From an uncultured Rhodospirillaceae bacterium (GTDB taxonomy: Bacteria > Pseudomonadota > Alphaproteobacteria > UBA8366), in NCBI GenBank assembly GCA_913043025.1, contig CAJWLM010000002.1:22777-86776 (forward strand): 64,000 bases of DNA, written 5' to 3'. The position numbers and the translations under genes were made by a program. Positions 1-64,000 of this stretch are shown here, piece after piece. Numbering within the stretch: the first letter of the stretch is position 1; each line of letters starts with the position of its first letter. The notes under the pieces were generated by a model that had not been told where the DNA came from, ran no database searches, and worked only from the letters and a program-made list of their open reading frames with translations.

Positions 1-2
1 GT

Positions 3-821
3 GTTCCTGATGATGTATCTCGCCATCTTATTAGCTCGGGTCGGATAAGAAAAATGAGCTTTACAGGCTCAATACCCGTAGGAAAGCACCTCGCAAAGGT
101 TGCGGCCGATCATCTGGTGCGTTGCACATTTGAACTTGGTGGGCATTCGCCTGTACTAGTTTTTGATGATGCAAATATAGACACGGTTATTAAGCACATG
201 GTCCCCTTTAAATACCGTAATAGTGGCCAAGTTTGCATTTCACCTACTCGCTTTTACGTGCATGAAAAAGTGTATGATGATTTTGTGAGCCGTTTTACAG
301 AGGCGGCAAATGCAATGCAGGTGGGAAATGGTATGGACGCAAAAACGCAGATGGGACCAATGGCTAATGGTCGTCGAATAGTTGCGATGGAAGAGTTTAT
401 GCAAGATGCCCGCGACCATAATGTGGAAATAACAACAGGCGGCAATCGAATTGGCAATCAAGGCTACTTTTGGGAACCTACAGTGCTAGCCAATGTACCT
501 GAAGAAGCCATGATAATGTCAAAAGAGCCATTTGGGCCTTTGGCACCGATAGCTAGGTTCGAGGATTTTGATGATGTTGTGGCACGTGCCAATCGACTTC
601 CCTATGGACTTGCATCATATTGCTACACATCTGATCAAAAACGCGCTGATCAGTTAGCAGAGGCGCTTGATACCGGAATGGTTGGGGTCAACAATTTCAT
701 GATCTCGATGCCGGAGACCCCTTTTAGTGGTGTGAAGGAAAGTGGTTATGGCTATGAGAGTGGGGCAGAGGGACTCGAAGTATATCTTCATCATAAATTT
801 GTTTCGCAAACCGGTATGTAG
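3..821 (+). CDS. NAD(P)-dependent aldehyde dehydrogenase, succinate-semialdehyde dehydrogenase-like (5' truncated by window edge)
   Basis: Motifs SFTGS, ELGGHSP, NSGQVCIS (catalytic Cys), EPFGP; the frame is open from position 3 up to the ORF-track ATG at 54. Confidence 0.9.
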   Translation, partial: VPDDVSRHLISSGRIRKMSFTGSIPVGKHLAKVAADHLVRCTFELGGHSPVLVFDDANIDTVIKHMVPFKYRNSGQVCISPTRFYVHEKVYDDFVSRFTEAANAMQVGNGMDAKTQMGPMANGRRIVAMEEFMQDARDHNVEITTGGNRIGNQGYFWEPTVLANVPEEAMIMSKEPFGPLAPIARFEDFDDVVARANRLPYGLASYCYTSDQKRADQLAEALDTGMVGVNNFMISMPETPFSGVKESGYGYESGAEGLEVYLHHKFVSQTGM

Positions 822-845
822 CGAATTACTGCTAAGGTCTTAAGA

Positions 846-2009
846 ATGAGGTTCTCATTATCCGATCATCAAAAAGCAATAAAGGAGAATGTCGCTAAGC
901 TTTGTAGCGATTTTAGTGACGACTACTGGCTGCGCCTTGATGAAAGCGGAAAGTTTCCAGACCGATTTTTCAGAGAAATGGCCAAAGCGGGCTGGCTTGG
1001 TATTGCAATGCCAGAGGAGTTTGGGGGGGCTGGGCTGGGTGTAACTGAGGCCGCATTATTAATGCACGAAGTGGCATATTCAGGTGCGATGAGCGCAGCC
1101 TCAGCGATCCACATAAATATCTTTGGTCCCCACGCGATAGTTGTCCATGGCAGTGCTGAGCAAAAGGCGCGTTGGTTGCCCGGATTAATAAGAGGTGATT
1201 GGATCTCATGCTTTGGTGTTACTGAACCTGATGTTGGGCTCGATACTAAACGTATTACAACACGAGCCGAAAAAGATGGTGACAGCTATATCATTAGTGG
1301 TCGGAAAATATGGACATCGACCGCACAAGATGCGTCAAAAATTCTTCTCATAGCAAGAACAACCCCCATAGAAGACTGTGCAAACCCTATTGATGGGCTC
1401 AGTCTTTTTTATACAGATTTGGATCGCGATTATTGCGAGGTAAGAGAAATACCGAAAATGGGGCGTAAAGCCGTTGATTCTAATACTGTTTTTATAGATG
1501 CTCTTAGGGTGCCCGAGATTGACCGGATCGGGGAAGAAGGCAAAGGGTTCCGATATTTGCTTGATAGCCTCAACCCGGAACGTATTTTAATCGCTGCGGA
1601 GGGCATAGGCATTGGTCGCTCTGCTCTTGCTCGGGCAGCAAAATATGCAGGGGAACGCACTGTTTTTGGCCGCCCAATAGGGCAGAATCAAGCGATACAG
1701 CACCCACTTGCGGAGAGTTGGTGCGAATTGGAAGCGGCTTGGCTTGTTACAATGCAGGCAGCATGGCTTTATGACAACGGGCATGACTGCGGTGCACAGG
1801 CGAACGCAGCCAAATACTTAGCCGGTGAAGCAGGTTTTCGCGCTTGTGAACGCTCAGTAATGAGCCATGGCGGAATGGGCTATGCTAAAGAGTTCCACGT
1901 TGAGCGTTTGCTACGCGAAGTTCTTATTTGTCGTATAGCGCCTGTTACGCCGCACCTTATTTTGAGCCATATCGCAGAACGAGTGCTCGATTTACCAAAG
2001 AGTTATTAA
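846..2009 (+). CDS. Acyl-CoA dehydrogenase family protein
   Basis: FGVTEPDVG, GRKIWTS, LNPERI (isovaleryl-CoA dehydrogenase-type catalytic Glu position), HGGMGY. Confidence 0.92.
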   Translation: MRFSLSDHQKAIKENVAKLCSDFSDDYWLRLDESGKFPDRFFREMAKAGWLGIAMPEEFGGAGLGVTEAALLMHEVAYSGAMSAASAIHINIFGPHAIVVHGSAEQKARWLPGLIRGDWISCFGVTEPDVGLDTKRITTRAEKDGDSYIISGRKIWTSTAQDASKILLIARTTPIEDCANPIDGLSLFYTDLDRDYCEVREIPKMGRKAVDSNTVFIDALRVPEIDRIGEEGKGFRYLLDSLNPERILIAAEGIGIGRSALARAAKYAGERTVFGRPIGQNQAIQHPLAESWCELEAAWLVTMQAAWLYDNGHDCGAQANAAKYLAGEAGFRACERSVMSHGGMGYAKEFHVERLLREVLICRIAPVTPHLILSHIAERVLDLPKSY

Positions 2010-2013
2010 TCCG

Positions 2014-4107
2014 GTGCCGACGGATATTGAGAAACTTATTCAACCGTCCTCAATCGCGGTTATAGGCGCATCTGCTGATTTCAACAAACTCAATGGTCGG
2101 GTTATGAAGTTTCTGATCGACCATGGCTTCTCAGGAGAAATCTATCCGGTAAATCCAAAGTATGACCTTATCGAGGGCTTGAAGTGTTATTCGAACATTG
2201 ACGATTTACCCAAGCCTGCCGACCTTGCAGTCATCACGGTGCCGGCTCACTCTGTAGTGAAAGTAGTTGAAGCTTGCGGACGTAAGGGTATTAAAGCGGC
2301 AGTTTTATTTAGCTCAGGTTTCAAAGAGATCGGTGGAAAGGGTGAAGCACTTGAGGCAACATTGGTTGCTACTGCCAAAAAAGCAGGCGTGCGTATTTGC
2401 GGTCCAAACACCATCGGATTGATAAATTGTTTTGACAATGCTTTTGCTAGTTTTTCTCAGTATGGATATGGTGAAAATATTGTTGGATCGATTTCTTTTA
2501 TCAGCCAGTCCGGCGCTTTTGGGACCGCGATTGCAGCTCTCGCGAGAGCTCGCGGCATTGGTCTTGGATATTTCATATCGACAGGTAATGAGTGCGACCT
2601 ATCTGTTCCGGAGATTGCCTACGCTACTTTGAAAGATCCTCGTATTAATGTCATTACGTGTTATGTGGAAGGCTTAAAACATGGCGAAAACTGGATTTCA
2701 CTAGCAGAATTAGCACTAGCTTCCTCCAAACCAGTTATTGTTACGAAGGTTGGTCGATCAGCAGCAGGAAAGCGGGCCGCCGCCTCACATACTGGTTCTC
2801 TCGCCGGTGCTGATGAAGTGTTTGACGGGTTCTCCAAGCAGTATGGTCTGATTCGCGCGCGTAACGAAGAGCATATGTTGGATTTGGCTGATGCCTTTAT
2901 GCTGTGTGGTCTTCCTGAGGGCCCAGGGGTCGGAATTATTACTCAATCGGGTGGCGCAGGTGTAATGATGACTGATCGTGCTGTAGAGCTTGGGCTAAAT
3001 GTTCCAAAGCCATGCCGAAAAGTCATGTCAGCCATCAACGAAATTATCCCATCATTTGGAAGTGCAAATAATCCAATCGATGTTACAGCTCAATTTTTAA
3101 TGAATCCCGAGGTACTTCGAGACAGTATTATTCGTTTATTCGACGATCCAGACATTCACATAGGTGTAGTTTGGTTGCAACTTATGCATGACCACGTTGA
3201 TTTGTTAACAAAGATATTCAAACAAACAAAATTTAGAGTAAAGAAGCCATTTTTAGTGGCCTGGGTAGGTGCAAGCGAAGAGACCATTCAGAAAATGAGA
3301 GCGATTGGTGTTTGTTGTTTGCGTGGTGGGGATCCAGCCATAGATGCTGCGGCTGCTTTAGTGCAGTTTAGTGAAGCAAAATGTCGTTACACGGTACCTT
3401 TTACAAAAAATCGAGGAAGAAAAATTACCAGCGTGTCCCTCATGGGTCATAGCGGCATTGTCTCCAGTAATGATGCGGGTGATTTGCTAGTTAAAGCTGG
3501 GGTCTCTATTCCAAAACATAAACTTTGTAAAAGTTCTGCGGCAGCTGTCGCAGCCGCTAAATTGTTTGGATCTGACGTTGCCTTAAAAATAGAGTCACCG
3601 GATATTCAACACAAGACTGATGTTGGTGGAGTGAAATTAGCATTAAACGGCAGCGATGCGATAGAAGAGGGCTATGCAGAAATTTTATCTGCGGTCGCAG
3701 CCAATGCACCAAATGCAAGGATTGACGGCATCCTAGTTGAAGAAATGGTGGAGCCGGCTACGGAATTAGTTATCGGGTTAAAGCGTGATCCTACTTTTGG
3801 GTGTATTATAATGGTCGGTTTAGGAGGAATATTTGTCGAAATAATCAGGGATGTGGCTATTCGTCTTTGCCCTGTCACTATCGTTGATGCACATCATATG
3901 CTGGATAACTTAAAATGCTCTGGAATTCTTGATGGAACTAGGGGTTCTCGGGGGGCAAATAGAGAGCTGATAGCGCGAATGATTGTCGATGTTTCAGAAC
4001 TCGGCATTGCTCTTAAAGACAGCTTGGTCGAACTGGATCTTAATCCCGTTTTTGTCTCAGTAAACTCTGCTATTGCAGTGGATTGGCTGATGGTGGCGGA
4101 AAAGTGA
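2014..4107 (+). CDS. Acyl-CoA synthetase (NDP-forming), acetate-CoA ligase family, fused alpha/beta
   Basis: CoA-binding IAVIGAS and YPVNP, GPNTIG, SQSGA, phospho-His motif AASHTG, C-terminal ATP-grasp HKTDVGGV and ELDLNP. Confidence 0.9.
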   Translation: MPTDIEKLIQPSSIAVIGASADFNKLNGRVMKFLIDHGFSGEIYPVNPKYDLIEGLKCYSNIDDLPKPADLAVITVPAHSVVKVVEACGRKGIKAAVLFSSGFKEIGGKGEALEATLVATAKKAGVRICGPNTIGLINCFDNAFASFSQYGYGENIVGSISFISQSGAFGTAIAALARARGIGLGYFISTGNECDLSVPEIAYATLKDPRINVITCYVEGLKHGENWISLAELALASSKPVIVTKVGRSAAGKRAAASHTGSLAGADEVFDGFSKQYGLIRARNEEHMLDLADAFMLCGLPEGPGVGIITQSGGAGVMMTDRAVELGLNVPKPCRKVMSAINEIIPSFGSANNPIDVTAQFLMNPEVLRDSIIRLFDDPDIHIGVVWLQLMHDHVDLLTKIFKQTKFRVKKPFLVAWVGASEETIQKMRAIGVCCLRGGDPAIDAAAALVQFSEAKCRYTVPFTKNRGRKITSVSLMGHSGIVSSNDAGDLLVKAGVSIPKHKLCKSSAAAVAAAKLFGSDVALKIESPDIQHKTDVGGVKLALNGSDAIEEGYAEILSAVAANAPNARIDGILVEEMVEPATELVIGLKRDPTFGCIIMVGLGGIFVEIIRDVAIRLCPVTIVDAHHMLDNLKCSGILDGTRGSRGANRELIARMIVDVSELGIALKDSLVELDLNPVFVSVNSAIAVDWLMVAEK

Positions 4108-5627
4108 CTTGGCAGAGACGAAGTTTTCTGCTGAGTAGTGTTTCGGCGCTTGCTTGCCCTAATATTTTGCGAGCAAGACCCTTATTCAGATTCCCTGATT
4201 ATCCTTTTAGACTTGGCGTCGCTTCAGGAGATCCATCGCCGGACGGGGTTGTTCTTTGGACACGTCTTATACCTTCCCCTTTTGATGAGTTCTACGGGAT
4301 GAAAAATGAAGCTGTTGAGGTCGAGTGGCAAATCGCATCCGATGAAGCTATGACGAAGATCATCGCAGCAGGTTCTCAGTTGGCGGAACCGGTTAAAGCG
4401 CATTCTGTACATGTTGAGGTATTCGGCCTTCGACCTCATACATTTTATTGGTATCGTTTCAGGGTGGGTTCCGAAATAAGCCCAAAAGGGCGCACGCGAA
4501 CGCTTCCTTTGCCAGAAATGTCCGTTGATACCGTACGTTTAGGGGTAGTGTCATGTCAAAAATATGAAGATGGTTTTTTCACAGGCTTCCGTCACTTAGC
4601 AGATGAAGATATGGATCTCATTCTTCATCTTGGTGATTACATTTATGAGAAGGGTGGTAAATTTAATAAACCACGCACCCACCGTGGCAAAACGTGCCGC
4701 ACTATCGAAGATTACCGGAACCGTTACACACAGTATAAGATGGATGATGACTTGCAGGCCGCGCATGCAAGCCACCCTTGGGCAGTTTCATTTGATGATC
4801 ACGAATTTGTAAATGATTATGCCGGTGCAGATGAAGGCAACGGAGATCCGCAGGATAAATTAACGGCTAGACGTAGTGCCGCCTATCAGGCGTATTATGA
4901 ACATATGCCGCTGCGACGGTTTTGTATCCCGGTACGCCACTCAATGCGGCTTTACAGGCGATTTAGATTTGGTAACTTACTTTCGGTCAATGTCCTCGAT
5001 ACTCGCCAATATCGCACGGAGCAACCATGTTACAACGGCAAGCAGACGGCACGTTGCGAAGAAGTTTTTAATAAGGAAGCGACAATACTTGGAAAAAATC
5101 AAGAACGCTGGCTGTTTAAAAATTTAACTGAGGACAAAGTTCGCTGGAATGCTATTGCACAGCAAGTAATTGTGGCTCCGCGTCAATTGCGTGAAAATAT
5201 GTATAGTATGGACAAGTGGGACGGGTACGAAGTTGCGCGACAACGACTTTTCCACACGCTTCGTGTTGGTAAGGTATTGAATCCAATAATTTTATCTGGA
5301 GATAACCACAGACATTCTGCGGCAGACATAAATATGCGGCCCGGCGATCCAGATACTCCTGTACTTGCTTCCGAATTTATAGGAGGCTCAATTACTTCGC
5401 GTGGTGACGGATTTTCGATGACTGAATATGGGCAGCGAATTCTTAATCTGAATCCACATTTCAAATATTTTTGCGACCAAAGAGGATATATGCGGTGCAT
5501 TATTACTGCCAAGAAATGGCAGACCGATTATCGTATAATGGACTATGTCGAGAGAGCAGGTTCACCAATAGAAACTCGTGTAAGTTATGCCATAGAGCAT
5601 GGCCATGCAGGTTTGACAAAGTTATAA
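4104..5627 (+). CDS. phoD: Alkaline phosphatase D family (PhoD) phosphodiesterase, Tat-exported
   Basis: Tat motif QRRSFLL; FRLGVASGDP, VVLWTR, HLGDYIYE, FDDHEF, LDTRQYR, DKWDGY, LSGDNH; GTG at 4104 overlaps the upstream TGA (GTGA). Confidence 0.92.
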   Translation: MTWQRRSFLLSSVSALACPNILRARPLFRFPDYPFRLGVASGDPSPDGVVLWTRLIPSPFDEFYGMKNEAVEVEWQIASDEAMTKIIAAGSQLAEPVKAHSVHVEVFGLRPHTFYWYRFRVGSEISPKGRTRTLPLPEMSVDTVRLGVVSCQKYEDGFFTGFRHLADEDMDLILHLGDYIYEKGGKFNKPRTHRGKTCRTIEDYRNRYTQYKMDDDLQAAHASHPWAVSFDDHEFVNDYAGADEGNGDPQDKLTARRSAAYQAYYEHMPLRRFCIPVRHSMRLYRRFRFGNLLSVNVLDTRQYRTEQPCYNGKQTARCEEVFNKEATILGKNQERWLFKNLTEDKVRWNAIAQQVIVAPRQLRENMYSMDKWDGYEVARQRLFHTLRVGKVLNPIILSGDNHRHSAADINMRPGDPDTPVLASEFIGGSITSRGDGFSMTEYGQRILNLNPHFKYFCDQRGYMRCIITAKKWQTDYRIMDYVERAGSPIETRVSYAIEHGHAGLTKL

Positions 5628-5941
5628 AAAGATTTTGCCATTATTTGTTTGTCGATAGACAGCATGATTTCATAGCTGTTACGTTGTCTTCACAACGATG
5701 ACATAGTCTTGAAGTGAGAATAGGCTAATGATTAAAATTAAACGAAGGTACCTTCTGATTGTTTTTGAAGATGGGTTAAATGCTTTATAGTCTAATAGTT
5801 TTTATGCGACATCTCACCTCTTGCACGGTTAGGGTAGTTCGATCAATAATGTAAATACGTTATAGTGAAGAGTAATAAGTTTCATCAGGAGAACTACGGT
5901 GCGCATAGCGCGCCGTTGACATTTTCGGGGAGGGCGTATCG

Positions 5942-7468
5942 TTGGTCGTGGATGCAAGCAAAGATAATTTATTAATTGGCGTATGTGGTGCGGGGGCTAT
6001 GGGACGTGGGATTGTCCAGGTGGCCAGCGTCGGCGGCGTTCGGGTCAAAGTATTTGATATAAATAATGAGCAGCTCGAAGAAGCATTACAGTTTATCGAT
6101 AATATGCTTGGTAGAGCAGTTGAAAAAGGCCGTATGCAGGAAGTAGCCCGACAGGATGCGGTGTCTCGTATAGAGTTAGTCGGAGCTATATCGGATTTGA
6201 GTGACTGCGAGATAGTTATTGAGGCAGCAACTGAGAATTTAGAAATCAAAAAGAAAATATTTGCCGAAATAGAGGATGTCGTATCAGACAATACTATCAT
6301 AGCAACAAATACATCTTCATTGTCAGTGACGACTATTGCCTCAGCGTGCAAGAGGCCAGAACGAATTGCCGGTTTTCATTTTTTCAACCCCGTTCCTTTA
6401 ATGAAGCTAGTAGAGGTGATCGACGGTGTTTTAACAGAACCTTATGTTGGTGACCAATTAATGATTCTCGGATCGAGAATGACCAGGGAGCCGGTTCGCC
6501 TCAAAGATGCGCCTGGTTTTCTCGTGAATCAGGTAGGTAGAGGCTACAACGTTGAGACCCAGCATTTGCAGGCAGAATGCGTAGGTGAGTTTGTTGACCT
6601 CGATCGAATTCTACGTGATGGCGCTGGTTTTCGGATGGGGCCATTTGAATTAATGGATCTGACCGGCCTTGATGTCACTCATCCGGCTTCAGAATTGATA
6701 TATCGTCAATTTTTCGATGAACCAAGGTATAGGCCATCACCGGTCATGCAATCCCGAATGGAGGCTGGCATCCTTGGACGGAAGACAAATCGTGGGTACT
6801 ATGTTTACGAAAATGGGAAAAAGTTGGAGCCTGAAAGGGAGGCTCTCCCGGAGTACGATGGTGGCCCGGTTTGGATCAGCAAAGCTGAGCCAGATGGGCA
6901 TGCTGCATTGGTTGATGTTGTAAGCAAGTGCGGTGCGAAAATAGTCACTGGCGATACACCACCTGACGGAGCCCTAATTCTTGTCACGCCTATTGGACAA
7001 GAGGTCACTCAGACAGCGGTAGAGCAGGGGTTAGATGCTACTAGAACACTTGGTGTTGACTATCTTGTGGGGCTCGGGACACACCGCACAGTCGTTAGTA
7101 ATCCAGCAACAAGTGTTGAATATCGTGATAGAGCCCTTGGATTGCTGAATAATGATGGTGTTGGTGCCACGGCAGTAAGAGATTGTCCGGCTTTCGTTTG
7201 TCAACGTGTGCTAGCCACTATTTGTAATATCGGCTGCCAAATCGCCCAACTAGGCACAGCAGAGCCAGAGGATATCGACAAAGCAGTAGTGCTGGGATTG
7301 AATTATCCATCCGGACCACTGTCATTCGGTGAAGCATTAGGACCAAAGAATGTTTTAAAAATTCTTGAAGGTCTGTACACCTCGTATGGCGATCCGCGCT
7401 ATCGGCCAAGCCCCTGGCTTCGGCGTCGCGCCATGCTCGGGCTATCGCTGTTTGATAAAGAAATTTAA
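5942..7468 (+). CDS. 3-hydroxyacyl-CoA dehydrogenase, PaaH-like, with duplicated C-terminal domain
   Basis: GAGAMGRGI, IEAATE, ATNTSSL, HFFNPVPLMKLVE, MGPFELMDLTG, second GLNYPSGP domain. Confidence 0.9.
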   Translation: MVVDASKDNLLIGVCGAGAMGRGIVQVASVGGVRVKVFDINNEQLEEALQFIDNMLGRAVEKGRMQEVARQDAVSRIELVGAISDLSDCEIVIEAATENLEIKKKIFAEIEDVVSDNTIIATNTSSLSVTTIASACKRPERIAGFHFFNPVPLMKLVEVIDGVLTEPYVGDQLMILGSRMTREPVRLKDAPGFLVNQVGRGYNVETQHLQAECVGEFVDLDRILRDGAGFRMGPFELMDLTGLDVTHPASELIYRQFFDEPRYRPSPVMQSRMEAGILGRKTNRGYYVYENGKKLEPEREALPEYDGGPVWISKAEPDGHAALVDVVSKCGAKIVTGDTPPDGALILVTPIGQEVTQTAVEQGLDATRTLGVDYLVGLGTHRTVVSNPATSVEYRDRALGLLNNDGVGATAVRDCPAFVCQRVLATICNIGCQIAQLGTAEPEDIDKAVVLGLNYPSGPLSFGEALGPKNVLKILEGLYTSYGDPRYRPSPWLRRRAMLGLSLFDKEI

Positions 7469-7503
7469 TTTTTTGAAATACCTACAGAGAGAGGAAAAAT
7501 AAT

Positions 7504-8709
7504 ATGCTGGATGCTTACATTTATGACGGTAAACGAACTCCCTTTGGCCGTTATAGTGGTTCGCTCTCGAGCGTGCGCCCCGATGATCTACTTGGGAGTG
7601 TTATAAAAACCATTGTTGATGAAAACCCGGTCAATCCAGATGATATCGATGATGTTTACGTAGGTTGTGGTAATCAAGGTGGAGAAGACTCTAGGTGTGT
7701 AGCTCGTCATGCTGCTTTATCAGCAGGGCTGCCTACTACAACGCCAGGTGTTGTCTTTCAACGAAATTGCGCAAGTGGGCTTACTGCCATTTCTACAGCA
7801 GCCCAATCCATAACAGCTGGTGAAGGCGATTTCTTTATTGCCGGTGGTGTGGAGAGTATGAGCCGAGCTCCTTTTGTCGTTGGGAAAGCAGATTCGGCCT
7901 TCAATCGCCAGTTTAACGTTTTTGATAGCACTATAGGATCGCGCTTCCCCAATCAGAAAATAGTCGATCAGTATGGGGATGATAGTATGCCTCAGACCGC
8001 AGATAACTTGGCTGAGGAATTTCAAATCACTAGGGAGGACGCTGACTCATTTGCTCTTGCCTCTCAAAATAAATATGAGGCTGCTGAAAAGGATGGTTTT
8101 TTTGCAGATGAAATTAACTCGGTTACATATGATGGCGGGCGAAAAATTGGTGAAGTAACAATAAGTGATGATGAACATCCGCGCCGTGGTTCGACTATGG
8201 ATGGGCTGGCAAGATTGCGAGAGCTTAATAAGGGAGGAGTTACGACCGCTGGCAATGCGTCTGGCGTGAATGATGGTGCTGTTGCTATGATTGTTGGATC
8301 TCAAAAGTTAGGGGAACAAACTGGCATGAAACCCATCGCCCGCATAATCGCGAGTGCTTCAGCTGGCGTTGAACCTCGAATAATGGGCTTTGGGCCCGTG
8401 CCTGCTTCCCAAAAGGCTCTCCAGCGGGCTGGCCTCGAATTGAAAGATATGGACATAATTGAGATTAATGAGGCTTTCGCTGCTCAAGTTCTGGCCTGTT
8501 TGCGTGGCTTTAATATTGCTCTTGATGATAGTCGGGTGAACCCAAATGGTGGAGCAATAGCGCTCGGTCATCCTTTGGGTGCCTCTGGCCCTCGCATCGC
8601 TCTTACGGCAGCAAGAGAGTTACATCGTCGGGGTGGAAAATATGCGCTAGTGAGCCTTTGTGTTGGGGTTGGTCAGGGCGCGGCCATGATCATGGAGCGG
8701 TGTGATTAA
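7504..8709 (+). CDS. 3-oxoadipyl-CoA thiolase-like acetyl-CoA C-acyltransferase (PcaF/PaaJ family)
   Basis: RTPFGRY, RPDDL, NCASG, GGVESMSRAP, TAGNASGVNDGA, NEAFA, GHPLGASG, LCVGVGQG. Confidence 0.9.
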   Translation: MLDAYIYDGKRTPFGRYSGSLSSVRPDDLLGSVIKTIVDENPVNPDDIDDVYVGCGNQGGEDSRCVARHAALSAGLPTTTPGVVFQRNCASGLTAISTAAQSITAGEGDFFIAGGVESMSRAPFVVGKADSAFNRQFNVFDSTIGSRFPNQKIVDQYGDDSMPQTADNLAEEFQITREDADSFALASQNKYEAAEKDGFFADEINSVTYDGGRKIGEVTISDDEHPRRGSTMDGLARLRELNKGGVTTAGNASGVNDGAVAMIVGSQKLGEQTGMKPIARIIASASAGVEPRIMGFGPVPASQKALQRAGLELKDMDIIEINEAFAAQVLACLRGFNIALDDSRVNPNGGAIALGHPLGASGPRIALTAARELHRRGGKYALVSLCVGVGQGAAMIMERCD

Positions 8710-8753
8710 TAAATTTTGCAGGTCGTCTTTAACAAGCCGATTTTAAAGTCAAT

Positions 8754-8796
8754 AAGGGGGTCGACCTTCGATTTTAGTTGGGCACGGCCCCTTTTT
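8754..8796 (+). terminator. Possible intrinsic terminator or stabilising hairpin between the thiolase and gcdH
   Basis: aagggggtcg...cggcccctttt inverted repeat followed by a T-tract. Confidence 0.45.
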
Positions 8797-8816
8797 GGTT
8801 GAGGAATTAAGGTAAT

Positions 8817-9992
8817 ATGGTACAGAAATTTGCATGGGATGATGCGCTTCTTTTGGATGATCAATTATCGGAAGAGGAACGCCAAATTCGCGACTCTACA
8901 GCTAATTTTGCACAAGCTGAATTAATGCCCCGTATTCTAAAGTGGAATAGAGAGGAAACTTTTGACCCCGATATAATGAAAGAATTTGGATCGCTAGGAA
9001 TACTCGGCGCGACTATACCTGACTACGGCTGTGCTGGTATTGGGCGTGTCGCATACGGCTTGGCGTGTCGGGAGCTTGAAAGAGTAGACACTGCTTTCCG
9101 ATCCGCTGTAGGAGTGCAAACCGGGCTAGCGATGTCTGCTATATACGATTTTGGGTCTGCCGAGCAAAAAGACCGGTTCCTACCAGGTATGCGAGAGGGG
9201 AGCCTGATAGGTTGTTTTGGTCTGACCGAACCTGATCATGGGTCTGATGCTGGAGCACTGCAAACCCGCGCAAAGAGTTGCGATGGTGGTTATAAATTGA
9301 ATGGCACAAAGGTTTGGATAACTCATTCACCTGTCGCTGATATTTTGATTGTTTGGGCTCGGGATGATAGCGGCAGTATCGGTGGATTCCTTCTAGAACG
9401 GGGCATGGAGGGATTAGAAACTCCAAAGATCGAGGGTAAGTTTGGCGTTAGAGCCTCTCCAACTGGCTTTATCATGATGGACGATGTTTTTGTGCCTGAG
9501 GAAAATCGTATGCCAAATGCGAATGGACTTGGTGCCCCCCTGACTTGTTTAAATAACGCACGGTTTGGTATTTGTTGGGGTGCCCTTGGGGCGGCTGAAT
9601 TTTGTTGGCAGGCAACGCGCCAATACGTCATTGATCGCAAACAATTCGGCAGACCGCTTGCTGCAAATCAGATGATCCAAAGAAAACTTGCGGATATGCA
9701 AACTGAAATTTCTATCGGTCTTCAGGCAGTTCTTCGGGTTAGCCGACTGGCGGATGAGAGTAAAGCGTCTCCGGAAATGATTAGTCTTGTAAAACGCAAC
9801 TCGACTGGGAAAGCGTTAGAGGTGGTTCGGCATTGTCGAGATATGCATGGTGGGAACGGTATCATTGATGAATATCATATTATTCGTCACTTAGGAAATA
9901 TGGAAGCCATCAATACCTTAGAGGGAACCGCAGATATTCATGCGTTAATTCTTGGTCGTGCGCAAACTGGCATTCAAGCGTTCACTGGTTGA
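8817..9992 (+). CDS. gcdH: Glutaryl-CoA dehydrogenase-like acyl-CoA dehydrogenase
   Basis: [14 protein letters not shown]-terminus, [44 protein letters not shown] typical of GCDH. Confidence 0.82.
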
Positions 9993-10041
9993 GGTGTTGA
10001 TTATTTTTTAGGGTAACTTGGAGATACCGTAAAGTACATGT

Positions 10042-11628
10042 TTAGGGGGCCGGTAGACCTTCAATCATTACATTAAGGCAGCCTGGCATGCCACTTGTTA
10101 GGGCATTTCCTAGTTCATGTTTAAGTTCGGTAGGATTTTTGATAAGTGCACCGTGACAACCAAGGCCTATAGCTGCTTGGTCGTAAGGTGTTGGTCTTAG
10201 GTCGCAGCCATAGGCTCTTTGACTGCCGTAATCGCGAAGCTGTATTTGGTATTCCGCATTCCAACGCGCATCATTTCCAATAACAGCTATAAAATTTGCG
10301 CCGTAACGAGAGGCGGTTTCGAATTCTGCAAAATGAAATCCGACCGTGCCATCGCCCATTAGGGCAATCACAGTTGACTCAGGTCGCGCGATTTTTGCCG
10401 CAAAGGCATAACAGAGGCCCCCGCCAATAGCCCCGGACAGCCCGTTGATTATTCGCGTTGGGGAATGGATTGTAGCTTGCGCCCACTGGCCAAATTCGCC
10501 GCCATCAACAATGAGTATCGGATCATTTGCGCCGTCGATAATTGTCTGGATTGCTTCCCCTACCATTGCGGGATGGATGCCTTCAGTAGTGCTCGTGGCG
10601 GTGGGGCGATATTCAATAGCGGTATTAACTTCCTTGCGCCAGGTGTTACGATTTGTCGAAGCCTTTGTCTGGCACAAAGCGCTTGCAAGGGTAGTGCTAT
10701 TTGTAACGAATGCGGCATTTATCTTGTTCCCCAATATTTTCTCTGCTTGATCCAATTCTTCTTTGTCAGGGTCCGTGATAATAAATTGGCACCTCGGAGA
10801 AAAAATCGGCGGTTGGCCGTTGCCCAATGTGAAATCGAGACGTTTACCAATTGAAAGCACCAAATCTGATTTCACTAGCATAGAAGCAAATTTTCCAAGA
10901 GACGGATCTTTGACCCCCCGAGGGCTCTCCATGTTGATAGTGGGAGCATCTAATGCGTCGGACAACATATCTTGCAAGTTACCAGTGCGACTGTGATTGA
11001 GCATAGGTCCGGTAAGTATTATGGGGGTAACGGCGTTTTCGAAAGCGCGTACAATTGTATTTATTATTTCAAGGGAGGGATTTTTGCGTTTAGGTTTAAA
11101 GACCCTTTGGCTAGCTTTTTCAGGTTTGGTCGCTAAATTAGTCAAATTGTCAAAGGGAAGAGCCAAATGTACTGGACCAGGTCTTTCCGATTTCGCAATT
11201 CGAATACAATTGGCTATTTCTGTGCTGATTGTATTGACATTTTTAGATCGACAAGAATATTTTGTAATAGGGGATGATGCACTGACTTGATCTAGCTCCT
11301 GGAAAGCATTTTTGCCGTCGGCAGCTCTTGGGGAGTCCCCACTTAGAAGCAAAACCGGGCTCTCTGCTAACTTGGCTGAGTAAAGGGGAGATAAAGAATT
11401 GGCAAATCCCGGCCCAGCTGTTACCAGGGCTACGCCAATTTCGCCGGTTAGTTGCGCATAGGCATCTGCCATATAGGCAGCCGCCGCCTCGTGACGAACA
11501 TGGTAGATCTCTATTCCAGCATCGATGCATGCATCGAAGATTGGCATGATTTGATTGCCTGATAGAGCAAATATATGTTTGACATTAGCATTGCGTAGCG
11601 TATTTACAACCACTTCGGCTCCTCGCAT
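10042..11628 (-). CDS. Thiamine pyrophosphate-binding enzyme (acetolactate synthase / acyl-CoA lyase-like superfamily)
   Basis: VRHEAAAAYMADAYA, TAGPG, FQELDQ, RPGPVHL, GDG...N TPP motif; ATG 11628 preceded by GGAG. Confidence 0.88.
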   Translation of the reverse strand: MRGAEVVVNTLRNANVKHIFALSGNQIMPIFDACIDAGIEIYHVRHEAAAAYMADAYAQLTGEIGVALVTAGPGFANSLSPLYSAKLAESPVLLLSGDSPRAADGKNAFQELDQVSASSPITKYSCRSKNVNTISTEIANCIRIAKSERPGPVHLALPFDNLTNLATKPEKASQRVFKPKRKNPSLEIINTIVRAFENAVTPIILTGPMLNHSRTGNLQDMLSDALDAPTINMESPRGVKDPSLGKFASMLVKSDLVLSIGKRLDFTLGNGQPPIFSPRCQFIITDPDKEELDQAEKILGNKINAAFVTNSTTLASALCQTKASTNRNTWRKEVNTAIEYRPTATSTTEGIHPAMVGEAIQTIIDGANDPILIVDGGEFGQWAQATIHSPTRIINGLSGAIGGGLCYAFAAKIARPESTVIALMGDGTVGFHFAEFETASRYGANFIAVIGNDARWNAEYQIQLRDYGSQRAYGCDLRPTPYDQAAIGLGCHGALIKNPTELKHELGNALTSGMPGCLNVMIEGLPAP

Positions 11629-11793
11629 CCGACCACTCCATAAGCTCAAATTATTAATGCAAAGTCATGCTACTTGTGTTGTGGTCAAATTTCTTAAAAA
11701 GCAGACAAGCGATCAAAGAAGGGCCACAGGGAAAGCAATATAATATGGTAAAAATAATGGGAAGAACTTTTTTAAATCGAGATAGGACGCTAA

Positions 11794-12771
11794 ATGTCTG
11801 ACGATAATCCAACTGAAATACCCGCGGAAAATTATCCGAAAATTGGAAATTATACCTTCGATCTGGAAGCAAAGCTGACGAGCATCTTGGCCCTTCGGTC
11901 TCAAATGAGTTCCGATGCTTTTACTGCTGGGCACCTAGGCACCGAACGTGAGGGACACGGAGTTCTAATAAGTGAGAATGGTTTAGTGCTTACAATTGGC
12001 TATCTTATTACCGAAGCTGAAACCATATGGCTAGTTGATGCTACAGGTGTTGCAACTCCAGCTCACACGGTTGGCTACGACCAAGAAACCGGCTTCGGCC
12101 TCGTGCAGGCGCTCGGAAAACTAACTGTGCCTCATTTAGCTCTTGGGGAGTCAAGCGCGTTGCAGGTTGGTGATCCAATTATTATCGGGGGAAGTGGTGG
12201 AATAGAAAAATCTGTAGCTGCAAGTGTTGTCTCTAAACGCGAGTTTGCAGGTTACTGGGAATATGTTTTAGATGAGGGCATATTTACTGCGCCCGCTCAT
12301 CCTTTCTGGGGTGGTTCTGGCGCAATTGATCGAGCAGGAAACTTAGTGGGCATAACTTCGCTTTTCGTGCAGCAAGCGACAGCAGAGGATACGCCTTTTC
12401 ACGGGAACCTCATCGTGCCAATCGACTTATTCAAACCAATAATGAATGATCTCGTGCGGTACGGGCGCGTGCAGAAACCACCGAGGCCTTGGCTCGGCAT
12501 CATTATGAGCGAAATTCAAAATGCATTGGTTATTGCTAGTATGAATGAGAGGGGGCCAGCCAAAACTGCTGGTTTGGAAATAGGCGATGTTATTTTGGGT
12601 GTTAATGGAAATCAAGTTGACGATTTGACATCCCTTTTCCGCGGGATTTGGCGTGTCGGTCAGGCTGGTGTCAAGGTTCCATTGATTATTGTGCGTGATG
12701 GTGAGGTTATGGAGATAGGCGTACCATCTGTGGACCGCAATTCAATATTAAAGTCTCCCAAAATACATTGA
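11794..12771 (+). CDS. HtrA/DegP-like trypsin-fold plus PDZ protein, catalytic triad apparently absent
   Basis: GHGVLI, VLTIGYL, GNLVGI and PDZ segment RPWLGI...GPAKTAGLEIGDVI; no TNxHV or GNSGG motif. Confidence 0.75.
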   Translation: MSDDNPTEIPAENYPKIGNYTFDLEAKLTSILALRSQMSSDAFTAGHLGTEREGHGVLISENGLVLTIGYLITEAETIWLVDATGVATPAHTVGYDQETGFGLVQALGKLTVPHLALGESSALQVGDPIIIGGSGGIEKSVAASVVSKREFAGYWEYVLDEGIFTAPAHPFWGGSGAIDRAGNLVGITSLFVQQATAEDTPFHGNLIVPIDLFKPIMNDLVRYGRVQKPPRPWLGIIMSEIQNALVIASMNERGPAKTAGLEIGDVILGVNGNQVDDLTSLFRGIWRVGQAGVKVPLIIVRDGEVMEIGVPSVDRNSILKSPKIH

Positions 12772-12799
12772 TCAATGGGCAAATAAAAATAAGGAATTC

Positions 12800-13867
12800 C
12801 TAACGGTCAGTGCTTCTGATTTTTTCGGCGATCTGCTCCCCAAAAGCATCAGTAGATAACGGTCCTCCGAGGTCTGGTGTACGGGTATCTATGTTCGAGA
12901 GCTGCTCGTTAACAACCTTATCAATGCGGGTCGATGCTTCTAAAAATTCAGGCCTATTCTGACGAATCCCGAGCGTTTCAAAAAGCATTGCCGCTGACAG
13001 TATCATCGCTGTTGGATTGGCAATATTTTTTCCGGCTATGTCGGGAGCCGCTCCATGTGCCGCCTGTGCCATAGCATGCCTTTGGCCTGCATTAACAGAA
13101 GGCCCTAAACCCAATCCACCTGTTAGTTCTGCTGCAAGATCAGAAAGAATATCTCCAAATAAATTTGTTGTGACTATAACATCAAAATGTGAAGGTTTTC
13201 GTACCAATAGGGCTGCCATAGCATCAACAAAATAATCCTCGATTTCAACTTTGTAATCGGATGCCACTTCCCTGCATACCTCTACAAAAAACCCATCTGA
13301 CATTGTTAGAACATTTGATTTGTGAACGATGGAAAGCCGACCACGACGTTTGATTGCTAATTCGCATGCTTGACGTGCTATTCGTTCAGAGCACTCCCGG
13401 GTTATGCGCCTTATAGATATAGCCATGTCCTCCGACGGCATGAATTCTCCGCTGCCTTTATGCATATTGCGAACTGCATAGAAACCTTCTGTGTTCTCTC
13501 GGAATATTACTAGATCCATTTCTTTCACAGCTGCAGGTACGCCCGGGCGAGTTTTAGATGGACGAATATTGGCGTATAAGTCTAAATCGCCCCGAAGTTT
13601 CGCTGATGGATTAATACCACCGTCAGCTGGATCAGGATAAATGGCGGTATCTGCAGGCCCGAGGATAATACCGTCGGCTTCTACAGCTTTTTTCCAAGTT
13701 GAATCTGGAATAGTCGACCCATTTTTGTCTAAACTTGCCAATCCGCTGTCTGCAGTTTCAATTTCAAGCCCCAAGTTAAACCGGTGGCTAGCGGCGTTTA
13801 TAATTTTTCTTGTGGCCGAGACAATTTCTGGTCCTATCCCGTCCCCATCTAAACAAATAATTTTCAT
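12800..13867 (-). CDS. Isocitrate/isopropylmalate/tartrate dehydrogenase family protein
   Basis: GDGIGPEI, LYANIRP, FRENTEG, HKSNVL, NLFGDILSDL, HGAAPDIAGKNIANP. Confidence 0.92.
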   Translation of the reverse strand: MKIICLDGDGIGPEIVSATRKIINAASHRFNLGLEIETADSGLASLDKNGSTIPDSTWKKAVEADGIILGPADTAIYPDPADGGINPSAKLRGDLDLYANIRPSKTRPGVPAAVKEMDLVIFRENTEGFYAVRNMHKGSGEFMPSEDMAISIRRITRECSERIARQACELAIKRRGRLSIVHKSNVLTMSDGFFVEVCREVASDYKVEIEDYFVDAMAALLVRKPSHFDVIVTTNLFGDILSDLAAELTGGLGLGPSVNAGQRHAMAQAAHGAAPDIAGKNIANPTAMILSAAMLFETLGIRQNRPEFLEASTRIDKVVNEQLSNIDTRTPDLGGPLSTDAFGEQIAEKIRSTDR

Positions 13868-13891
13868 GATCTACCAACGATTGATGTCAAT

Positions 13892-14494
13892 TTACCTAGT
13901 TTGAGATGAGAGAGACCCTAAGCGGGCAGCAATGTCCTCATCCCAGGTAATGTACCAGCCTTCTCCCTCGTCGCACAGAATTAAGTCCTCATGGGGGTGG
14001 CTCTTTCGTCCTTTTTGATAATGCTGATGAGCAGTGTATCCGTATTTCTTTGATGTATATTCACTTCGTACCCATTGGCATTTTCCGTTAAGTGTATTCA
14101 CCTCTGGGCTCATTAAAGTGAGCTTGCCGGTATTCTTAGTATTGGGATTAATCCAAGTCATTACCTTTCCAACAGGACCAGATAGGATTTTTTTTAGGGC
14201 TAGGTCTATTTGTTTTGAATCTTGTTGTGCTGCATAATCAACAACAAGAAATCCGGCGCCCAAGCCGGCTAATCCCATGCCGACTGCACCCGCTGCTCCT
14301 CCAACAGAATAACCGTTGGTGGCTCCTACAATGCCAAACGCTCCTTTCGCTGCCAAACTCTGAGTTTGTTGTGTTGAGTCAGTATATGAAGATTGGCAAC
14401 CTGCTAAAGAAATTATTAGCACGAGGATAACTATAATATGCAGACTGATCCGGTGAACAAAGGGTTGTTCGTGATAAACGTTCGAAGGAAGCAA
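13892..14494 (-). CDS. Lipoprotein, 17-kDa surface antigen (RT0821/Lpp0805)-like with glycine zipper
   Basis: Hydrophobic stretch and lipobox LAGC, Gly-rich GAFGIVGA...GGAAGAVG zipper, WINPNTKNTG motif, two Cys; start uncertain (TTG at 14494 just after the upstream stop). Confidence 0.6.
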   Translation of the reverse strand: MLPSNVYHEQPFVHRISLHIIVILVLIISLAGCQSSYTDSTQQTQSLAAKGAFGIVGATNGYSVGGAAGAVGMGLAGLGAGFLVVDYAAQQDSKQIDLALKKILSGPVGKVMTWINPNTKNTGKLTLMSPEVNTLNGKCQWVRSEYTSKKYGYTAHQHYQKGRKSHPHEDLILCDEGEGWYITWDEDIAARLGSLSSQTR

Positions 14495-14495
14495 T

Positions 14496-15500
14496 CTACG
14501 CAAAGGCTTCTGCCAATAATTCATAAGAGCGTTTCCTCGACTCAAAATCCGGGCATGCAGTGAGAACAAGAAATTCGTTGTTCTTGTATAAGTCACTCAA
14601 TTCATTGATTTTCTTTTGAACGGTTTTTGGTGCACCATAAATTGTTCTGGCACGGCTTTGTAACACATGTTCGCGCTCTGCATCCGTATAGGGATAAGAT
14701 AAAGACTCCTCTACAGTTGGTATTGGCGCAAGATGCCCTCTATCTGCACGTAACCGGAATAAGTCCCTAGTAGACATAAGCTTATCAGCTTCTGCATCAG
14801 TTTCTGCACATATAACAAAAACTCCAATATTTGTTTCGGGCTCTTCAAGTGATCCTATGCATTGGAATTGATCTTGGTACGCGCGAGTAACTACTTCTCC
14901 ACCATAAGGTGTAATAAAATGTGCAAACGAGAAAGAGAGACCAAAATGAGCGGCGTAAGCAGCGCTGTAATCACTTGAGCCTAATAACCAAATTGGGGGT
15001 GATGATGGCGTATAAGGCCGTACTTTTACTGTTTCAAATGGGTGTTCTTTCGGTAGTGAGTCTGTGAGAAAGCCATAAAGATCTGAGACCATAGTCGGGA
15101 AATGCTCAGCTCCAAAACCACCACCATACGCAAGCGCTCGTGCCGTTGGGTGATCACTCCCAGGGGCACGACCAATTCCCAAGTCAATCCTACCCGGGAA
15201 CATTGCTTCTAGTGTACGAAAGTTTTCCGCTACCTTATACGGACTGTAATGACTAAGCATCACACCACCGGAACCCACGCGTATAGTATTAGTTTCTGAC
15301 GCAATACGAGTAATCAATACCTCAGGAGATGCCGAGGCAAGACCGTCACTGCCGTGATGCTCGGCTAACCAATATCTATGATAGCCAAGTTCTTCGGCAA
15401 TTTTTGCTAATGCTATAGTTTCTTCTAAAGCGCCAGTAGCAGTTGTGTCGGGCCGCAATGGCGATTGGTCCAGGACACTCAACCTTATCTTTTCTTTCAT
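14496..15500 (-). CDS. LLM-class (luciferase-like) flavin-dependent oxidoreductase
   Basis: LSVLDQSP, RYWLAEHH, RVGSGGVML, PGRIDLGIGRAPG, WLLGSS. Confidence 0.92.
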   Translation of the reverse strand: MKEKIRLSVLDQSPLRPDTTATGALEETIALAKIAEELGYHRYWLAEHHGSDGLASASPEVLITRIASETNTIRVGSGGVMLSHYSPYKVAENFRTLEAMFPGRIDLGIGRAPGSDHPTARALAYGGGFGAEHFPTMVSDLYGFLTDSLPKEHPFETVKVRPYTPSSPPIWLLGSSDYSAAYAAHFGLSFSFAHFITPYGGEVVTRAYQDQFQCIGSLEEPETNIGVFVICAETDAEADKLMSTRDLFRLRADRGHLAPIPTVEESLSYPYTDAEREHVLQSRARTIYGAPKTVQKKINELSDLYKNNEFLVLTACPDFESRKRSYELLAEAFA

Positions 15501-15765
15501 GATCCCATCAGCCTATACCAATTGGTATGTTTGTAATGCCTGGAAGTCCAAATATATACTGGATACAGAAAGAATTATAACCTTTTAAAACAATTTATTT
15601 CGAAGCGAAATATGCAAGGTGGAAGCGAATGCGCGTTATCATGAATTTACGAGGGATGCTATACTGTCTGCGATGTAGTTGAGCTCTCCTTTAAAGAAGC
15701 AAAGAGACATAACATTTCAGACTGAGAATACGGTATTGCAGCATAGAGTGATGTAACGGGATTTT

Positions 15766-17754
15766 TTGGCCTTAAAGCCACTGGGGTTACGCAAAATTTT
15801 GACGAAGAAAAAATTCACCCAAAGCGATTATTTAGAGTCTGCAAGGAACGCCTTCAGGCAGAATGAACTGGGGCGGGCTGAGGATCTCATAAAGGCTTCT
15901 ATCGAAGCAAACTCGGGCAACCCGATAGCGCATGCCTATTATGGGGAAATTCTCCTAGCCCTTGGTCGTCCGAAGGAGGCAGGAGATTCCTATCAAACAG
16001 CTACCGATATTTGCCCAGAAGAGGGTACATTTTGGCATGGATTGGGGTTAGCTAAATTTAGGGCGGGTTCCCTAGGCGCTGGGATAAATGCTTTGAGCTG
16101 TGCAATAGAGTTAATGCCCGACAATCCAGAAGCACATAATAATCTTGGTAATTTACAAAAAGAAGCAGGTAACCTCAGGGATGCGGTTTTTAGTTATACA
16201 AGGGCTTTAGAGTTGAAACCGGACTTTGGTGAGGCGTTTGGAAACTTAGGAGTCGTATTTTTAGGTCTTGGAGAGTTGCTCGATGCAGAAAAAGCTTTAT
16301 CTGCAGCAGCACAAATAAGGCCAATGGATCCAGTTATTCTGACCAATCTCGGGTGTGCTTTTGCGGCCTTGGGCCGTATGACTGAAGCCACGCAATGGCA
16401 TAGGAAGGCACTTAAGTTAGATGCCAGAAATACTGCAGCTTTAAATAATCTAGCAGTCTCTTTAAAAGATCAGGGACAAATCAATGATGCCCTCAAGGTG
16501 TATGATAGGCTTATAGAGTTGGCTCCCGAGGACTACTCTGCCAGATCAAACCAATTAATGTGTTTGAACTATAGGGAGGCATGCGATGGCGTTACAATAT
16601 TTCGGAGTCACCGAGAATGGGAAAAAAATCTTAAAAAACCGATTGAGTCATTTACGCCCGTAAATAAAACCTCTCGACGCCCCTTAAAAGTCGGAATCGT
16701 CTCGCCGGATCTGTGGACACATTCCGTTGCTAATTTTTTAATTCCCCTTTTACAGCACTACGACAGGGAGGAATTTCACATTACATGTTACAGCGATACT
16801 CAGGTGCCGGACGAGACAACTGAAATGCTGAAGAGATTCAGTAACTCCTGGCGTGAAATAAGAAATTTGAGCGATGAATCTGTCTCAAAGAGAATCAGAT
16901 CGGATAACATAAACATTCTTATCGACCTGGCAGGCCATACTGGAAACAACCGATTGACGGTATTTGCGCAGCGGGTTGCGCCTATACAGATAACCTGGCT
17001 TGGTTATCCAACGACAACCGGACTAAGCCAGATGGATTTTCGCTTGACTGATGTTGTTGCAGATCCCCCTAGCTCGACAGAAGTATTTCATAGTGAAGTA
17101 TTAGTTCATCTTCAGCCTTGTTTTTTATGTTATTCCCCACCGAAAAAAATACCTTTATTAAAAGTCAAACATAGACCCGTCACTTTTGGATCGTTTAACA
17201 ATTTCGCTAAGTTGACCGAGAAATCTGTTCACTTGTGGGCTCAATTGATGAACAAGGTTCCCGCATCGCGGTTGGTGCTTAAGTCGCGGCAATTCGCTGA
17301 TCCTGTGATAGCAAAGATGATTTCCGATTTGTTTGAGGGAAGGGGTGTTGAGCAAACAAGAGTTGAATTGGTGGGTAGGGTTCGAAGCCGACAAGCACAC
17401 CTGGAATATTATAATGAGATTGATATTGCGTTGGATACTTTTCCATATAACGGCACTACCACAACGTGCGAGGCCCTTCTTATGGGAGTGCCAGTGGTTA
17501 GCAGGGCCGGGGGCCTGCACGCGGGGCGAGTTGGCGCAAGCTTGCTTTCCGCTATGGGGTGCATGCACTGGGTTGCTTCTCATGAAAATGAGTTCTTAGA
17601 TATTGCTGTCAGCTTGGTAAATGATCGTCCGTCTAAAGATGCTTTACGTGCCGATTTTCTCGGATCAAAACTATGTGATGGCCAGGGTTTTGCACACTCT
17701 TTTCAGGCGACTTTGCAAAAATTATGGCATCAGCGCCATATTTCAAAAGCTTAG
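15766..17754 (+). CDS. TPR-containing GT41 (OGT/SPINDLY-like) protein glycosyltransferase
   Basis: Multiple TPRs (AHNNLGN, AFGNLG, ALNNLA), SPDLWTHSV, DLAGHT, WLGYPTTTG, FGSFNNFAK, DTFPYNGTTTTCEAL. Confidence 0.9.
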   Translation: MALKPLGLRKILTKKKFTQSDYLESARNAFRQNELGRAEDLIKASIEANSGNPIAHAYYGEILLALGRPKEAGDSYQTATDICPEEGTFWHGLGLAKFRAGSLGAGINALSCAIELMPDNPEAHNNLGNLQKEAGNLRDAVFSYTRALELKPDFGEAFGNLGVVFLGLGELLDAEKALSAAAQIRPMDPVILTNLGCAFAALGRMTEATQWHRKALKLDARNTAALNNLAVSLKDQGQINDALKVYDRLIELAPEDYSARSNQLMCLNYREACDGVTIFRSHREWEKNLKKPIESFTPVNKTSRRPLKVGIVSPDLWTHSVANFLIPLLQHYDREEFHITCYSDTQVPDETTEMLKRFSNSWREIRNLSDESVSKRIRSDNINILIDLAGHTGNNRLTVFAQRVAPIQITWLGYPTTTGLSQMDFRLTDVVADPPSSTEVFHSEVLVHLQPCFLCYSPPKKIPLLKVKHRPVTFGSFNNFAKLTEKSVHLWAQLMNKVPASRLVLKSRQFADPVIAKMISDLFEGRGVEQTRVELVGRVRSRQAHLEYYNEIDIALDTFPYNGTTTTCEALLMGVPVVSRAGGLHAGRVGASLLSAMGCMHWVASHENEFLDIAVSLVNDRPSKDALRADFLGSKLCDGQGFAHSFQATLQKLWHQRHISKA

Positions 17755-17805
17755 TTAGAGGCAAAACTAGCGGTTGCTAGCAGAATTATTATATTCATGT
17801 GAGGC

Positions 17806-19143
17806 ATGAATTTTAATCAGCTTGTTGTGAAAGAAAATGTAACTGTGGTAGATCGTTCACAAAAGTTTCAATCAGATGCCGATATTAAATTTTTTCTTAA
17901 CGAATTATTTAATACGGCAATAGAAGCTGTAGATCCGGTGCTATACCTGCCGGATCATCTTCCGAGAGCACCTACGGGCCGCACCATTGTTGTCGGTGCG
18001 GGTAAGGCGGCCTCCAAAATGCTTGCTTGCATTGAGGGCCGATGGCAGGGAGCATTGGAAGGTCTCGTTATTGTTCCATATGGATACGGGCAAAAATGCG
18101 ACGGTGTGAGGATAATAGAAGCTGGGCATCCAATCCCTGACTTAGCGGGAAATATTGCATCTCAACAGATTCTTGAGTTAGTTACCGGCGCCGGTAGGCA
18201 CGACCTCGTTATCTTTTTGATATCAGGTGGCACCTCGTCTTTATTGAGTCTGCCGTTGCCGGGTTTGACTGCGGATGACAAGGCTCAAATACATAATAAA
18301 CTTTTGAAGTGTGGTGCCGACATCGCCGAAATCAATTGTGTGCGTAAGCATTTATCTGCTGTGAAAGGCGGAAGGCTTGCAATGGCGGCGGCACCCGCTC
18401 GTGTTGTTACATTTTTGATTTCCGACGTGCCAGGTGATGACCCTTCTATCATAGGCTCAGGTCCTACTATTGCAAATAACTCAAGTTGCCATGATGCTGC
18501 AGAAATTTTGGCAAAATATAATATAAATGAACCAGAGGTTGCGATTAAATTGCTCAAGGAGGGTAAAAATCTAGAGCCCAGCCCCACGTCGTCCGTCTTT
18601 ACTGATCAGTCATATCAGGTGATAGCGTCGCCTCAGCTTGCTCTAGAGGCGGCAGCTAATTTAGCGAAAAGACGAGGAATTGAGCCTATAATCCTTGGAG
18701 ATTCGATCGAGGGAGAAGCAAAAGAAGTTGCAAAAGCAATGGCGGGAATCGCTCAACAAGTCAGGAACTATGGCCAGCCGCATTCTCCTCCGGCAGTGTT
18801 GTTATCTGGAGGAGAAACAACTGTTACCGTCAATGGTAAAGGTGTGGGTGGTCGAAACAGTGAATTCCAATTAGCGCTTGCACTTAAGCTTGGTGGTGCC
18901 AGGGGTATTTTTTCTCTTGCTGCAGATACTGATGGTATTGATGGCAATGGAGAGAATGCAGGCGCATTTATAACACCTGATACTCTTAAAAATGCGGCGT
19001 TAAATTCAATCGATGCTTTACATTACTTGAGGCACAACAATTCGGCAGCATTTTTTAAAAAACTTAATGACCTGTTTATAACTGGCCCAACCCACACCAA
19101 TGTGAATGATTTTCGCGCTATTCTAATTCTCCCTCAAACATAG
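17806..19143 (+). CDS. Glycerate kinase type 2 (MOFRL / TtuD family)
   Basis: GAGKAAS, AGHPIPD, LISGGTSSL, RKHLSAVKGGRL, SDVPGDD, SGGETTV, GGRN, DTDGIDG, TGPTHTNVND. Confidence 0.92.
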   Translation: MNFNQLVVKENVTVVDRSQKFQSDADIKFFLNELFNTAIEAVDPVLYLPDHLPRAPTGRTIVVGAGKAASKMLACIEGRWQGALEGLVIVPYGYGQKCDGVRIIEAGHPIPDLAGNIASQQILELVTGAGRHDLVIFLISGGTSSLLSLPLPGLTADDKAQIHNKLLKCGADIAEINCVRKHLSAVKGGRLAMAAAPARVVTFLISDVPGDDPSIIGSGPTIANNSSCHDAAEILAKYNINEPEVAIKLLKEGKNLEPSPTSSVFTDQSYQVIASPQLALEAAANLAKRRGIEPIILGDSIEGEAKEVAKAMAGIAQQVRNYGQPHSPPAVLLSGGETTVTVNGKGVGGRNSEFQLALALKLGGARGIFSLAADTDGIDGNGENAGAFITPDTLKNAALNSIDALHYLRHNNSAAFFKKLNDLFITGPTHTNVNDFRAILILPQT

Positions 19144-19275
19144 CTGTAATTAAGTCCATAAGCAAAATCCCATAAAAAATTTGATAAAATATTTCTCTAG
19201 TTGGGTGCTTATAATTTTTTTAATTAGACAGCCTGGTTGTTTGATCTCAACCATGAAAACTTTGTTTATTTGCTT

Positions 19276-19533
19276 TTACGTTCCTGTGTCTGAAACCAAA
19301 CTATTGCCCACTTTTAATTCATAAATAAACTGGTTGTCCTCCTCTGTTACATTCAAGAGTTTATGCCCACTGGTCTCGCAATAATGACGAACATCCAAAT
19401 AGCTCATGGGATCTGTCGCTACCAGCGTTATCCGGGTTCCAGGGACAAGACCGCGTAGTGATTTTTGAAGTTTCAACACAGGCATGGGGCATAGCAAGCC
19501 TGTTGCATCAATATTTATAGAATCGGAGGTCAA
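19276..19533 (-). CDS. TusA/SirA-family sulfur carrier protein
   Basis: IDATGLLCPMPVLK (CPxP motif), VATDPMS; start overlaps the upstream stop. Confidence 0.88.
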   Translation of the reverse strand: MTSDSINIDATGLLCPMPVLKLQKSLRGLVPGTRITLVATDPMSYLDVRHYCETSGHKLLNVTEEDNQFIYELKVGNSLVSDTGT

Positions 19534-20528
19534 TTTACTTTCAACATAATTTTGCCGAGGTGAGTTGCGCTTTCCATAAGTGAATGAGCTTCAGCGGCTT
19601 TTTCTAGGGGCAAAATTTGCCTCACCATTGGTTTGATTGAGCCATCATTAATTTTTGGCCAAACTTTTTTGAGAAGCTGTTTGGCAATCTCCGCTTTGAA
19701 TGCTTCGGGCCTACTTCTCAGTGTAGAGCCCGTATATATTAGTCGCTTTAACATTATTGGCATGAGGTTAATTTCTATCTTTGAGCCAAGATTAAATGCC
19801 AATTGGACAATCGCCCCCTCATGTTTTGAAGCTTTAATATTTCGTTCAATATAGGGTCCACCGACGGTATCAAGGATTACATCTGCCCCGCCAGCTTCGC
19901 GAACTATCTCAACAAAATCTTGGTTCTTGTAGTCAATGACTTTGTCGGCCCCAAATTCCGCAGCAAAGGAACACCGGTCATCTGGGCTATCAGTCGTGTA
20001 TACTGTCGCGCCAAATGCTTTTCCAAGTTGGACTGCCGTGGCGCCAATTCCGCCCGATCCACCATGCACTAGGAATAGATCATTTGGTTTGAGGTCAACA
20101 AAGCCCATGAAAATATTGCTCCACACTGTGAAGAAGGTTTCAGGCAAGCTGGCAGCTTCAACAAGGTCTAATTGTTGTGGGACGGGTAAGAAGTGTGTTG
20201 CGTCAGCCGCTACGTATTGAGCATAACCACCACCATTTGTAAGGCCACATACTTGGTCGCCGATGACCCATTCCGTGACATTTTCTCCAGCGGCCACAAC
20301 TTCCCCGGCAACCTCTAGACCAAGTAAGTCGGTTGCACCTTTTGGTGGAGGGTAGTGGCCTCGGCGTTGAACAAGGTCAGGTCCGTTTACGCCTGCGGCT
20401 GCAACTTTAATCAGAATTTCATGTTTTTTGGGTTCCGGCACTTTGCGAGTGGAAGGCTTTAATACGTCGGGTTTCCCTGGTTCAGAAATTTCAATGGCAG
20501 TCATTGATGAAGGAATATCAGCAGTCAT
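19530..20528 (-). CDS. NAD(P)H-quinone oxidoreductase, PIG3 / zeta-crystallin family
   Basis: AAGVNGPD, YPPPKGA, GLEVAG, LPETFFTVW, VHGGSGGIG, GSTLRSR. Confidence 0.9.
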   Translation of the reverse strand: MTADIPSSMTAIEISEPGKPDVLKPSTRKVPEPKKHEILIKVAAAGVNGPDLVQRRGHYPPPKGATDLLGLEVAGEVVAAGENVTEWVIGDQVCGLTNGGGYAQYVAADATHFLPVPQQLDLVEAASLPETFFTVWSNIFMGFVDLKPNDLFLVHGGSGGIGATAVQLGKAFGATVYTTDSPDDRCSFAAEFGADKVIDYKNQDFVEIVREAGGADVILDTVGGPYIERNIKASKHEGAIVQLAFNLGSKIEINLMPIMLKRLIYTGSTLRSRPEAFKAEIAKQLLKKVWPKINDGSIKPMVRQILPLEKAAEAHSLMESATHLGKIMLKVN

Positions 20529-20619
20529 GGATTATACCTTTTAATTTATCTGTAATTGAATTTAGTTAAAGTTCGGTTGCAGCAGGCTTAACCAATTCTT
20601 CTCGTGAAAACTTGTCACT

Positions 20620-20946
20620 TCAATCATGCATTACCGGATTTCCGGATGCATACCAATCTTCTATGCCACCCTGAAGGCGGTAAATCGTACCGGAATATCC
20701 TGATTGTATTATTTTTTCGGCTGCTAAGCCGCATCGGATCCCGCTTGCGCAATGGAGAATAATTTTTTTTCCGTCATGATTTGGCAAAGCATCAGGAACG
20801 AAACATGAAAGAGGTAAAGCGTGCGATCTATCAATTCGTGCAATGGCACGTTCCTCCGGTTCTCGCACATCGACTAGTATTGCTTCGTCATCATCTAACC
20901 ATTGAAGGACAGTCTCTGAAGTAATAAATTGTTGCTGCATGTTCAA
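20620..20946 (-). CDS. Single-domain rhodanese-like sulfurtransferase
   Basis: LVDVREPEE, active-site loop HCASGIR, LQGGIEDW. Confidence 0.88.
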   Translation of the reverse strand: MNMQQQFITSETVLQWLDDDEAILVDVREPEERAIARIDRSHALPLSCFVPDALPNHDGKKIILHCASGIRCGLAAEKIIQSGYSGTIYRLQGGIEDWYASGNPVMHD

Positions 20947-21049
20947 TTCAACCCGTTTTTGGCATTTAATAGCACAAAGGCTTGGCTCGAGGACCGCTAA
21001 TGTGCTTACCTACGATCTATAACTCTTAGCACATTTGGGAGAGGCATAA

Positions 21050-21823
21050 ATGGGGGAATATTCTACTGTCGCACGTGAAGGTCATATTTTAACTGTCACA
21101 GTTAATCGTCCGGAACGTATGAACGCACTGCATTCCATGGCACATTTTGAAATGGCTGAGATATTTGATGAATTCGAAGCGGATGATGATCTTTGGATTG
21201 CCATCCTAACGGGTGCCGGAGAACGTGCATTTAGCGCGGGTAACGATTTAAAATTCCAAGCTGAAGGCGGCAGACGCGACAAACCCGATAGTGGATTCGG
21301 CGGTATGGTAAAGCGTTTCAATCGTAACAAGCCAATTATTGCGGCAGTAAATGGAGTTGCGATGGGTGGTGGCTTTGAGCTTGCACTCGCTTGCGACATA
21401 ATAATTGCCGCAGAAAACGCAAAATTTGCTCTTCCAGAACCGCGAGTTGGCTTGGCTGCGATGTCAGGCGGGCTACATCGTTTACCTCGTGCTATACCGA
21501 GGCACCAAGCTTTGGGAATGATTCTAACGGGTCGCCATGTGTCCGCCGATGAAGGATATCGTTTGGGTTTTGTAACTGAGGTAGTGGCAGTGGGTGAGGC
21601 GCTTAAATCGGCTGAGGCATGGGCGGCAGAAATTTTAAAATGTTCTCCAGTATCGATCAGAACATCGATGGAAGTTATGCGCCTAGGTTTAGAAAAAGCG
21701 TCTATTGCGGAAGCCCTTTCTATTGAGTACCAAGCTGAGGAGGTTCTGCGGAATAGTGAAGATTATATTGAAGGCCCTAAGGCATTTTCGGAAAAGCGCG
21801 CTCCCGATTGGAAAGGGCGGTAA
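21050..21823 (+). CDS. Enoyl-CoA hydratase/isomerase (crotonase), CaiD-like
   Basis: NRPERMNAL, AFSAGNDLK, AVNGVAMGGGFELALACD, LPEPRVGL, EGPKAFSEKR. Confidence 0.92.
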   Translation: MGEYSTVAREGHILTVTVNRPERMNALHSMAHFEMAEIFDEFEADDDLWIAILTGAGERAFSAGNDLKFQAEGGRRDKPDSGFGGMVKRFNRNKPIIAAVNGVAMGGGFELALACDIIIAAENAKFALPEPRVGLAAMSGGLHRLPRAIPRHQALGMILTGRHVSADEGYRLGFVTEVVAVGEALKSAEAWAAEILKCSPVSIRTSMEVMRLGLEKASIAEALSIEYQAEEVLRNSEDYIEGPKAFSEKRAPDWKGR

Positions 21824-21830
21824 AACGACT

Positions 21831-23000
21831 TTAAAAAAGCCCCATGCCCGCAACACCGGTTTCTAAATCCATTCTTTCTACAAGTTCCCGGCCAACGAAA
21901 TTGCGTAGCGTTTCAGTAGTTCCCCCACCAAGGGTTCCGTAACGTACTCCTCGATAATTGCGTGAAACGGCAAAGTCATCAAGAAAACCGTAACCGCCAT
22001 GCAATTGAACACCCTCACTGCAAACCCTTATCGACATTTCGTTTACATAGATTTTGGCCATTGCAGCTAGCGTTGGATTGGGGAAAGGCTCAGCGGTTGC
22101 TGCAGCTCTATACAAAATAGACCTGCCAGCCTCAATTTCAGTGAGCATGCTTGCTACCTTCCAGCGCATACCTTGAAAGTCACCAATTGAATTACCGAAG
22201 GCTTTTCGATCCCTCATGAAGCGAATGGATTCCTCAAGAGAGGCTTCCGCCATGCCCAAACAAATTGCCGGATTGAGGCACCTTTGGGTATTAAATGCTC
22301 CGAGTAACTTCCTTAACGATCCCTCACCTAAGCCTAAATTTTCTATGGGCACCTCTACATTTTCAAATCTTACGTCGGCCAAATTTTCGCCACCCATGGT
22401 ATGATAACAGGCATCAGCAGTCAGTCCTTTAGTGCCTTTTTCTACAAAAACACAACCGATTCCTTTCGTTCCGGGCGCGTTGTTGACCCGAGTAAAAATT
22501 ACAAAAAGGTCGGCTTCTTCTGCCCGACTGATCATAGTTTTTGCGCCATTTAAAACCACTCGATCATTCATTACAGATGCATTGGTTTTCATGCTACCTA
22601 GGTCTGTGCCACAATCAGGTTCTGTCATACAGATAGCTAGGATACATTTTCCTTTGAGCAACTTGGGCAAGTACTTTTCTCGAAGTTCGTCGGAACCATA
22701 ATGAGAAAGAATCCTGCATTGAGTGCCAACCTCTCCCAAGACAGCCATTGCAGTGACATAACAGCCTTTAGCAATTTCCTCGAGTACCAGCACTGTGTCG
22801 AGGACACTGGCTCCGATGCCGCCATATTCCTCCGGTACGGCCATGCCAAGGATCCCAATCTCTGCTAAAGCATCCATATTTTCATATGGGAATTCTCCAT
22901 CGAGCCACCTTTTAGCGTTGGGTTCGATTACATTTTTACGAACTCGCTTTACTGTGTCCAACATCATCCGTTGGTCTTCGGTAAGTTCAAATTGCAACAT
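21831..23000 (-). CDS. Acyl-CoA dehydrogenase-fold protein lacking the canonical catalytic Glu (desulfinase-like)
   Basis: ACAD motifs PEEYGG, AICMTEP, NGAKTMIS, HGGYG; FNTQR and TLGGGT at the two usual Glu positions. Confidence 0.8.
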   Translation of the reverse strand: MLQFELTEDQRMMLDTVKRVRKNVIEPNAKRWLDGEFPYENMDALAEIGILGMAVPEEYGGIGASVLDTVLVLEEIAKGCYVTAMAVLGEVGTQCRILSHYGSDELREKYLPKLLKGKCILAICMTEPDCGTDLGSMKTNASVMNDRVVLNGAKTMISRAEEADLFVIFTRVNNAPGTKGIGCVFVEKGTKGLTADACYHTMGGENLADVRFENVEVPIENLGLGEGSLRKLLGAFNTQRCLNPAICLGMAEASLEESIRFMRDRKAFGNSIGDFQGMRWKVASMLTEIEAGRSILYRAAATAEPFPNPTLAAMAKIYVNEMSIRVCSEGVQLHGGYGFLDDFAVSRNYRGVRYGTLGGGTTETLRNFVGRELVERMDLETGVAGMGLF

Positions 23001-23061
23001 GGTAAGCTCCCTGGAAAATAAGAGAATAATCTAATTAACTAAGCTTTTATCGGATTTTTTT

Positions 23062-24363
23062 TCATAGGCTACAAGTTCTGAATCCAGCCAGCACATCGCG
23101 CCGTTCTGGCGTATAAAAATTTCGGTAACGAGCTGTGATCATTCGACTGCGAGTGGCCCAAGCACCACCACGCAGTACTTTTGTCTCGTAAAATACTGGT
23201 TGGGAGTAGTCTTTGTAGGCATCTGGTGAGAAGCCATCGAAGGGTGTAAAAGTACTTGCGGTCCACTCCCAAACATTTCCTATCATTTGACGGCACCCAA
23301 ATGCGCTGTCGCTTTTTGGCAGCGCGCCGACGTCTATCGGGCTCAGAGCGTAGCCATCAAGATTAGCTAGGCTTGCATCGCACGGAGCATCTCCCCAGGG
23401 AAATTTTCGTTTTGATTTAGTAAGCACGTTACCATCTGGGCTGACCTCGCCAAGCGCAGCAGCTTCCCACTCTGCTTCTGAAGGTAAGCGACGTTTAGCC
23501 CACAAGCAATATGCATTCGCCTCATACCAGTTGACATGGATGATGGGCTGGTTCAGGTGTAGGTCTTTAATCGTGTCAAAGTGACGTACAATCCAGTCGC
23601 CTTCGCCGGAACGTTGCCAATAAATGGGACACTCTGCTTTCTCAGTTTGGCGCCAATTCCAACCTTCATTACTCCAAAATTCACGTGTAAGATATCCTCC
23701 ATCAATAACAAATTCCCTGTAATCTCTGTTTGTTACCGGTGTCTTGCATATGTTAAATGGCTCCAAAAGAACGGGATGCGCCCATTTTTCATTATCAAAA
23801 ACGAACCGTTCATTTTTTGTTGCGCCTAATTCGAAATATCCCCCTGGCACCAAACTATCACTGGGAACCATGTCGGCATTTAAAAATGCTTTTGATTTAC
23901 TAAAAATAGGCTTGGGGTATGCAAGATTTTGGCGGCTGTAGGTATAAGCTTCGGTGTGCATATCTTCGTGGAACGTAGCAAACTGATAAATATAGCTGTC
24001 AATTTCACTAGCGGTACCATGTCCCAAACGAGAAAGGCACCGGTCGAGAATACATTCTATGTACTCCATGATCTTATTCATCGGCAGAAGTGGCAAATCC
24101 CACCTTACTTCGTGAGGAATTTCAATTGAATCATAGATATTGTCAAATTCTGCGTTGTATGGGGTGTAACCGTAAAGGTCGCGAAGAATAAATTTTTCAT
24201 AAAACCAAGCCACGTGCCCGATTTCCCAACGAAGTGGATTAACAGTCCGAAGTTTAGGCCCCATAAGTTGACTTGCGTCCAAACCCGATATTAATTCGGT
24301 GGATCGCTTGTGAGCATCTTGAATGATAGTAGAGAGAAAAGAAACGGGAACTGGTTGTGTCAT
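23062..24363 (-). CDS. senA: Selenoneine synthase SenA (EgtB-like: DinB_2 + iron-binding + FGE-sulfatase domains)
   Basis: VNPLRWEIGHVAWF, HEDMHTEA, FDNEKWAH, RRLPSEAEWE, GNVWEW, YRNFY, GFRTC; adjacent to a SenB glycosyltransferase and selD. Confidence 0.85.
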   Translation of the reverse strand: MTQPVPVSFLSTIIQDAHKRSTELISGLDASQLMGPKLRTVNPLRWEIGHVAWFYEKFILRDLYGYTPYNAEFDNIYDSIEIPHEVRWDLPLLPMNKIMEYIECILDRCLSRLGHGTASEIDSYIYQFATFHEDMHTEAYTYSRQNLAYPKPIFSKSKAFLNADMVPSDSLVPGGYFELGATKNERFVFDNEKWAHPVLLEPFNICKTPVTNRDYREFVIDGGYLTREFWSNEGWNWRQTEKAECPIYWQRSGEGDWIVRHFDTIKDLHLNQPIIHVNWYEANAYCLWAKRRLPSEAEWEAAALGEVSPDGNVLTKSKRKFPWGDAPCDASLANLDGYALSPIDVGALPKSDSAFGCRQMIGNVWEWTASTFTPFDGFSPDAYKDYSQPVFYETKVLRGGAWATRSRMITARYRNFYTPERRDVLAGFRTCSL

Positions 24364-24390
24364 ACTGCAGGCTCTTATTAATATAAGTAT
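24364..24390. promoter_or_regulatory. Candidate bidirectional promoter between senA and senB
   Basis: 27-bp spacer with CTTAT-N4-ATAAG inverted repeat; overlapping TANNNT hexamers TAATAT (+, 24379-24384) and TATATT (-, 24385-24380). Confidence 0.4.
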
Positions 24391-25359
24391 ATGAATATTA
24401 CTCTTATCACACCGGCTGGTCATCTTGCCAAAAATGGTAATCGAACCACAGCGTTACGTTGGGCAAAAATATTAACTATGCTCGGCCACAAAGTACAAGT
24501 TAACACGTCATGGGATAGAAGACCCGCTGATTTGATGGTTGCAATCCATGCTTGGCGTAGTGCTAAGTCGGCTAGGTTGTTTCGGAAAGAGTTTCCTGAA
24601 AGCCCCCTGATCATTCTATTATCAGGCACCGACATTTACAAATTCCAATATACCCACCCAAAGGTAACTCTGTATTCAATGAAAATCGCTAATGCTTTAG
24701 CTTGTTTGCATGATGAGGTGTGTCATTCTATACCTTCTCAGTACCGGCATAAATTACATACTATCCACCAGTCAGCATTACCATTAGCCAAAGCCCGCCG
24801 GCCATCTAAGCGAAATTTTGACATTTGTGTTGTGGGAAATCTTCGTGAAGAGAAAGACCCACTCCGTGCTGCATATGCGGTGCGTAACCTGAACAACACT
24901 TCTCGTCTCCGGGTAATTCATCTTGGTAAAGCACACACGCCCGATTGGGCTACGAAAGCTAGGACTGAGATGGCGCGAAACAATCGCTACCGATGGCGTG
25001 GAGAGGTAAAGGCTTGGGAGGTCCGGCGCGAATTTGCAAAGACACGGTTAATGGTTTTAAGCTCAATAATGGAAGGAGGTGCAAATGTTATCTCCGAAGC
25101 AATTGCGGCGGGGGTGCCTGTAATAGCATCAAAAATTGAAGGATCGGTTGGGCTTCTCGGGTCAGATTATGCTGGCTATTATGAGGCTGGAAGTACTGAA
25201 GATTTGCGCCGCGCACTATTGCGCGTTGAAAATGAGCCAAAATTTCTTGCCCATTTGTCATACCAGTGTGAAGCTAGAAGGTATCTTTTCACCATTGAAA
25301 GGGAGAAAGAGGAATGGTCCTCCCTTTTGAGTGCTATAAGTCTAAAAAATAAATCTTGA
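24391..25359 (+). CDS. senB: Selenosugar synthase SenB (GT-B glycosyltransferase)
   Basis: NGNRTTALRW, HAWRS, LSGTDIY, NLREEKDP, SSIMEGGANV; located between senA and selD. Confidence 0.88.
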   Translation: MNITLITPAGHLAKNGNRTTALRWAKILTMLGHKVQVNTSWDRRPADLMVAIHAWRSAKSARLFRKEFPESPLIILLSGTDIYKFQYTHPKVTLYSMKIANALACLHDEVCHSIPSQYRHKLHTIHQSALPLAKARRPSKRNFDICVVGNLREEKDPLRAAYAVRNLNNTSRLRVIHLGKAHTPDWATKARTEMARNNRYRWRGEVKAWEVRREFAKTRLMVLSSIMEGGANVISEAIAAGVPVIASKIEGSVGLLGSDYAGYYEAGSTEDLRRALLRVENEPKFLAHLSYQCEARRYLFTIEREKEEWSSLLSAISLKNKS

Positions 25360-25375
25360 TGAGCTTCCACAACGG

Positions 25376-27640
25376 TTATGCTGTTAATGTGATGGGTTCC
25401 AAAGTCCCCGTATTCTCGGTCACTGTTCCAATCACTGATGTCTCACGATAACCGGCTATTTTTAACTCGTCGACACAGGCGCCAGCATTCTCTGCTGGCA
25501 AACTCGCTAATAGGCCTCCCGAAGTTTGAGGGTCGAAGATAATTGGATAAAGGGGTTCCTGAGCGGCCCTGTCCACATTCCTTATAGCGCGTCGGAGACG
25601 CACATTCTGAGGTTGAAGAGAGCTAAAGATTCCATCTTTGATTAAATCAATGGCTCCGTCCAATACGGGAATCTTACCTAACTCAAGAGTTACGTCTACC
25701 TGTGAGGGCTTTGCCATTTCGACTAAATGCCCCAGAAGGCCAAACCCAGTCACATCAGTGCAAGCATTTGTTTTATGCTTGAATAAAATATCAGCGCCTG
25801 CCTTGTTAGACTGAAGCATTGATGACAGAGCAGCATGCACCCAGTTACCGCGAGCTTTGTGTCGCATATCAGCAGCAAAAAGAGTTCCAGTCCCGACCGG
25901 CTTGGTAAGCACTATTTTGTCGCCAACTTTCATGCCGGCCTTTCGCAGAATGCGATCCTTGTCGATTAGCCCGTTAATAGCAAAGCCAAGCGACATTTCT
26001 GCGCCCTCGCTAGTGTGTCCACCAACTAGCGCGGTGCCGGTTTCCTGCAAAACCTTCATGGCTCCAGCCATCAGCTGTTTTAAATCATCTTCAACCTTAT
26101 CCTCAAGTCCAAAGGGCAGAGTGACTATCGAAAGTGCAGTCTGCGGTTCTCCACCCATAGCGAAAATATCTCCCATTGAGTGATTGGCAGCAATCTGGCC
26201 AAAGACATAAGGATCATCTATGAATGCACGGAACGCATCTACTGTATGTACCATTACTTTATTTCTCGGCACCTCTACCACGGCGGCATCATCTGGCTCG
26301 TGAAGGCCAACTAATACATCAGAGCGTTCCACGGGGTTTAGTTGTTGAAGTGCTCGTTCTAAAACCGTAGCTCCAACCTTGGCACCGCAGCCACCGCAGC
26401 GCATAGCTATAGCCGAAATTTCTTTTATTACATTTTGATCAGCTAATCCCTTTGACACATTTGGAGATTTTTCTTCGTCCATATCACGAAGTTCATTAAA
26501 CTTTTTTACAAACCGTCGATCAATCCAATTTTTCCAATGCCAAATTAACTTGCCTTCGGCAGCCCAATTTGATCGTGAGGCAACCGCATATTTATCTCCG
26601 GTGGTAATGAGGCTTAGAAATTGATGCTGAGGGTTATAAGGTTTTAGAGGTTTTCCGAGAAGTGCGCGCTTGAGATTTCTAGTAAGTGGGGGTCCTTGTC
26701 TTACTGCAAATACGCCTGATTTAGGACGAGGGTGATTTACCACATCGGCAATATCCCCAACTGCGAATATGCCGGGATGAGAAATTGACTCCAGTGTGTC
26801 ATGGACTTTTACAAAGCCTTTAGGAGAAACCGCTAAGCCACTCTCTTTCAACCAATTTTGGGCGCTCGCCATAGTGACCCAAAGAATCTCTTCCAGCTCA
26901 TGAGTAGTGCCGTTACTGCATGTGATGATATTCGGCTCGACTTCTACTATTTTATGATCTGCATGAAGGATGATCCCACGCTCGGTTAAAATACGTCGGT
27001 ATTTTTCTCTGACTTTACTATTATGAGTGGGCAAAATATCATTTGCAGTAAACAAGTGAAATTCTACATCGTGCATCTGGTCTTTCTGTGCACGCAGAAG
27101 CTGTTTCAATCGGAATTGAATTGCCAGTGCGATTTCTACACCTCCGGCGCCACCCCCGACTATGCCTACTCTGGTTTTGCTGCATGCTGCTAACACACGT
27201 TCGCGAATCTGATTCCAATGGTCAACAAACCCGTTGATTGGTTTGACTGGCATGACATTATTTTCAGCTCCCAAAACGGACGTAGTGTTGGGAGCTGAGC
27301 CGATATTGATTGAAAGAAGGTCGTACTTTACAGGCGGGCGGTCTTTACAAAAAATTTGGTTTGATTTGGGATCAACCATCGTTACTTCGTTGCAGAAGAA
27401 TCTCGCTTTTGCAAAGCGTGCTAAGGGAGCTAGGTCTATGTGAGACTCATCAAATGAGTAATGCCCCGCTATAAAGCCCGGGAGCATACTTGAGTATGGC
27501 GCCTGCAAGTCACGGCAAATCAAAGTTAGGCGAACGCCCGGAATGGGCTTCATCCCAAATTTTTTAAGGACCGTGATGTGACTGTGACCGCCACCAATTA
27601 GGACAAGATCTTTGAGTATTGGGGTTTCAGCACTTTCCAT
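25376..27640 (-). CDS. selD: Selenide, water dikinase SelD (SenC) fused to an N-terminal pyridine nucleotide-disulfide oxidoreductase domain
   Basis: N-terminal LVLIGGGHSH, IVGGGAGGVE, KSGVFAVRQG; C-terminal RCGGCGAK (Cys, not Sec), DDAAV, GGHT, TKPVGTG, TDVTGFGLLGHL, DPQTSGGLL. Confidence 0.93.
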   Translation of the reverse strand: MESAETPILKDLVLIGGGHSHITVLKKFGMKPIPGVRLTLICRDLQAPYSSMLPGFIAGHYSFDESHIDLAPLARFAKARFFCNEVTMVDPKSNQIFCKDRPPVKYDLLSINIGSAPNTTSVLGAENNVMPVKPINGFVDHWNQIRERVLAACSKTRVGIVGGGAGGVEIALAIQFRLKQLLRAQKDQMHDVEFHLFTANDILPTHNSKVREKYRRILTERGIILHADHKIVEVEPNIITCSNGTTHELEEILWVTMASAQNWLKESGLAVSPKGFVKVHDTLESISHPGIFAVGDIADVVNHPRPKSGVFAVRQGPPLTRNLKRALLGKPLKPYNPQHQFLSLITTGDKYAVASRSNWAAEGKLIWHWKNWIDRRFVKKFNELRDMDEEKSPNVSKGLADQNVIKEISAIAMRCGGCGAKVGATVLERALQQLNPVERSDVLVGLHEPDDAAVVEVPRNKVMVHTVDAFRAFIDDPYVFGQIAANHSMGDIFAMGGEPQTALSIVTLPFGLEDKVEDDLKQLMAGAMKVLQETGTALVGGHTSEGAEMSLGFAINGLIDKDRILRKAGMKVGDKIVLTKPVGTGTLFAADMRHKARGNWVHAALSSMLQSNKAGADILFKHKTNACTDVTGFGLLGHLVEMAKPSQVDVTLELGKIPVLDGAIDLIKDGIFSSLQPQNVRLRRAIRNVDRAAQEPLYPIIFDPQTSGGLLASLPAENAGACVDELKIAGYRETSVIGTVTENTGTLEPITLTA

Positions 27641-27642
27641 GA

Positions 27643-29142
27643 TTAATGAGTATCCAATGAGGTTTGTAAACGTAATCTACTGCGGATCGACCGCGACAGA
27701 ATATCAATAAATATATTTAATAGGGCAGTTATAATAATTAACACGATAGCACGGTCGAAGCGAATGTCTGCAAAGGCGGAGTCAACGAAAAACCCAAGTG
27801 TTTTCACTCCCAGTATTCCAAGGATTGCTGTTTCACGAAAAATGACTTCCCAGCGGTAAAATAAAAAAGCTAAAAACTGCGGGTAAATTCGAGGAAGTGT
27901 TTCATACGAATAGAGATTTATGCCTTTGGAGCGGTCGGGCCGCAGCCGAAGGTGATTGCTAAAGTTACCGATGAGATGCCCAATTATCGCAGCATTGTGG
28001 AAAGAGAGGGCTACGACGGCAGGGAACATAGACGGTCCTAATAACTGTAACAAGACGAATGCGATTACATATTCTGGTGTCGAACGGATAACGACTAAAA
28101 TAGTGTGTCCCGCTAGCCGACTTTTTGGGCCAAAAAAGAGTGATGAAATGAGCGGGAAGAACAGTAATGATAAGATCCCTGTTGCCGCCAAAGCTATCAT
28201 CGTCAGCACAATTGTGTTGAGTATCCCAGGCAATGCTTCATTAAGAATAAGAGTCTGAAACCAAAACCAAGTTTCAAGCATAATCGGTATTGTTATGGTT
28301 TCTACATTCCGAATAGGAGTTGGCATGATGTCATGTGCAAAAAAACGCCAAGCGTTTGACCATGTCATCGCGCCGCTCTCTGGTAATACAACGCACGCCG
28401 CTATTAAAAGCACTGGAATTGTTTCTCGCCTCATCCACTTCCGCACTGTCGAAATTAGAACATAAAAAACGATCAGGAGTGCTGATAGGTCAGAATAGAG
28501 ACCTTCTTTGTAGGCAGTTTCTAAATAAAACCCCAGCGTAGGAAGGCCAACAAACCCTAGCACAGCACTCGAACGAAGGCCGCACTCTAGTCGATAGAAA
28601 GAATATGTTTTCACGTTTGACCAGACACCTGGTAATTTAGCATAAAAAAACAATGAGACAATTGATGTGCCATTGGGAATAGCTTGCATAGGGGCTGGGT
28701 CAGCCTCTTCTAAAAGCTCAGCGTAAACCTTCGCACATATACCGCTGTAAGGGATTGCAATAGCAAGTACACCCGTCAATGCAGTAAGCCCGAAAATTTG
28801 CAGGAAGATTAATGCCCAGAATAATTCGTGCACAGCACGAACAAAGGCACAAGCGACCCGCACTGCACGGTAATGAAAAATGACCGCAAGCAAAAAACCT
28901 GTAAAATTTGCTAGCGCTACACCTAGAATGGCAAATGCTAACGTCATCATTAAGGCCTCAAATATTTGCTTCCATTTGGCGAAGTTTGGTTGGATCAAAC
29001 CCATGCCCAGTCTTTTCATTTCTGGCCATGGATCTTGAGTGGTTATCTCGATATCGGCAACGAGAAGGCAGCCAAACGCCACCAAAAGAAACCAAAGGCT
29101 GGTTCGCACTAGCGGAGATTTTGGAATTAGGGGTGTTGACAC
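27643..29142 (-). CDS. ABC transporter permease, PhnE/PtxC-like, two fused TM domains
   Basis: Two repeats with EAA-like loops: YRLECGLRSSAVLGFVG and YRWEVIFRETAILGILG; very hydrophobic; GTG at 29142 follows the ATPase stop. Confidence 0.85.
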   Translation of the reverse strand: MSTPLIPKSPLVRTSLWFLLVAFGCLLVADIEITTQDPWPEMKRLGMGLIQPNFAKWKQIFEALMMTLAFAILGVALANFTGFLLAVIFHYRAVRVACAFVRAVHELFWALIFLQIFGLTALTGVLAIAIPYSGICAKVYAELLEEADPAPMQAIPNGTSIVSLFFYAKLPGVWSNVKTYSFYRLECGLRSSAVLGFVGLPTLGFYLETAYKEGLYSDLSALLIVFYVLISTVRKWMRRETIPVLLIAACVVLPESGAMTWSNAWRFFAHDIMPTPIRNVETITIPIMLETWFWFQTLILNEALPGILNTIVLTMIALAATGILSLLFFPLISSLFFGPKSRLAGHTILVVIRSTPEYVIAFVLLQLLGPSMFPAVVALSFHNAAIIGHLIGNFSNHLRLRPDRSKGINLYSYETLPRIYPQFLAFLFYRWEVIFRETAILGILGVKTLGFFVDSAFADIRFDRAIVLIIITALLNIFIDILSRSIRSRLRLQTSLDTH

Positions 29143-29143
29143 A

Positions 29144-29800
29144 TCAATTGCCGTAAAGTTCAGCAAGGTCTGAGGAACTCATACCGTCTGATTGGCGATC
29201 TAGGATGATTTTACCGGACGAGAGCCCAATGATCCTGCTGCAGAAACTTAATGCAAGCTGCACGTCGTGCATAGCTAGCACAACTGTTTCATGATTAGTG
29301 GTAATAGTTTCCATCACGTTTCGTGCCTGGTGTTCATCGACTGCAGAAACTGGTTCATCTCCAAGAAATATATTACAACCCTGATACAATGCTCTGGCTA
29401 TACCCGCACGTTGCTGTTGACCTCCTGACAATTCTCCGACGGGAGAATTAATTTTGTCAGTAAGCTCCAGTTGTTTGAGGACTTTGAGCACAGCATTTCG
29501 TTCATTAGACAAAGGGCGTATAAGGTTAGTCAGATTGTAAAGAGTTGAGTTCTGATGGAGTCTTCCGATGAATGTGTTATGGAAAACAGAGAGATTAGGT
29601 ACTAATCCGAGGTTCTGGGGTAAAAACGCACATTCCTCAACCTGAGTATCATAAAGTAAGCGAAGCAGTGTCGATTTTCCGGCACCGCTTCGACCTACCA
29701 ATGCAATTTTCTCGCCTTGTTCGACTTCCAGCGAGACTTTATCGAGAACTCGCTTACCCTTATATGAGGCACAAGCCTTATTAAGTTTGAACAACACCAC
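29144..29800 (-). CDS. ABC transporter ATP-binding protein, PhnC-like
   Basis: Walker A GRSGAGKS, signature LSGGQQQR, Walker B FLGDEP, H-loop AMHD. Confidence 0.9.
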   Translation of the reverse strand: MVLFKLNKACASYKGKRVLDKVSLEVEQGEKIALVGRSGAGKSTLLRLLYDTQVEECAFLPQNLGLVPNLSVFHNTFIGRLHQNSTLYNLTNLIRPLSNERNAVLKVLKQLELTDKINSPVGELSGGQQQRAGIARALYQGCNIFLGDEPVSAVDEHQARNVMETITTNHETVVLAMHDVQLALSFCSRIIGLSSGKIILDRQSDGMSSSDLAELYGN

Positions 29801-29807
29801 AGTTGCA

Positions 29808-30662
29808 TCAATCGATCAGACCAATTTCTCTCGCCGTGTCTAAGATTGGTTTAAAATCTTTATTAACAGCTTTGATGAAACTTTTTCGGGGAAATGAACG
29901 AAGAAGAACAGGGTCTTTCATGCCGATTAATGCCTTCTGAACTCTATTGGTGAATCCTTTACCAAATTTTTTGTCAGTATCCCCACGGATGGACCAATTA
30001 TAGTCTGGATATCCAGGCGTTTTCCAAATGATAGATACCTTCTTTTGATCGATCTTACCCGCATTAAGCTCTTTTTTGTAAACCTTAAAATTAACAGCAC
30101 CTACTTCGTAGGCGCCGCTATTCACCAGTGCAACCGTGCGCGAGTGACTGCCACTGAAGCCTACTCTTTTAAATACTTTATCAGGAGTTTTGCCAAATGC
30201 TTTTCTGATGTGGAACTCTGGCATCAATCGGCCTGAAGTGGACCCCTTGGAACCAAAAGTAAACGTCTTTCCAGCCATCCCCTTCGGAAAACTTAAACTT
30301 GGTTTAAGGCCACTTGATTTGTGTGCGATGAAATAAGTTTCGAAGAACGGGTCCTCAAATCCCTGAGCAATTGCTTTTGATCCCTTTACAAGCTGTCTGG
30401 CCCTGACTCCAGAAAGGCCTCCGAACCAAGCAAGTTGTACTTGGTTATTCCGAAAGGCGGTAACCGCTGCAGCATATGATTTAACAGGTATATATTTCGT
30501 TTTAACAGAAAGCTCTTTCTCTAGGTAAACAGCAATTTTATTAAAACGTTTTTTCAGCGCGCTTTCGTCTTGGTCTGGTATGGCTGTAAAGACAAATTCT
30601 GTAGCTTGTATCTGGCTCGTGAATCCAAGTATTAAGGCCGCTAACATTATAAATTTTTTCAT
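29808..30662 (-). CDS. Periplasmic substrate-binding protein, PhnD-like; putative selenate ABC transporter family
   Basis: Signal peptide; FTAIPDQD, AWFGGLSGVRAR, FTFGSKGSTSGRLMP, GFSGSH, TPGYPDYNW match the selD-associated PhnD-like family as recalled. Confidence 0.8.
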   Translation of the reverse strand: MKKFIMLAALILGFTSQIQATEFVFTAIPDQDESALKKRFNKIAVYLEKELSVKTKYIPVKSYAAAVTAFRNNQVQLAWFGGLSGVRARQLVKGSKAIAQGFEDPFFETYFIAHKSSGLKPSLSFPKGMAGKTFTFGSKGSTSGRLMPEFHIRKAFGKTPDKVFKRVGFSGSHSRTVALVNSGAYEVGAVNFKVYKKELNAGKIDQKKVSIIWKTPGYPDYNWSIRGDTDKKFGKGFTNRVQKALIGMKDPVLLRSFPRKSFIKAVNKDFKPILDTAREIGLID

Positions 30663-30706
30663 GGTTCTATCTCTTTGGTGTAAAAAAAATTACAGCTTTT
30701 ATATTG

Positions 30707-30732
30707 CCGGTTCATATAACCGGTTCATATAA
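30707..30732. repeat. Perfect 13-bp tandem direct repeat (CCGGTTCATATAA x2)
   Basis: Read directly at 30707-30719 and 30720-30732, about 45 bp upstream of the ABC operon start. Confidence 0.85.
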
Positions 30733-30942
30733 AACGTAGGCAGGTTTTTCAAGTGTTCATGCCAAAAAATGCGATCATGAAAGATATGTTTGAACAAGAT
30801 AGTCAAAACTCCAAGATGATCAGGTGCAAAAATTTTATTGCGGCACCTTTCTTTTTAATAAGCAATTTTGCATTAGTCCTAACGGTTACGATTTCCAAAA
30901 TTTTTATAAAAAGTGCAAATAATTTGAAGAGTAAATTGTCAA

Positions 30943-31143
30943 ATGTCAGCTGAAACGACACTGAATATAACCTGCCACTTTTGTTTCAACCAGATCGATG
31001 TGGACCTTGAAATAGATCAGTCCTTCGAAGGTTCTGATATGGAAATTTATGATTGTAATATTTGTTGCAACCCGAATAAGCTGAAGTACACTGTTACTCA
31101 TGGATCCATAATTAATGTCCATGTCAGTGACGGCAATGAGTAA
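30943..31143 (+). CDS. Small CPXCG-like cysteine-rich (zinc-ribbon) protein
   Basis: CHFC...DCNICCNP pattern, 66 aa, acidic. Confidence 0.7.
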   Translation: MSAETTLNITCHFCFNQIDVDLEIDQSFEGSDMEIYDCNICCNPNKLKYTVTHGSIINVHVSDGNE

Positions 31144-31286
31144 ATGTAAAGGCTTACGCTCCATTATTCATTGAGGGTCGACAGAGCCTGAATCGATATT
31201 GATGCACACAACATCGACGGCCTGGATGTAAAATATCTTTTGATTTTAAAGTAGATTTGGTTTGGATTTCTTGATGCGACAGAATT

Positions 31287-32063
31287 ATGAGTAAATTCAA
31301 TACTGTTTGGGTGACTGGAACTCCTCGCACTGGTTCCATGTGGACAACAAACGTTATTAGAGAAATATATTCAACAAAGCAATTTGCTCTACACCCCCAA
31401 GAGCAACTGCAAAACAACAGTGACTGGTTAAACCTGTTTAAGGACTGTGCTATTGCTGACACTGATGCAAATAACAGATATATTTTGAAAATCCATACAC
31501 TGTTAAACCCAAATTTGCCGAAGTCTAGATTTGTTGTTAATACCCGCAATCCATATGACATATGCGCATCATTTTTTGACTTTATGAAGTGTGATTTAGA
31601 TCGTGCCATAGAAGTGGCATTGAACCATCGAGCAGTTATGGAACATTATAAGTCCTTCAAAACAGGATTGCTATTTGTCGTTAAATATGAAGATTTAGAA
31701 TTGGATGCCATTAATTCAATTCTGGCACTGAGCGAATTTGTTGAATGTAAAATTAGCAAAGACACGGCCAGGAAAATTTCTGCTAAATACGATAAAAGAT
31801 CAGTTAAAAAATTGATCGAAAGGACCGAAAGCGAAATTCAACGCAAAATAATCCAAAAAGAACATGTCCATGACAAAATGGTCGTTGAGCGTGCTGACGG
31901 TTCATTTCGTTCTTTTGATTTGGATACTGGTTTTCAATCCGGTCACATTTCGAGAAGAAAGTGCGGTGAGTGGAGAAATACTTTTTCTCAAAAACAAATC
32001 ACTACGGTCATAAATGCGCTAGATGATTTCGCCGCTGGCATGGGATACATGTCAGAGCGGTGA
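31287..32063 (+). CDS. Sulfotransferase-domain protein
   Basis: 5'-PSB-like GTPRTGSMW, KIH, 3'-PB-like RNPYD..AS, VKYEDL, C-terminal GEWRN. Confidence 0.75.
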   Translation: MSKFNTVWVTGTPRTGSMWTTNVIREIYSTKQFALHPQEQLQNNSDWLNLFKDCAIADTDANNRYILKIHTLLNPNLPKSRFVVNTRNPYDICASFFDFMKCDLDRAIEVALNHRAVMEHYKSFKTGLLFVVKYEDLELDAINSILALSEFVECKISKDTARKISAKYDKRSVKKLIERTESEIQRKIIQKEHVHDKMVVERADGSFRSFDLDTGFQSGHISRRKCGEWRNTFSQKQITTVINALDDFAAGMGYMSER

Positions 32064-32090
32064 TGAAACCCAGCAAATAATGGCTTTAAA

Positions 32091-32166
32091 TGGTGCCGCC
32101 GCACGGATTTGAACCGCGGACCTGAGGTTTACAAAACCCCTGCTCTACCAACTGAGCTACGGCGGC
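32091..32166 (-). tRNA. tRNA-Thr(TGT)
   Basis: Cloverleaf GCCGCCG...anticodon arm GGGGT-TTTGTAA-ACCTC...TTCAAAT...encoded CCA. Confidence 0.97.
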
Positions 32167-32301
32167 ACAGGAAAATAAAAATTACCTTTTGGTATGTATG
32201 TATACCTTTTTACATTGGGTTGCGTCACGCGTGAATTATAACTTTAATATGTTTAATTGAATCAAGCTAAAATCGTCATCCTTGTTGCTATCATGAAATT
32301 T

Positions 32302-33492
32302 TCATTCGGCCAGATCAGGAACTGGGAATTCTAGGATTTTAGTGTTATTAATGATTACCGCTTGATCCCGTTTGGAAATGTGGCCTTCCGCAAGTATTTT
32401 TTTGTACGCTGCCAGGCATAAAGCCCCTTCGAGGCCTAAGTTAATGCCTTCAGTAATTGCTATGTCCTTCAGAATATTGCGAGCTTCATCATCAGAGATC
32501 ATGACGCCGCACCCGCCAGAGTCTTGGATTACCTGAAGACAAAGAAAATCTCCAAAGGGCTTGGGCACTCTTAGATTTTGAATGTCGGTGGTAACTGGCG
32601 TCCAAGGTTGCTCAACGAATACTTTTTGTTCTTCAAACGCTTTAACTATTGGAGCACAGCCGGCCGGCTGTACTGCTATCATGCGAGGCCGTTTCGCGCC
32701 TATCCAACCAATTTCCTCAAGTTCGTGGAAGGCTTTCCAGATCGCAATAAGGCCAGCTCCATTACCGGTTGGAAAAAATATAACATCTGGTAGTTCCCAA
32801 TCCAACTGCTCCGCCAGTTCAAACCCAATAGTTTTTCTGCCCTCCAACCGGTAGGGTTCCCTTAATAATGAGATATCAAACCAACCGTGCTCCCTGATAC
32901 CTTTCACCATAATTTTTTTCCGTTGATCGCTCGGTCCAGCAACTAGGCGAATTTTGGCACCGTAGAAAGCCATTTCACGTATAGCAGTATCTGAAGTATC
33001 CTCCGAGCACAATATGGTTGCATTCAACCCCGCGCGACTGCAATAGGCTGCTAATGTTGGCCCCTCATTACCAAAATGTTGCATAGATAAATGCTCAACA
33101 CCCAGCGCTTTTGCCATTGTGACTGCCACGGCTAAATCTCGTGCTGATGCGGTGCCATTTGGCATACGGCTCTCATCTTTGAGGAGGAGCTCTGAGGTGT
33201 CAGTCTTCGCTGCGAAACGCGATAGTGGTATCAAAGGAGTAGAATTTTCACCTAAACTAACTATTTCTGTACCGGGTGGTACTGGTAATAATTCTTCGAA
33301 CCGCCATATATCTCGGGGTCGTTGCGCTAAATCCGTGACTGCTATCGCCCTTTTTAGGGATTGCAGGTCATAGCGCACTAACAACGGTCTCCCAGCATCA
33401 GAAATCTTGTAAAGATATCCGGGGTCGTAATGCTTGCTGGAAAAACTGCATTCTAGATGGCTCACAAACGAGTGGAGCAGTTGCATAGGCAT
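32302..33492 (-). CDS. Threonine synthase-like fold-type II PLP-family protein, PLP lysine absent
   Basis: HLECS, PLLVRYDL, SLGENSTPL, EPYRLEGRKTIGFELAEQL, FPTGNG; PNGTASAR replaces PTGSFKAR. Confidence 0.75.
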   Translation of the reverse strand: MPMQLLHSFVSHLECSFSSKHYDPGYLYKISDAGRPLLVRYDLQSLKRAIAVTDLAQRPRDIWRFEELLPVPPGTEIVSLGENSTPLIPLSRFAAKTDTSELLLKDESRMPNGTASARDLAVAVTMAKALGVEHLSMQHFGNEGPTLAAYCSRAGLNATILCSEDTSDTAIREMAFYGAKIRLVAGPSDQRKKIMVKGIREHGWFDISLLREPYRLEGRKTIGFELAEQLDWELPDVIFFPTGNGAGLIAIWKAFHELEEIGWIGAKRPRMIAVQPAGCAPIVKAFEEQKVFVEQPWTPVTTDIQNLRVPKPFGDFLCLQVIQDSGGCGVMISDDEARNILKDIAITEGINLGLEGALCLAAYKKILAEGHISKRDQAVIINNTKILEFPVPDLAE

Positions 33493-34395
33493 CTATGGCT
33501 TCAGCATTGAGATGCGGCCTGATTCGGTCAGGTGTTTACGAATTTGTGTTGAATAGAAAACTTCTGAATCGTCTTGCGGGTTATAATCTATCACTGCACG
33601 TGCATTCGCTATGCTCCAAAATGCACGGGTGTTGTTGGATATGCCGTAGAATATTTGAAATGGCACGCCGTCCTCATTTAAAACCTCTTTCGCTTCAATA
33701 GACCTTATATAAATCTGCTGTAGATCTCTGTCGCTGATCCACGCGCCTAGGTCCCGTCGGAGGCTCGTTTGATTGTCTGCAAGTTTCGCAATATCTAATA
33801 TTCGTGGTCCACCGATACGGATGTTAATGCTTTCAATTTTCTGACCGAAACGCCCAGTGGCAAAAGCAAAGCCCATTGCTTCGTATGCAATCTTACACCA
33901 ACCATAAAAATTATCTGACTTTGGATATGTTGTATGATCAACAATATCCATCTCGCCAAAATGAATTTTTGTTTCGTACCAGTCGGCTGCATGGTTAGAG
34001 CTGGCTATAACCACACGCTTTATATTTTTTTGCAGCGCCAGTTTGTAAATATTGTAGGCCATGTCAAGGTTTTGACGTTCTGCGAGATAGCCGTCGACCG
34101 AGTGCTTCGGCCGGTCTTTTTTCCATTGGTGGTTTGGGCCCGTCGCAAACTTTGGATTATCCCTCTGGTCATAGCGCGAATTATGAACAATCACATCAGC
34201 ACCCGTGAAATGTTCTCCATAAAGATCGACGTTTGGATTAGTCAGATCAACTTCAATGATATCATCGTTCCATCCATTCTTTGTTTCTTTGGATATGTCG
34301 AGTAATGTTAGGTCATATCGTTCGCTAAATGCTGGAAGTAAAGCATTCGATATATAGCCGCCTGCGCCCGTCACTACGACTTTCAATGGAGACAT
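33493..34395 (-). CDS. NAD-dependent epimerase/dehydratase (extended SDR, uronate dehydrogenase-like)
   Basis: VVTGAGGYI, ASSNHA, YGWCK (YxxxK), IRIG, WISDRD, YGISNN. Confidence 0.82.
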   Translation of the reverse strand: MSPLKVVVTGAGGYISNALLPAFSERYDLTLLDISKETKNGWNDDIIEVDLTNPNVDLYGEHFTGADVIVHNSRYDQRDNPKFATGPNHQWKKDRPKHSVDGYLAERQNLDMAYNIYKLALQKNIKRVVIASSNHAADWYETKIHFGEMDIVDHTTYPKSDNFYGWCKIAYEAMGFAFATGRFGQKIESINIRIGGPRILDIAKLADNQTSLRRDLGAWISDRDLQQIYIRSIEAKEVLNEDGVPFQIFYGISNNTRAFWSIANARAVIDYNPQDDSEVFYSTQIRKHLTESGRISMLKP

Positions 34396-34397
34396 CT

Positions 34398-35222
34398 TTA
34401 TGTACCTTTCAAGTGTTGGCGAGAAAATTCATACATAGCCACAGCAGCTGCATTAGAAATATTTAGGCTGTCTGTATTGCTGGAAATTGGAATTCGAACT
34501 GCTTTATCGCAAGCCTTAAGGGTAAGGCGGCGCAGGCCACTGTCCTCTGCTCCTAAAACCAAGCAACATCTCTTGGGAAGTTCGGTTTCGTTTAGGAAAT
34601 TTGTTGCATTACTGTCTAAGCCAATGATCCAAAATCCGTTTGTCTTTAATTTTTCAATTGCTCGGTTAATGTTTGGCACGTTTATCAAGTCAATATGCTC
34701 AAGTCCGCCACTCGCGGCCTTTGCCATTAATTGGTCAGCTGGTGGTGAGTTGCGTTCCTGTTGAATAAGCGCGTCTGCTTTAAAAGCTGCGGCTGAACGC
34801 AATATAGCTCCGACATTGCGAGGGTCGGTTACTTGGTCGAGGATTACCAAAAGTGCCTGCTCTTTGTCTTCAACCAAAGTCGAGATATCAGCCAATGATC
34901 TTTTGTTCAAGTGCATGACCTCTGCTGCGATGCCTTGATGAACAGCGTTTGCACCAGTCAGCTGTTCAATTTCTTTTGGGGTTACAAACTCAAGCACCCT
35001 TGTTTCAATTTGGCAACTGAGTTTGCCTGCTGCCCGTGTTGTAACGAGTACTCTTCGAACATCACGCTTGGGATTATTTAGCGCCGCTAAGACTGTATGA
35101 TGGCCGTAAATCCAGTGTCCAGTATTGGATGGCGTTGCCCCCAAATTCCTTTTATTGCGGTTTTCATCACGCAGACCGGATTTTGGAGACTTGCGGCTAC
35201 CTCTATTTTTTGCATTTGGCAT
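34398..35222 (-). CDS. rlmB: 23S rRNA (guanosine-2'-O)-methyltransferase RlmB
   Basis: YGHHTV, HQGI, LDQVTDPRNVGAILRSA, LGAEDSGLR, SLNISNAAA (SPOUT); divergent from tRNA-Tyr. Confidence 0.92.
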   Translation of the reverse strand: MPNAKNRGSRKSPKSGLRDENRNKRNLGATPSNTGHWIYGHHTVLAALNNPKRDVRRVLVTTRAAGKLSCQIETRVLEFVTPKEIEQLTGANAVHQGIAAEVMHLNKRSLADISTLVEDKEQALLVILDQVTDPRNVGAILRSAAAFKADALIQQERNSPPADQLMAKAASGGLEHIDLINVPNINRAIEKLKTNGFWIIGLDSNATNFLNETELPKRCCLVLGAEDSGLRRLTLKACDKAVRIPISSNTDSLNISNAAAVAMYEFSRQHLKGT

Positions 35223-35363
35223 TTGAAATCTTGCTTTTGAATTTTTGAGACTCTAATATGATAGCTGAAAACAGAGTTCGCAACACATCCTTCTTTTAGG
35301 AAAGCTGCTTTGCTGCTTGGAGGAAGGGTTGCGGAATTTGTGCTGCGTGGATTCGGATTTGCG

Positions 35364-35391
35364 TTGACAATGGGTGTTAAATCACCATAGT
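35364..35391 (+). promoter_or_regulatory. Putative sigma70 promoter for tRNA-Tyr/tRNA-Gly/tuf
   Basis: TTGACA, 16-bp spacer, CATAGT upstream of tRNA-Tyr. Confidence 0.55.
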
Positions 35392-35428
35392 GCCCAATCC
35401 GCTGCGATCGCGATTGAGCTGGCGTATT

Positions 35429-35513
35429 GGAGGGGTGCCTGAGTGGTTAAAAGGGACGGGCTGTAAACCCGTTGGCTATGCCTACGTTGGTTCAAATCCA
35501 ACCCCCTCCACCA
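35429..35513 (+). tRNA. tRNA-Tyr(GTA)
   Basis: GGAGGGG acceptor stem, anticodon loop CTGTAAA, long variable arm, TTCAAAT, CCA. Confidence 0.97.
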
Positions 35514-35595
35514 GTATTGTTGTTAGGTGTGTTGATTATTAAGAGGCTGATATAGAACGAATGTTTATGATATAGGTTGGAGGGAAATTACGCGC

Positions 35596-35670
35596 GCGGG
35601 CGTCGTATAAAGGCCATTACCCCAGCCTTCCAAGCTGGTGATGTGGGTTCGATTCCCACCGTCCGCTCCA
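35596..35670 (+). tRNA. tRNA-Gly(TCC)
   Basis: GCGGGCG acceptor stem, CCAGC-CTTCCAA-GCTGG, TTCGATT, CCA. Confidence 0.97.
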
Positions 35671-35759
35671 GTAGATGAATTAAGCAGTGGTTGTTGGTTG
35701 TTTAGTTAAAATACGATTGGTTCAAAAGATCATTATAAAAAACGGGACTCTGAAAAGTT

Positions 35760-36950
35760 ATGGCGAAAGAAAAATTTGAACGCACAAAGCCGCATTGTAA
35801 CATTGGAACAATTGGACACGTTGACCATGGTAAGACAACGTTGACAGCAGCGATCACTAAGGTATTGGCTGAGACGGGGGGTGCTACGTTTACAGATTAT
35901 GGGGACATTGATAAGGCGCCTGAAGAGAAAGAGCGTGGCATCACTATCAATACAGCTCATGTTGAGTATGAGACGGAAAACCGGCACTACGCGCACGTAG
36001 ATTGTCCTGGGCACGCTGACTACGTGAAAAACATGATTACAGGTGCGGCGCAAATGGATGGCGCTATTTTGGTTGTTAATGCTGCGGATGGCCCGATGCC
36101 TCAGACGCGAGAGCATATTTTGTTGGCGCGCCAAGTTGGTGTGCCGGCCATTGTGGTGTTTTTGAATAAGGTTGATCAGGTAGATGATGAGGAGCTGTTA
36201 GAGTTAGTTGAGCTTGAAGTGCGTGAGCTTTTATCGAGTTATGATTTCCCGGGCGACGATATTCCGATTGTGGCTGGGACAGCTTTAGGCGCATTGGAGG
36301 GCGGCGATCCGGATACGGGTGCTAATAAAATTCTTGAGTTGATGAAGTGTGTTGACGATTATGTGCCGCAACCTGATCGTCCTAAAGATCTGCCCTTCTT
36401 GATGCCGATTGAAGACGTATTTTCAATTTCTGGTCGTGGCACGGTTGTGACGGGGCGTGTAGAGCGCGGAGTGGTGAATGTTGGTGACGAAATAGAAATA
36501 GTTGGCATTCGCGACACAGGGAAGACCGTTTGTACTGGTGTTGAGATGTTTCGGAAGCTATTGGATCAGGGTGAGGCAGGAGATAATATTGGTGCTTTGC
36601 TTCGTGGTATTGAGCGTGAAGGGGTGGAGCGTGGCCAAGTGTTAGCGCAGCCAGGATCGATTACGCCGCATACAAAATTCCAATGCGAGTGCTACATTTT
36701 GACCAAGGATGAGGGTGGTCGGCATACGCCATTTTTCTCAAATTATAGGCCGCAATTCTATTTCCGAACTACAGATGTCACTGGTACGGTGGAGCTTCCA
36801 GAAGGGACAGAAATGGTAATGCCTGGGGACAGCATTTCTATGGGTGTAAACTTGATCGCGCCAATTGCTATGGATGAGGGTTTGCGTTTTGCAATTCGCG
36901 AGGGCGGCAAAACTGTTGGCGCTGGTGTTGTAACCAGTATTACTGAATAG
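35760..36950 (+). CDS. tuf: Elongation factor Tu (copy 1)
   Basis: [17 protein letters not shown]; canonical EF-Tu. Confidence 0.99.
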
Positions 36951-36985
36951 AAAAGATATTTTAGGCGACAAACCTTGCAGGGTTT

Positions 36986-37061
36986 AGGAGTGTAGCTCAA
37001 TTGGTAGAGCACCGGTCTCCAAAACCGGGGGTTGAGGGTTCGATTCCTTCCACTCCTGCCA
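36986..37061 (+). tRNA. tRNA-Trp(CCA)
   Basis: AGGAGTG acceptor stem, CCGGT-CTCCAAA-ACCGG, TTCGATT, CCA; usual position before secE. Confidence 0.97.
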
Positions 37062-37145
37062 GCGTGGTGGACAGCGAAGTAAATGTGTTTTTTAAAAGAT
37101 TGAGTTTTAGCGACAACAAATTGATAAGGGTCTGGAAATCATAAA

Positions 37146-37343
37146 ATGGCGAAGACGTCACCAGCACAATTTATTCGCGAGGTTCGTCAGGAGGCTAACA
37201 AAGTTACATGGCCGACGAAGAAAGAAACCGGCGTGACCACTGTGATGGTCTTCGTTATGGTGTTTATTGCAGCCATATTTTTTCTTTTGACGGACCAAGT
37301 CATTGCTTGGCTTGTTAAGCTCGTTTTAGGATTGGGAGGTTAA
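37146..37343 (+). CDS. secE: Preprotein translocase subunit SecE
   Basis: EANKVTWPT plus single TM helix; synteny. Confidence 0.97.
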   Translation: MAKTSPAQFIREVRQEANKVTWPTKKETGVTTVMVFVMVFIAAIFFLLTDQVIAWLVKLVLGLGG

Positions 37344-37876
37344 TGATGGCCCATCGTTGGTATGTAGTGCACGTCTACTCCGGTTTCGAAAACAAAGTTG
37401 CTCAATCCATTGAGGAGCAAGCTGCATTTAAAGGGTTGAGTGAAGCATTTGAACAAGTTTTGGTTCCGACGGAAGAAGTTGTTGAAATGCGTCGTGGCAG
37501 CAAAGTTAATTCTGAGCGCAAGTTTTTCCCAGGCTATGTTTTAGTAAAAATGGAACTTACTGATGAATCGTGGCATCTCGTTAAAGATACTGCTAAAGTC
37601 ACCGGTTTTTTGGGGGCGCAAGGTAAGCCTAGTCCGATAAGTGCCTCAGAGGCCGAGCGGCTCTTGCATCAAATCAAAGAGGGGGTTGAACGTCCGAAGC
37701 CGTCTGTCACCTTTGAGATTGGCGAGCAGGTGCGTGTATGTGATGGGCCATTCGCATCATTTAACGGTGATGTAGAGCAAGTTGATGAGGAGAGAGCACG
37801 CCTTAAAGTTTCTGTTTCAATATTCGGCCGATCAACGCCCGTGGAATTAGAATATGGTCAGGTTGAGAAGTTGTAA
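37343..37876 (+). CDS. nusG: Transcription termination/antitermination factor NusG
   Basis: WYVVHVYSGFE, FFPGYVLV, KOW motif DGPF, IFGRSTPVEL. Confidence 0.98.
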   Translation: MMAHRWYVVHVYSGFENKVAQSIEEQAAFKGLSEAFEQVLVPTEEVVEMRRGSKVNSERKFFPGYVLVKMELTDESWHLVKDTAKVTGFLGAQGKPSPISASEAERLLHQIKEGVERPKPSVTFEIGEQVRVCDGPFASFNGDVEQVDEERARLKVSVSIFGRSTPVELEYGQVEKL

Positions 37877-37936
37877 CAACAATAAGCTGTAACAATAAAA
37901 AATAAGCTGCTAAAAACCGCCGGGCAACTGGCATTT

Positions 37937-37976
37937 GTGGAAGGCCAAGGTAGAAGTCCAGACTAGGCCGTACCAC
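37937..37976 (+). promoter_or_regulatory. Putative L1-binding autoregulatory leader of rplK-rplA
   Basis: GTGGAAGGCC...GGCCGTACCAC stem with internal loop just upstream of the rplK RBS. Confidence 0.5.
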
Positions 37977-37999
37977 GAACCCTAAGAAAGGGACATAAT

Positions 38000-38431
38000 A
38001 TGGCGAAAAAAATTGATGGATACATCAAGCTTGAAATCCCAGCGGGGCAGGCAAATCCCTCCCCGCCCGTTGGGCCAGCCTTAGGGCAACGTGGCCTCAA
38101 TATTATGGAATTTTGTAAGGCTTTCAACGCAGCTACGCAGCAGCTTGAACAGGGTATGCCAGTTCCAGTTACTATAACATGCTTTTCAGATCGTAGTTTT
38201 AGTTTTGAGACTCGAACAGCTCCGGCTAGCTATTTTCTCAAGAAGGCTGCTGGGTTGAGCAAAGGAGGTGGCGAGCCCGGCCGCAGTGACCCAGTGGGTA
38301 ATGTCACGAAAAAACAGGTTCGTGAGATTGCGGAGGCTAAAATGGGTGACTTGAATGCGAATGATATTGAGGCCGCAATGTTGATCATTGAGGGCTCTGC
38401 TCGTTCGATGGGGATAGAGGTGGTTGGTTAA
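38000..38431 (+). CDS. rplK: 50S ribosomal protein L11
   Basis: [27 protein letters not shown]. Confidence 0.99.
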
Positions 38432-38433
38432 TT

Positions 38434-39135
38434 ATGGCAAAAAATAGTAAGCGCTTGAAAAAAGCTGTCGAAGGCATTGACCGCGATGCATCATACGTTG
38501 TTGATGAGGCCGTCAAGTTACTCAAAGGTTGCGCATCTGCAAGATTTGATGAGACGGTTGAAATATCAATGAATTTGAACATCGACTCACGGCACGCAGA
38601 TCAACAGGTCCGTGGCGTTGTTCAACTGCCTAATGGCACGGGAAAAGCCGTTCGTGTCGCTGTCTTTGCAAAAGATGCGAAAGCGGAGGAGGCTCAAGAC
38701 GCCGGCGCTGATTTGGTCGGAGGGGATGAGCTCGCTGAAAAGGTTCAAAGCGGGGAAATAAATTTTGATCGTGTTATTGCGACACCTGATATGATGGCTG
38801 TTGTAGGCAAACTGGGAAAAGTGCTGGGCCCGAAGGGTTTAATGCCTAATCCAAAATTAGGCACAGTTACTCAAAATGTTGGAGACGCTGTGAAAGCGGC
38901 AAAATCGGGAGAGGTACAGTTTCGCGCGGAAAAAGCTGGAATAATTCATGCAGGTATCGGTAAAGCGAGTTTTAGTGAGGCTAAGCTTGCGCAAAATGTT
39001 AATGCTTTCATCGATGCTATCACAAAAGCGAAACCAAGCGGTGTAAAGGGTTCTTACATCAAAAAGGTGTCTATAAGTTCGACGATGGGGCCTGGTTTAA
39101 AGCTCGATATGAGCGGAGATCCGGGGTCTGCATAG
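38434..39135 (+). CDS. rplA: 50S ribosomal protein L1
   Basis: [28 protein letters not shown]. Confidence 0.99.
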
Positions 39136-39144
39136 ATTTAGAAT

Positions 39145-39186
39145 TTTGCTGTGCGTTTCTAGATAGACTAAGAAGCGTGCGGCAAA
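39145..39186 (+). terminator. Hairpin downstream of rplA
   Basis: tttgctgtgcgtttct pairs with agaagcgtgcggcaaa (with G-U pairs). Confidence 0.45.
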
Positions 39187-39215
39187 TAGAGGGTGTTGTG
39201 TTTATGCACCCTTGA

Positions 39216-39292
39216 CCTGTCCAAGATTGTGGGTGTGTTTCCTTTCTTTTTAGGAACGCTTAAACGGGTAACCGGCCAACATGAGGCAGCGG
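39216..39292 (+). ncRNA. Putative L10 leader (rplJ-rplL autoregulatory element)
   Basis: cctgtccaagattgtgggt...cttaa...ccaacatgaggcagcgg resembles the L10 leader pattern; lies in the long rplA-rplJ spacer. Confidence 0.55.
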
Positions 39293-39450
39293 TAAAAGAC
39301 AGCCAGGCCGGATTGGGCCGTTGGATTGGCTTGAGCCACTGGGGCAGGGTCCGTCGGGTGGAGTGCTAAACGGTTTTTTAGCGCACCATCTTAATGTAGC
39401 AGACTAATGTTTGTGTAAGAGCATTAGTCAAATAGTATCGGAGACTAACA

Positions 39451-39963
39451 GTGGACCGAGCAAAAAAAGAAGCCCTAGTCGCCGAACTGCATGAGGCATT
39501 CAGCGTCAACAATCTTCTCGTACTGACACACCAGACGGGATTGAGCGTTGGAGAAGTCTCGGAGCTCCGTCAGCAAATGCGGGAAGCTGGTGCATCGTTT
39601 AAGGTGACAAAAAACCGGCTAGCCAAAATTGCTTTGAAGGGAACTAAGTTCGAAGGTCTTGCCGATGAATTTACTGGTCCAACAGCTATTGCTGTTTCCG
39701 AGGATCCAGTGGCGGCAGCCAAAGTGGTGGTTGACTTTGCAGAAAAGAATGACAGGTTAAGTGTGATTTGTGGGGTGTTGGGTGAAGAGGCACTCGATGC
39801 GTCGCAAGTAGTATCGCTTGCTAAATTGCCATCCTTAGATGAATTGCGTGGCAAGGTCATTGGACTTGTTCAAGCTCCGGCCCAAAATATTACCAGCTTA
39901 ATGCAGGCACCTAGTGGGCAGCTTGCCCGTGTTTTTGGCGCCTTCGGTAGTTCTGGCTCATAA
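39451..39963 (+). CDS. rplJ: 50S ribosomal protein L10
   Basis: KVTKNRLAKIA, GPTAIA, LPSLDELRG. Confidence 0.98.
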   Translation: MDRAKKEALVAELHEAFSVNNLLVLTHQTGLSVGEVSELRQQMREAGASFKVTKNRLAKIALKGTKFEGLADEFTGPTAIAVSEDPVAAAKVVVDFAEKNDRLSVICGVLGEEALDASQVVSLAKLPSLDELRGKVIGLVQAPAQNITSLMQAPSGQLARVFGAFGSSGS

Positions 39964-40014
39964 GGCGGCGGACTTGTAATCAAATAGTATTGTTCAAGCC
40001 AAGGAGAAATAATT

Positions 40015-40392
40015 ATGGCAGATTTAGAAAAGATTGCTGAAGAGCTTTCGGGGTTAACGGTTATAGAAGCAGCGGATTTATCAAAGCTACTCGAAGAAAA
40101 GTGGGGGGTTTCAGCAGCTGCCCCAGTTGCCGTTGCTGGCGTTGCGCCTGCAGCGGGAGACGCTGGTGCGGCTGAAGAAAAAACCGAATTTGATGTCGTG
40201 CTTACCGCAATGGGCGACAAGAAAATAAACGTTATAAAAGAGGTTAGAGGCATTACAGGGCTTGGCCTCAAGGAAGCTAAAGAGCTTGTCGAAAGTGCAC
40301 CAAAGGCTGTTAAGGAAGGTGTAGCTAAAGACGAGGCAGATGAAATCAAGAAGAAGCTCGAAGAAGCAGGGGCAACTGTTGAGCTAAATTAA
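40015..40392 (+). CDS. rplL: 50S ribosomal protein L7/L12
   Basis: [27 protein letters not shown]. Confidence 0.99.
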
Positions 40393-40415
40393 TGCGGTTT
40401 TTTACCGTGCGAACC

Positions 40416-40458
40416 GAGAGAGGGCCGTGCATGTAGCGCGGTTCTCACTCCTTTTTTT
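40416..40458 (+). terminator. Intrinsic terminator/attenuator between rplL and rpoB
   Basis: gagagagggccgtgc pairs with gcgcggttctcactc, followed by a run of seven T. Confidence 0.7.
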
Positions 40459-40512
40459 ATTATCGAGTTTAGCCGCCTTTTATAAAAAAGAGTGGATAGT
40501 CGAGGAACAAAA

Positions 40513-43500
40513 ATGCCGCAGTCCTTTACCCAACTAAAACGCATTCGGAAATCTTTCGGTCGCTTGCCCGAGGTGGCGCCGATGCCGAATTTGATCGAAG
40601 TTCAGAAACAGTCTTACGATCGTTTCTTAGAGCCGGTAGAATCAAACGGTACAATGTTGCCGTCTGGACTCGAAGAGGCATTTCAGACGGTTTTTCCGAT
40701 TAAAGATTTTTCAGGCCGAGCGCAGCTGGAATTTGTAAGCTATGAATTAGAAGATCCGAAATATGACGTTGAAGAGTGTCAGCAGCGTGATATGACCTTT
40801 GCAGCACCGCTGAAGGTGACTTTGCGACTGGTTGTCTGGGATGTGGACGAAGAAACCGGTGCACGTTCTATCCGAGATATCAAAGAACAAGATGTGTATA
40901 TGGGTGACATGCCGTTAATGACGCCGAATGGAACCTTCGTCGTTAATGGTACGGAGCGGGTAATAGTCAGCCAGATGCATCGTTCTCCAGGTGTATTCTT
41001 TGATCATGACAAAGGCAAAACACACTCCTCAGGGAAATATTTATTCGCGGCACGTGTGATACCCTATCGCGGCTCGTGGCTCGATTTCGAGTTTGATGCC
41101 AAAGATAACCTGTATGTGCGTATTGATCGTCGTCGCAAATTGCCAGCAACCACACTAATGTTAGCGCTGGATGGGGACTCTACAGAAGCTTTGCGTGTCG
41201 AGCGTAGTCGCGAGGGTCTTAATCTTGAGCCTTGGGAGGCCCAAGGCATGACGAAAGAGGATATTCTTAACTTCTTTTTTGACACAATTGAATACACCGA
41301 AATTGATGGTGGATGGAAAACAAAGTTTGAACCTAGCCGTTTTGAAGGCGCGAAGTTAGACTATGACCTCATAGATGCAAAAACTAAAAAAGTCGTGGTT
41401 GAAAGTGGTCGAAAATTAACTCCGAGAGTGTTGCGGTCGCTAGAGGATGGGAAGCTCAAAGATATATTGCTGCCTTCGGAGGGAATTCTCGGGCGTTTCG
41501 TTGCCAATGATTTGGTCAATTCTAAGACAGGTGAAATCTATGTCGAGGCTGGAGAAGAGGTCACAGAAGAGCTACTTGAAAGCTTGAAAGAAGTAGGTTT
41601 CCGGCAGCTTCCTATTCTGGCGATTGATTACAGCTCCGTCGGACCATACGTTCGTAACACTTTGGAAATAGAAAAAAATAATAACCGAGAAGACGCGTTG
41701 ATTGATATTTATCGAGTGATGCGTCCCGGTGAACCTCCTACCCTGGAGACTGCGGAGGCATTATTTAAGAGCTTGTTCTTTGACTCAGAGCGCTACGATT
41801 TATCCTCTGTAGGGAGAGTTAAAATGAACTCTCGGCTTAATCTAGAAACAGATGATCAGATGCGAGTGCTTCGTAAGGAAGATATTTTGGCAATCCTGAA
41901 GGTGCTCGTCGGATTAAAGGATGGTCGTGGGGATATTGATGATATTGATCATTTGGGTAATCGGCGGGTCCGTTCCGTTGGGGAACTGCTTGAAAATCAG
42001 TATCGGGTAGGGTTATTGCGTATGGAGCGCGCAATTCGTGAGCGGATGAGCACAGTCGAGATCGATAGTGTAATGCCGCACGATCTCATAAATGCCAAGC
42101 CGGCAGCAGCCGCTGTCAGAGAATTTTTTGGTTCGTCACAGCTTTCTCAATTTATGGATCAAACAAATCCGTTATCTGAAATCACTCACAAGCGGCGCTT
42201 ATCTGCTCTAGGCCCTGGCGGTTTAACTCGAGAACGAGCGGGCTTTGAAGTTCGAGATGTTCATCCCACTCATTATGGACGCATTTGTCCAATCGAAACT
42301 CCGGAGGGTCCGAATATTGGTTTGATAAACTCGTTGGCTACTTTTGCACGGGTAAATCAATATGGCTTCATCGAAACTCCGTATCGGGCAGTTAAGGCTG
42401 GTAAGGTGACAGACGAAGTGATTTATATGTCTGCCATGGATGAGGGGCGCTACACGGTGGCGCAGGCTAACGCAGCTTTAGACGCGCGTGGTAGGTTTGT
42501 AGAGGAGCTTGTTAGCTGTCGTGAAGGTGGCGAATACATTATGGCAATGCGGGAAGAGATTGATTTTATCGACGTTTCGCCAAAACAAATCGTCTCGGTG
42601 GCTGCCGCTTTAATTCCATTTCTCGAAAATGACGATGCAAACCGTGCTCTTATGGGTTCGAATATGCAACGACAGGCTGTTCCTCTACTAAAGGCTGACG
42701 CTCCTTTGGTTGGCACGGGTATGGAGGAGATAGTTGCGCGCGATTCTGGCGCTGCAATAGTAGCAGATCGCTCGGGGGTTGTAGATCAGGTTGATGCTAC
42801 ACGAATCGTTGTGCAAGCCACAGAAGAGACTGCTGCCGATGTGCCTGGTGTTGACATTTATAACCTTGCGAAGTTTCAGCGCTCTAACCAAAACACTTGT
42901 ATCAACCAGCGTCCGTTAGTGAAAGTTGGAGACATAGTTGCAAAAGGCGATATTGTTGCAGATGGTCCCTCAACTGAACTTGGAGAGTTAGCGTTGGGGC
43001 GCAATGTGCTGGTCGCGTTTATGCCCTGGAATGGATATAATTTTGAGGATTCTATCCTGATATCAGAACGAATTGTTCGAGATGACGTTTTTACTTCTAT
43101 TCATATCGAAGAATTCGAAATCATGGCCCGAGACACCAAGCTTGGCCAAGAGGAGATTACCCGCGATATCCCAAACGTTGGTGAGGAGGCGCTAAAGGAT
43201 CTTGATGAGGCTGGGATAGTTTGTATCGGAGCTGAGGTAAATTCAGGGGATATACTTGTTGGTAAAGTTACCCCAAAGGGCGAATCTCCTATGACGCCGG
43301 AAGAAAAGCTACTGCGTGCAATTTTTGGTGAGAAAGCATCCGATGTACGAGACACATCATTAAAGTTACCGCCCGGCGGCCAAGGCACAGTAGTAGAAGT
43401 TAGGGTGTTTTCACGACGTGGTGTTGATAAAGACGAGCGCGCTTTGGCGATTGAGCGTCAGGAAATTGAGCGGCTGGCTAAAGATCGGGACGATGAGAAA

Positions 43501-44691
43501 GCAATACTGGAACGTTCCTTCTTTAATTCCCTGAAAGATAAATTAATTAATCAGACGACTGTTTCTAGCCCTAAGGGAATGGAAAATAACAAAAAAATAA
43601 CGGAGGCCTTTCTGTCTGACTTTACGCCCGGGCAGTGGCGACAAATCGTCGTTAAGAATAATACTGTCAACGATGAACTAGAGGCAATGAAGAAGACTTT
43701 TGATGCATCTGTCGGGGTTTTGCAGAGCCGGTTTGAAGATAAAGTAGACAAGCTTCAGCGTGGCGATGAATTGCCTCCAGGTGTGATGAAGATGGTAAAA
43801 GTTTTTGTGGCGGTAAAGCGCAAATTACAGCCCGGTGACAAGATGGCTGGCCGGCACGGCAATAAGGGTGTGATTTCCAAAATAATGCCAGTGGAAGACA
43901 TGCCGTATCTTGAGGATGGTACATCGGTTGATGTAGTGCTTAATCCGCTTGGGGTGCCAAGTAGAATGAACGTGGGTCAAATATTAGAAACGCACCTTGG
44001 ATGGGCCGCTGCAGGTTTAGGACAACAGATAGGAGACGCGTTAGCCGCGTATAAAGGTGGTAATAGTGATAAATCAACCTCAGATTTGCGTAAAACGCTT
44101 GAATCGGCTTACGGAAAAGAAATCTATCAGGAATCCATCGAAGAGATGGATGATGAGGCAGCGCTTGAGTTGGCAGACAATGTCGTAAAGGGCGTTCCAT
44201 TTGCAACTCCGGTTTTTGACGGTGCAGTGGAAGCGGATATAGTCGAAGCTCTAAAAGATGCTGGCTTTGCCGAATCAGGCCAATCGACGCTCATCGACGG
44301 TCGGACTGGAGAAATATTTTCACGAGATGTTACCGTTGGCTATATTTACATGTTGAAATTGCATCATTTAGTTGATGATAAAATTCACGCTCGTTCAATC
44401 GGTCCTTACAGCCTTGTTACGCAGCAACCTCTCGGCGGGAAAGCACAGTTTGGAGGCCAAAGATTTGGTGAAATGGAGGTGTGGGCCCTTGAAGCGTATG
44501 GCGCCGCCTACACGCTTCAAGAAATGTTAACAGTTAAATCTGATGACGTGTCAGGCCGGACGAAGGTGTATGAGGCAATTGTTCGTGGCGATGACACGTT
44601 TGAGGCTGGAATCCCTGAGTCTTTCAACGTCTTAGTGAAGGAACTTCGGTCTTTAGGGCTTAACGTTGAATTGATCCAAGAAAACTTTTAA
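40513..44691 (+). CDS. rpoB: DNA-directed RNA polymerase subunit beta
   Basis: [39 protein letters not shown]; ATG 40513 preceded by GAGG. Confidence 0.99.
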
Positions 44692-44758
44692 TCGGATGTG
44701 TGCAGCGTCAATAACACGCAACCACTGTTTGAAGTGATTTAGTTGGGAGATTGAGTAA

Positions 44759-49105
<4,347 letters not shown>

Positions 49106-49208
49106 GCAGTAATTGGATTTGTCATCGGCACTGATAAGTCGCTGGGAAATAGTGAAAACTTCACATAAAGGCATGACTTAAGCTCCAAATAATTCTTTTA
49201 TCTTTTAC

Positions 49209-49237
49209 TTGACCTAAGGGTGTGGCGTAACTAGTAT
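49209..49237 (+). promoter_or_regulatory. Putative sigma70 promoter of the str operon
   Basis: TTGACC, 17-bp spacer, TAGTAT, then a GC-rich discriminator. Confidence 0.6.
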
Positions 49238-49474
49238 CCGCCGCACTTTCCAAGGGGATTTGGTTGTAGCTAATTATTTGTTTGTTGACAGTGAGGCGCT
49301 AGACACAATCCTCGGATTTTCGACGTTATTGACATAAGCCGTTAAGTCGGCTGATTTTTTTAGCCATATGGGGGGCCATGTGCGGCTTTTATTCGGCCGT
49401 TTCGATAATGGGTTCTGGTATGAAAATCAGTGGCTTGCATAACTGAAGGCAGAGATTGAAATTGGTAGGTATAG

Positions 49475-49846
49475 ATGCCGACAATTAATCAGTTGATCCG
49501 AAAGGGTCGTAAAGAAAAGCCGGTTCGCAACAAAGTACCAGCTCTAGAGGCGTGTCCACAGAAACGCGGTGTGTGCACTCGTGTTTATACGACGACGCCT
49601 AAAAAACCTAATTCAGCTTTGCGGAAAGTGGCTCGCGTGCGGCTTACGAATGGGTTTGAGGTTACAAGTTATATCCCAGGGGAAGGACATAACCTTCAAG
49701 AGCACTCTGTCGTCATGATTCGTGGTGGACGTGTGAAGGATTTGCCCGGTGTGCGTTACCACATAGTCCGTGGAACTTTGGATACTCAAGGTGTGGATGA
49801 TCGCCGTCAGCGGAGATCCAAGTATGGCGCAAAACGGCCAAAATAA
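49475..49846 (+). CDS. rpsL: 30S ribosomal protein S12
   Basis: [21 protein letters not shown]. Confidence 0.99.
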
Positions 49847-49869
49847 AAGGGTTTAGGGGAGAATTTTCG

Positions 49870-50340
49870 ATGTCCAGACGTCGCCGCGCAGAAAAAAGAG
49901 AAATCTTGCCTGATGCCAAATTCGGAGATGTAGTGGTTAGTAAATTTATTAACAGCGTTATGCTTCATGGGAAGAAGTCAACTGCTGAACGAATTGTCTA
50001 TGGGGCATTAGATCTCATGGAATCTCGCGCTGGCAACGACCCGGTTCGGTCTTTCCACGAGGCGTTGGATAACGTTAAGCCACATCTAGAAGTACGGTCT
50101 CGGCGTGTAGGGGGAGCGACTTATCAAGTGCCAATGGATGTGCGTGCTGATCGAGCCCAAGCGCTCGCATTCAGATGGCTAATACAGAATGCGCGCGGAC
50201 GCAGTGAAAACACAATGGTTGAGCGTTTGTCGGGAGAACTCCTCGATGCAGCTAATAACCGCGGTGGTGCTGTGAAAAAGCGGGAAGATACGCATAGGAT
50301 GGCTGATGCCAACCGGGCGTTTTCTCACTATCGTTGGTAA
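49870..50340 (+). CDS. rpsG: 30S ribosomal protein S7
   Basis: [21 protein letters not shown]. Confidence 0.99.
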
Positions 50341-50365
50341 TGAGTTTTTATCGGAGATAAAGAAT

Positions 50366-52441
50366 ATGTCAGCCCGCACAACCCCTATAGAAAAATATCG
50401 CAATATTGGGATTATGGCCCATATCGACGCTGGAAAAACAACTACGACTGAGCGAATACTCTATTACACCGGACGTTCACATAAGATTGGTGAAGTTCAT
50501 GATGGCAACGCTACGATGGACTGGATGGAGCAGGAGCAGGAGCGAGGGATAACTATCACATCTGCCGCAACCACTTGCCAGTGGCGGGATTGTCGTGTGA
50601 ATATAATTGATACGCCCGGGCATGTTGATTTCACCATTGAAGTAGAGCGGAGTTTGCGTGTTTTAGATGGCGCGGTGGCAGTGTTTGATAGCGTCGCGGG
50701 TGTTGAGCCTCAATCTGAAACCGTATGGAGGCAGGCCGACAAGTACGAGGTGCCTCGTATCTGTTTTGTGAATAAGATGGATAGAACCGGTGCGGATTTC
50801 TTTCGCACTGTTGATATGATTATAGATCGTTTAGGTGCGTCTCCGCTGGTGACACAGCTACCAGTAGGTTCTGAAGATAGCTTCGTCGGTGTCATCGACT
50901 TAGTCAAAATGCGCGCTGTTATTTGGAAAGATGAGTCCCTCGGGGCTGAGTTCGAATACACGGATATTCCAGCTGAACTTGCGGATCAAGCATCTGAGTA
51001 TCGGGAAAAGCTTGTTGAGATGGCCGTTGAGCAGGATGATGGGGCTATGGAGGCCTATCTCGAGGGTCATGAGCCAAGCGAGGAAAAGTTGATAGACTGT
51101 ATTCGCAAGGGCACTGTCGAGGGGGCATTTGTTCCAGTATTATTGGGTTCGGCGTTCAAAAACAAAGGTGTGCAGCCACTTCTTGATGCGGTGGTTGATT
51201 TTCTTCCGTCGCCTGTTGATGTGCCTGCTGTTAAGGGTCTGCTAGACAACGATGAGCCTTCTACACGGCAGTCTTCAGACGATGAGCCCTTTGCCGCTCT
51301 GGCATTCAAGATTATGACCGATGAGCATGTGGGTTCGTTGACGTTCGTGCGCATTTATTCTGGAACACTTTCCAAGGGTGCTGGAGTCATAAATTCAGTC
51401 AAGCGCCAGAAGGAGCGCGTTGGTCGCATGCTCATGATGCACGCCAACAACCGTGAAATGATAGATGAGGCAAGTGCCGGAGATATAGTGGCAGTGGTGG
51501 GGCTCAAATCTGTTACTACAGGTGATACGATATGTGATTCCAACAAGCCCATAATTCTAGAGAAGATGGAATTTCCGGACCCTGTTATCGAGATTGCGGT
51601 CGAGCCTAAAACTAAGGGCGACCATGATAAGATGTCGACTGCGCTTGGGCGGTTAGCGCAAGAAGATCCATCGTTCAGGGTTACCTCTGACGAAGAGACG
51701 GGTCAGACCGTGATAAAAGGAATGGGCGAGCTCCACCTAGAAATCATTATTGACCGTTTGCTGAGAGAATTTAAAGTTGGTGCTAATATAGGCGCACCAC
51801 AGGTGGCCTATAGGGAGACTATCACAAAGCCTTATACTTGTGATTATACTCACAAGAAACAAACCGGTGGGTCGGGACAGTTCGCCCGTATCATTATTGA
51901 GTTTGAACCATGCGAGCCTGGGGATGGTTACGAATTCGAGAGTAAGGTTGTCGGTGGATCAGTTCCTAAAGATTATATCCCGGGCGTAGAGAAGGGCCTA
52001 AATAGTGAACGCGAAAATGGGGTTTTGGCGGGCTTTCCTGTTATTGACTTCAGGGCAACATTGGTCGATGGGGCATCTCATGATGTTGACTCATCTGTTA
52101 TGGCGTTTGAAATTGCAGCTCGGGCTGCATTTCGGGAGGCGGTTCAGAGTGCTGGGCCGAAATTGCTAGAGCCTATTATGAAAGTCGAAGTAATTACGCC
52201 TGAGGAATATATGGGAGATATAATTGGTGATTTAAACAGCCGGCGTGGACAGGTAGGGGGTATGGATCAGCGTGGAAATGCACGCGTCATTGATGCTATG
52301 GTGCCTCTTGCCAACATGTTCGGTTACATCAACACTTTGAGATCATCCAGTCAGGGGCGTGCTCAGTTTACTATGCAATTCGATCATTATGAAAAAGTAC
52401 CGCAAGCGGTTGCGGAAGAAGTTCGAGCTAACCTCGCTTAA
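50366..52441 (+). CDS. fusA: Elongation factor G
   Basis: [25 protein letters not shown]; ATG 50366 preceded by GGAG. Confidence 0.99.
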
Positions 52442-52468
52442 ACTGGATTTTAATAGACGGAGGCCAAG

Positions 52469-53659
52469 ATGGCGAAAGAAAAATTTGAACGCACAAAGCC
52501 GCATTGTAACATTGGAACAATTGGACACGTTGACCATGGTAAGACAACGTTGACAGCAGCGATCACTAAGGTATTGGCTGAGACGGGGGGTGCTACGTTT
52601 ACAGATTATGGGGACATTGATAAGGCGCCTGAAGAGAAAGAGCGTGGCATCACTATCAATACAGCTCATGTTGAGTATGAGACGGAAAACCGGCACTACG
52701 CGCACGTAGATTGTCCTGGGCACGCTGACTACGTGAAAAACATGATTACAGGTGCGGCGCAAATGGATGGCGCTATTTTGGTTGTTAATGCTGCGGATGG
52801 CCCGATGCCTCAGACGCGAGAGCATATTTTGTTGGCGCGCCAAGTTGGTGTGCCGGCCATTGTGGTGTTTTTGAATAAGGTTGATCAGGTAGATGATGAG
52901 GAGCTGTTAGAGTTAGTTGAGCTTGAAGTGCGTGAGCTTTTATCGAGTTATGATTTCCCGGGCGACGATATTCCGATTGTGGCTGGGACAGCTTTAGGCG
53001 CATTGGAGGGCGGCGATCCGGATACGGGTGCTAATAAAATTCTTGAGTTGATGAAGTGTGTTGACGATTATGTGCCGCAACCTGATCGTCCTAAAGATCT
53101 GCCCTTCTTGATGCCGATTGAAGACGTATTTTCAATTTCTGGTCGTGGCACGGTTGTGACGGGGCGTGTAGAGCGCGGAGTGGTGAATGTTGGTGACGAA
53201 ATAGAAATAGTTGGCATTCGCGACACAGGGAAGACCGTTTGTACTGGTGTTGAGATGTTTCGGAAGCTATTGGATCAGGGTGAGGCAGGAGATAATATTG
53301 GTGCTTTGCTTCGTGGTATTGAGCGTGAAGGGGTGGAGCGTGGCCAAGTGTTAGCGCAGCCAGGATCGATTACGCCGCATACAAAATTCCAATGCGAGTG
53401 CTACATTTTGACCAAGGATGAGGGTGGTCGGCATACGCCATTTTTCTCAAATTATAGGCCGCAATTCTATTTCCGAACTACAGATGTCACTGGTACGGTG
53501 GAGCTTCCAGAAGGGACAGAAATGGTAATGCCTGGGGACAGCATTTCTATGGGTGTAAACTTGATCGCGCCAATTGCTATGGATGAGGGTTTGCGTTTTG
53601 CAATTCGCGAGGGCGGCAAAACTGTTGGCGCTGGTGTTGTAACCAGTATTACTGAATAG
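52469..53659 (+). CDS. tuf: Elongation factor Tu (copy 2)
   Basis: Protein identical to copy 1. Confidence 0.99.
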
Positions 53660-53688
53660 CTGCTTTAAAGAGCAGTGAGGGCGAATTT

Positions 53689-53997
53689 ATGGACAGTCAA
53701 AATATCCGTATCCGATTAAAAGCTTTCGACCATCGAGTTCTCGATCAGTCGACGCAGGAGATCGTGAATACTGCCAAGCGAACTGGGGCGGGAGTGCGAG
53801 GCCCTATACCGTTGCCTACACGCATAGAAAAATTAACAGTGTTGCGTTCGCCTCATATTGATAAGAAAAGTAGGGAGCAGTTCGAGGTGCGGACTCATAA
53901 ACGGCTTCTTGATATTGTCGACCCGACACCGCAAACAGTTGATGCCCTAATGAAACTCGATTTAGCATCAGGTGTTGATGTGCAGATCAAGCTCTAA
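53689..53997 (+). CDS. rpsJ: 30S ribosomal protein S10
   Basis: [16 protein letters not shown]. Confidence 0.99.
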
Positions 53998-54026
53998 TGC
54001 AAGTTTGATCGCGAGGGAGAAAAAAA

Positions 54027-54824
54027 ATGCGTACTGGATTATTGGCAAGAAAACTGGGTATGTCCAGAGTGTTCACGGACAATGGCACCCATGTGCCCGT
54101 TACTGTTTTGAGGGTAGATGATTGTCGTGTTGTTGCGACCCGGAGGGCTGAAGTAGAAGGCTACGATGCGATTCAATTGGGGAGTGGTGCGGCGAAATCA
54201 AAGAACACAACGAATGCATTGCGAGGGCATTTTGCGAAGGCAAAGGTAGAGCCTAAGCAGAAATTGACTGAGTTTCGGGTTAGTAGCGATGCAATGCTCG
54301 ACGTGGGGGTTGAAGTGACTGCTTCTCATTTTGTGAGTGGCCAGTATGTGGACGTAGTTGGCGAAAGTATTGGTAAAGGGTTTGCTGGCGCCATGAAGCG
54401 GCATGGGTTTGGTGGTCTGCGCGCCAGTCATGGAGTTTCAATTTCGCATCGCTCGCACGGCTCAACTGGGCAATGCCAAGATCCGGGGAAGGTTTTTAAA
54501 GGTAAGAAAATGGCCGGTCATATGGGGGCGGCACAGGTTACAAGCCAAAACCTGAAAGTTGTAGAGACGGATGCTGAGAACGGATTGATAATGGTTAAAG
54601 GAGCCGTGCCTGGTGCAAAAGGTACATGGGTGAAAGTGCAGGATGCAGTAAAAAAAATCTTGCCGGAAGAGGCCCCGTTCCCTGCTGGTTTAAGAGATCC
54701 GGGATTGTCTTTGGATGATAATAAGACAAGTGATGTGTCGAACGTAGTTCAGTCTTCTGGTGCTGACAATATCCCAGCTGATAAGGCTACCAGCGCGGAC
54801 AGCCAAGAACTTGGAAAGGGCTGA
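54027..54824 (+). CDS. rplC: 50S ribosomal protein L3 with C-terminal low-complexity tail
   Basis: [29 protein letters not shown]. Confidence 0.98.
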
Positions 54825-54830
54825 CGGTCT

Positions 54831-55451
54831 ATGAAAGCGAAGATCATAACCTTAGAAAATAAAAGCGTGGGGGACATCGAGCTCAAAGATTCAATTTTTG
54901 GTGCGGATGTGCGACAAGACATACTCTCGCGGATGGTAAATTACCAGCGCGCTAAAAAGCGGGCGGGTACACATAAGGTAAAGACCCGGGGAGAAATACG
55001 AGGAACAACGGCAAAGCCTTTCAATCAGAAGGGTAGTGGGCGAGCCCGTCAAGGTTCGGTAAAGGTCACCCAAATGCGCAGCGGTGCGACAGTATTTGGT
55101 CCGGTTGTCCGCTCTCATAGCCATAAGCTGACCAAAAAAGTGCGCAAGTTAGCGCTGCGCTCTGCATTGTCAGCCAAGCAGGCCACAGGTGCGCTCGTGA
55201 TACTCGACAATGCTGAGCTTAAGCAGGGTAAAACAAAAGAACTTGTGGGTAGGTTCGAAAAACTTGGATGGGGGCGCGTGCTGATCGTTGGCGGCTCGTC
55301 GGTAAATGAGAAGTTTTGCCTTGCTGCTCGTAACATACCAAATGTTGATGTTGTGCCGAGCGAAGGTGCTAATGTTTATGATATATTACGGCGGGATACC
55401 TTGGTGTTAACTAAGGATGCGGTGAAAATGCTGGAGGCGCGGTTGTCATGA
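54831..55451 (+). CDS. rplD: 50S ribosomal protein L4
   Basis: [17 protein letters not shown]. Confidence 0.98.
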
Positions 55452-55774
55452 GCTGGAAGCATTATATTGGTGAAAAGAGGGTGACCAAAGAGCGGCAATA
55501 TGAGCTTATCCGCACCCCTGTGATCACGGAAAAGGCGACTTTAGGTGGCGAACACGGACAAGTCACTTTTAAGGTGCCAATGAGTGCCACGAAGCCTGAA
55601 ATTAAGGCTGCGGTGGAAGCTCTGTTCAATGTAAAGGTTAAGGCCGTTAATACATTGCGCCAAAAGGGTAAAATAAAGCTTTTCCGAGGTCGGGCTGGGC
55701 GGCGTAACGACACCAAGAAAGCCATTATTTGCCTTGAAGAAGGTCACTCAATAGATGTGACTACAGGGGTTTGA
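55448..55774 (+). CDS. rplW: 50S ribosomal protein L23
   Basis: [20 protein letters not shown]. Confidence 0.97.
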
Positions 55775-55778
55775 GAAA

Positions 55779-56612
55779 ATGGCATTGAAAAGTTTTAATC
55801 CCATAACGCCGGGCATGCGGGAATTAGTTCTTGTTAATCGTTCTGATCTGTACAGGGGTCAGCCGGTCAAAGAGCTAACGCAAGGTCTGCCGAAAAAAGG
55901 TGGGCGTAATAATAAAGGCCGGGTAACGGCGAGGCGTCGTGGTGGTGGGCACAAGAGAAGATATAGAGTTATAGATTTTAAGCGCAATAAGCTTGATGTT
56001 TTAGCAACGGTAGAGCGTATTGAATACGATCCAAACCGCACTGCATTCATAGCGTTGATTAAATATAATGATGGAGAAAAAGCATATATTTTAGCTCCGC
56101 AACGCATTACTCCGGGAGACAAGGTGATGTCTGGTGCTGGGGCAGATATAAAGCCTGGGAATGCGTTACCCTTAAATTCAATTCCTGTCGGAACTATAAT
56201 TCATAATGTGGAAATGAAGCCTGGCAAGGGCGGGCAGATTGCCCGGTCTGCTGGTACATACGTACAGCTGGTAGGGCGTGATCAAGGTTACGCTCAAATC
56301 AAGCTGAGTTCTGGTGAATTACGGATGGTTCGTGGCGAGTGTATGGCCACCGTCGGTGCGGTGTCAAACCCTGATCAAGCCAATATTTCGCTTGGAAAAG
56401 CAGGTCGCAAGCGTTGGCTTGGGAAGCGCCCGCAAGTGCGCGGTGTTGCGATGAACCCGGTAGATCACCCTCATGGAGGTGGTGAAGGGCGAACATCAGG
56501 TGGCCGCCACCCTGTCACGCCTTGGGGTAAGCCGACTAAGGGTAAGAGAACAAGGGATAAGAAAAAGCCAAGTGGTAAACTTATAATTCGACGTCGCGGC
56601 CAAAAGCGATAG
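55779..56612 (+). CDS. rplB: 50S ribosomal protein L2
   Basis: [20 protein letters not shown]. Confidence 0.99.
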
Positions 56613-56629
56613 GTAGGGGAGTTTAGAAA

Positions 56630-56908
56630 GTGGCACGTTCAGTTTGGAAAGGACCGTTTGTTGATGGCTATTTACTGAAAAAAGCCGAAGTTGTCCGGGG
56701 GTCAGGACGTAATGATGTAATTAAGACATGGTCTAGGCGCTCGACTATACTGCCCCAATTTGTCGGTCTTACTTTTGGTGTTCACAATGGTACAAAGTTT
56801 ATTCCGGTCTTGGTGACGGAAAATATGATTGGGCATAAATTCGGTGAGTTTTCTCCGACCCGGACGTATTTTGGTCATACGGCTGATAAAAAAGCAAAAC
56901 GAGCTTAA
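56630..56908 (+). CDS. rpsS: 30S ribosomal protein S19
   Basis: [19 protein letters not shown]. Confidence 0.99.
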
Positions 56909-56926
56909 GTGTAGCAGGCAATAATT

Positions 56927-57307
56927 ATGGGTAAATCGAAGTCAAAACGACGGCAAGCGGATGATGAAGCTAGGGCTTATGGCAAGTTGCTGCGCGGTAG
57001 TCCGCAAAAGTTGAACTTGGTCGCTCAAACAATACGTGGTAAAGCGGCAAATAAAGCACTTGCTGAATTGACGTTTTCACGAAGGCGCATTGCTTGTGAA
57101 GTAAAAAAAGTACTGGAATCTGCTATTGCTAACGCAGAAAATAATCATCAATTAGATGTCGATAGGCTATACATAAAAGAGGCAACGGTTGGTAAATCCC
57201 TTGTTATGAAACGATTTCGTCCTCGTGCCCGAGGTCGGGTTGGTCGCATACGCAAACCTTTCAGTAATCTTACGGTCATTGTTAAAGAGCGCGAGGAGTC
57301 GGAGTAA
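56927..57307 (+). CDS. rplV: 50S ribosomal protein L22
   Basis: [16 protein letters not shown]. Confidence 0.98.
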
Positions 57308-57981
57308 TGGGTCAGAAAGTAAACCCAATTGGGCTAAGGCTCGGTATAAATAGGACGTGGGACTCCAGGTGGTACGCAGATGGTGAATATGGAGAATTAC
57401 TCCATCAGGATCTTGAGTTACGTAAGTATCTTTTCAAAAGGCTTAACCAAGCCGGTGTTTCCAAGGTGGTTATCGAACGTCCGGCGAAGAAAGCGCGGAT
57501 CACAATTCATACGGCAAGGCCTGGGGTGGTGATAGGTAAAAAGGGTGCTGATATTGAGGTATTGCGTCAAGATATCGCAAAAATGACTAAAGGGGATGTG
57601 GCCTTAAACATTATAGAAATTAGGAAGCCGGAAATTGATGCCAAGCTTGTGGCCGATAATATAGCCCAGCAATTAGTGCGGCGGGTTGCCTTTCGCCGCG
57701 CTATGAAGCGTGCGGTTCAGTCAGCTATGCGTCTCGGTGCTGAAGGCATCCGCATAAATTGTGCTGGCCGGCTAGGCGGAGCAGAGATTGCGCGGACTGA
57801 ATGGTACCGGGAGGGTAGGGTTCCATTACACACTCTTCGCGCCGATGTAGATTATGGAACGTCAACTGCGCAGACAACCTACGGGGCCTGCGGTGTCAAG
57901 GTCTGGGTTTTTAAGGGCGAGATTTTAGCTCATGACCCCATGGCACAAGATAAGCTTTTACAGGAACAGCAGGTTCGATAG
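57307..57981 (+). CDS. rpsC: 30S ribosomal protein S3
   Basis: [22 protein letters not shown]. Confidence 0.99.
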
Positions 57982-58005
57982 AGCCTTTGTTCAGGAGATA
58001 AAGTA

Positions 58006-58419
58006 ATGCTCAGCCCAAAACGGACAAAATTCCGTAAACAACAAAAAGGTCGGCTAAAGGGATTAGCTAAGGGGGGTTTTAGCCTAAATTTTGGTAGCTA
58101 TGGCTTAAAAGCTACTACCCCCGGTCGTGTGACAGCTCGCCAAATAGAGGCTGCACGGCGTACAATCACAAGGCACATTAAACGTGCCGGTCGAGTTTGG
58201 ATACGGGTATTCCCAGACGTCCCTGTTAGTCAGAAGCCTGCTGAAGTCCGTATGGGTAAAGGTAAGGGGACGCCGGAGTATTGGATGTGTCGAGTGAAGC
58301 CGGGCCGGGTGATGTTTGAGCTAGATGGTGTTGAACTAGATATAGCGCGAAGAGCCTTTGAATTAGCGGCCGCCAAACTGCCGGTTAAAACTCGGTTTGT
58401 TTCGCGTCTTGGTAGTTAA
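58006..58419 (+). CDS. rplP: 50S ribosomal protein L16
   Basis: RMGKGKG, AAAKLP. Confidence 0.99.
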
Positions 58420-58430
58420 GGAGCGGTGCA

Positions 58431-58634
58431 ATGAAGGCAGCTGATGTGAAGCAAAAATCCGATGACGAATTAGCGGAACAGTTGATAGATTTGCGCAAGG
58501 AATCTTTTAATCTTAGGTTTCAGCGGGCGAGTGGGCAATTAGAAAATACCGGCCGTGTTCGGCAAGTCCGGCGAGATATTGCTCGTATAAAGACCGTGAT
58601 GAAAGAGCGGTCAAAGAGTGGTAAGGGAGAGTAG
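58431..58634 (+). CDS. rpmC: 50S ribosomal protein L29
   Basis: [15 protein letters not shown]. Confidence 0.97.
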
Positions 58635-58637
58635 GTG

Positions 58638-58874
58638 ATGTCAAAACGGATTTTACAGGGACGAGTTCTGAAAGATGCTAAAGATAAGTCCGTAATGGTT
58701 CGAGTTGAGCGGAAAGTGAAACACCCGCTCTACCAAAAATTTATCCGACGGTCGAAAAAATATATGGCGCATGACGAAGGAAATCTTTGTAAAGCCGGTG
58801 ACTTTGTGCGCATCCAAGAGTGTCGGCCAATTTCTAAGCGGAAATGTTGGGAAATATTGACCGAATCCGCATAA
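58638..58874 (+). CDS. rpsQ: 30S ribosomal protein S17
   Basis: HPLYQK, AHDE, ECRPISK. Confidence 0.97.
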
Positions 58875-58901
58875 ATTATTGAGTAGGGGGAGCGCTGGAC
58901 C

Positions 58902-59270
58902 ATGATCCAGATGCAAACAAATCTTGACGTAGCCGATAATTCAGGCGCTCGGCGTGTCCAATGCATTAAAGTGCTTGGAGGATCAAAGCGCAAGACAGCC
59001 GGCGTTGGCGATGTGATAGTGGTATCTGTTAAGGAGGCCATTCCGCGTGGTCGTGTCAAAAAGGGTGAGGTTTTAAAGGCAGTGGTTGTGCGTACCGCCA
59101 AAGAGGTTCGAAGAGATGATGGGAGCGCTATAAGATTCGACCGCAATGCTGCAGTGTTGATCAATAATCAAAATGAACCAATCGGCACTCGTATATTTGG
59201 TCCCGTAACAAGGGAATTGCGCGCACGTCAGTTTATGAAGATTATATCATTGGCGCCGGAGGTTTTGTGA
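58902..59270 (+). CDS. rplN: 50S ribosomal protein L14
   Basis: [23 protein letters not shown]. Confidence 0.99.
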
Positions 59271-59587
59271 TGGCAGCGAAGATTAGAAAAGGTGATAAAG
59301 TCATCGTTCTCTCAGGTCGCGATAAGGGAAAGTCTGGGGAAGTAGTTAAACTGGTGTTAAAAGAAAAACGAGCTTTCGTGCAAGGAATCAATGTTGTCAA
59401 GCGTCACACAAAACCAAGCCAGACCAATCCAGGCGGCATTGTAGACAAAGAGCTTCCAATCCATTTGTCCAATTTGGCAATCATTGATCCAAAAGATGAC
59501 AAGCCAACCCGTGTGGGTTTTAAAACGCTAGAAGGTGGTCGTAAAGTTCGGTTTGCCAAACGTTCCGGCGAAGTGATTGATAGTTAA
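59267..59587 (+). CDS. rplX: 50S ribosomal protein L24
   Basis: [21 protein letters not shown]. Confidence 0.98.
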
Positions 59588-59593
59588 GGTGTT

Positions 59594-60199
59594 GTGATGG
59601 CTGAAAAAAATTATATACCCCGTTTAAAAAAGCTTTATCGGGAAGAATTGCGTCAACAGATGACGACTGCTTTCGGCTATGCGAATCCTATGGAAATTCC
59701 AAAGCTTGAGAAGATAGTTGTAAACATGGGCGTTGGTAGTGCAGCCTCAGACTCAAAAAAAATCGGTGCTGCGTGTGATGATTTGGCAGCAATTACGGGT
59801 CAGAAACCACAAATAACGAAGGCAAAACAGTCAATTGCAAACTTCAAGTTGCGTGAAGGGGTTTCGATAGGAGCAAAGGTTACATTGCGTCGCGACCGGA
59901 TGTATGAGTTTTTAGACCGGCTGGTGAACGTGGCGTTGCCGAGAGTTCGAGATTTTCGTGGTTTGTCAGCAAAAAGCTTCGATGGCAACGGCAACTACTC
60001 GATGGGGCTTAAAGAGCAAATTGTTTTTCCAGAAATTGACTATGATAGGGTAGATACAATTCGTGGAATGAATGTTGTGATTTGTACTACTGCGAATACA
60101 GATAATGAGGCCCGTGAATTGTTACGCGGTTTTAATTTACCATTTCCAAAAAATGATAAACAGCAAGCTGCCAGTAATGTTGGCACAGATAAGGTATAG
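59594..60199 (+). CDS. rplE: 50S ribosomal protein L5
   Basis: [25 protein letters not shown]. Confidence 0.98.
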
Positions 60200-60207
60200 G
60201 CTAAGCT

Positions 60208-60513
60208 ATGGCAAAAAAAAGTGCGGTTGAAAAAAATAAGCGCCGGCGTCGAATGGTCGCTAAGTTTTTGGCGAAAAGAAATACTCTGCGCGCTATCGCT
60301 AATGATCAAAAATTGCCCGCTGAAGAGCGGTTTGAAGCTCGGTTAAAGCTCTCCCAGTTGCCCAGAAATTCTGCACCAACCCGAATTCGGAATAGGTGCG
60401 AAATGACAGGTCGGCCGAGAGGGGTGTACCGGAAATATAAAATGTCCCGTATTTCATTACGGGATCTCGCGTCTACCGGGCGTATTCCCGGTATGGTCAA
60501 GTCAAGCTGGTAG
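60208..60513 (+). CDS. rpsN: 30S ribosomal protein S14 (long, zinc-free type)
   Basis: [20 protein letters not shown]. Confidence 0.98.
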
Positions 60514-60526
60514 GAGACACGCATCA

Positions 60527-60925
60527 ATGACGATGAGCGATCCCTTAGGTGATATGCTTACGCGTATCCGAAACGGACAGCGTAACAGTGCTGCAACTGT
60601 TATTTGTCCCGCATCGAAACTTCGAGCTAATGTCCTAGACGCGCTAAAGCGCGAAGGATATATCCGTGGTTTTAGTTGGGCTGAATTGAGAGCTGGTATT
60701 CAGGAGCTTACAATCGAACTAAAATACCATGAAGGTGAGCCAGTAATAAAAGAAATCTCTAGAATCTCAACCCCAGGCCGACGCATTTATTCTAGGATCA
60801 AGGATTTACGTCGGGTTTACAATGGGCTCGGAATTTCCATTTTATCCACGCCTTATGGTGTTTTGTCAGATGCGGAAGCGCGCGCAAAAAACGTGGGTGG
60901 TGAAGTGTTGTGTCAGGTCTTTTAA
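60527..60925 (+). CDS. rpsH: 30S ribosomal protein S8
   Basis: DPLGDMLTRIRN, STPGRRIY, GGEVLC. Confidence 0.99.
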   Translation: MTMSDPLGDMLTRIRNGQRNSAATVICPASKLRANVLDALKREGYIRGFSWAELRAGIQELTIELKYHEGEPVIKEISRISTPGRRIYSRIKDLRRVYNGLGISILSTPYGVLSDAEARAKNVGGEVLCQVF

Positions 60926-60949
60926 GTGCGGCGGTGGTAGGAGTGAGTT

Positions 60950-61489
60950 ATGTCTCGTGTAGGTAAAAACCCAGTTGCAGTGCCAGAAGGCGTTGACGTG
61001 TCCGTTTCTGGTGCCTTGCTTGTGGCCAAGGGTAAGCTGGGTGAGGTAACAGTGCCTTTGCATGAAGCTGTAGATCTAAAAGTTGAAAAAGACGTTGTTA
61101 CAGTGGTGCCGCTGGACCAGTCAAAGTTAGCGCGTTCATTATGGGGAACTATTCGTAGCTTGGTTAATAGTGCTGTGACTGGCGTTTCGGTTGGTTTTAC
61201 CAAAAAGCTAGAAATCAATGGTGTTGGTTATCGGGCCCAATTAAAGGGCAAGGTGTTAAACTTGCAGCTGGGGCATAGTCACGACATTAACTTTCCCATT
61301 CCAGAAGGTATTGATATTAAGCTCGAGGGAGATCGTCAAAACGTCGTAGCTGTAAGTGGTGTGGATAAGCAAAAAGTAGGACAGGTAGCGAGCAAAATTC
61401 GAGGGTTTCGCAAGCCTGAGCCCTACAAAGGTAAAGGAATAAAATACGTTGACGAATACATATTGCGTAAAGAAGGTAAGAAAAAATAG
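60950..61489 (+). CDS. rplF: 50S ribosomal protein L6
   Basis: MSRVGK, GVGYRA, PEPYKGKGI. Confidence 0.99.
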   Translation: MSRVGKNPVAVPEGVDVSVSGALLVAKGKLGEVTVPLHEAVDLKVEKDVVTVVPLDQSKLARSLWGTIRSLVNSAVTGVSVGFTKKLEINGVGYRAQLKGKVLNLQLGHSHDINFPIPEGIDIKLEGDRQNVVAVSGVDKQKVGQVASKIRGFRKPEPYKGKGIKYVDEYILRKEGKKK

Positions 61490-61501
61490 AAGGCGGTTTA
61501 T

Positions 61502-61864
61502 ATGTTGAGTTCTAGGAAACTATTTGAAAGACGAAGAGGACGGAACCGCTATAACCTGAAGCGCAGTGCTAGAGGTAAGGTCCGGTTGTCGGTTTTTCGG
61601 TCGAAAATGCATATTTATGCTCAAGTTATCGACGACAGTACAGGCTGCACACTTGCTGCGGCGTCTAGTGCGGAGAAAGAGTTCCGTTCTCAGGTGAAGA
61701 ATGGCGGCAACAAGAAAGCCGCAGGTGAAGTCGGTTCGCTGATTGCGCAAAGAGCGAAAGATGCGGGTATACTGAATGTGGTTTTTGATAGGGGTGGTTA
61801 TGCCTATCACGGACGAGTTGAAGCATTAGCTAAGGCAGCCCGTGACGGCGGGCTAGCCTTTTAG
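61502..61864 (+). CDS. rplR: 50S ribosomal protein L18
   Basis: [19 protein letters not shown]. Confidence 0.98.
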
Positions 61865-61876
61865 GGGGATAAGAGT

Positions 61877-62470
61877 ATGGCGCGGGAACCGCAAGGCAAA
61901 GGTCGTGGTCGTGGTCGTGGTCGTGGTCGGGATGAACAACGTGATCAGCCAGACCTTATTGAAAAGTTAGTTGGCATCAATCGAGTTGCAAAGGTGGTAA
62001 AAGGTGGCCGGAGATTTGGTTTCTCTGCGGTTGTAGTGGTTGGTGATGGCAAAGGGCGGGTTGGCCATGGCGTTGGAAAGGCTCGTGAAGTTCCCGAGGC
62101 CATCCGAAAAGCTACAGAAAGTGCGCGTAAGCGCCTAATTAGAGTTCTCCTCCGTGAAGGTAGAACCTTACACCATGATGTGCGTGGGCGTTTTGGGGCA
62201 GGTAAGGTGGTTTTGCGTAATGCTCCTCCTGGAACGGGAATCATTGCTGGGGGCCCAATGCGAGCAGTGTTTGAAGCCCTCGGTATGCAAGATGTAGTTG
62301 CGAAATCGGTTGGTACTTCAAACAATCAAAATATGATTAAGGCGACTTTTGATGCTTTGTCAAAGTGTACCTCTCCTCGTCTTGTTGCCGGTAAACGTGG
62401 GAAAAAGGTAGGAGAGATTGTTGGACGGCGTAGTGATAGAGATATGGTGAAGGATATGAGCAATGGCTAG
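61877..62470 (+). CDS. rpsE: 30S ribosomal protein S5
   Basis: [17 protein letters not shown]. Confidence 0.99.
61901..61930 (+). repeat. (GGTCGT)4 GGTCGG in-frame tandem repeat encoding (GR)5 in the S5 N-terminus
   Basis: Read directly from the sequence. Confidence 0.9.
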
Positions 62471-62651
62471 CAAGACTGTTCGTATTACTCAAGTCGGGAG
62501 CCCTATAAGGCGCAAGGCAGATCAACGGCAAACCCTTAGAGGGCTCGGGCTTAATAAGATGCATAAGACCAGAGAGCTTGAGGATACTCCAGCGGTGCGC
62601 GGCATGATCGCGAAAGTAAAACATCTAGTACGGGTTGATGACGCTGGCTAA
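62463..62651 (+). CDS. rpmD: 50S ribosomal protein L30
   Basis: [16 protein letters not shown]. Confidence 0.98.
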
Positions 62652-62689
62652 TTTCTGCCAGCTTGTTGATCTAAAGAGAGGTCGGTGCA

Positions 62690-63262
62690 ATGCGACTTAA
62701 TAAAATTTCTGACAATCGCGGTGCTAAGCATAATCGCAAACGCGTGGGTAGAGGTGAAGGGTCTGGCACAGGTAAGACGTCAGGGAAGGGGCAAAAGGGG
62801 CAAAAGTCTCGGAGTGGTGTATCCATCAAAGGTTTTGAGGGAGGCCAAATGCCATTATACCGAAGGCTGCCAAAGCGTGGGTTTACCAATATTTTTCGAA
62901 AACAATTCGTTGAGTTGAACATTGGTCGTCTTCAAGACGCGATAGACTCAGGAAAGCTAGCAGCTGATGAAATTATTGATGGAAAGGCGTTATTATCGGC
63001 TGGGGTTGTACGTCGACTAAAAGATGGGGTGCGATTGCTAGGAAACGGTAAACTCAGCGCAAAATTAAAGTTAAATGTTGCTGGTGCATCGCGGTCAGCG
63101 ATAGCAGCTGTTGAAGAGAGCGGGGGTGAAATTACGTTCACGGTTGACGCGGTAGTGAAAGATCCTTCGCCAAGTAACGGAAAAAAAAGTAGCGATGCAG
63201 AGGAAAAAGCTGTCAAACAAGAAAAGCTGAACGATCAGAATTCTGTATCCGACAAAAACTAA
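62690..63262 (+). CDS. rplO: 50S ribosomal protein L15 with C-terminal extension
   Basis: [27 protein letters not shown]. Confidence 0.98.
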
Positions 63263-63312
63263 CGGACATATATTTGATTTGTGGGTCAGCTTCATAGACT
63301 GAAAGAACAGAT

Positions 63313-64000
63313 ATGGCATCAGCCGCGGAACAACTAGCTTCGAATTTCAACTTTGGCGCCTTTAATAAGGCAACAGAGCTTAAAAAGCGTATATGGTTCA
63401 CGCTTGGTGCGTTAGTTATCTATAGGCTCGGTACGTATATTCCTTTGCCTGGAATTGACCCACAGGTCATCCGAGATATTTTTGATCAGGGCGCTGGAGG
63501 CATCACAGACATGATGGACCTCTTTACCGGCGGTGCGCTCGGTCGTATGAGTATTTTTGCCCTAAACATTATGCCCTATATTTCCGCTGCGATTATCATG
63601 CAGCTGTTACAATCAACGGTGCCGAAATTTGAAGCCATGAAAAAAGAAGGTGAGCCTGGTCGTAAAAAGCTTAACCAATACACCCGTTATGGCACAGTTT
63701 TTTTGGCTACTTTTCAAGCGTATGGCCTTTCTGTAGGTGTTGAGGGGATCGCTTCCGCGTCTGGCGCCGCAGTGCTTACACCAGGATTCTTCTTTCGGGC
63801 TACAACCGTAATATCCTTAGTCGGTGGTACAATTTTTTTAATGTGGCTCGGGGAACAGGTTACTCAGCGTGGCGTGGGTAACGGTATTTCGTTAATCATC
63901 TTTGCAGGCATTGTTGCTGAGCTGCCATCTGCTCTTGTTGCCACGATGGATCTCGGGCGAAGGGGAGTGCTATCGGCTCCAATTATCATTGGTATTCTAG
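63313..64000 (+). CDS. secY: Preprotein translocase subunit SecY (3' truncated by window edge)
   Basis: Not in the ORF track; own translation gives MASAAEQLAS...RLGTYIPLPG...SIFALNIMPYISAAII...WLGEQVT..GVGNGIS. Confidence 0.97.
   Translation, partial: MASAAEQLASNFNFGAFNKATELKKRIWFTLGALVIYRLGTYIPLPGIDPQVIRDIFDQGAGGITDMMDLFTGGALGRMSIFALNIMPYISAAIIMQLLQSTVPKFEAMKKEGEPGRKKLNQYTRYGTVFLATFQAYGLSVGVEGIASASGAAVLTPGFFFRATTVISLVGGTIFLMWLGEQVTQRGVGNGISLIIFAGIVAELPSALVATMDLGRRGVLSAPIIIGIL

Follow-up and report, generated by a model that had tools for sequence, protein, structure and literature searches.

A conventional sen locus with its accessory transporter, beside five genes that appear to be chance neighbours, in an uncultured Rhodospirillaceae bacterium

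The window—the whole stretch of 64,000 nucleotides analysed here—carries a selenoneine locus directly beside five genes of the sulfur and fatty-acid type, and the question arises whether the selenium system of this bacterium extends to these neighbours. An earlier note on this DNA, made from the sequence alone, suggested that the whole block could be one selenium module. All eleven genes that it claimed are found at the positions given, and its block end at 30732 lies 70 nt past the called phnD start codon. Their most credible interpretation, held with good confidence, is a conventional sen locus joined to a general selenium supply, with the genes at 19276-23000 being ordinary neighbours outside the selenium system.

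The region 23062-30662 holds a sen locus of the conventional kind together with the transporter that often accompanies it, and every element and linkage is already published. SenA, the selenoneine synthase (an EgtB-like non-haem iron selenoxide synthase), is encoded at 23062-24423 on the minus strand and scores 470 bits against NF041186 (cut-off 420); against the EgtB model TIGR03440 it reaches 319 bits, below the cut-off of 360. SenB, the selenosugar synthase (a GT4 Se-glycosyltransferase), is encoded at 24391-25359 on the plus strand (TIGR04348, 385 bits; cut-off 300). SenC, an oxidoreductase–SelD fusion, lies at 25376-27640 on the minus strand (TIGR03169, 483, cut-off 310; TIGR00476, 306, cut-off 125), and its motif C-G-G-C-G-A-K identifies a Cys-type SelD with a CxxC active-site motif. 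The family TIGR04369, "oxidoreductase/SelD-related fusion, not SelD", was rejected for SenC (500 against a cut-off of 700). The transporter is encoded on the minus strand by genes for a PhnE-like double-length ABC permease of 507 aa (27643-29166), a PhnC-like ABC ATPase (29144-29800; PF00005, 87 bits; TIGR02315, 165 bits, below its cut-off of 266), and a PhnD-like binding protein (29808-30662). Judged by profile scores, SenA, SenB, SelD, the N-terminal oxidoreductase domain, and the "selenate" binding protein all pass their curated cut-offs.

The tight coupling claimed for the transporter and senC is borne out: phnC begins 7 nt after phnD, its ORF as called shares 23 nt with that of phnE, and phnE is separated from senC by 2 nt. 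The order transporter–senC–senB–senA holds for the identity of the genes but not as a run on a single strand, since senB lies on the plus strand, divergent from senA and convergent with senC. Because of this opposite orientation, the core is not one operon, and the locus comprises at least three transcription units. As called, the ORFs of senA and senB have 33 nt in common at their 5' ends; the Met at SenA residue 21 is nearly invariant, and this conservation suggests a later SenA start than the one called.

The synteny of the core was compared among 26 related senA loci. SenB adjoins senA in 25 of them and has the opposite orientation in all 25; senC is present at 22, with two of the four misses falling at contig ends, and the transporter stands beside sen genes at 15. 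Curated cut-offs and conserved synteny thus agree with the reading of the core as a locus for selenium uptake, activation, and selenoneine synthesis. Apart from SenC, no SelD over the cut-off is found in this genome, in which selA, two selU, and egtD are also encoded. It follows that the transporter–senC unit is most likely the general selenium supply of the cell rather than a selenoneine-only module, and that all three ways in which the cell uses selenium probably draw on this uptake and activation.

The pathway proposed for the core would start with import of a selenium oxyanion by the PhnDCE-like ABC transporter, a step suggested by the family name alone. Reduced selenium is probably delivered with the help of the Ndh-like flavoprotein domain to which SelD is fused. 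The SelD domain, with its CxxC motif, would then form selenophosphate, from which SenB would make the selenosugar, and SenA would join this selenosugar to hercynine supplied by EgtD, giving selenoneine. The SelD, SenB, and SenA steps are known for their families, whereas the transporter substrate and the role of the oxidoreductase are read from names and context.

The transporter could instead import phosphonate, phosphite, or another oxyanion and stand beside selD without any connection to selenium uptake. All three subunits are PhnDCE homologues, PhnE reaching 213.5 against a TIGR01097 cut-off of 216.7 over two matched stretches, and TIGR04553, the "putative selenate ABC transporter substrate-binding protein", is a "hypothetical equivalog" named from context, for which the literature examined yielded neither a binding nor a transport assay. 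However, the binding protein passes TIGR04553 (362 bits, cut-off 250) and fails the PhnD equivalog TIGR03431 (133 bits, cut-off 261). The association with sen genes in the 15 related loci includes two, L024 and L031, where the transporter follows senB directly and senC is missing, and of the 48 wider sen loci from other phyla, 10 have a PhnD-like match beside the sen genes. The same association is described in 10.1101/2022.04.13.486033 and PMC13674229. An import function unconnected to selenium is therefore unlikely, and the transporter is best kept with the selenium supply.

The five neighbouring genes were proposed as a possible extension of this system by a perselenide relay and the recycling of organo-selenium or organo-sulfur acyl-CoAs. 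They encode a TusA-domain protein (19276-19533, minus strand; PF01206, 69 bits), a PIG3-type NAD(P)H quinone oxidoreductase, QOR (19530-20528, minus strand; TIGR02824, 438 bits, cut-off 297), a single-domain rhodanese (20620-20946, minus strand; PF00581, 49 bits), a member of the crotonase/enoyl-CoA hydratase family (21050-21823, plus strand; PF00378, 199 bits; no equivalog cut-off reached), and a Glu-less desulfinase-like ACAD (21831-23000, minus strand; all three ACAD Pfam domains matched). Several features would suit an extended module: the adjacency of the genes in the window and three close relatives, the ACAD co-oriented with senA with no terminator predicted between them, its lack of the catalytic Glu as in C–S-cleaving desulfinases, the CPxP motif of TusA (C-P-M-P), and the active-site-type Cys loop of the rhodanese.

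Conservation across relatives argues against such a module. The five-gene block stands beside senA in 3 of 26 relatives, namely G002 of the same genus and G006 and G015 of the sister genus g4; the adjacency is absent from the other 23. Orthologues of the five genes elsewhere are dispersed, at distances of up to 2 Mb from senA. The synteny with sen genes that the earlier note had named as its check is thus confined to the closest two genera, and membership of the five genes in a selenium module is not upheld. Nor do they form a conserved block among themselves: within 9 kb of the ACAD orthologue, the other four are absent in 11 of 12 loci, the exception being L044 of G003, again of the same genus, and ACAD orthologues occur either singly or together with SucCD-like genes. 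A wide survey of 80 diverse EgtB/SenA loci, of which 48 include senB, by tblastn with single queries (E <= 1e-3, coverage >= 0.4) did not reveal the block either. It returned one crotonase, one QOR, and four weak ACAD-like matches, and no TusA or rhodanese match, single tblastn queries being insensitive for such short domains. Table 1 of PMC13674229, which lists genes co-encoded with these synthases, contains none of the five, and the terms acyl-CoA, rhodanese, TusA, SirA, enoyl, crotonase, and quinone are not mentioned in the main text of that paper.

The individual genes point the same way. TusA is nearly universal in the order whether SenA is present or not: 38 of 41 related genomes have an orthologue, among them 12 of the 14 in which no SenA exceeds the cut-off. 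A single TusA-like candidate was found in the genome (G000) with the query used, and no TusA domain was found in two single-chromosome genomes having sen loci. It is probably a housekeeping sulfur carrier. The selenium-linked YedF type was rejected for it (TIGR03527, 31 bits; cut-off 110). QOR occurs in 37 of 41 related genomes, again including 12 of the 14 without SenA over the cut-off; its assignment as AcuI was rejected (NF051456, 39 bits; cut-off 440). In 10 relatives, drawn from four genera, the rhodanese and TusA orthologues are 2–7 kb apart; the rhodanese orthologue adjoins a TauE/SafE gene in both annotated loci and, in the genomes that carry it and senA on one assembled chromosome (G018, G021), lies over 2 Mb from the latter. 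Crotonase orthologues, with 59–74% identity, are located elsewhere in relatives and confined to two families in which SenA is common; this co-distribution follows phylogeny and is hence weak evidence. An extended module in which all five proteins work with the sen genes is accordingly very improbable. The five genes appear to be chance neighbours, beside senA in the closest relatives only, and would have been brought there in the common ancestor of the two genera.

The ACAD merits separate consideration. Its Glu-less character is confirmed: Gly replaces the Glu of the canonical YEG motif (G-G-G for Y-E-G), Gln occupies the alternative base position, and the N-T-Q-R motif is present. Against the desulfinase model NF042439, it scores 272 bits (cut-off 600). 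Orthologues with 69–99% identity are found in 15 of 40 relatives; they lie 0.9–2 Mb from senA where both share a contig (G010, G018, G021) and directly after SucCD-like ligase genes in five other genera. The ACAD is placed in a widespread, uncharacterised desulfinase-like subfamily, which in related genera usually has a SucCD-like CoA ligase as its partner, and it is judged to stand outside the selenium system. ACAD and SenA occur together in 15 of 41 related genomes and in the window's own, with SenA only in 12, ACAD only in 1, and neither in 13; this pattern, too, follows phylogeny and is weak evidence. In genus g2, senA is abutted by other acyl-CoA genes, one for an ADP-forming CoA ligase and two of the ACAD-like kind, and this set lends some small probability to a recurrent acyl-CoA neighbourhood of senA.

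The co-orientation with senA stands as claimed, the ACAD gene lying on the same strand 61 nt downstream. This spacer is AT-rich and contains no hairpin, so that, as far as the sequence goes, transcription could read through from senA into the ACAD gene. In genera g1 and g4 alone, a relocated ACAD might be co-transcribed with senA and have gained a function connected to selenoneine or its precursors, the other four genes being unrelated. In each of the four block-bearing genomes of the two genera, the ACAD gene indeed follows senA at a distance of 61–66 nt in the same orientation, and these genomes lack the SucCD-like partner seen in other genera. Against such a lineage-specific role, the ACAD is more conserved between the two genera than SenA (88% against 64–65% identity) and keeps every subfamily motif, which gives no sign of a new function; it also has its own ribosome-binding site, and selenoneine chemistry includes no known acyl-CoA step according to the literature as far as consulted, including 10.1101/2022.04.13.486033. 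A selenoneine-related function of the relocated ACAD is hence scarcely to be expected, and the ACAD remains grouped with the ordinary neighbours.

Compared with the 3-sulfinopropionyl-CoA desulfinases (AcdDPN7/AcdA; NF042439; PDB 5af7/5ahs), the ACAD shares the fold, the lack of the catalytic Glu, and the N-x-Q-R and F-Q-G-x-x-W motifs common to three true desulfinases. However, its identity to true desulfinases is just 33–34%, and in a PDB search, 5af7 ranks thirteenth, behind ordinary ACADs. An Arg found in all three true desulfinases is replaced by Met in the window and by Met or Leu across the subfamily. This residue is reportedly Arg84, which binds the sulfinate in the desulfinases (Schurmann et al. 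2015). The SucCD-like ligase partner in other genera recalls SucCD in the desulfinase pathway, where it activates 3-sulfinopropionate (PMC6370202). The TusA protein has the SirA/TusA domain and CPxP motif in common with YedF, the family to which the selenium-linked SirA-like proteins belong (TIGR03527; PMC5322559), but is a one-domain protein of 85 aa lacking the DsrE-like domain; a single-domain SirA-like subfamily tied to selenium could not be found (PMC5322559).

SenC resembles the marine Ndh–SelD fusions (PMC2398784; TIGR03169) in its N-terminal FAD/NAD(P)H oxidoreductase joined to a SelD with CxxC (C-G-G-C here), and no differences from them were found. According to PMC2398784, such fusions with CxxC make up about 40% of the Cys-type SelD in ocean metagenomes. 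Near-identical fragments in marine RNA libraries point to a marine source, as with the known fusions. The sen cluster itself, senA/senB/senC, is described in Variovorax paradoxus and about 800 other bacteria, with a putative selenate transporter near many clusters and egtD also noted (10.1101/2022.04.13.486033), and SenB, SenC, PhnE, and ABC_peri_selen are among the co-encoded genes in Table 1 of PMC13674229. The locus shares with the Variovorax-type cluster the same three families, here over curated cut-offs, a transporter nearby, and EgtD in the genome. It differs in that SenC is a long Ndh–SelD fusion and the sole SelD beside selA and selU, and in that egtD is on a separate contig; compared with the sen loci of other phyla in the wide sample, where senB is co-directional with senA, the two genes are divergent here.

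The genes named in the earlier note, which had proposed one extended selenium module made up of a transporter, senC, senB, senA and a block of five further genes, are all present, as judged by the ORF listing and by Pfam and NCBIfam scans. The ABC transporter consists of a PhnD-like binding protein (29808–30662, minus strand), a PhnC-like ATPase (29144–29800, minus), and a double-length PhnE-like permease (27643–29166, minus). It is followed by an oxidoreductase–SelD fusion of 754 aa (senC; 25376–27640, minus), senB (24391–25359, plus), and senA (23062–24423, minus). The block beside this core comprises genes for a protein of the acyl-CoA dehydrogenase fold (ACAD; 21831–23000, minus), a crotonase (21050–21823, plus), a rhodanese (20620–20946, minus), a PIG3-type quinone oxidoreductase (QOR; 19530–20528, minus), and a TusA-domain protein (19276–19533, minus). 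The tight packing of the transporter with senC is borne out: phnD and phnC lie 7 nt apart, phnC and phnE overlap by 23 nt, and phnE is separated from senC by 2 nt. The strand of senB had been described wrongly; the gene is on the plus strand, with senA diverging from it and senC converging on it, and hence the core comprises three transcription units or more. This orientation opposite to senA is kept in all 25 related loci having senB. The called senA and senB ORFs share 33 nt at their 5′ ends (24391–24423), and the same overlap, of 24–33 nt, occurs in the tblastn matches of the related loci L008, L010, L013, and L025–L028. Residue 21 of SenA is a nearly invariant Met; a start at this position would leave a divergent spacer of 27 nt and would place both promoters inside the coding region of the partner gene. 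No riboswitch or other regulatory RNA was found by Rfam in 15000–35000, where the single match is a tRNA gene (32094–32166, minus; RF00005, 70.8 bits) that has the hypothetical genes to the right of phnD on one side and a gene for threonine synthase on the other.

The proteins of the core exceed curated family cut-offs. SenA passes NF041186 with 470 bits (469.6 in the genome search; cut-off 420), and its divergent neighbor SenB passes TIGR04348, the selenosugar synthase family, with 385 bits against 300. EgtD, for the supply of hercynine, is encoded elsewhere in the window's own genome, G000 (G000:C24:4510-5412; TIGR03438, 395 bits against 291). The binding protein of the transporter passes TIGR04553, "putative selenate ABC transporter substrate-binding protein" (362 bits against 250), a "hypothetical equivalog" named from context, so that transport of selenium oxyanions is putative. 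An identity as phosphonate PhnCDE was rejected because the equivalog cut-offs are missed (PhnD 133 against 261, PhnE 213.5 against 216.7, and PhnC 165 against 266 bits). The reading of the core as a locus for selenium uptake, activation and predicted selenoneine synthesis is right, and such loci are already published. The accessible text of the preprint that defined the sen genes reports that many of 827 clusters have egtD and a gene for a putative selenate transporter nearby (10.1101/2022.04.13.486033). A 2026 paper lists the genes co-encoded with these synthases, among them SenB (8.1%), SenC (6.3%), PhnE (3.1%), and ABC_peri_selen (3.1%; PMC13674229, Table 1). As judged by sequence, the locus adds a further example to the published sen clusters, with the known transporter and the marine Ndh–SelD fusion.

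The core is widely kept among relatives. In a sample of 41 genomes of the order, the window's own included, SenA exceeds its cut-off in 27, again with the window's own counted. Approximately 9 kb on each side of the 26 other senA genes were fetched and searched with the window's proteins: senB adjoins senA in 25 of them, senC is adjacent in 22, and an orthologous transporter in 15. Of the four loci lacking senC, two are cut short by the end of their contig, and in L024 and L031 the transporter comes straight after senB. L024 and L031 belong to a neighboring family (genomes G039 and G031, respectively) and have no intervening senC between senB and the transporter genes. In locus L017 (G035), the SenC match spans just half of the fusion. 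A wider search, in which a SenA alignment was run against a single genome of each species, yielded 80 EgtB/SenA loci from many phyla, in 48 of which a SenB-like gene lies beside the synthase. PhnD-like matches occur in 10 of these 48 sen loci, and SenC matches are of the long fusion type in 8 of the wider loci and of the short SelD type in 13.

Further EgtB/SenA-like genes exist outside the core. The window's own genome carries a second one at G000:C55:5125-5838 on the minus strand (locus L126, 3167–3886), which is truncated by the contig end and lies approximately 750 nt from a tRNA 2-selenouridine synthase gene (selU; C55:3453-4370); its C-terminal half scores slightly higher as SenA (257 bits) than as EgtB (226 bits). 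Many relatives have a second SenA/EgtB-like copy of 346–381 bits, under the SenA cut-off. A SenA/EgtB-like match of 381 bits, G009:C13:5453-6715 (minus), contains a single in-frame TGA, which could mark a pseudogene, stem from an error in sequencing or encode selenocysteine. In L061 (8572–11278), from a metagenome-assembled genome, a tandem of two SenA-like genes, 42% and 49% identical to SenA of the window, precedes senB and genes for a PhnDCE-like transporter.

The SelD domain of the SenC fusion passes TIGR00476 (306 bits against 125), and the N-terminal oxidoreductase domain is of the SelD-fused type (TIGR03169, 483.5 bits against 310; PF07992, 81 bits). The active site in the translation reads C-G-G-C-G-A-K: a CxxC is formed, and the Cys and Lys of C-G-x-K are kept. 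The family TIGR04369, "oxidoreductase/SelD-related fusion, not SelD," is not reached (500 bits, cut-off 700). According to the accessible text of an earlier survey, Ndh–SelD fusions account for approximately 40% of Cys-type SelD in ocean metagenomes, and the CxxC reported there in all such fusions is carried by the window's senC as well (PMC2398784). The fusion is the sole SelD above the cut-off in G000, which is 97% complete; the same genome has a SelA gene on contig 4 and two selU genes on contigs 55 and 8. Given a single SelD in a genome that also has SelA, two selU genes and the sen genes, the transporter–senC unit is best read as a general selenium supply, which, from the gene content, would serve selenocysteine, selenouridine and selenoneine rather than selenoneine only. 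"SenC" in such marine Alphaproteobacteria should hence be understood as the general SelD rather than a paralogue specific to one pathway.

The proposal that the five block genes work together with the sen genes in selenium metabolism draws on their neighborhood and on the position of the ACAD gene, which is indeed co-oriented with senA behind a spacer of 61 nt. This spacer is AT-rich and has no hairpin, so that read-through from senA into the ACAD gene is possible. A scan of 18800–31400 places no terminator-like site between the two genes, with site counts throughout below the shuffle means (15 promoter-like sites against 22.3 and 11 terminator-like sites against 12.5). A shared operator among the intergenic regions was rejected: the search gave nothing but short two-copy matches, most of them within coding sequence, and these are taken as chance. 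Two studies contributed four RNA-library runs of marine origin, which matched 5–13% of the sampled words; their contigs—100–320 nt long and of low depth—cover parts of QOR, ACAD, senA, senB, senC, and phnE, and four further records gave matches of 33–41 nt only. None of the listed pieces bridges 23000–23062; such contigs cannot show transcripts, and carry-over of DNA is possible.

Synteny speaks against the proposal. The complete block of ACAD, crotonase, rhodanese, QOR and TusA genes lies beside senA in 3 of the 26 related loci, namely in G002 of the same genus and in G006 and G015 of the sister genus g4; in the remaining 23, the flanks of approximately 9 kb hold no orthologue of any of these genes, and orthologues are found elsewhere. 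The extension is thus a juxtaposition confined to two sister genera; its inclusion in a selenium module is not supported, and joint work of the five genes with the sen genes appears highly improbable. In three loci of genus g2, ACAD-like matches with 23–31% identity lie near senA. They were rejected as the block ACAD, since they represent PimC-like and IpdE2-like ACADs with an ADP-forming CoA ligase; with 35–60 ACAD-like candidates per genome, one is expected within 9 kb of a given gene in about one case in seven, by estimate. In the stretch L019 4662–9292 (also in L021 and L022), the g2 ligase, an ADP-forming acyl-CoA ligase of 721 aa, is convergent on senA, with the two stop codons overlapping by 4 nt and the PimC-like and IpdE2-like ACADs alongside.

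Orthologues of the block ACAD, with 69–99% identity, occur in 15 of the 40 relatives. Where both genes lie on one contig, senA and the ACAD gene are 0.9 Mb (G010) or approximately 2 Mb (G018 and G021) apart, and the other block genes are missing around 11 of 12 ACAD orthologues, the exception being G003 of the same genus. SenA and the ACAD occur together in 16 genomes (the window's own counted), SenA without the ACAD in 12, the ACAD without SenA in 1, and neither in 13; this co-occurrence across the 41 genomes tracks phylogeny, and in most genomes the two genes are not linked.

The remaining block genes are likewise found apart from the sen core. A TusA-like gene is present in 38 of the 41 genomes (G000 has a single candidate) and a QOR orthologue in 37, and each occurs in 12 of the 14 genomes without SenA above the cut-off. 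Orthologues of the crotonase (25 of 41) and of the rhodanese (27 of 41) are also located elsewhere. The wider survey was carried out by tblastn with the window's proteins (E ≤ 1e-3, coverage ≥ 0.4), a search insensitive for short domains: among the 80 loci, it gave no TusA and no rhodanese match, a crotonase and a QOR in one locus each, both without senB, and ACAD matches of 26–31% identity in four. As a partial control, five whole genomes in which such loci occur were searched with the Pfam TusA and rhodanese models, and coordinates were compared for the two single-chromosome genomes, those of L054 and L065. Neither of these two contains a TusA domain by Pfam, and the closest rhodanese to the sen locus is approximately 59 kb and 146 kb away, respectively.

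The TusA protein features a PF01206 domain (69 bits against 28.6) whose CPxP Cys motif reads C-P-M-P, and it misses the Escherichia coli-type equivalog NF001423 (53 against 78). The QOR passes TIGR02824, the PIG3-family NAD(P)H quinone oxidoreductases (438 bits against 297); an assignment as acrylyl-CoA reductase AcuI was rejected (39, cut-off 440). The rhodanese reaches no NCBIfam equivalog cut-off. YedF (TIGR03527), the SirA-like family linked to selenium, is a two-domain protein with a SirA-like and a DsrE-like part, and the authors who describe it found, in the accessible text of their study, no SirA-like subfamily of one domain with a tie to selenium (PMC5322559). YedF was rejected for the window's TusA protein, which has 85 aa and one domain and scores 31 bits where 110 are needed.

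The rhodanese and TusA genes have a neighborhood of their own. In ten relatives, drawn from four genera, 2–7 kb separate them, and in G018 and G021, where all these genes share an assembled chromosome, senA is more than 2 Mb away from the pair. This pairing far from the sen genes argues that the closeness of the two genes in the window reflects an older synteny unrelated to sen. In the two annotated rhodanese–TusA loci, L131 (G018:C1:2311000-2325000) and L132 (G031:C242:11000-19000), a TauE/SafE-family gene follows the rhodanese; between rhodanese and TusA, G018 additionally has an Alph_Pro_TM gene and one for a molybdopterin oxidoreductase. TauE/SafE is a sulfite-exporter family; the window's genus keeps only the rhodanese and TusA genes of this neighborhood, with QOR between them. 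Taken together, the finding reveals no larger selenium module.

The top by-product of the analysis is the ACAD itself. The earlier note had called it Glu-less and desulfinase-like, a description that holds for the missing Glu and the resemblance of the active site; the protein does not belong to the desulfinase family itself. Compared with three solved ACADs, Gly359 occupies the position of the Glu in Y-E-G, and Gln239 the alternative base position. Loss of the catalytic Glu is documented, in the accessible texts of two studies, for the desulfinase and a few other ACAD branches (PMC9293079 and PMC8360864). An identity as 3-sulfinopropanoyl-CoA desulfinase was rejected: NF042439 gives 272 bits against 600, the active-site Arg is missing, and a PDB search ranks the desulfinase 5af7 thirteenth. 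The comparison set consists of three true desulfinases (609–651 bits against the cut-off of 600), drawn from 3 of 301 genomes, which were aligned with seven family members and six distant homologues from other proteobacterial records (62–70% identity). Desulfinases and the ACAD subfamily share G-G-G-T, N-x-Q-R, and F-Q-G-x-x-W, with G-G-G-T invariant in the subfamily and in the three desulfinases. At the position of an Arg found in 3 of 3 desulfinases, however, the 13 distinct subfamily members aligned all carry Met or Leu. This Arg would be Arg84 of AcdDPN7, reportedly the residue that binds the sulfinate (Schurmann et al. 2015).

At E ≤ 1e-100, over 4,000 protein clusters match the subfamily; 120 of them were listed, and such names as these bear are all generic. 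No orthologue at E ≤ 1e-130 was found in 300 other class-level genomes, with six candidates scored per genome. In the genera g2, g7, and g16, the ACAD orthologue directly follows SucC-like and SucD-like genes, which are far under the succinyl-CoA synthetase cut-offs; these co-directional units span L035 6950–10176, L033 8998–12304, and L039 8995–12198, the genes being assigned by family in L035 and L033 and by ORF sizes and order in L039. In g9 and g10, the orthologue directly follows a SucD-like orthologue, again co-directionally (G012:C25:122055-124157 and G011:C345:14937-16971), and in g8, a BCCT transporter gene takes the place of the SucD-like gene. The SucCD-like/ACAD unit is flanked by unrelated Tad-pilus genes. 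No SucD-like orthologue was found in the window's genome, G006, or G010; in the window's genus, the ligase partner is lost and the ACAD gene has its place behind senA. One tentative and rather unlikely proposal is that the ACAD is a new enzyme of the lyase type, non-dehydrogenating, with the CoA ester of some succinate analogue as its substrate. In the window's genus it might act on a selenium- or sulfur-bearing acid, for which the sole indication is the position of its gene. Independently of selenium, the ACAD marks a large, conserved, Glu-less subfamily with the desulfinase Arg replaced and a frequent SucCD-like partner—and hence a target for enzymology. This pairing recalls the SucCD and desulfinase of 3-sulfinopropionate catabolism, as described in the accessible text on that pathway (PMC6370202).

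Follow-up and report, generated by a model that had tools for sequence, protein, structure and literature searches.

Candidate divergent promoters with overlapping footprints between the selenoneine genes senA and senB of an uncultured alphaproteobacterium

Close divergent promoters, of which one yields the leaderless mRNA of a regulator, are known from the PRM-cI region of phage lambda. Judging from the accessible portions of the respective reports, phage immunity and restriction-modification control regions (PY54, PMC4488713; PMC5333194) share this layout, i.e., two divergent promoters placed close together, with one of the mRNAs being leaderless. Compact divergent transcription is also found at the bidirectional promoters of Warman et al. 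(10.1101/2020.01.31.928960; NAR 2026, PMC12825309), in which, as far as the available text of both papers goes, the -10 elements of the two strands are pseudo-symmetric and RNA polymerase is bound in one orientation at a time. In the same portions of these papers, 18 bp is given as the commonest spacing of the two starts, with A-11 and T-7 of the opposite strands pairing with each other, and the preferred start distances are 29, 23, 18, 12, 10, and 7 bp, and also 18, 10, and 23 bp. According to the accessible part of Zheng et al. (2011, PMC3160421), the leaderless genes of bacteria have as their signature a TANNNT motif located about 12 bp ahead of the start codon, and genomes with such genes, as presented in excerpts of this and two further reports (Deinococcus-Thermus, PMC12340547; the Mycobacterium tuberculosis transcription start site map, PMC3898074), use this mode widely.

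The genes for selenoneine biosynthesis (sen) of Variovorax paradoxus were reported in the preprint of Kayrouz et al. (10.1101/2022.04.13.486033), the accessible portion of which indicates mining for genes overlapping selD. The text of this founding preprint, outside its figures and supplements, does not contain the words "promoter", "divergent", "operon", or "orientation". No account of selenoneine gene regulation was found in the literature searched, which was in part available as excerpts, and the papers joining selenoneine, senB, and promoter appear, from their accessible portions, to treat heterologous expression and purine catabolism or, in one case, to be a review.

The sen locus analyzed in this work lies in a stretch of 64,000 nucleotides of an uncultured Rhodospirillaceae bacterium (assembly GCA_913043025.1, contig CAJWLM010000002.1), which is called the window below, and all coordinates are counted from its first letter. 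It comprises senA, encoding selenoneine synthase (23062..24363, minus strand, 433 aa, ATG at 24363), whose product matches the NF041186 profile with 470 bits (cut-off 420), and senB, encoding the GT4-type selenosugar synthase (24391..25359, plus strand, 322 aa), whose product matches TIGR04348 from residue 3 onward with 385 bits (cut-off 300). A senC-like gene (25376..27640, minus strand) encodes a fusion of a pyridine-nucleotide-disulfide oxidoreductase (TIGR03169, 483 bits, cut-off 310) with SelD (TIGR00476, 306 bits, cut-off 125). The supply of hercynine is represented by an EgtD match above the cut-off (TIGR03438, 395 bits) on a different contig of the same genome. The locus is thus a sen cluster: the curated cut-offs are exceeded by SenA and by SenB, a gene of the SelD type adjoins, and EgtD is encoded in the genome. 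As in V. paradoxus (Kayrouz et al., 10.1101/2022.04.13.486033), SenA, SenB, and a SelD-type protein are encoded together; unlike there, senA and senB are divergent here and senC is a fusion gene convergent with senB.

A preliminary description of the window had placed the senA and senB start codons back to back with 27 bp between them, and these coordinates were verified in the window sequence: CAT at 24361-24363 is the minus-strand ATG of senA, the senB ATG occupies 24391-24393 on the plus strand, and the spacer is 24364..24390 (27 bp). It could be asked whether the true start codons differ from 24363 and 24391; relatives and protein profiles agree that they do not. For senB, an in-frame stop codon is present four codons 5' of the ATG in 10/10 close relatives, so that the start cannot lie further upstream, and residues 3-29 of the protein are conserved. 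The longest senA reading frame begins at an ATG at 24423, which is missing in 7/10 close relatives; that at 24363 is conserved in 27/27 related genomes and the SenA profile match begins about two residues past it. Both start codons are therefore firm, and since both hold up, the 27-bp spacer is real.

The statement that neither start is preceded by a clear Shine-Dalgarno (SD) sequence also agrees with our results. Using an anti-SD sequence that we assumed (the 3' end of the 16S rRNA was sought in the assembly for this check and none was found), the duplex energy was -1.0 kcal/mol for senB, i.e., weaker than for 75% of the genes in the genome, and -2.1 kcal/mol for senA, with the genome median being -3.3 kcal/mol. 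As this median shows that weak SD sequences are common in the genome, their absence is not distinctive for senB. Upstream of senA a weak SD-like purine motif is kept, AAGAG (24372..24376, minus strand), located 8 nt before the ATG; its core (CTCT on the plus strand) is conserved within the clade of the window, and its counterpart in the relatives L003 and L111 is GAGAGG, with a duplex energy of -6.4 kcal/mol.

The hexamer TAATAT (24379..24384, plus strand), a candidate for the -10 element from which a leaderless senB mRNA would be made, occupies exactly positions -12..-7 from A24391, as had been described. It agrees with TATAAT at 4/6 positions, T-12, A-11, and T-7 included, and given the 7-nt distance from T-7 the predicted senB transcription start is 24391 (plus strand), the A of the ATG. 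A TAnnnT motif at exactly -12..-7 was found in 4.5% of spacer shuffles, and the placement barely exceeds chance when this one sequence is considered alone. Across the genome, TAnnnT ends at -7 in 3.3% of 1985 ORF starts (2.7-4.2% at the neighboring in-frame offsets), and no leaderless signature, i.e., no peak of TAnnnT at -7, was seen among these 1985 starts. As there is no leaderless class in the genome, senB would be an exception.

The candidate -35 element of senB is GTGTCA (24357..24362, plus strand, 16-bp spacer), which overlaps senA codons 1-3 and, together with TAATAT, gives 8/12 consensus matches; TTGTGT (24355-24360, plus strand, 18-bp spacer) is an alternative with 7/12 by hand count. 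The conservation of this -35 region is inseparable from the coding constraint on senA. Sites with 8/12 matches occur in the window about five times per 600 bp per strand, and 8/12 is the score of both promoters proposed in this work. A consensus scan for promoters and terminators in 23800-24900, whose hits came at the chance rate, reported nothing in the spacer and flagged neither proposed promoter, and an Rfam scan of 23500-25500 with E-values up to 1 gave 0 matches.

Conservation of the spacer in relatives, which the preliminary description had suggested as a check, was analyzed next. Searches with SenB in related genomes gave 27 loci, with senA divergent in 27/27 and 19-32 bp between the aligned starts, and 80 further loci of Alpha- and Gammaproteobacteria were taken from 582 candidate loci detected. 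Among these 107 SenB loci, 97 have a divergent senA, two carry senA downstream on the same strand, and eight are without senA in the flank (three of these eight have less than 210 nt of upstream flank). Moreover, a pattern scan of metagenome contigs, anchored on the coding flanks only, added six members of the window's clade. The counts given below leave out L028-L030 (weak GT4 paralogues), the eight loci without a senA hit, duplicates with identical upstream sequence, and five loci in which the aligned senB start is a codon other than ATG, GTG, or TTG.

The spacer length is 27 bp throughout the clade of the window (10 sequences, the six metagenome contigs included). The alignment of the hexamer region comprised 13 sequences (11 distinct) from the genus of the window, its sister genus, the six metagenome contigs, and a third clade. 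T-12, A-11, A-10, and T-7 before the senB ATG are invariant in 11/11 distinct spacers, with the hexamer taking the forms TAATAT, TAAAAT, TAAGAT, and TAAAGT, and the rest of the spacer varies: positions -6..-1 show six different forms among the ten 27-bp spacers, and conservation is poor in most other columns. A comparison of the window with the sister genus gave identity at 8/34 and 9/27 four-fold sites and at 11/27 spacer positions; as the four-fold sites are saturated, neutral sequence is randomised at this distance. Four fixed positions amid otherwise scrambled sequence are the distribution of information that a -10 element should show.

When the 86 distinct sen loci that are divergent and have a canonical start are considered, 11 carry a TAnnnT whose last base is at -7; each of the 39 other offsets of this motif is represented by 0-6 loci (mean 1.7), which makes -7 the single peak. 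The senB start codon is ATG in 11/11 of the loci with the -7 hexamer, and GTG or TTG in 22/75 of the others. On the SenB tree (a quick IQ-TREE tree), seven of the 11 loci fall into one clade and the rest into three other places, so that the count of 11 overstates independence and about four lineages are represented.

In these lineages the gap between senA and senB ranges from 22 to 107 bp at a fixed distance from the hexamer to the ATG, and the hexamer thus tracks the senB ATG and not the senA start. This bears on an alternative that we regard as unlikely, in which the spacer contains no promoter, both genes are transcribed from starts deeper in the coding region of the partner, the two mRNAs carry long, mutually antisense leaders with weak or no SD sequences, and TAAnAT is an AU-rich leader element or has some other role. 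The absence of a leaderless class from the genome, in which weak SD sequences are common, would fit such leaders; the constant hexamer-to-ATG distance and the ATG in all 11 loci with the hexamer argue against them, and with an AU-rich enhancer T, A, A, and T would not be fixed exactly while the middle of the motif stays free. Two trivial readings of the conserved TAA, as a mere in-frame stop or as the end of an 8-codon upstream ORF, were rejected: independent lineages have TAC, TAT, or TAG at this place, and the peptide of such an ORF would not be conserved.

The marks of a leaderless promoter are present at senB, i.e., a hexamer ending about 7 nt before the ATG, an AUG start, and no SD sequence. 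The earlier proposal of a leaderless senB mRNA made from TAATAT is therefore supported as regards the conserved hexamer at the leaderless offset, the ATG, and the missing SD sequence, and has against it a genome with no leaderless signature.

The preliminary description went further and assigned both genes to one symmetric element. Its geometry is correct: TATATT is present on the minus strand (24380..24385, read from 24385 to 24380), the 7-nt rule leads from it to a start at a minus-strand A (24373), and this is 18 bp from 24391. The rule itself, stated there for overlapping symmetric -10 elements, was found in print in the accessible portions of both bidirectional-promoter papers (10.1101/2020.01.31.928960; PMC12825309). 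According to this reading, a single bidirectional promoter in the spacer would start at 24391 and 24373 and give a leaderless senB mRNA and a senA mRNA with a 10-nt leader. The fit to the rule, so far as the cited portions state it, is exact: the opposite-strand hexamers are offset by one base, so that A-11 pairs with T-7, each of the two predicted starts is an A, and their distance of 18 bp is the spacing met most often. TATATT also matches the -10 consensus at 5/6 positions and, with GTGATA at a 19-bp spacer, gives 9/12, and the plus-strand half of the element is conserved.

Conservation of the minus-strand half is a different matter. The A and T of the mirror hexamer come free with its symmetry to the plus-strand hexamer, i.e., this half is largely automatic, and its own T-12 (the plus-strand A at -6) is kept in 7/11 distinct spacers as compared with 11/11 for the key bases of the plus strand; in the alignment, selection thus appears to act on one hexamer half and not on both, as would be expected of the 18-bp class. 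Furthermore, the senA mRNA would lose the conserved AAGAG if it started at 24373, a spacer of 19 bp is poor, and a better conserved minus-strand hexamer is located in senB codons 2-4 (see below). We therefore consider a single symmetric element driving both genes quite unlikely and did not retain this part of the earlier proposal.

The same holds, more strongly, for the suggestion that the element could be an operator. The CTTAT-N4-ATAAG inverted repeat is present at 24374..24387 (arms 24374-78 and 24383-87) and encloses the two hexamers as had been described. A dimeric regulator controlling both genes could bind there, or at TAATAT-N10-ATATTA (24379-24400); inverted repeats occur in the window as well as in its closest relatives, and a site that spans the two predicted starts would be in a good position to repress. 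However, a 5+5 inverted repeat arises in 21% of spacer shuffles, so that the palindrome is at chance level, its right arm is altered in the relative L112, neither symmetry occurs in the sister genus, and no regulator is named in the accessible parts of the pathway literature searched. An operator in the spacer is thus highly improbable.

The minus-strand hexamer that we prefer for senA is a second TAATAT (24395..24400), which lies inside senB codons 2-4. A minus-strand TAnnnT over senB ORF positions 10..5 was found in 57/93 distinct loci (18 at the next-best offset), mostly in the forms TAATCT or TAATTT. Two of the three key bases of this hexamer fall where the senB codon choice is free, and the choice made there is strongly biased: codon 3 (Ile) is ATT in 61/84 loci as against the 24.5 that the Ile usage of the individual genes would predict, and codon 4, when it is Ser, is AGY in 42/43 as against 11.4 expected. 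After dereplication at 80% SenB identity, clusters with a short gap (45 bp or less) were compared with those with a longer gap, a contrast that is confounded with phylogeny: the hexamer at +3 or +4 is found in 41/47 short-gap and 6/19 longer-gap clusters, A at ORF position 10 in 43/47 and 8/19, and ATT at codon 3 in 35/45 (12.7 expected) and 9/17 (6.2 expected), respectively. Where senA is not divergent the hexamer tends to be missing, i.e., in 2/2 co-directional loci and in 4/5 loci that have no senA in a full-length upstream flank; the latter four keep AGY for Ser and have ATA or ATC as codon 3, with ATT in 0/4. These codons and hexamers form the trace to be expected of a senA -10 element embedded in senB. 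AU-rich early codons could also aid the translation of senB. A mirrored plus-strand -10 element in senA codons 2-4 was also considered and dropped, as there is no positional peak at that place.

Upstream of this hexamer, ATGACC (24418..24423, minus strand, 17-bp spacer) is a candidate senA -35 element that brings the pair to 8/12 consensus matches. In 66 short-gap loci, 4/6 matches to the -35 consensus were reached in register in 20/66, a number that one off-register control also gave (20/66). The senA transcription start predicted from the hexamer is 24388 (plus or minus 1-2 nt, minus strand), with a leader of about 25 nt; no base or purine preference was found at the predicted start across the loci.

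Taken together, the 27-bp gap may form the central part of a very compact region for the divergent control of two selenoneine-pathway enzymes, built of two sigma-70-type promoters with overlapping footprints. On one side, RNA polymerase bound at TAATAT (24379-24384, plus strand) would start at A24391 and produce a senB mRNA that is leaderless or has a leader of at most 1 nt, and that would be translated without an SD sequence. We cautiously favor this senB part, i.e., transcription from the -10 element of the spacer with a start at the ATG of the gene itself and a leaderless mRNA. On the other side, TAATAT (24400..24395, minus strand) with ATGACC would direct a start near 24388, whereby nearly the whole spacer would become the senA 5' leader of about 25 nt carrying the weak AAGAG; for a senA promoter in senB codons 2-4 the chances seem evenly balanced. 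Positions 24386-24393 would belong to both open complexes, the two footprints would be almost fully superimposed, and polymerase binding in one orientation should therefore exclude the other. The complete picture of both promoters together with their competition, deduced from sequence comparison, is possible, with a probability that falls somewhat short of even.

A broader formulation is more tentative and, in our opinion, rather doubtful. Across many Proteobacteria, senB codons 2-4 may double as the senA -10 element, which would hold the synonymous choices of ATT for Ile and AGY for Ser; the promoters of senA and senB would thereby be "crossed", in that the -10 element of either gene is located in the transcribed region of the other, with the starts about 3 bp apart, and the orientation of the polymerase would set the ratio of the two enzymes. 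Leaderless senB mRNA would be an additional feature of the window's clade.

Compared with the described systems, the proposed sen region would resemble the bidirectional promoters of Warman et al. (10.1101/2020.01.31.928960; PMC12825309) in divergent transcription, pseudo-symmetric -10 elements, and the use of one polymerase orientation at a time, and the hexamer pair of the preliminary description fits the 18-bp class by sequence. Unlike in those promoters, the preferred sen -10 elements do not overlap, lie 10 bp apart outside predicted starts that are about 3 bp from each other, and one of them is in the coding sequence of the partner; a spacing of about 3 bp is also outside the preferred distances quoted in the accessible portions of the two papers. 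TANNNT, ATG, and the missing SD sequence make senB similar to leaderless genes as these are presented in the excerpts cited above (PMC3160421; PMC12340547; PMC3898074), but genomes with such genes use the mode widely, whereas the genome analyzed here has no genome-wide peak and senB would be an isolated case. Close divergent promoters with one leaderless mRNA would be shared with the phage immunity and restriction-modification regions (PY54, PMC4488713; PMC5333194); in their available descriptions those regions encode regulators and have known operators, whereas the sen genes encode biosynthetic enzymes and an operator has no support.

Both leaderless genes with an ORF-adjacent -10 element and overlapping divergent promoters are thus already known, and the sen pair is a plausible further case. 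What would be unusual is a -10 element located in the coding sequence of the partner under visible codon constraint, as would be a leaderless case in a genome not otherwise using the mode. If correct, a control region of about 70 bp would set the expression of both enzymes by which carbon-selenium bonds are made, and the locus would provide a natural example of coding sequence that also holds a promoter element, at a cost in codon usage that can be measured, as well as of a leaderless gene arising in a genome otherwise without this mode. For the expression or delimitation of sen genes this implies that the promoters probably overlap the neighboring ORF.

Some further observations concern the alternative of long antisense leaders introduced above. 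Conserved -10-like hexamers are located deeper in both genes, at 24322-27 (plus strand, 10/10) and 24469-74 (minus strand, 10/10), where starts of this kind could be placed; they sit in coding sequence, and their conservation is therefore uninformative. The only nearby match of the promoter scan, at 24641..24613 on the minus strand (9/12), would also suit a start within senB. A search of RNA data gave four runs, all represented by assembled contigs only; two of them are oligo-dT marine RNA-seq libraries with 9-12% of the words of the region. From runs X3 and X4 no contig could be placed on the region, and among the pieces listed for run X1 none lies on the spacer. In run X2, a contig of 318 nt on 24331-24648 bridges the spacer and extends 33 nt on the senA side; it is unstranded, has a depth of about 3x, and comes from an oligo-dT library in which DNA carry-over is possible, and ends of such a contig cannot show transcription starts. 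If it derives from RNA, both predicted starts are crossed by some transcript, which would favor the long leaders. This contig carries the TAAAAT variant of the senB hexamer.

Across the homologous loci (L001-L110, mostly senB loci of other genomes), codons 2-4 of senB were found to carry a -10-like hexamer (TAnnnT) read on the senA strand, which is a family-wide feature and in the window corresponds to TAATAT at 24395-24400 (minus strand), the candidate -10 element of senA. Synonymous-codon bias here was strong: codon 3, when Ile-encoding, was ATT at 61 of 84 loci, and 42 of 43 Ser codons at position 4 were of the AGY type. Within the same set of loci (L001-L110) the presence of the hexamer was associated with short distances between the divergent senA and senB start codons.

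A second pair of -10-like hexamers, one per strand, was observed within codons 12-14 of senA (window 24322-24328), and it is retained in all 10 of 10 clade members. A promoter function of this conserved pair cannot be separated from coding constraint.

The members of a clade with long senA-senB gaps (82-91 bp; loci L081, L097, L098, L109, and L110) share a conserved motif of approximately 35 bp upstream of senB, which is a candidate operator plus promoter unlike the arrangement seen in the window. In two loci of gammaproteobacterial MAGs the senA-senB spacer is split by extra DNA (1341 bp in L110 and 730 bp in L054). In L110, a conserved upstream motif is present on each side of the extra DNA, suggesting that the latter is an insertion.

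The record of L046 is entitled as a Bathyarchaeota MAG, and its SenB groups with that of a Chromatiales MAG with full support in the SenB tree, a mismatch that points to either a binning error or gene transfer. The SenB of L023, a locus of another genome (G003) of the window's own genus, is just 52% identical and was placed in another clade, and the L023 spacer shows no relationship either. The sen locus of G003 may thus be of different origin, or else this MAG is contaminated.

Concerning the neighboring genes, an acyl-CoA dehydrogenase gene (21831-23000, minus strand) begins 61 bp past the stop codon of senA, which it follows in the same orientation, so that the two genes may share a transcript. 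The senC-like gene of the window (minus strand), whose product joins an oxidoreductase to SelD, appears to be the final gene of a minus-strand run (25376-30662), whose further members encode a periplasmic binding protein of the phosphonate type (PF12974) and an ABC ATPase; a 507-aa ORF with no Pfam match also belongs to it. This run may constitute an operon for selenium uptake and activation. The gene for hercynine supply is unlinked to senAB, since the EgtD homolog (L117; TIGR03438, 395 bits, above the cut-off) is localized on a separate contig of the same assembly (G000 C24:4510-5412).
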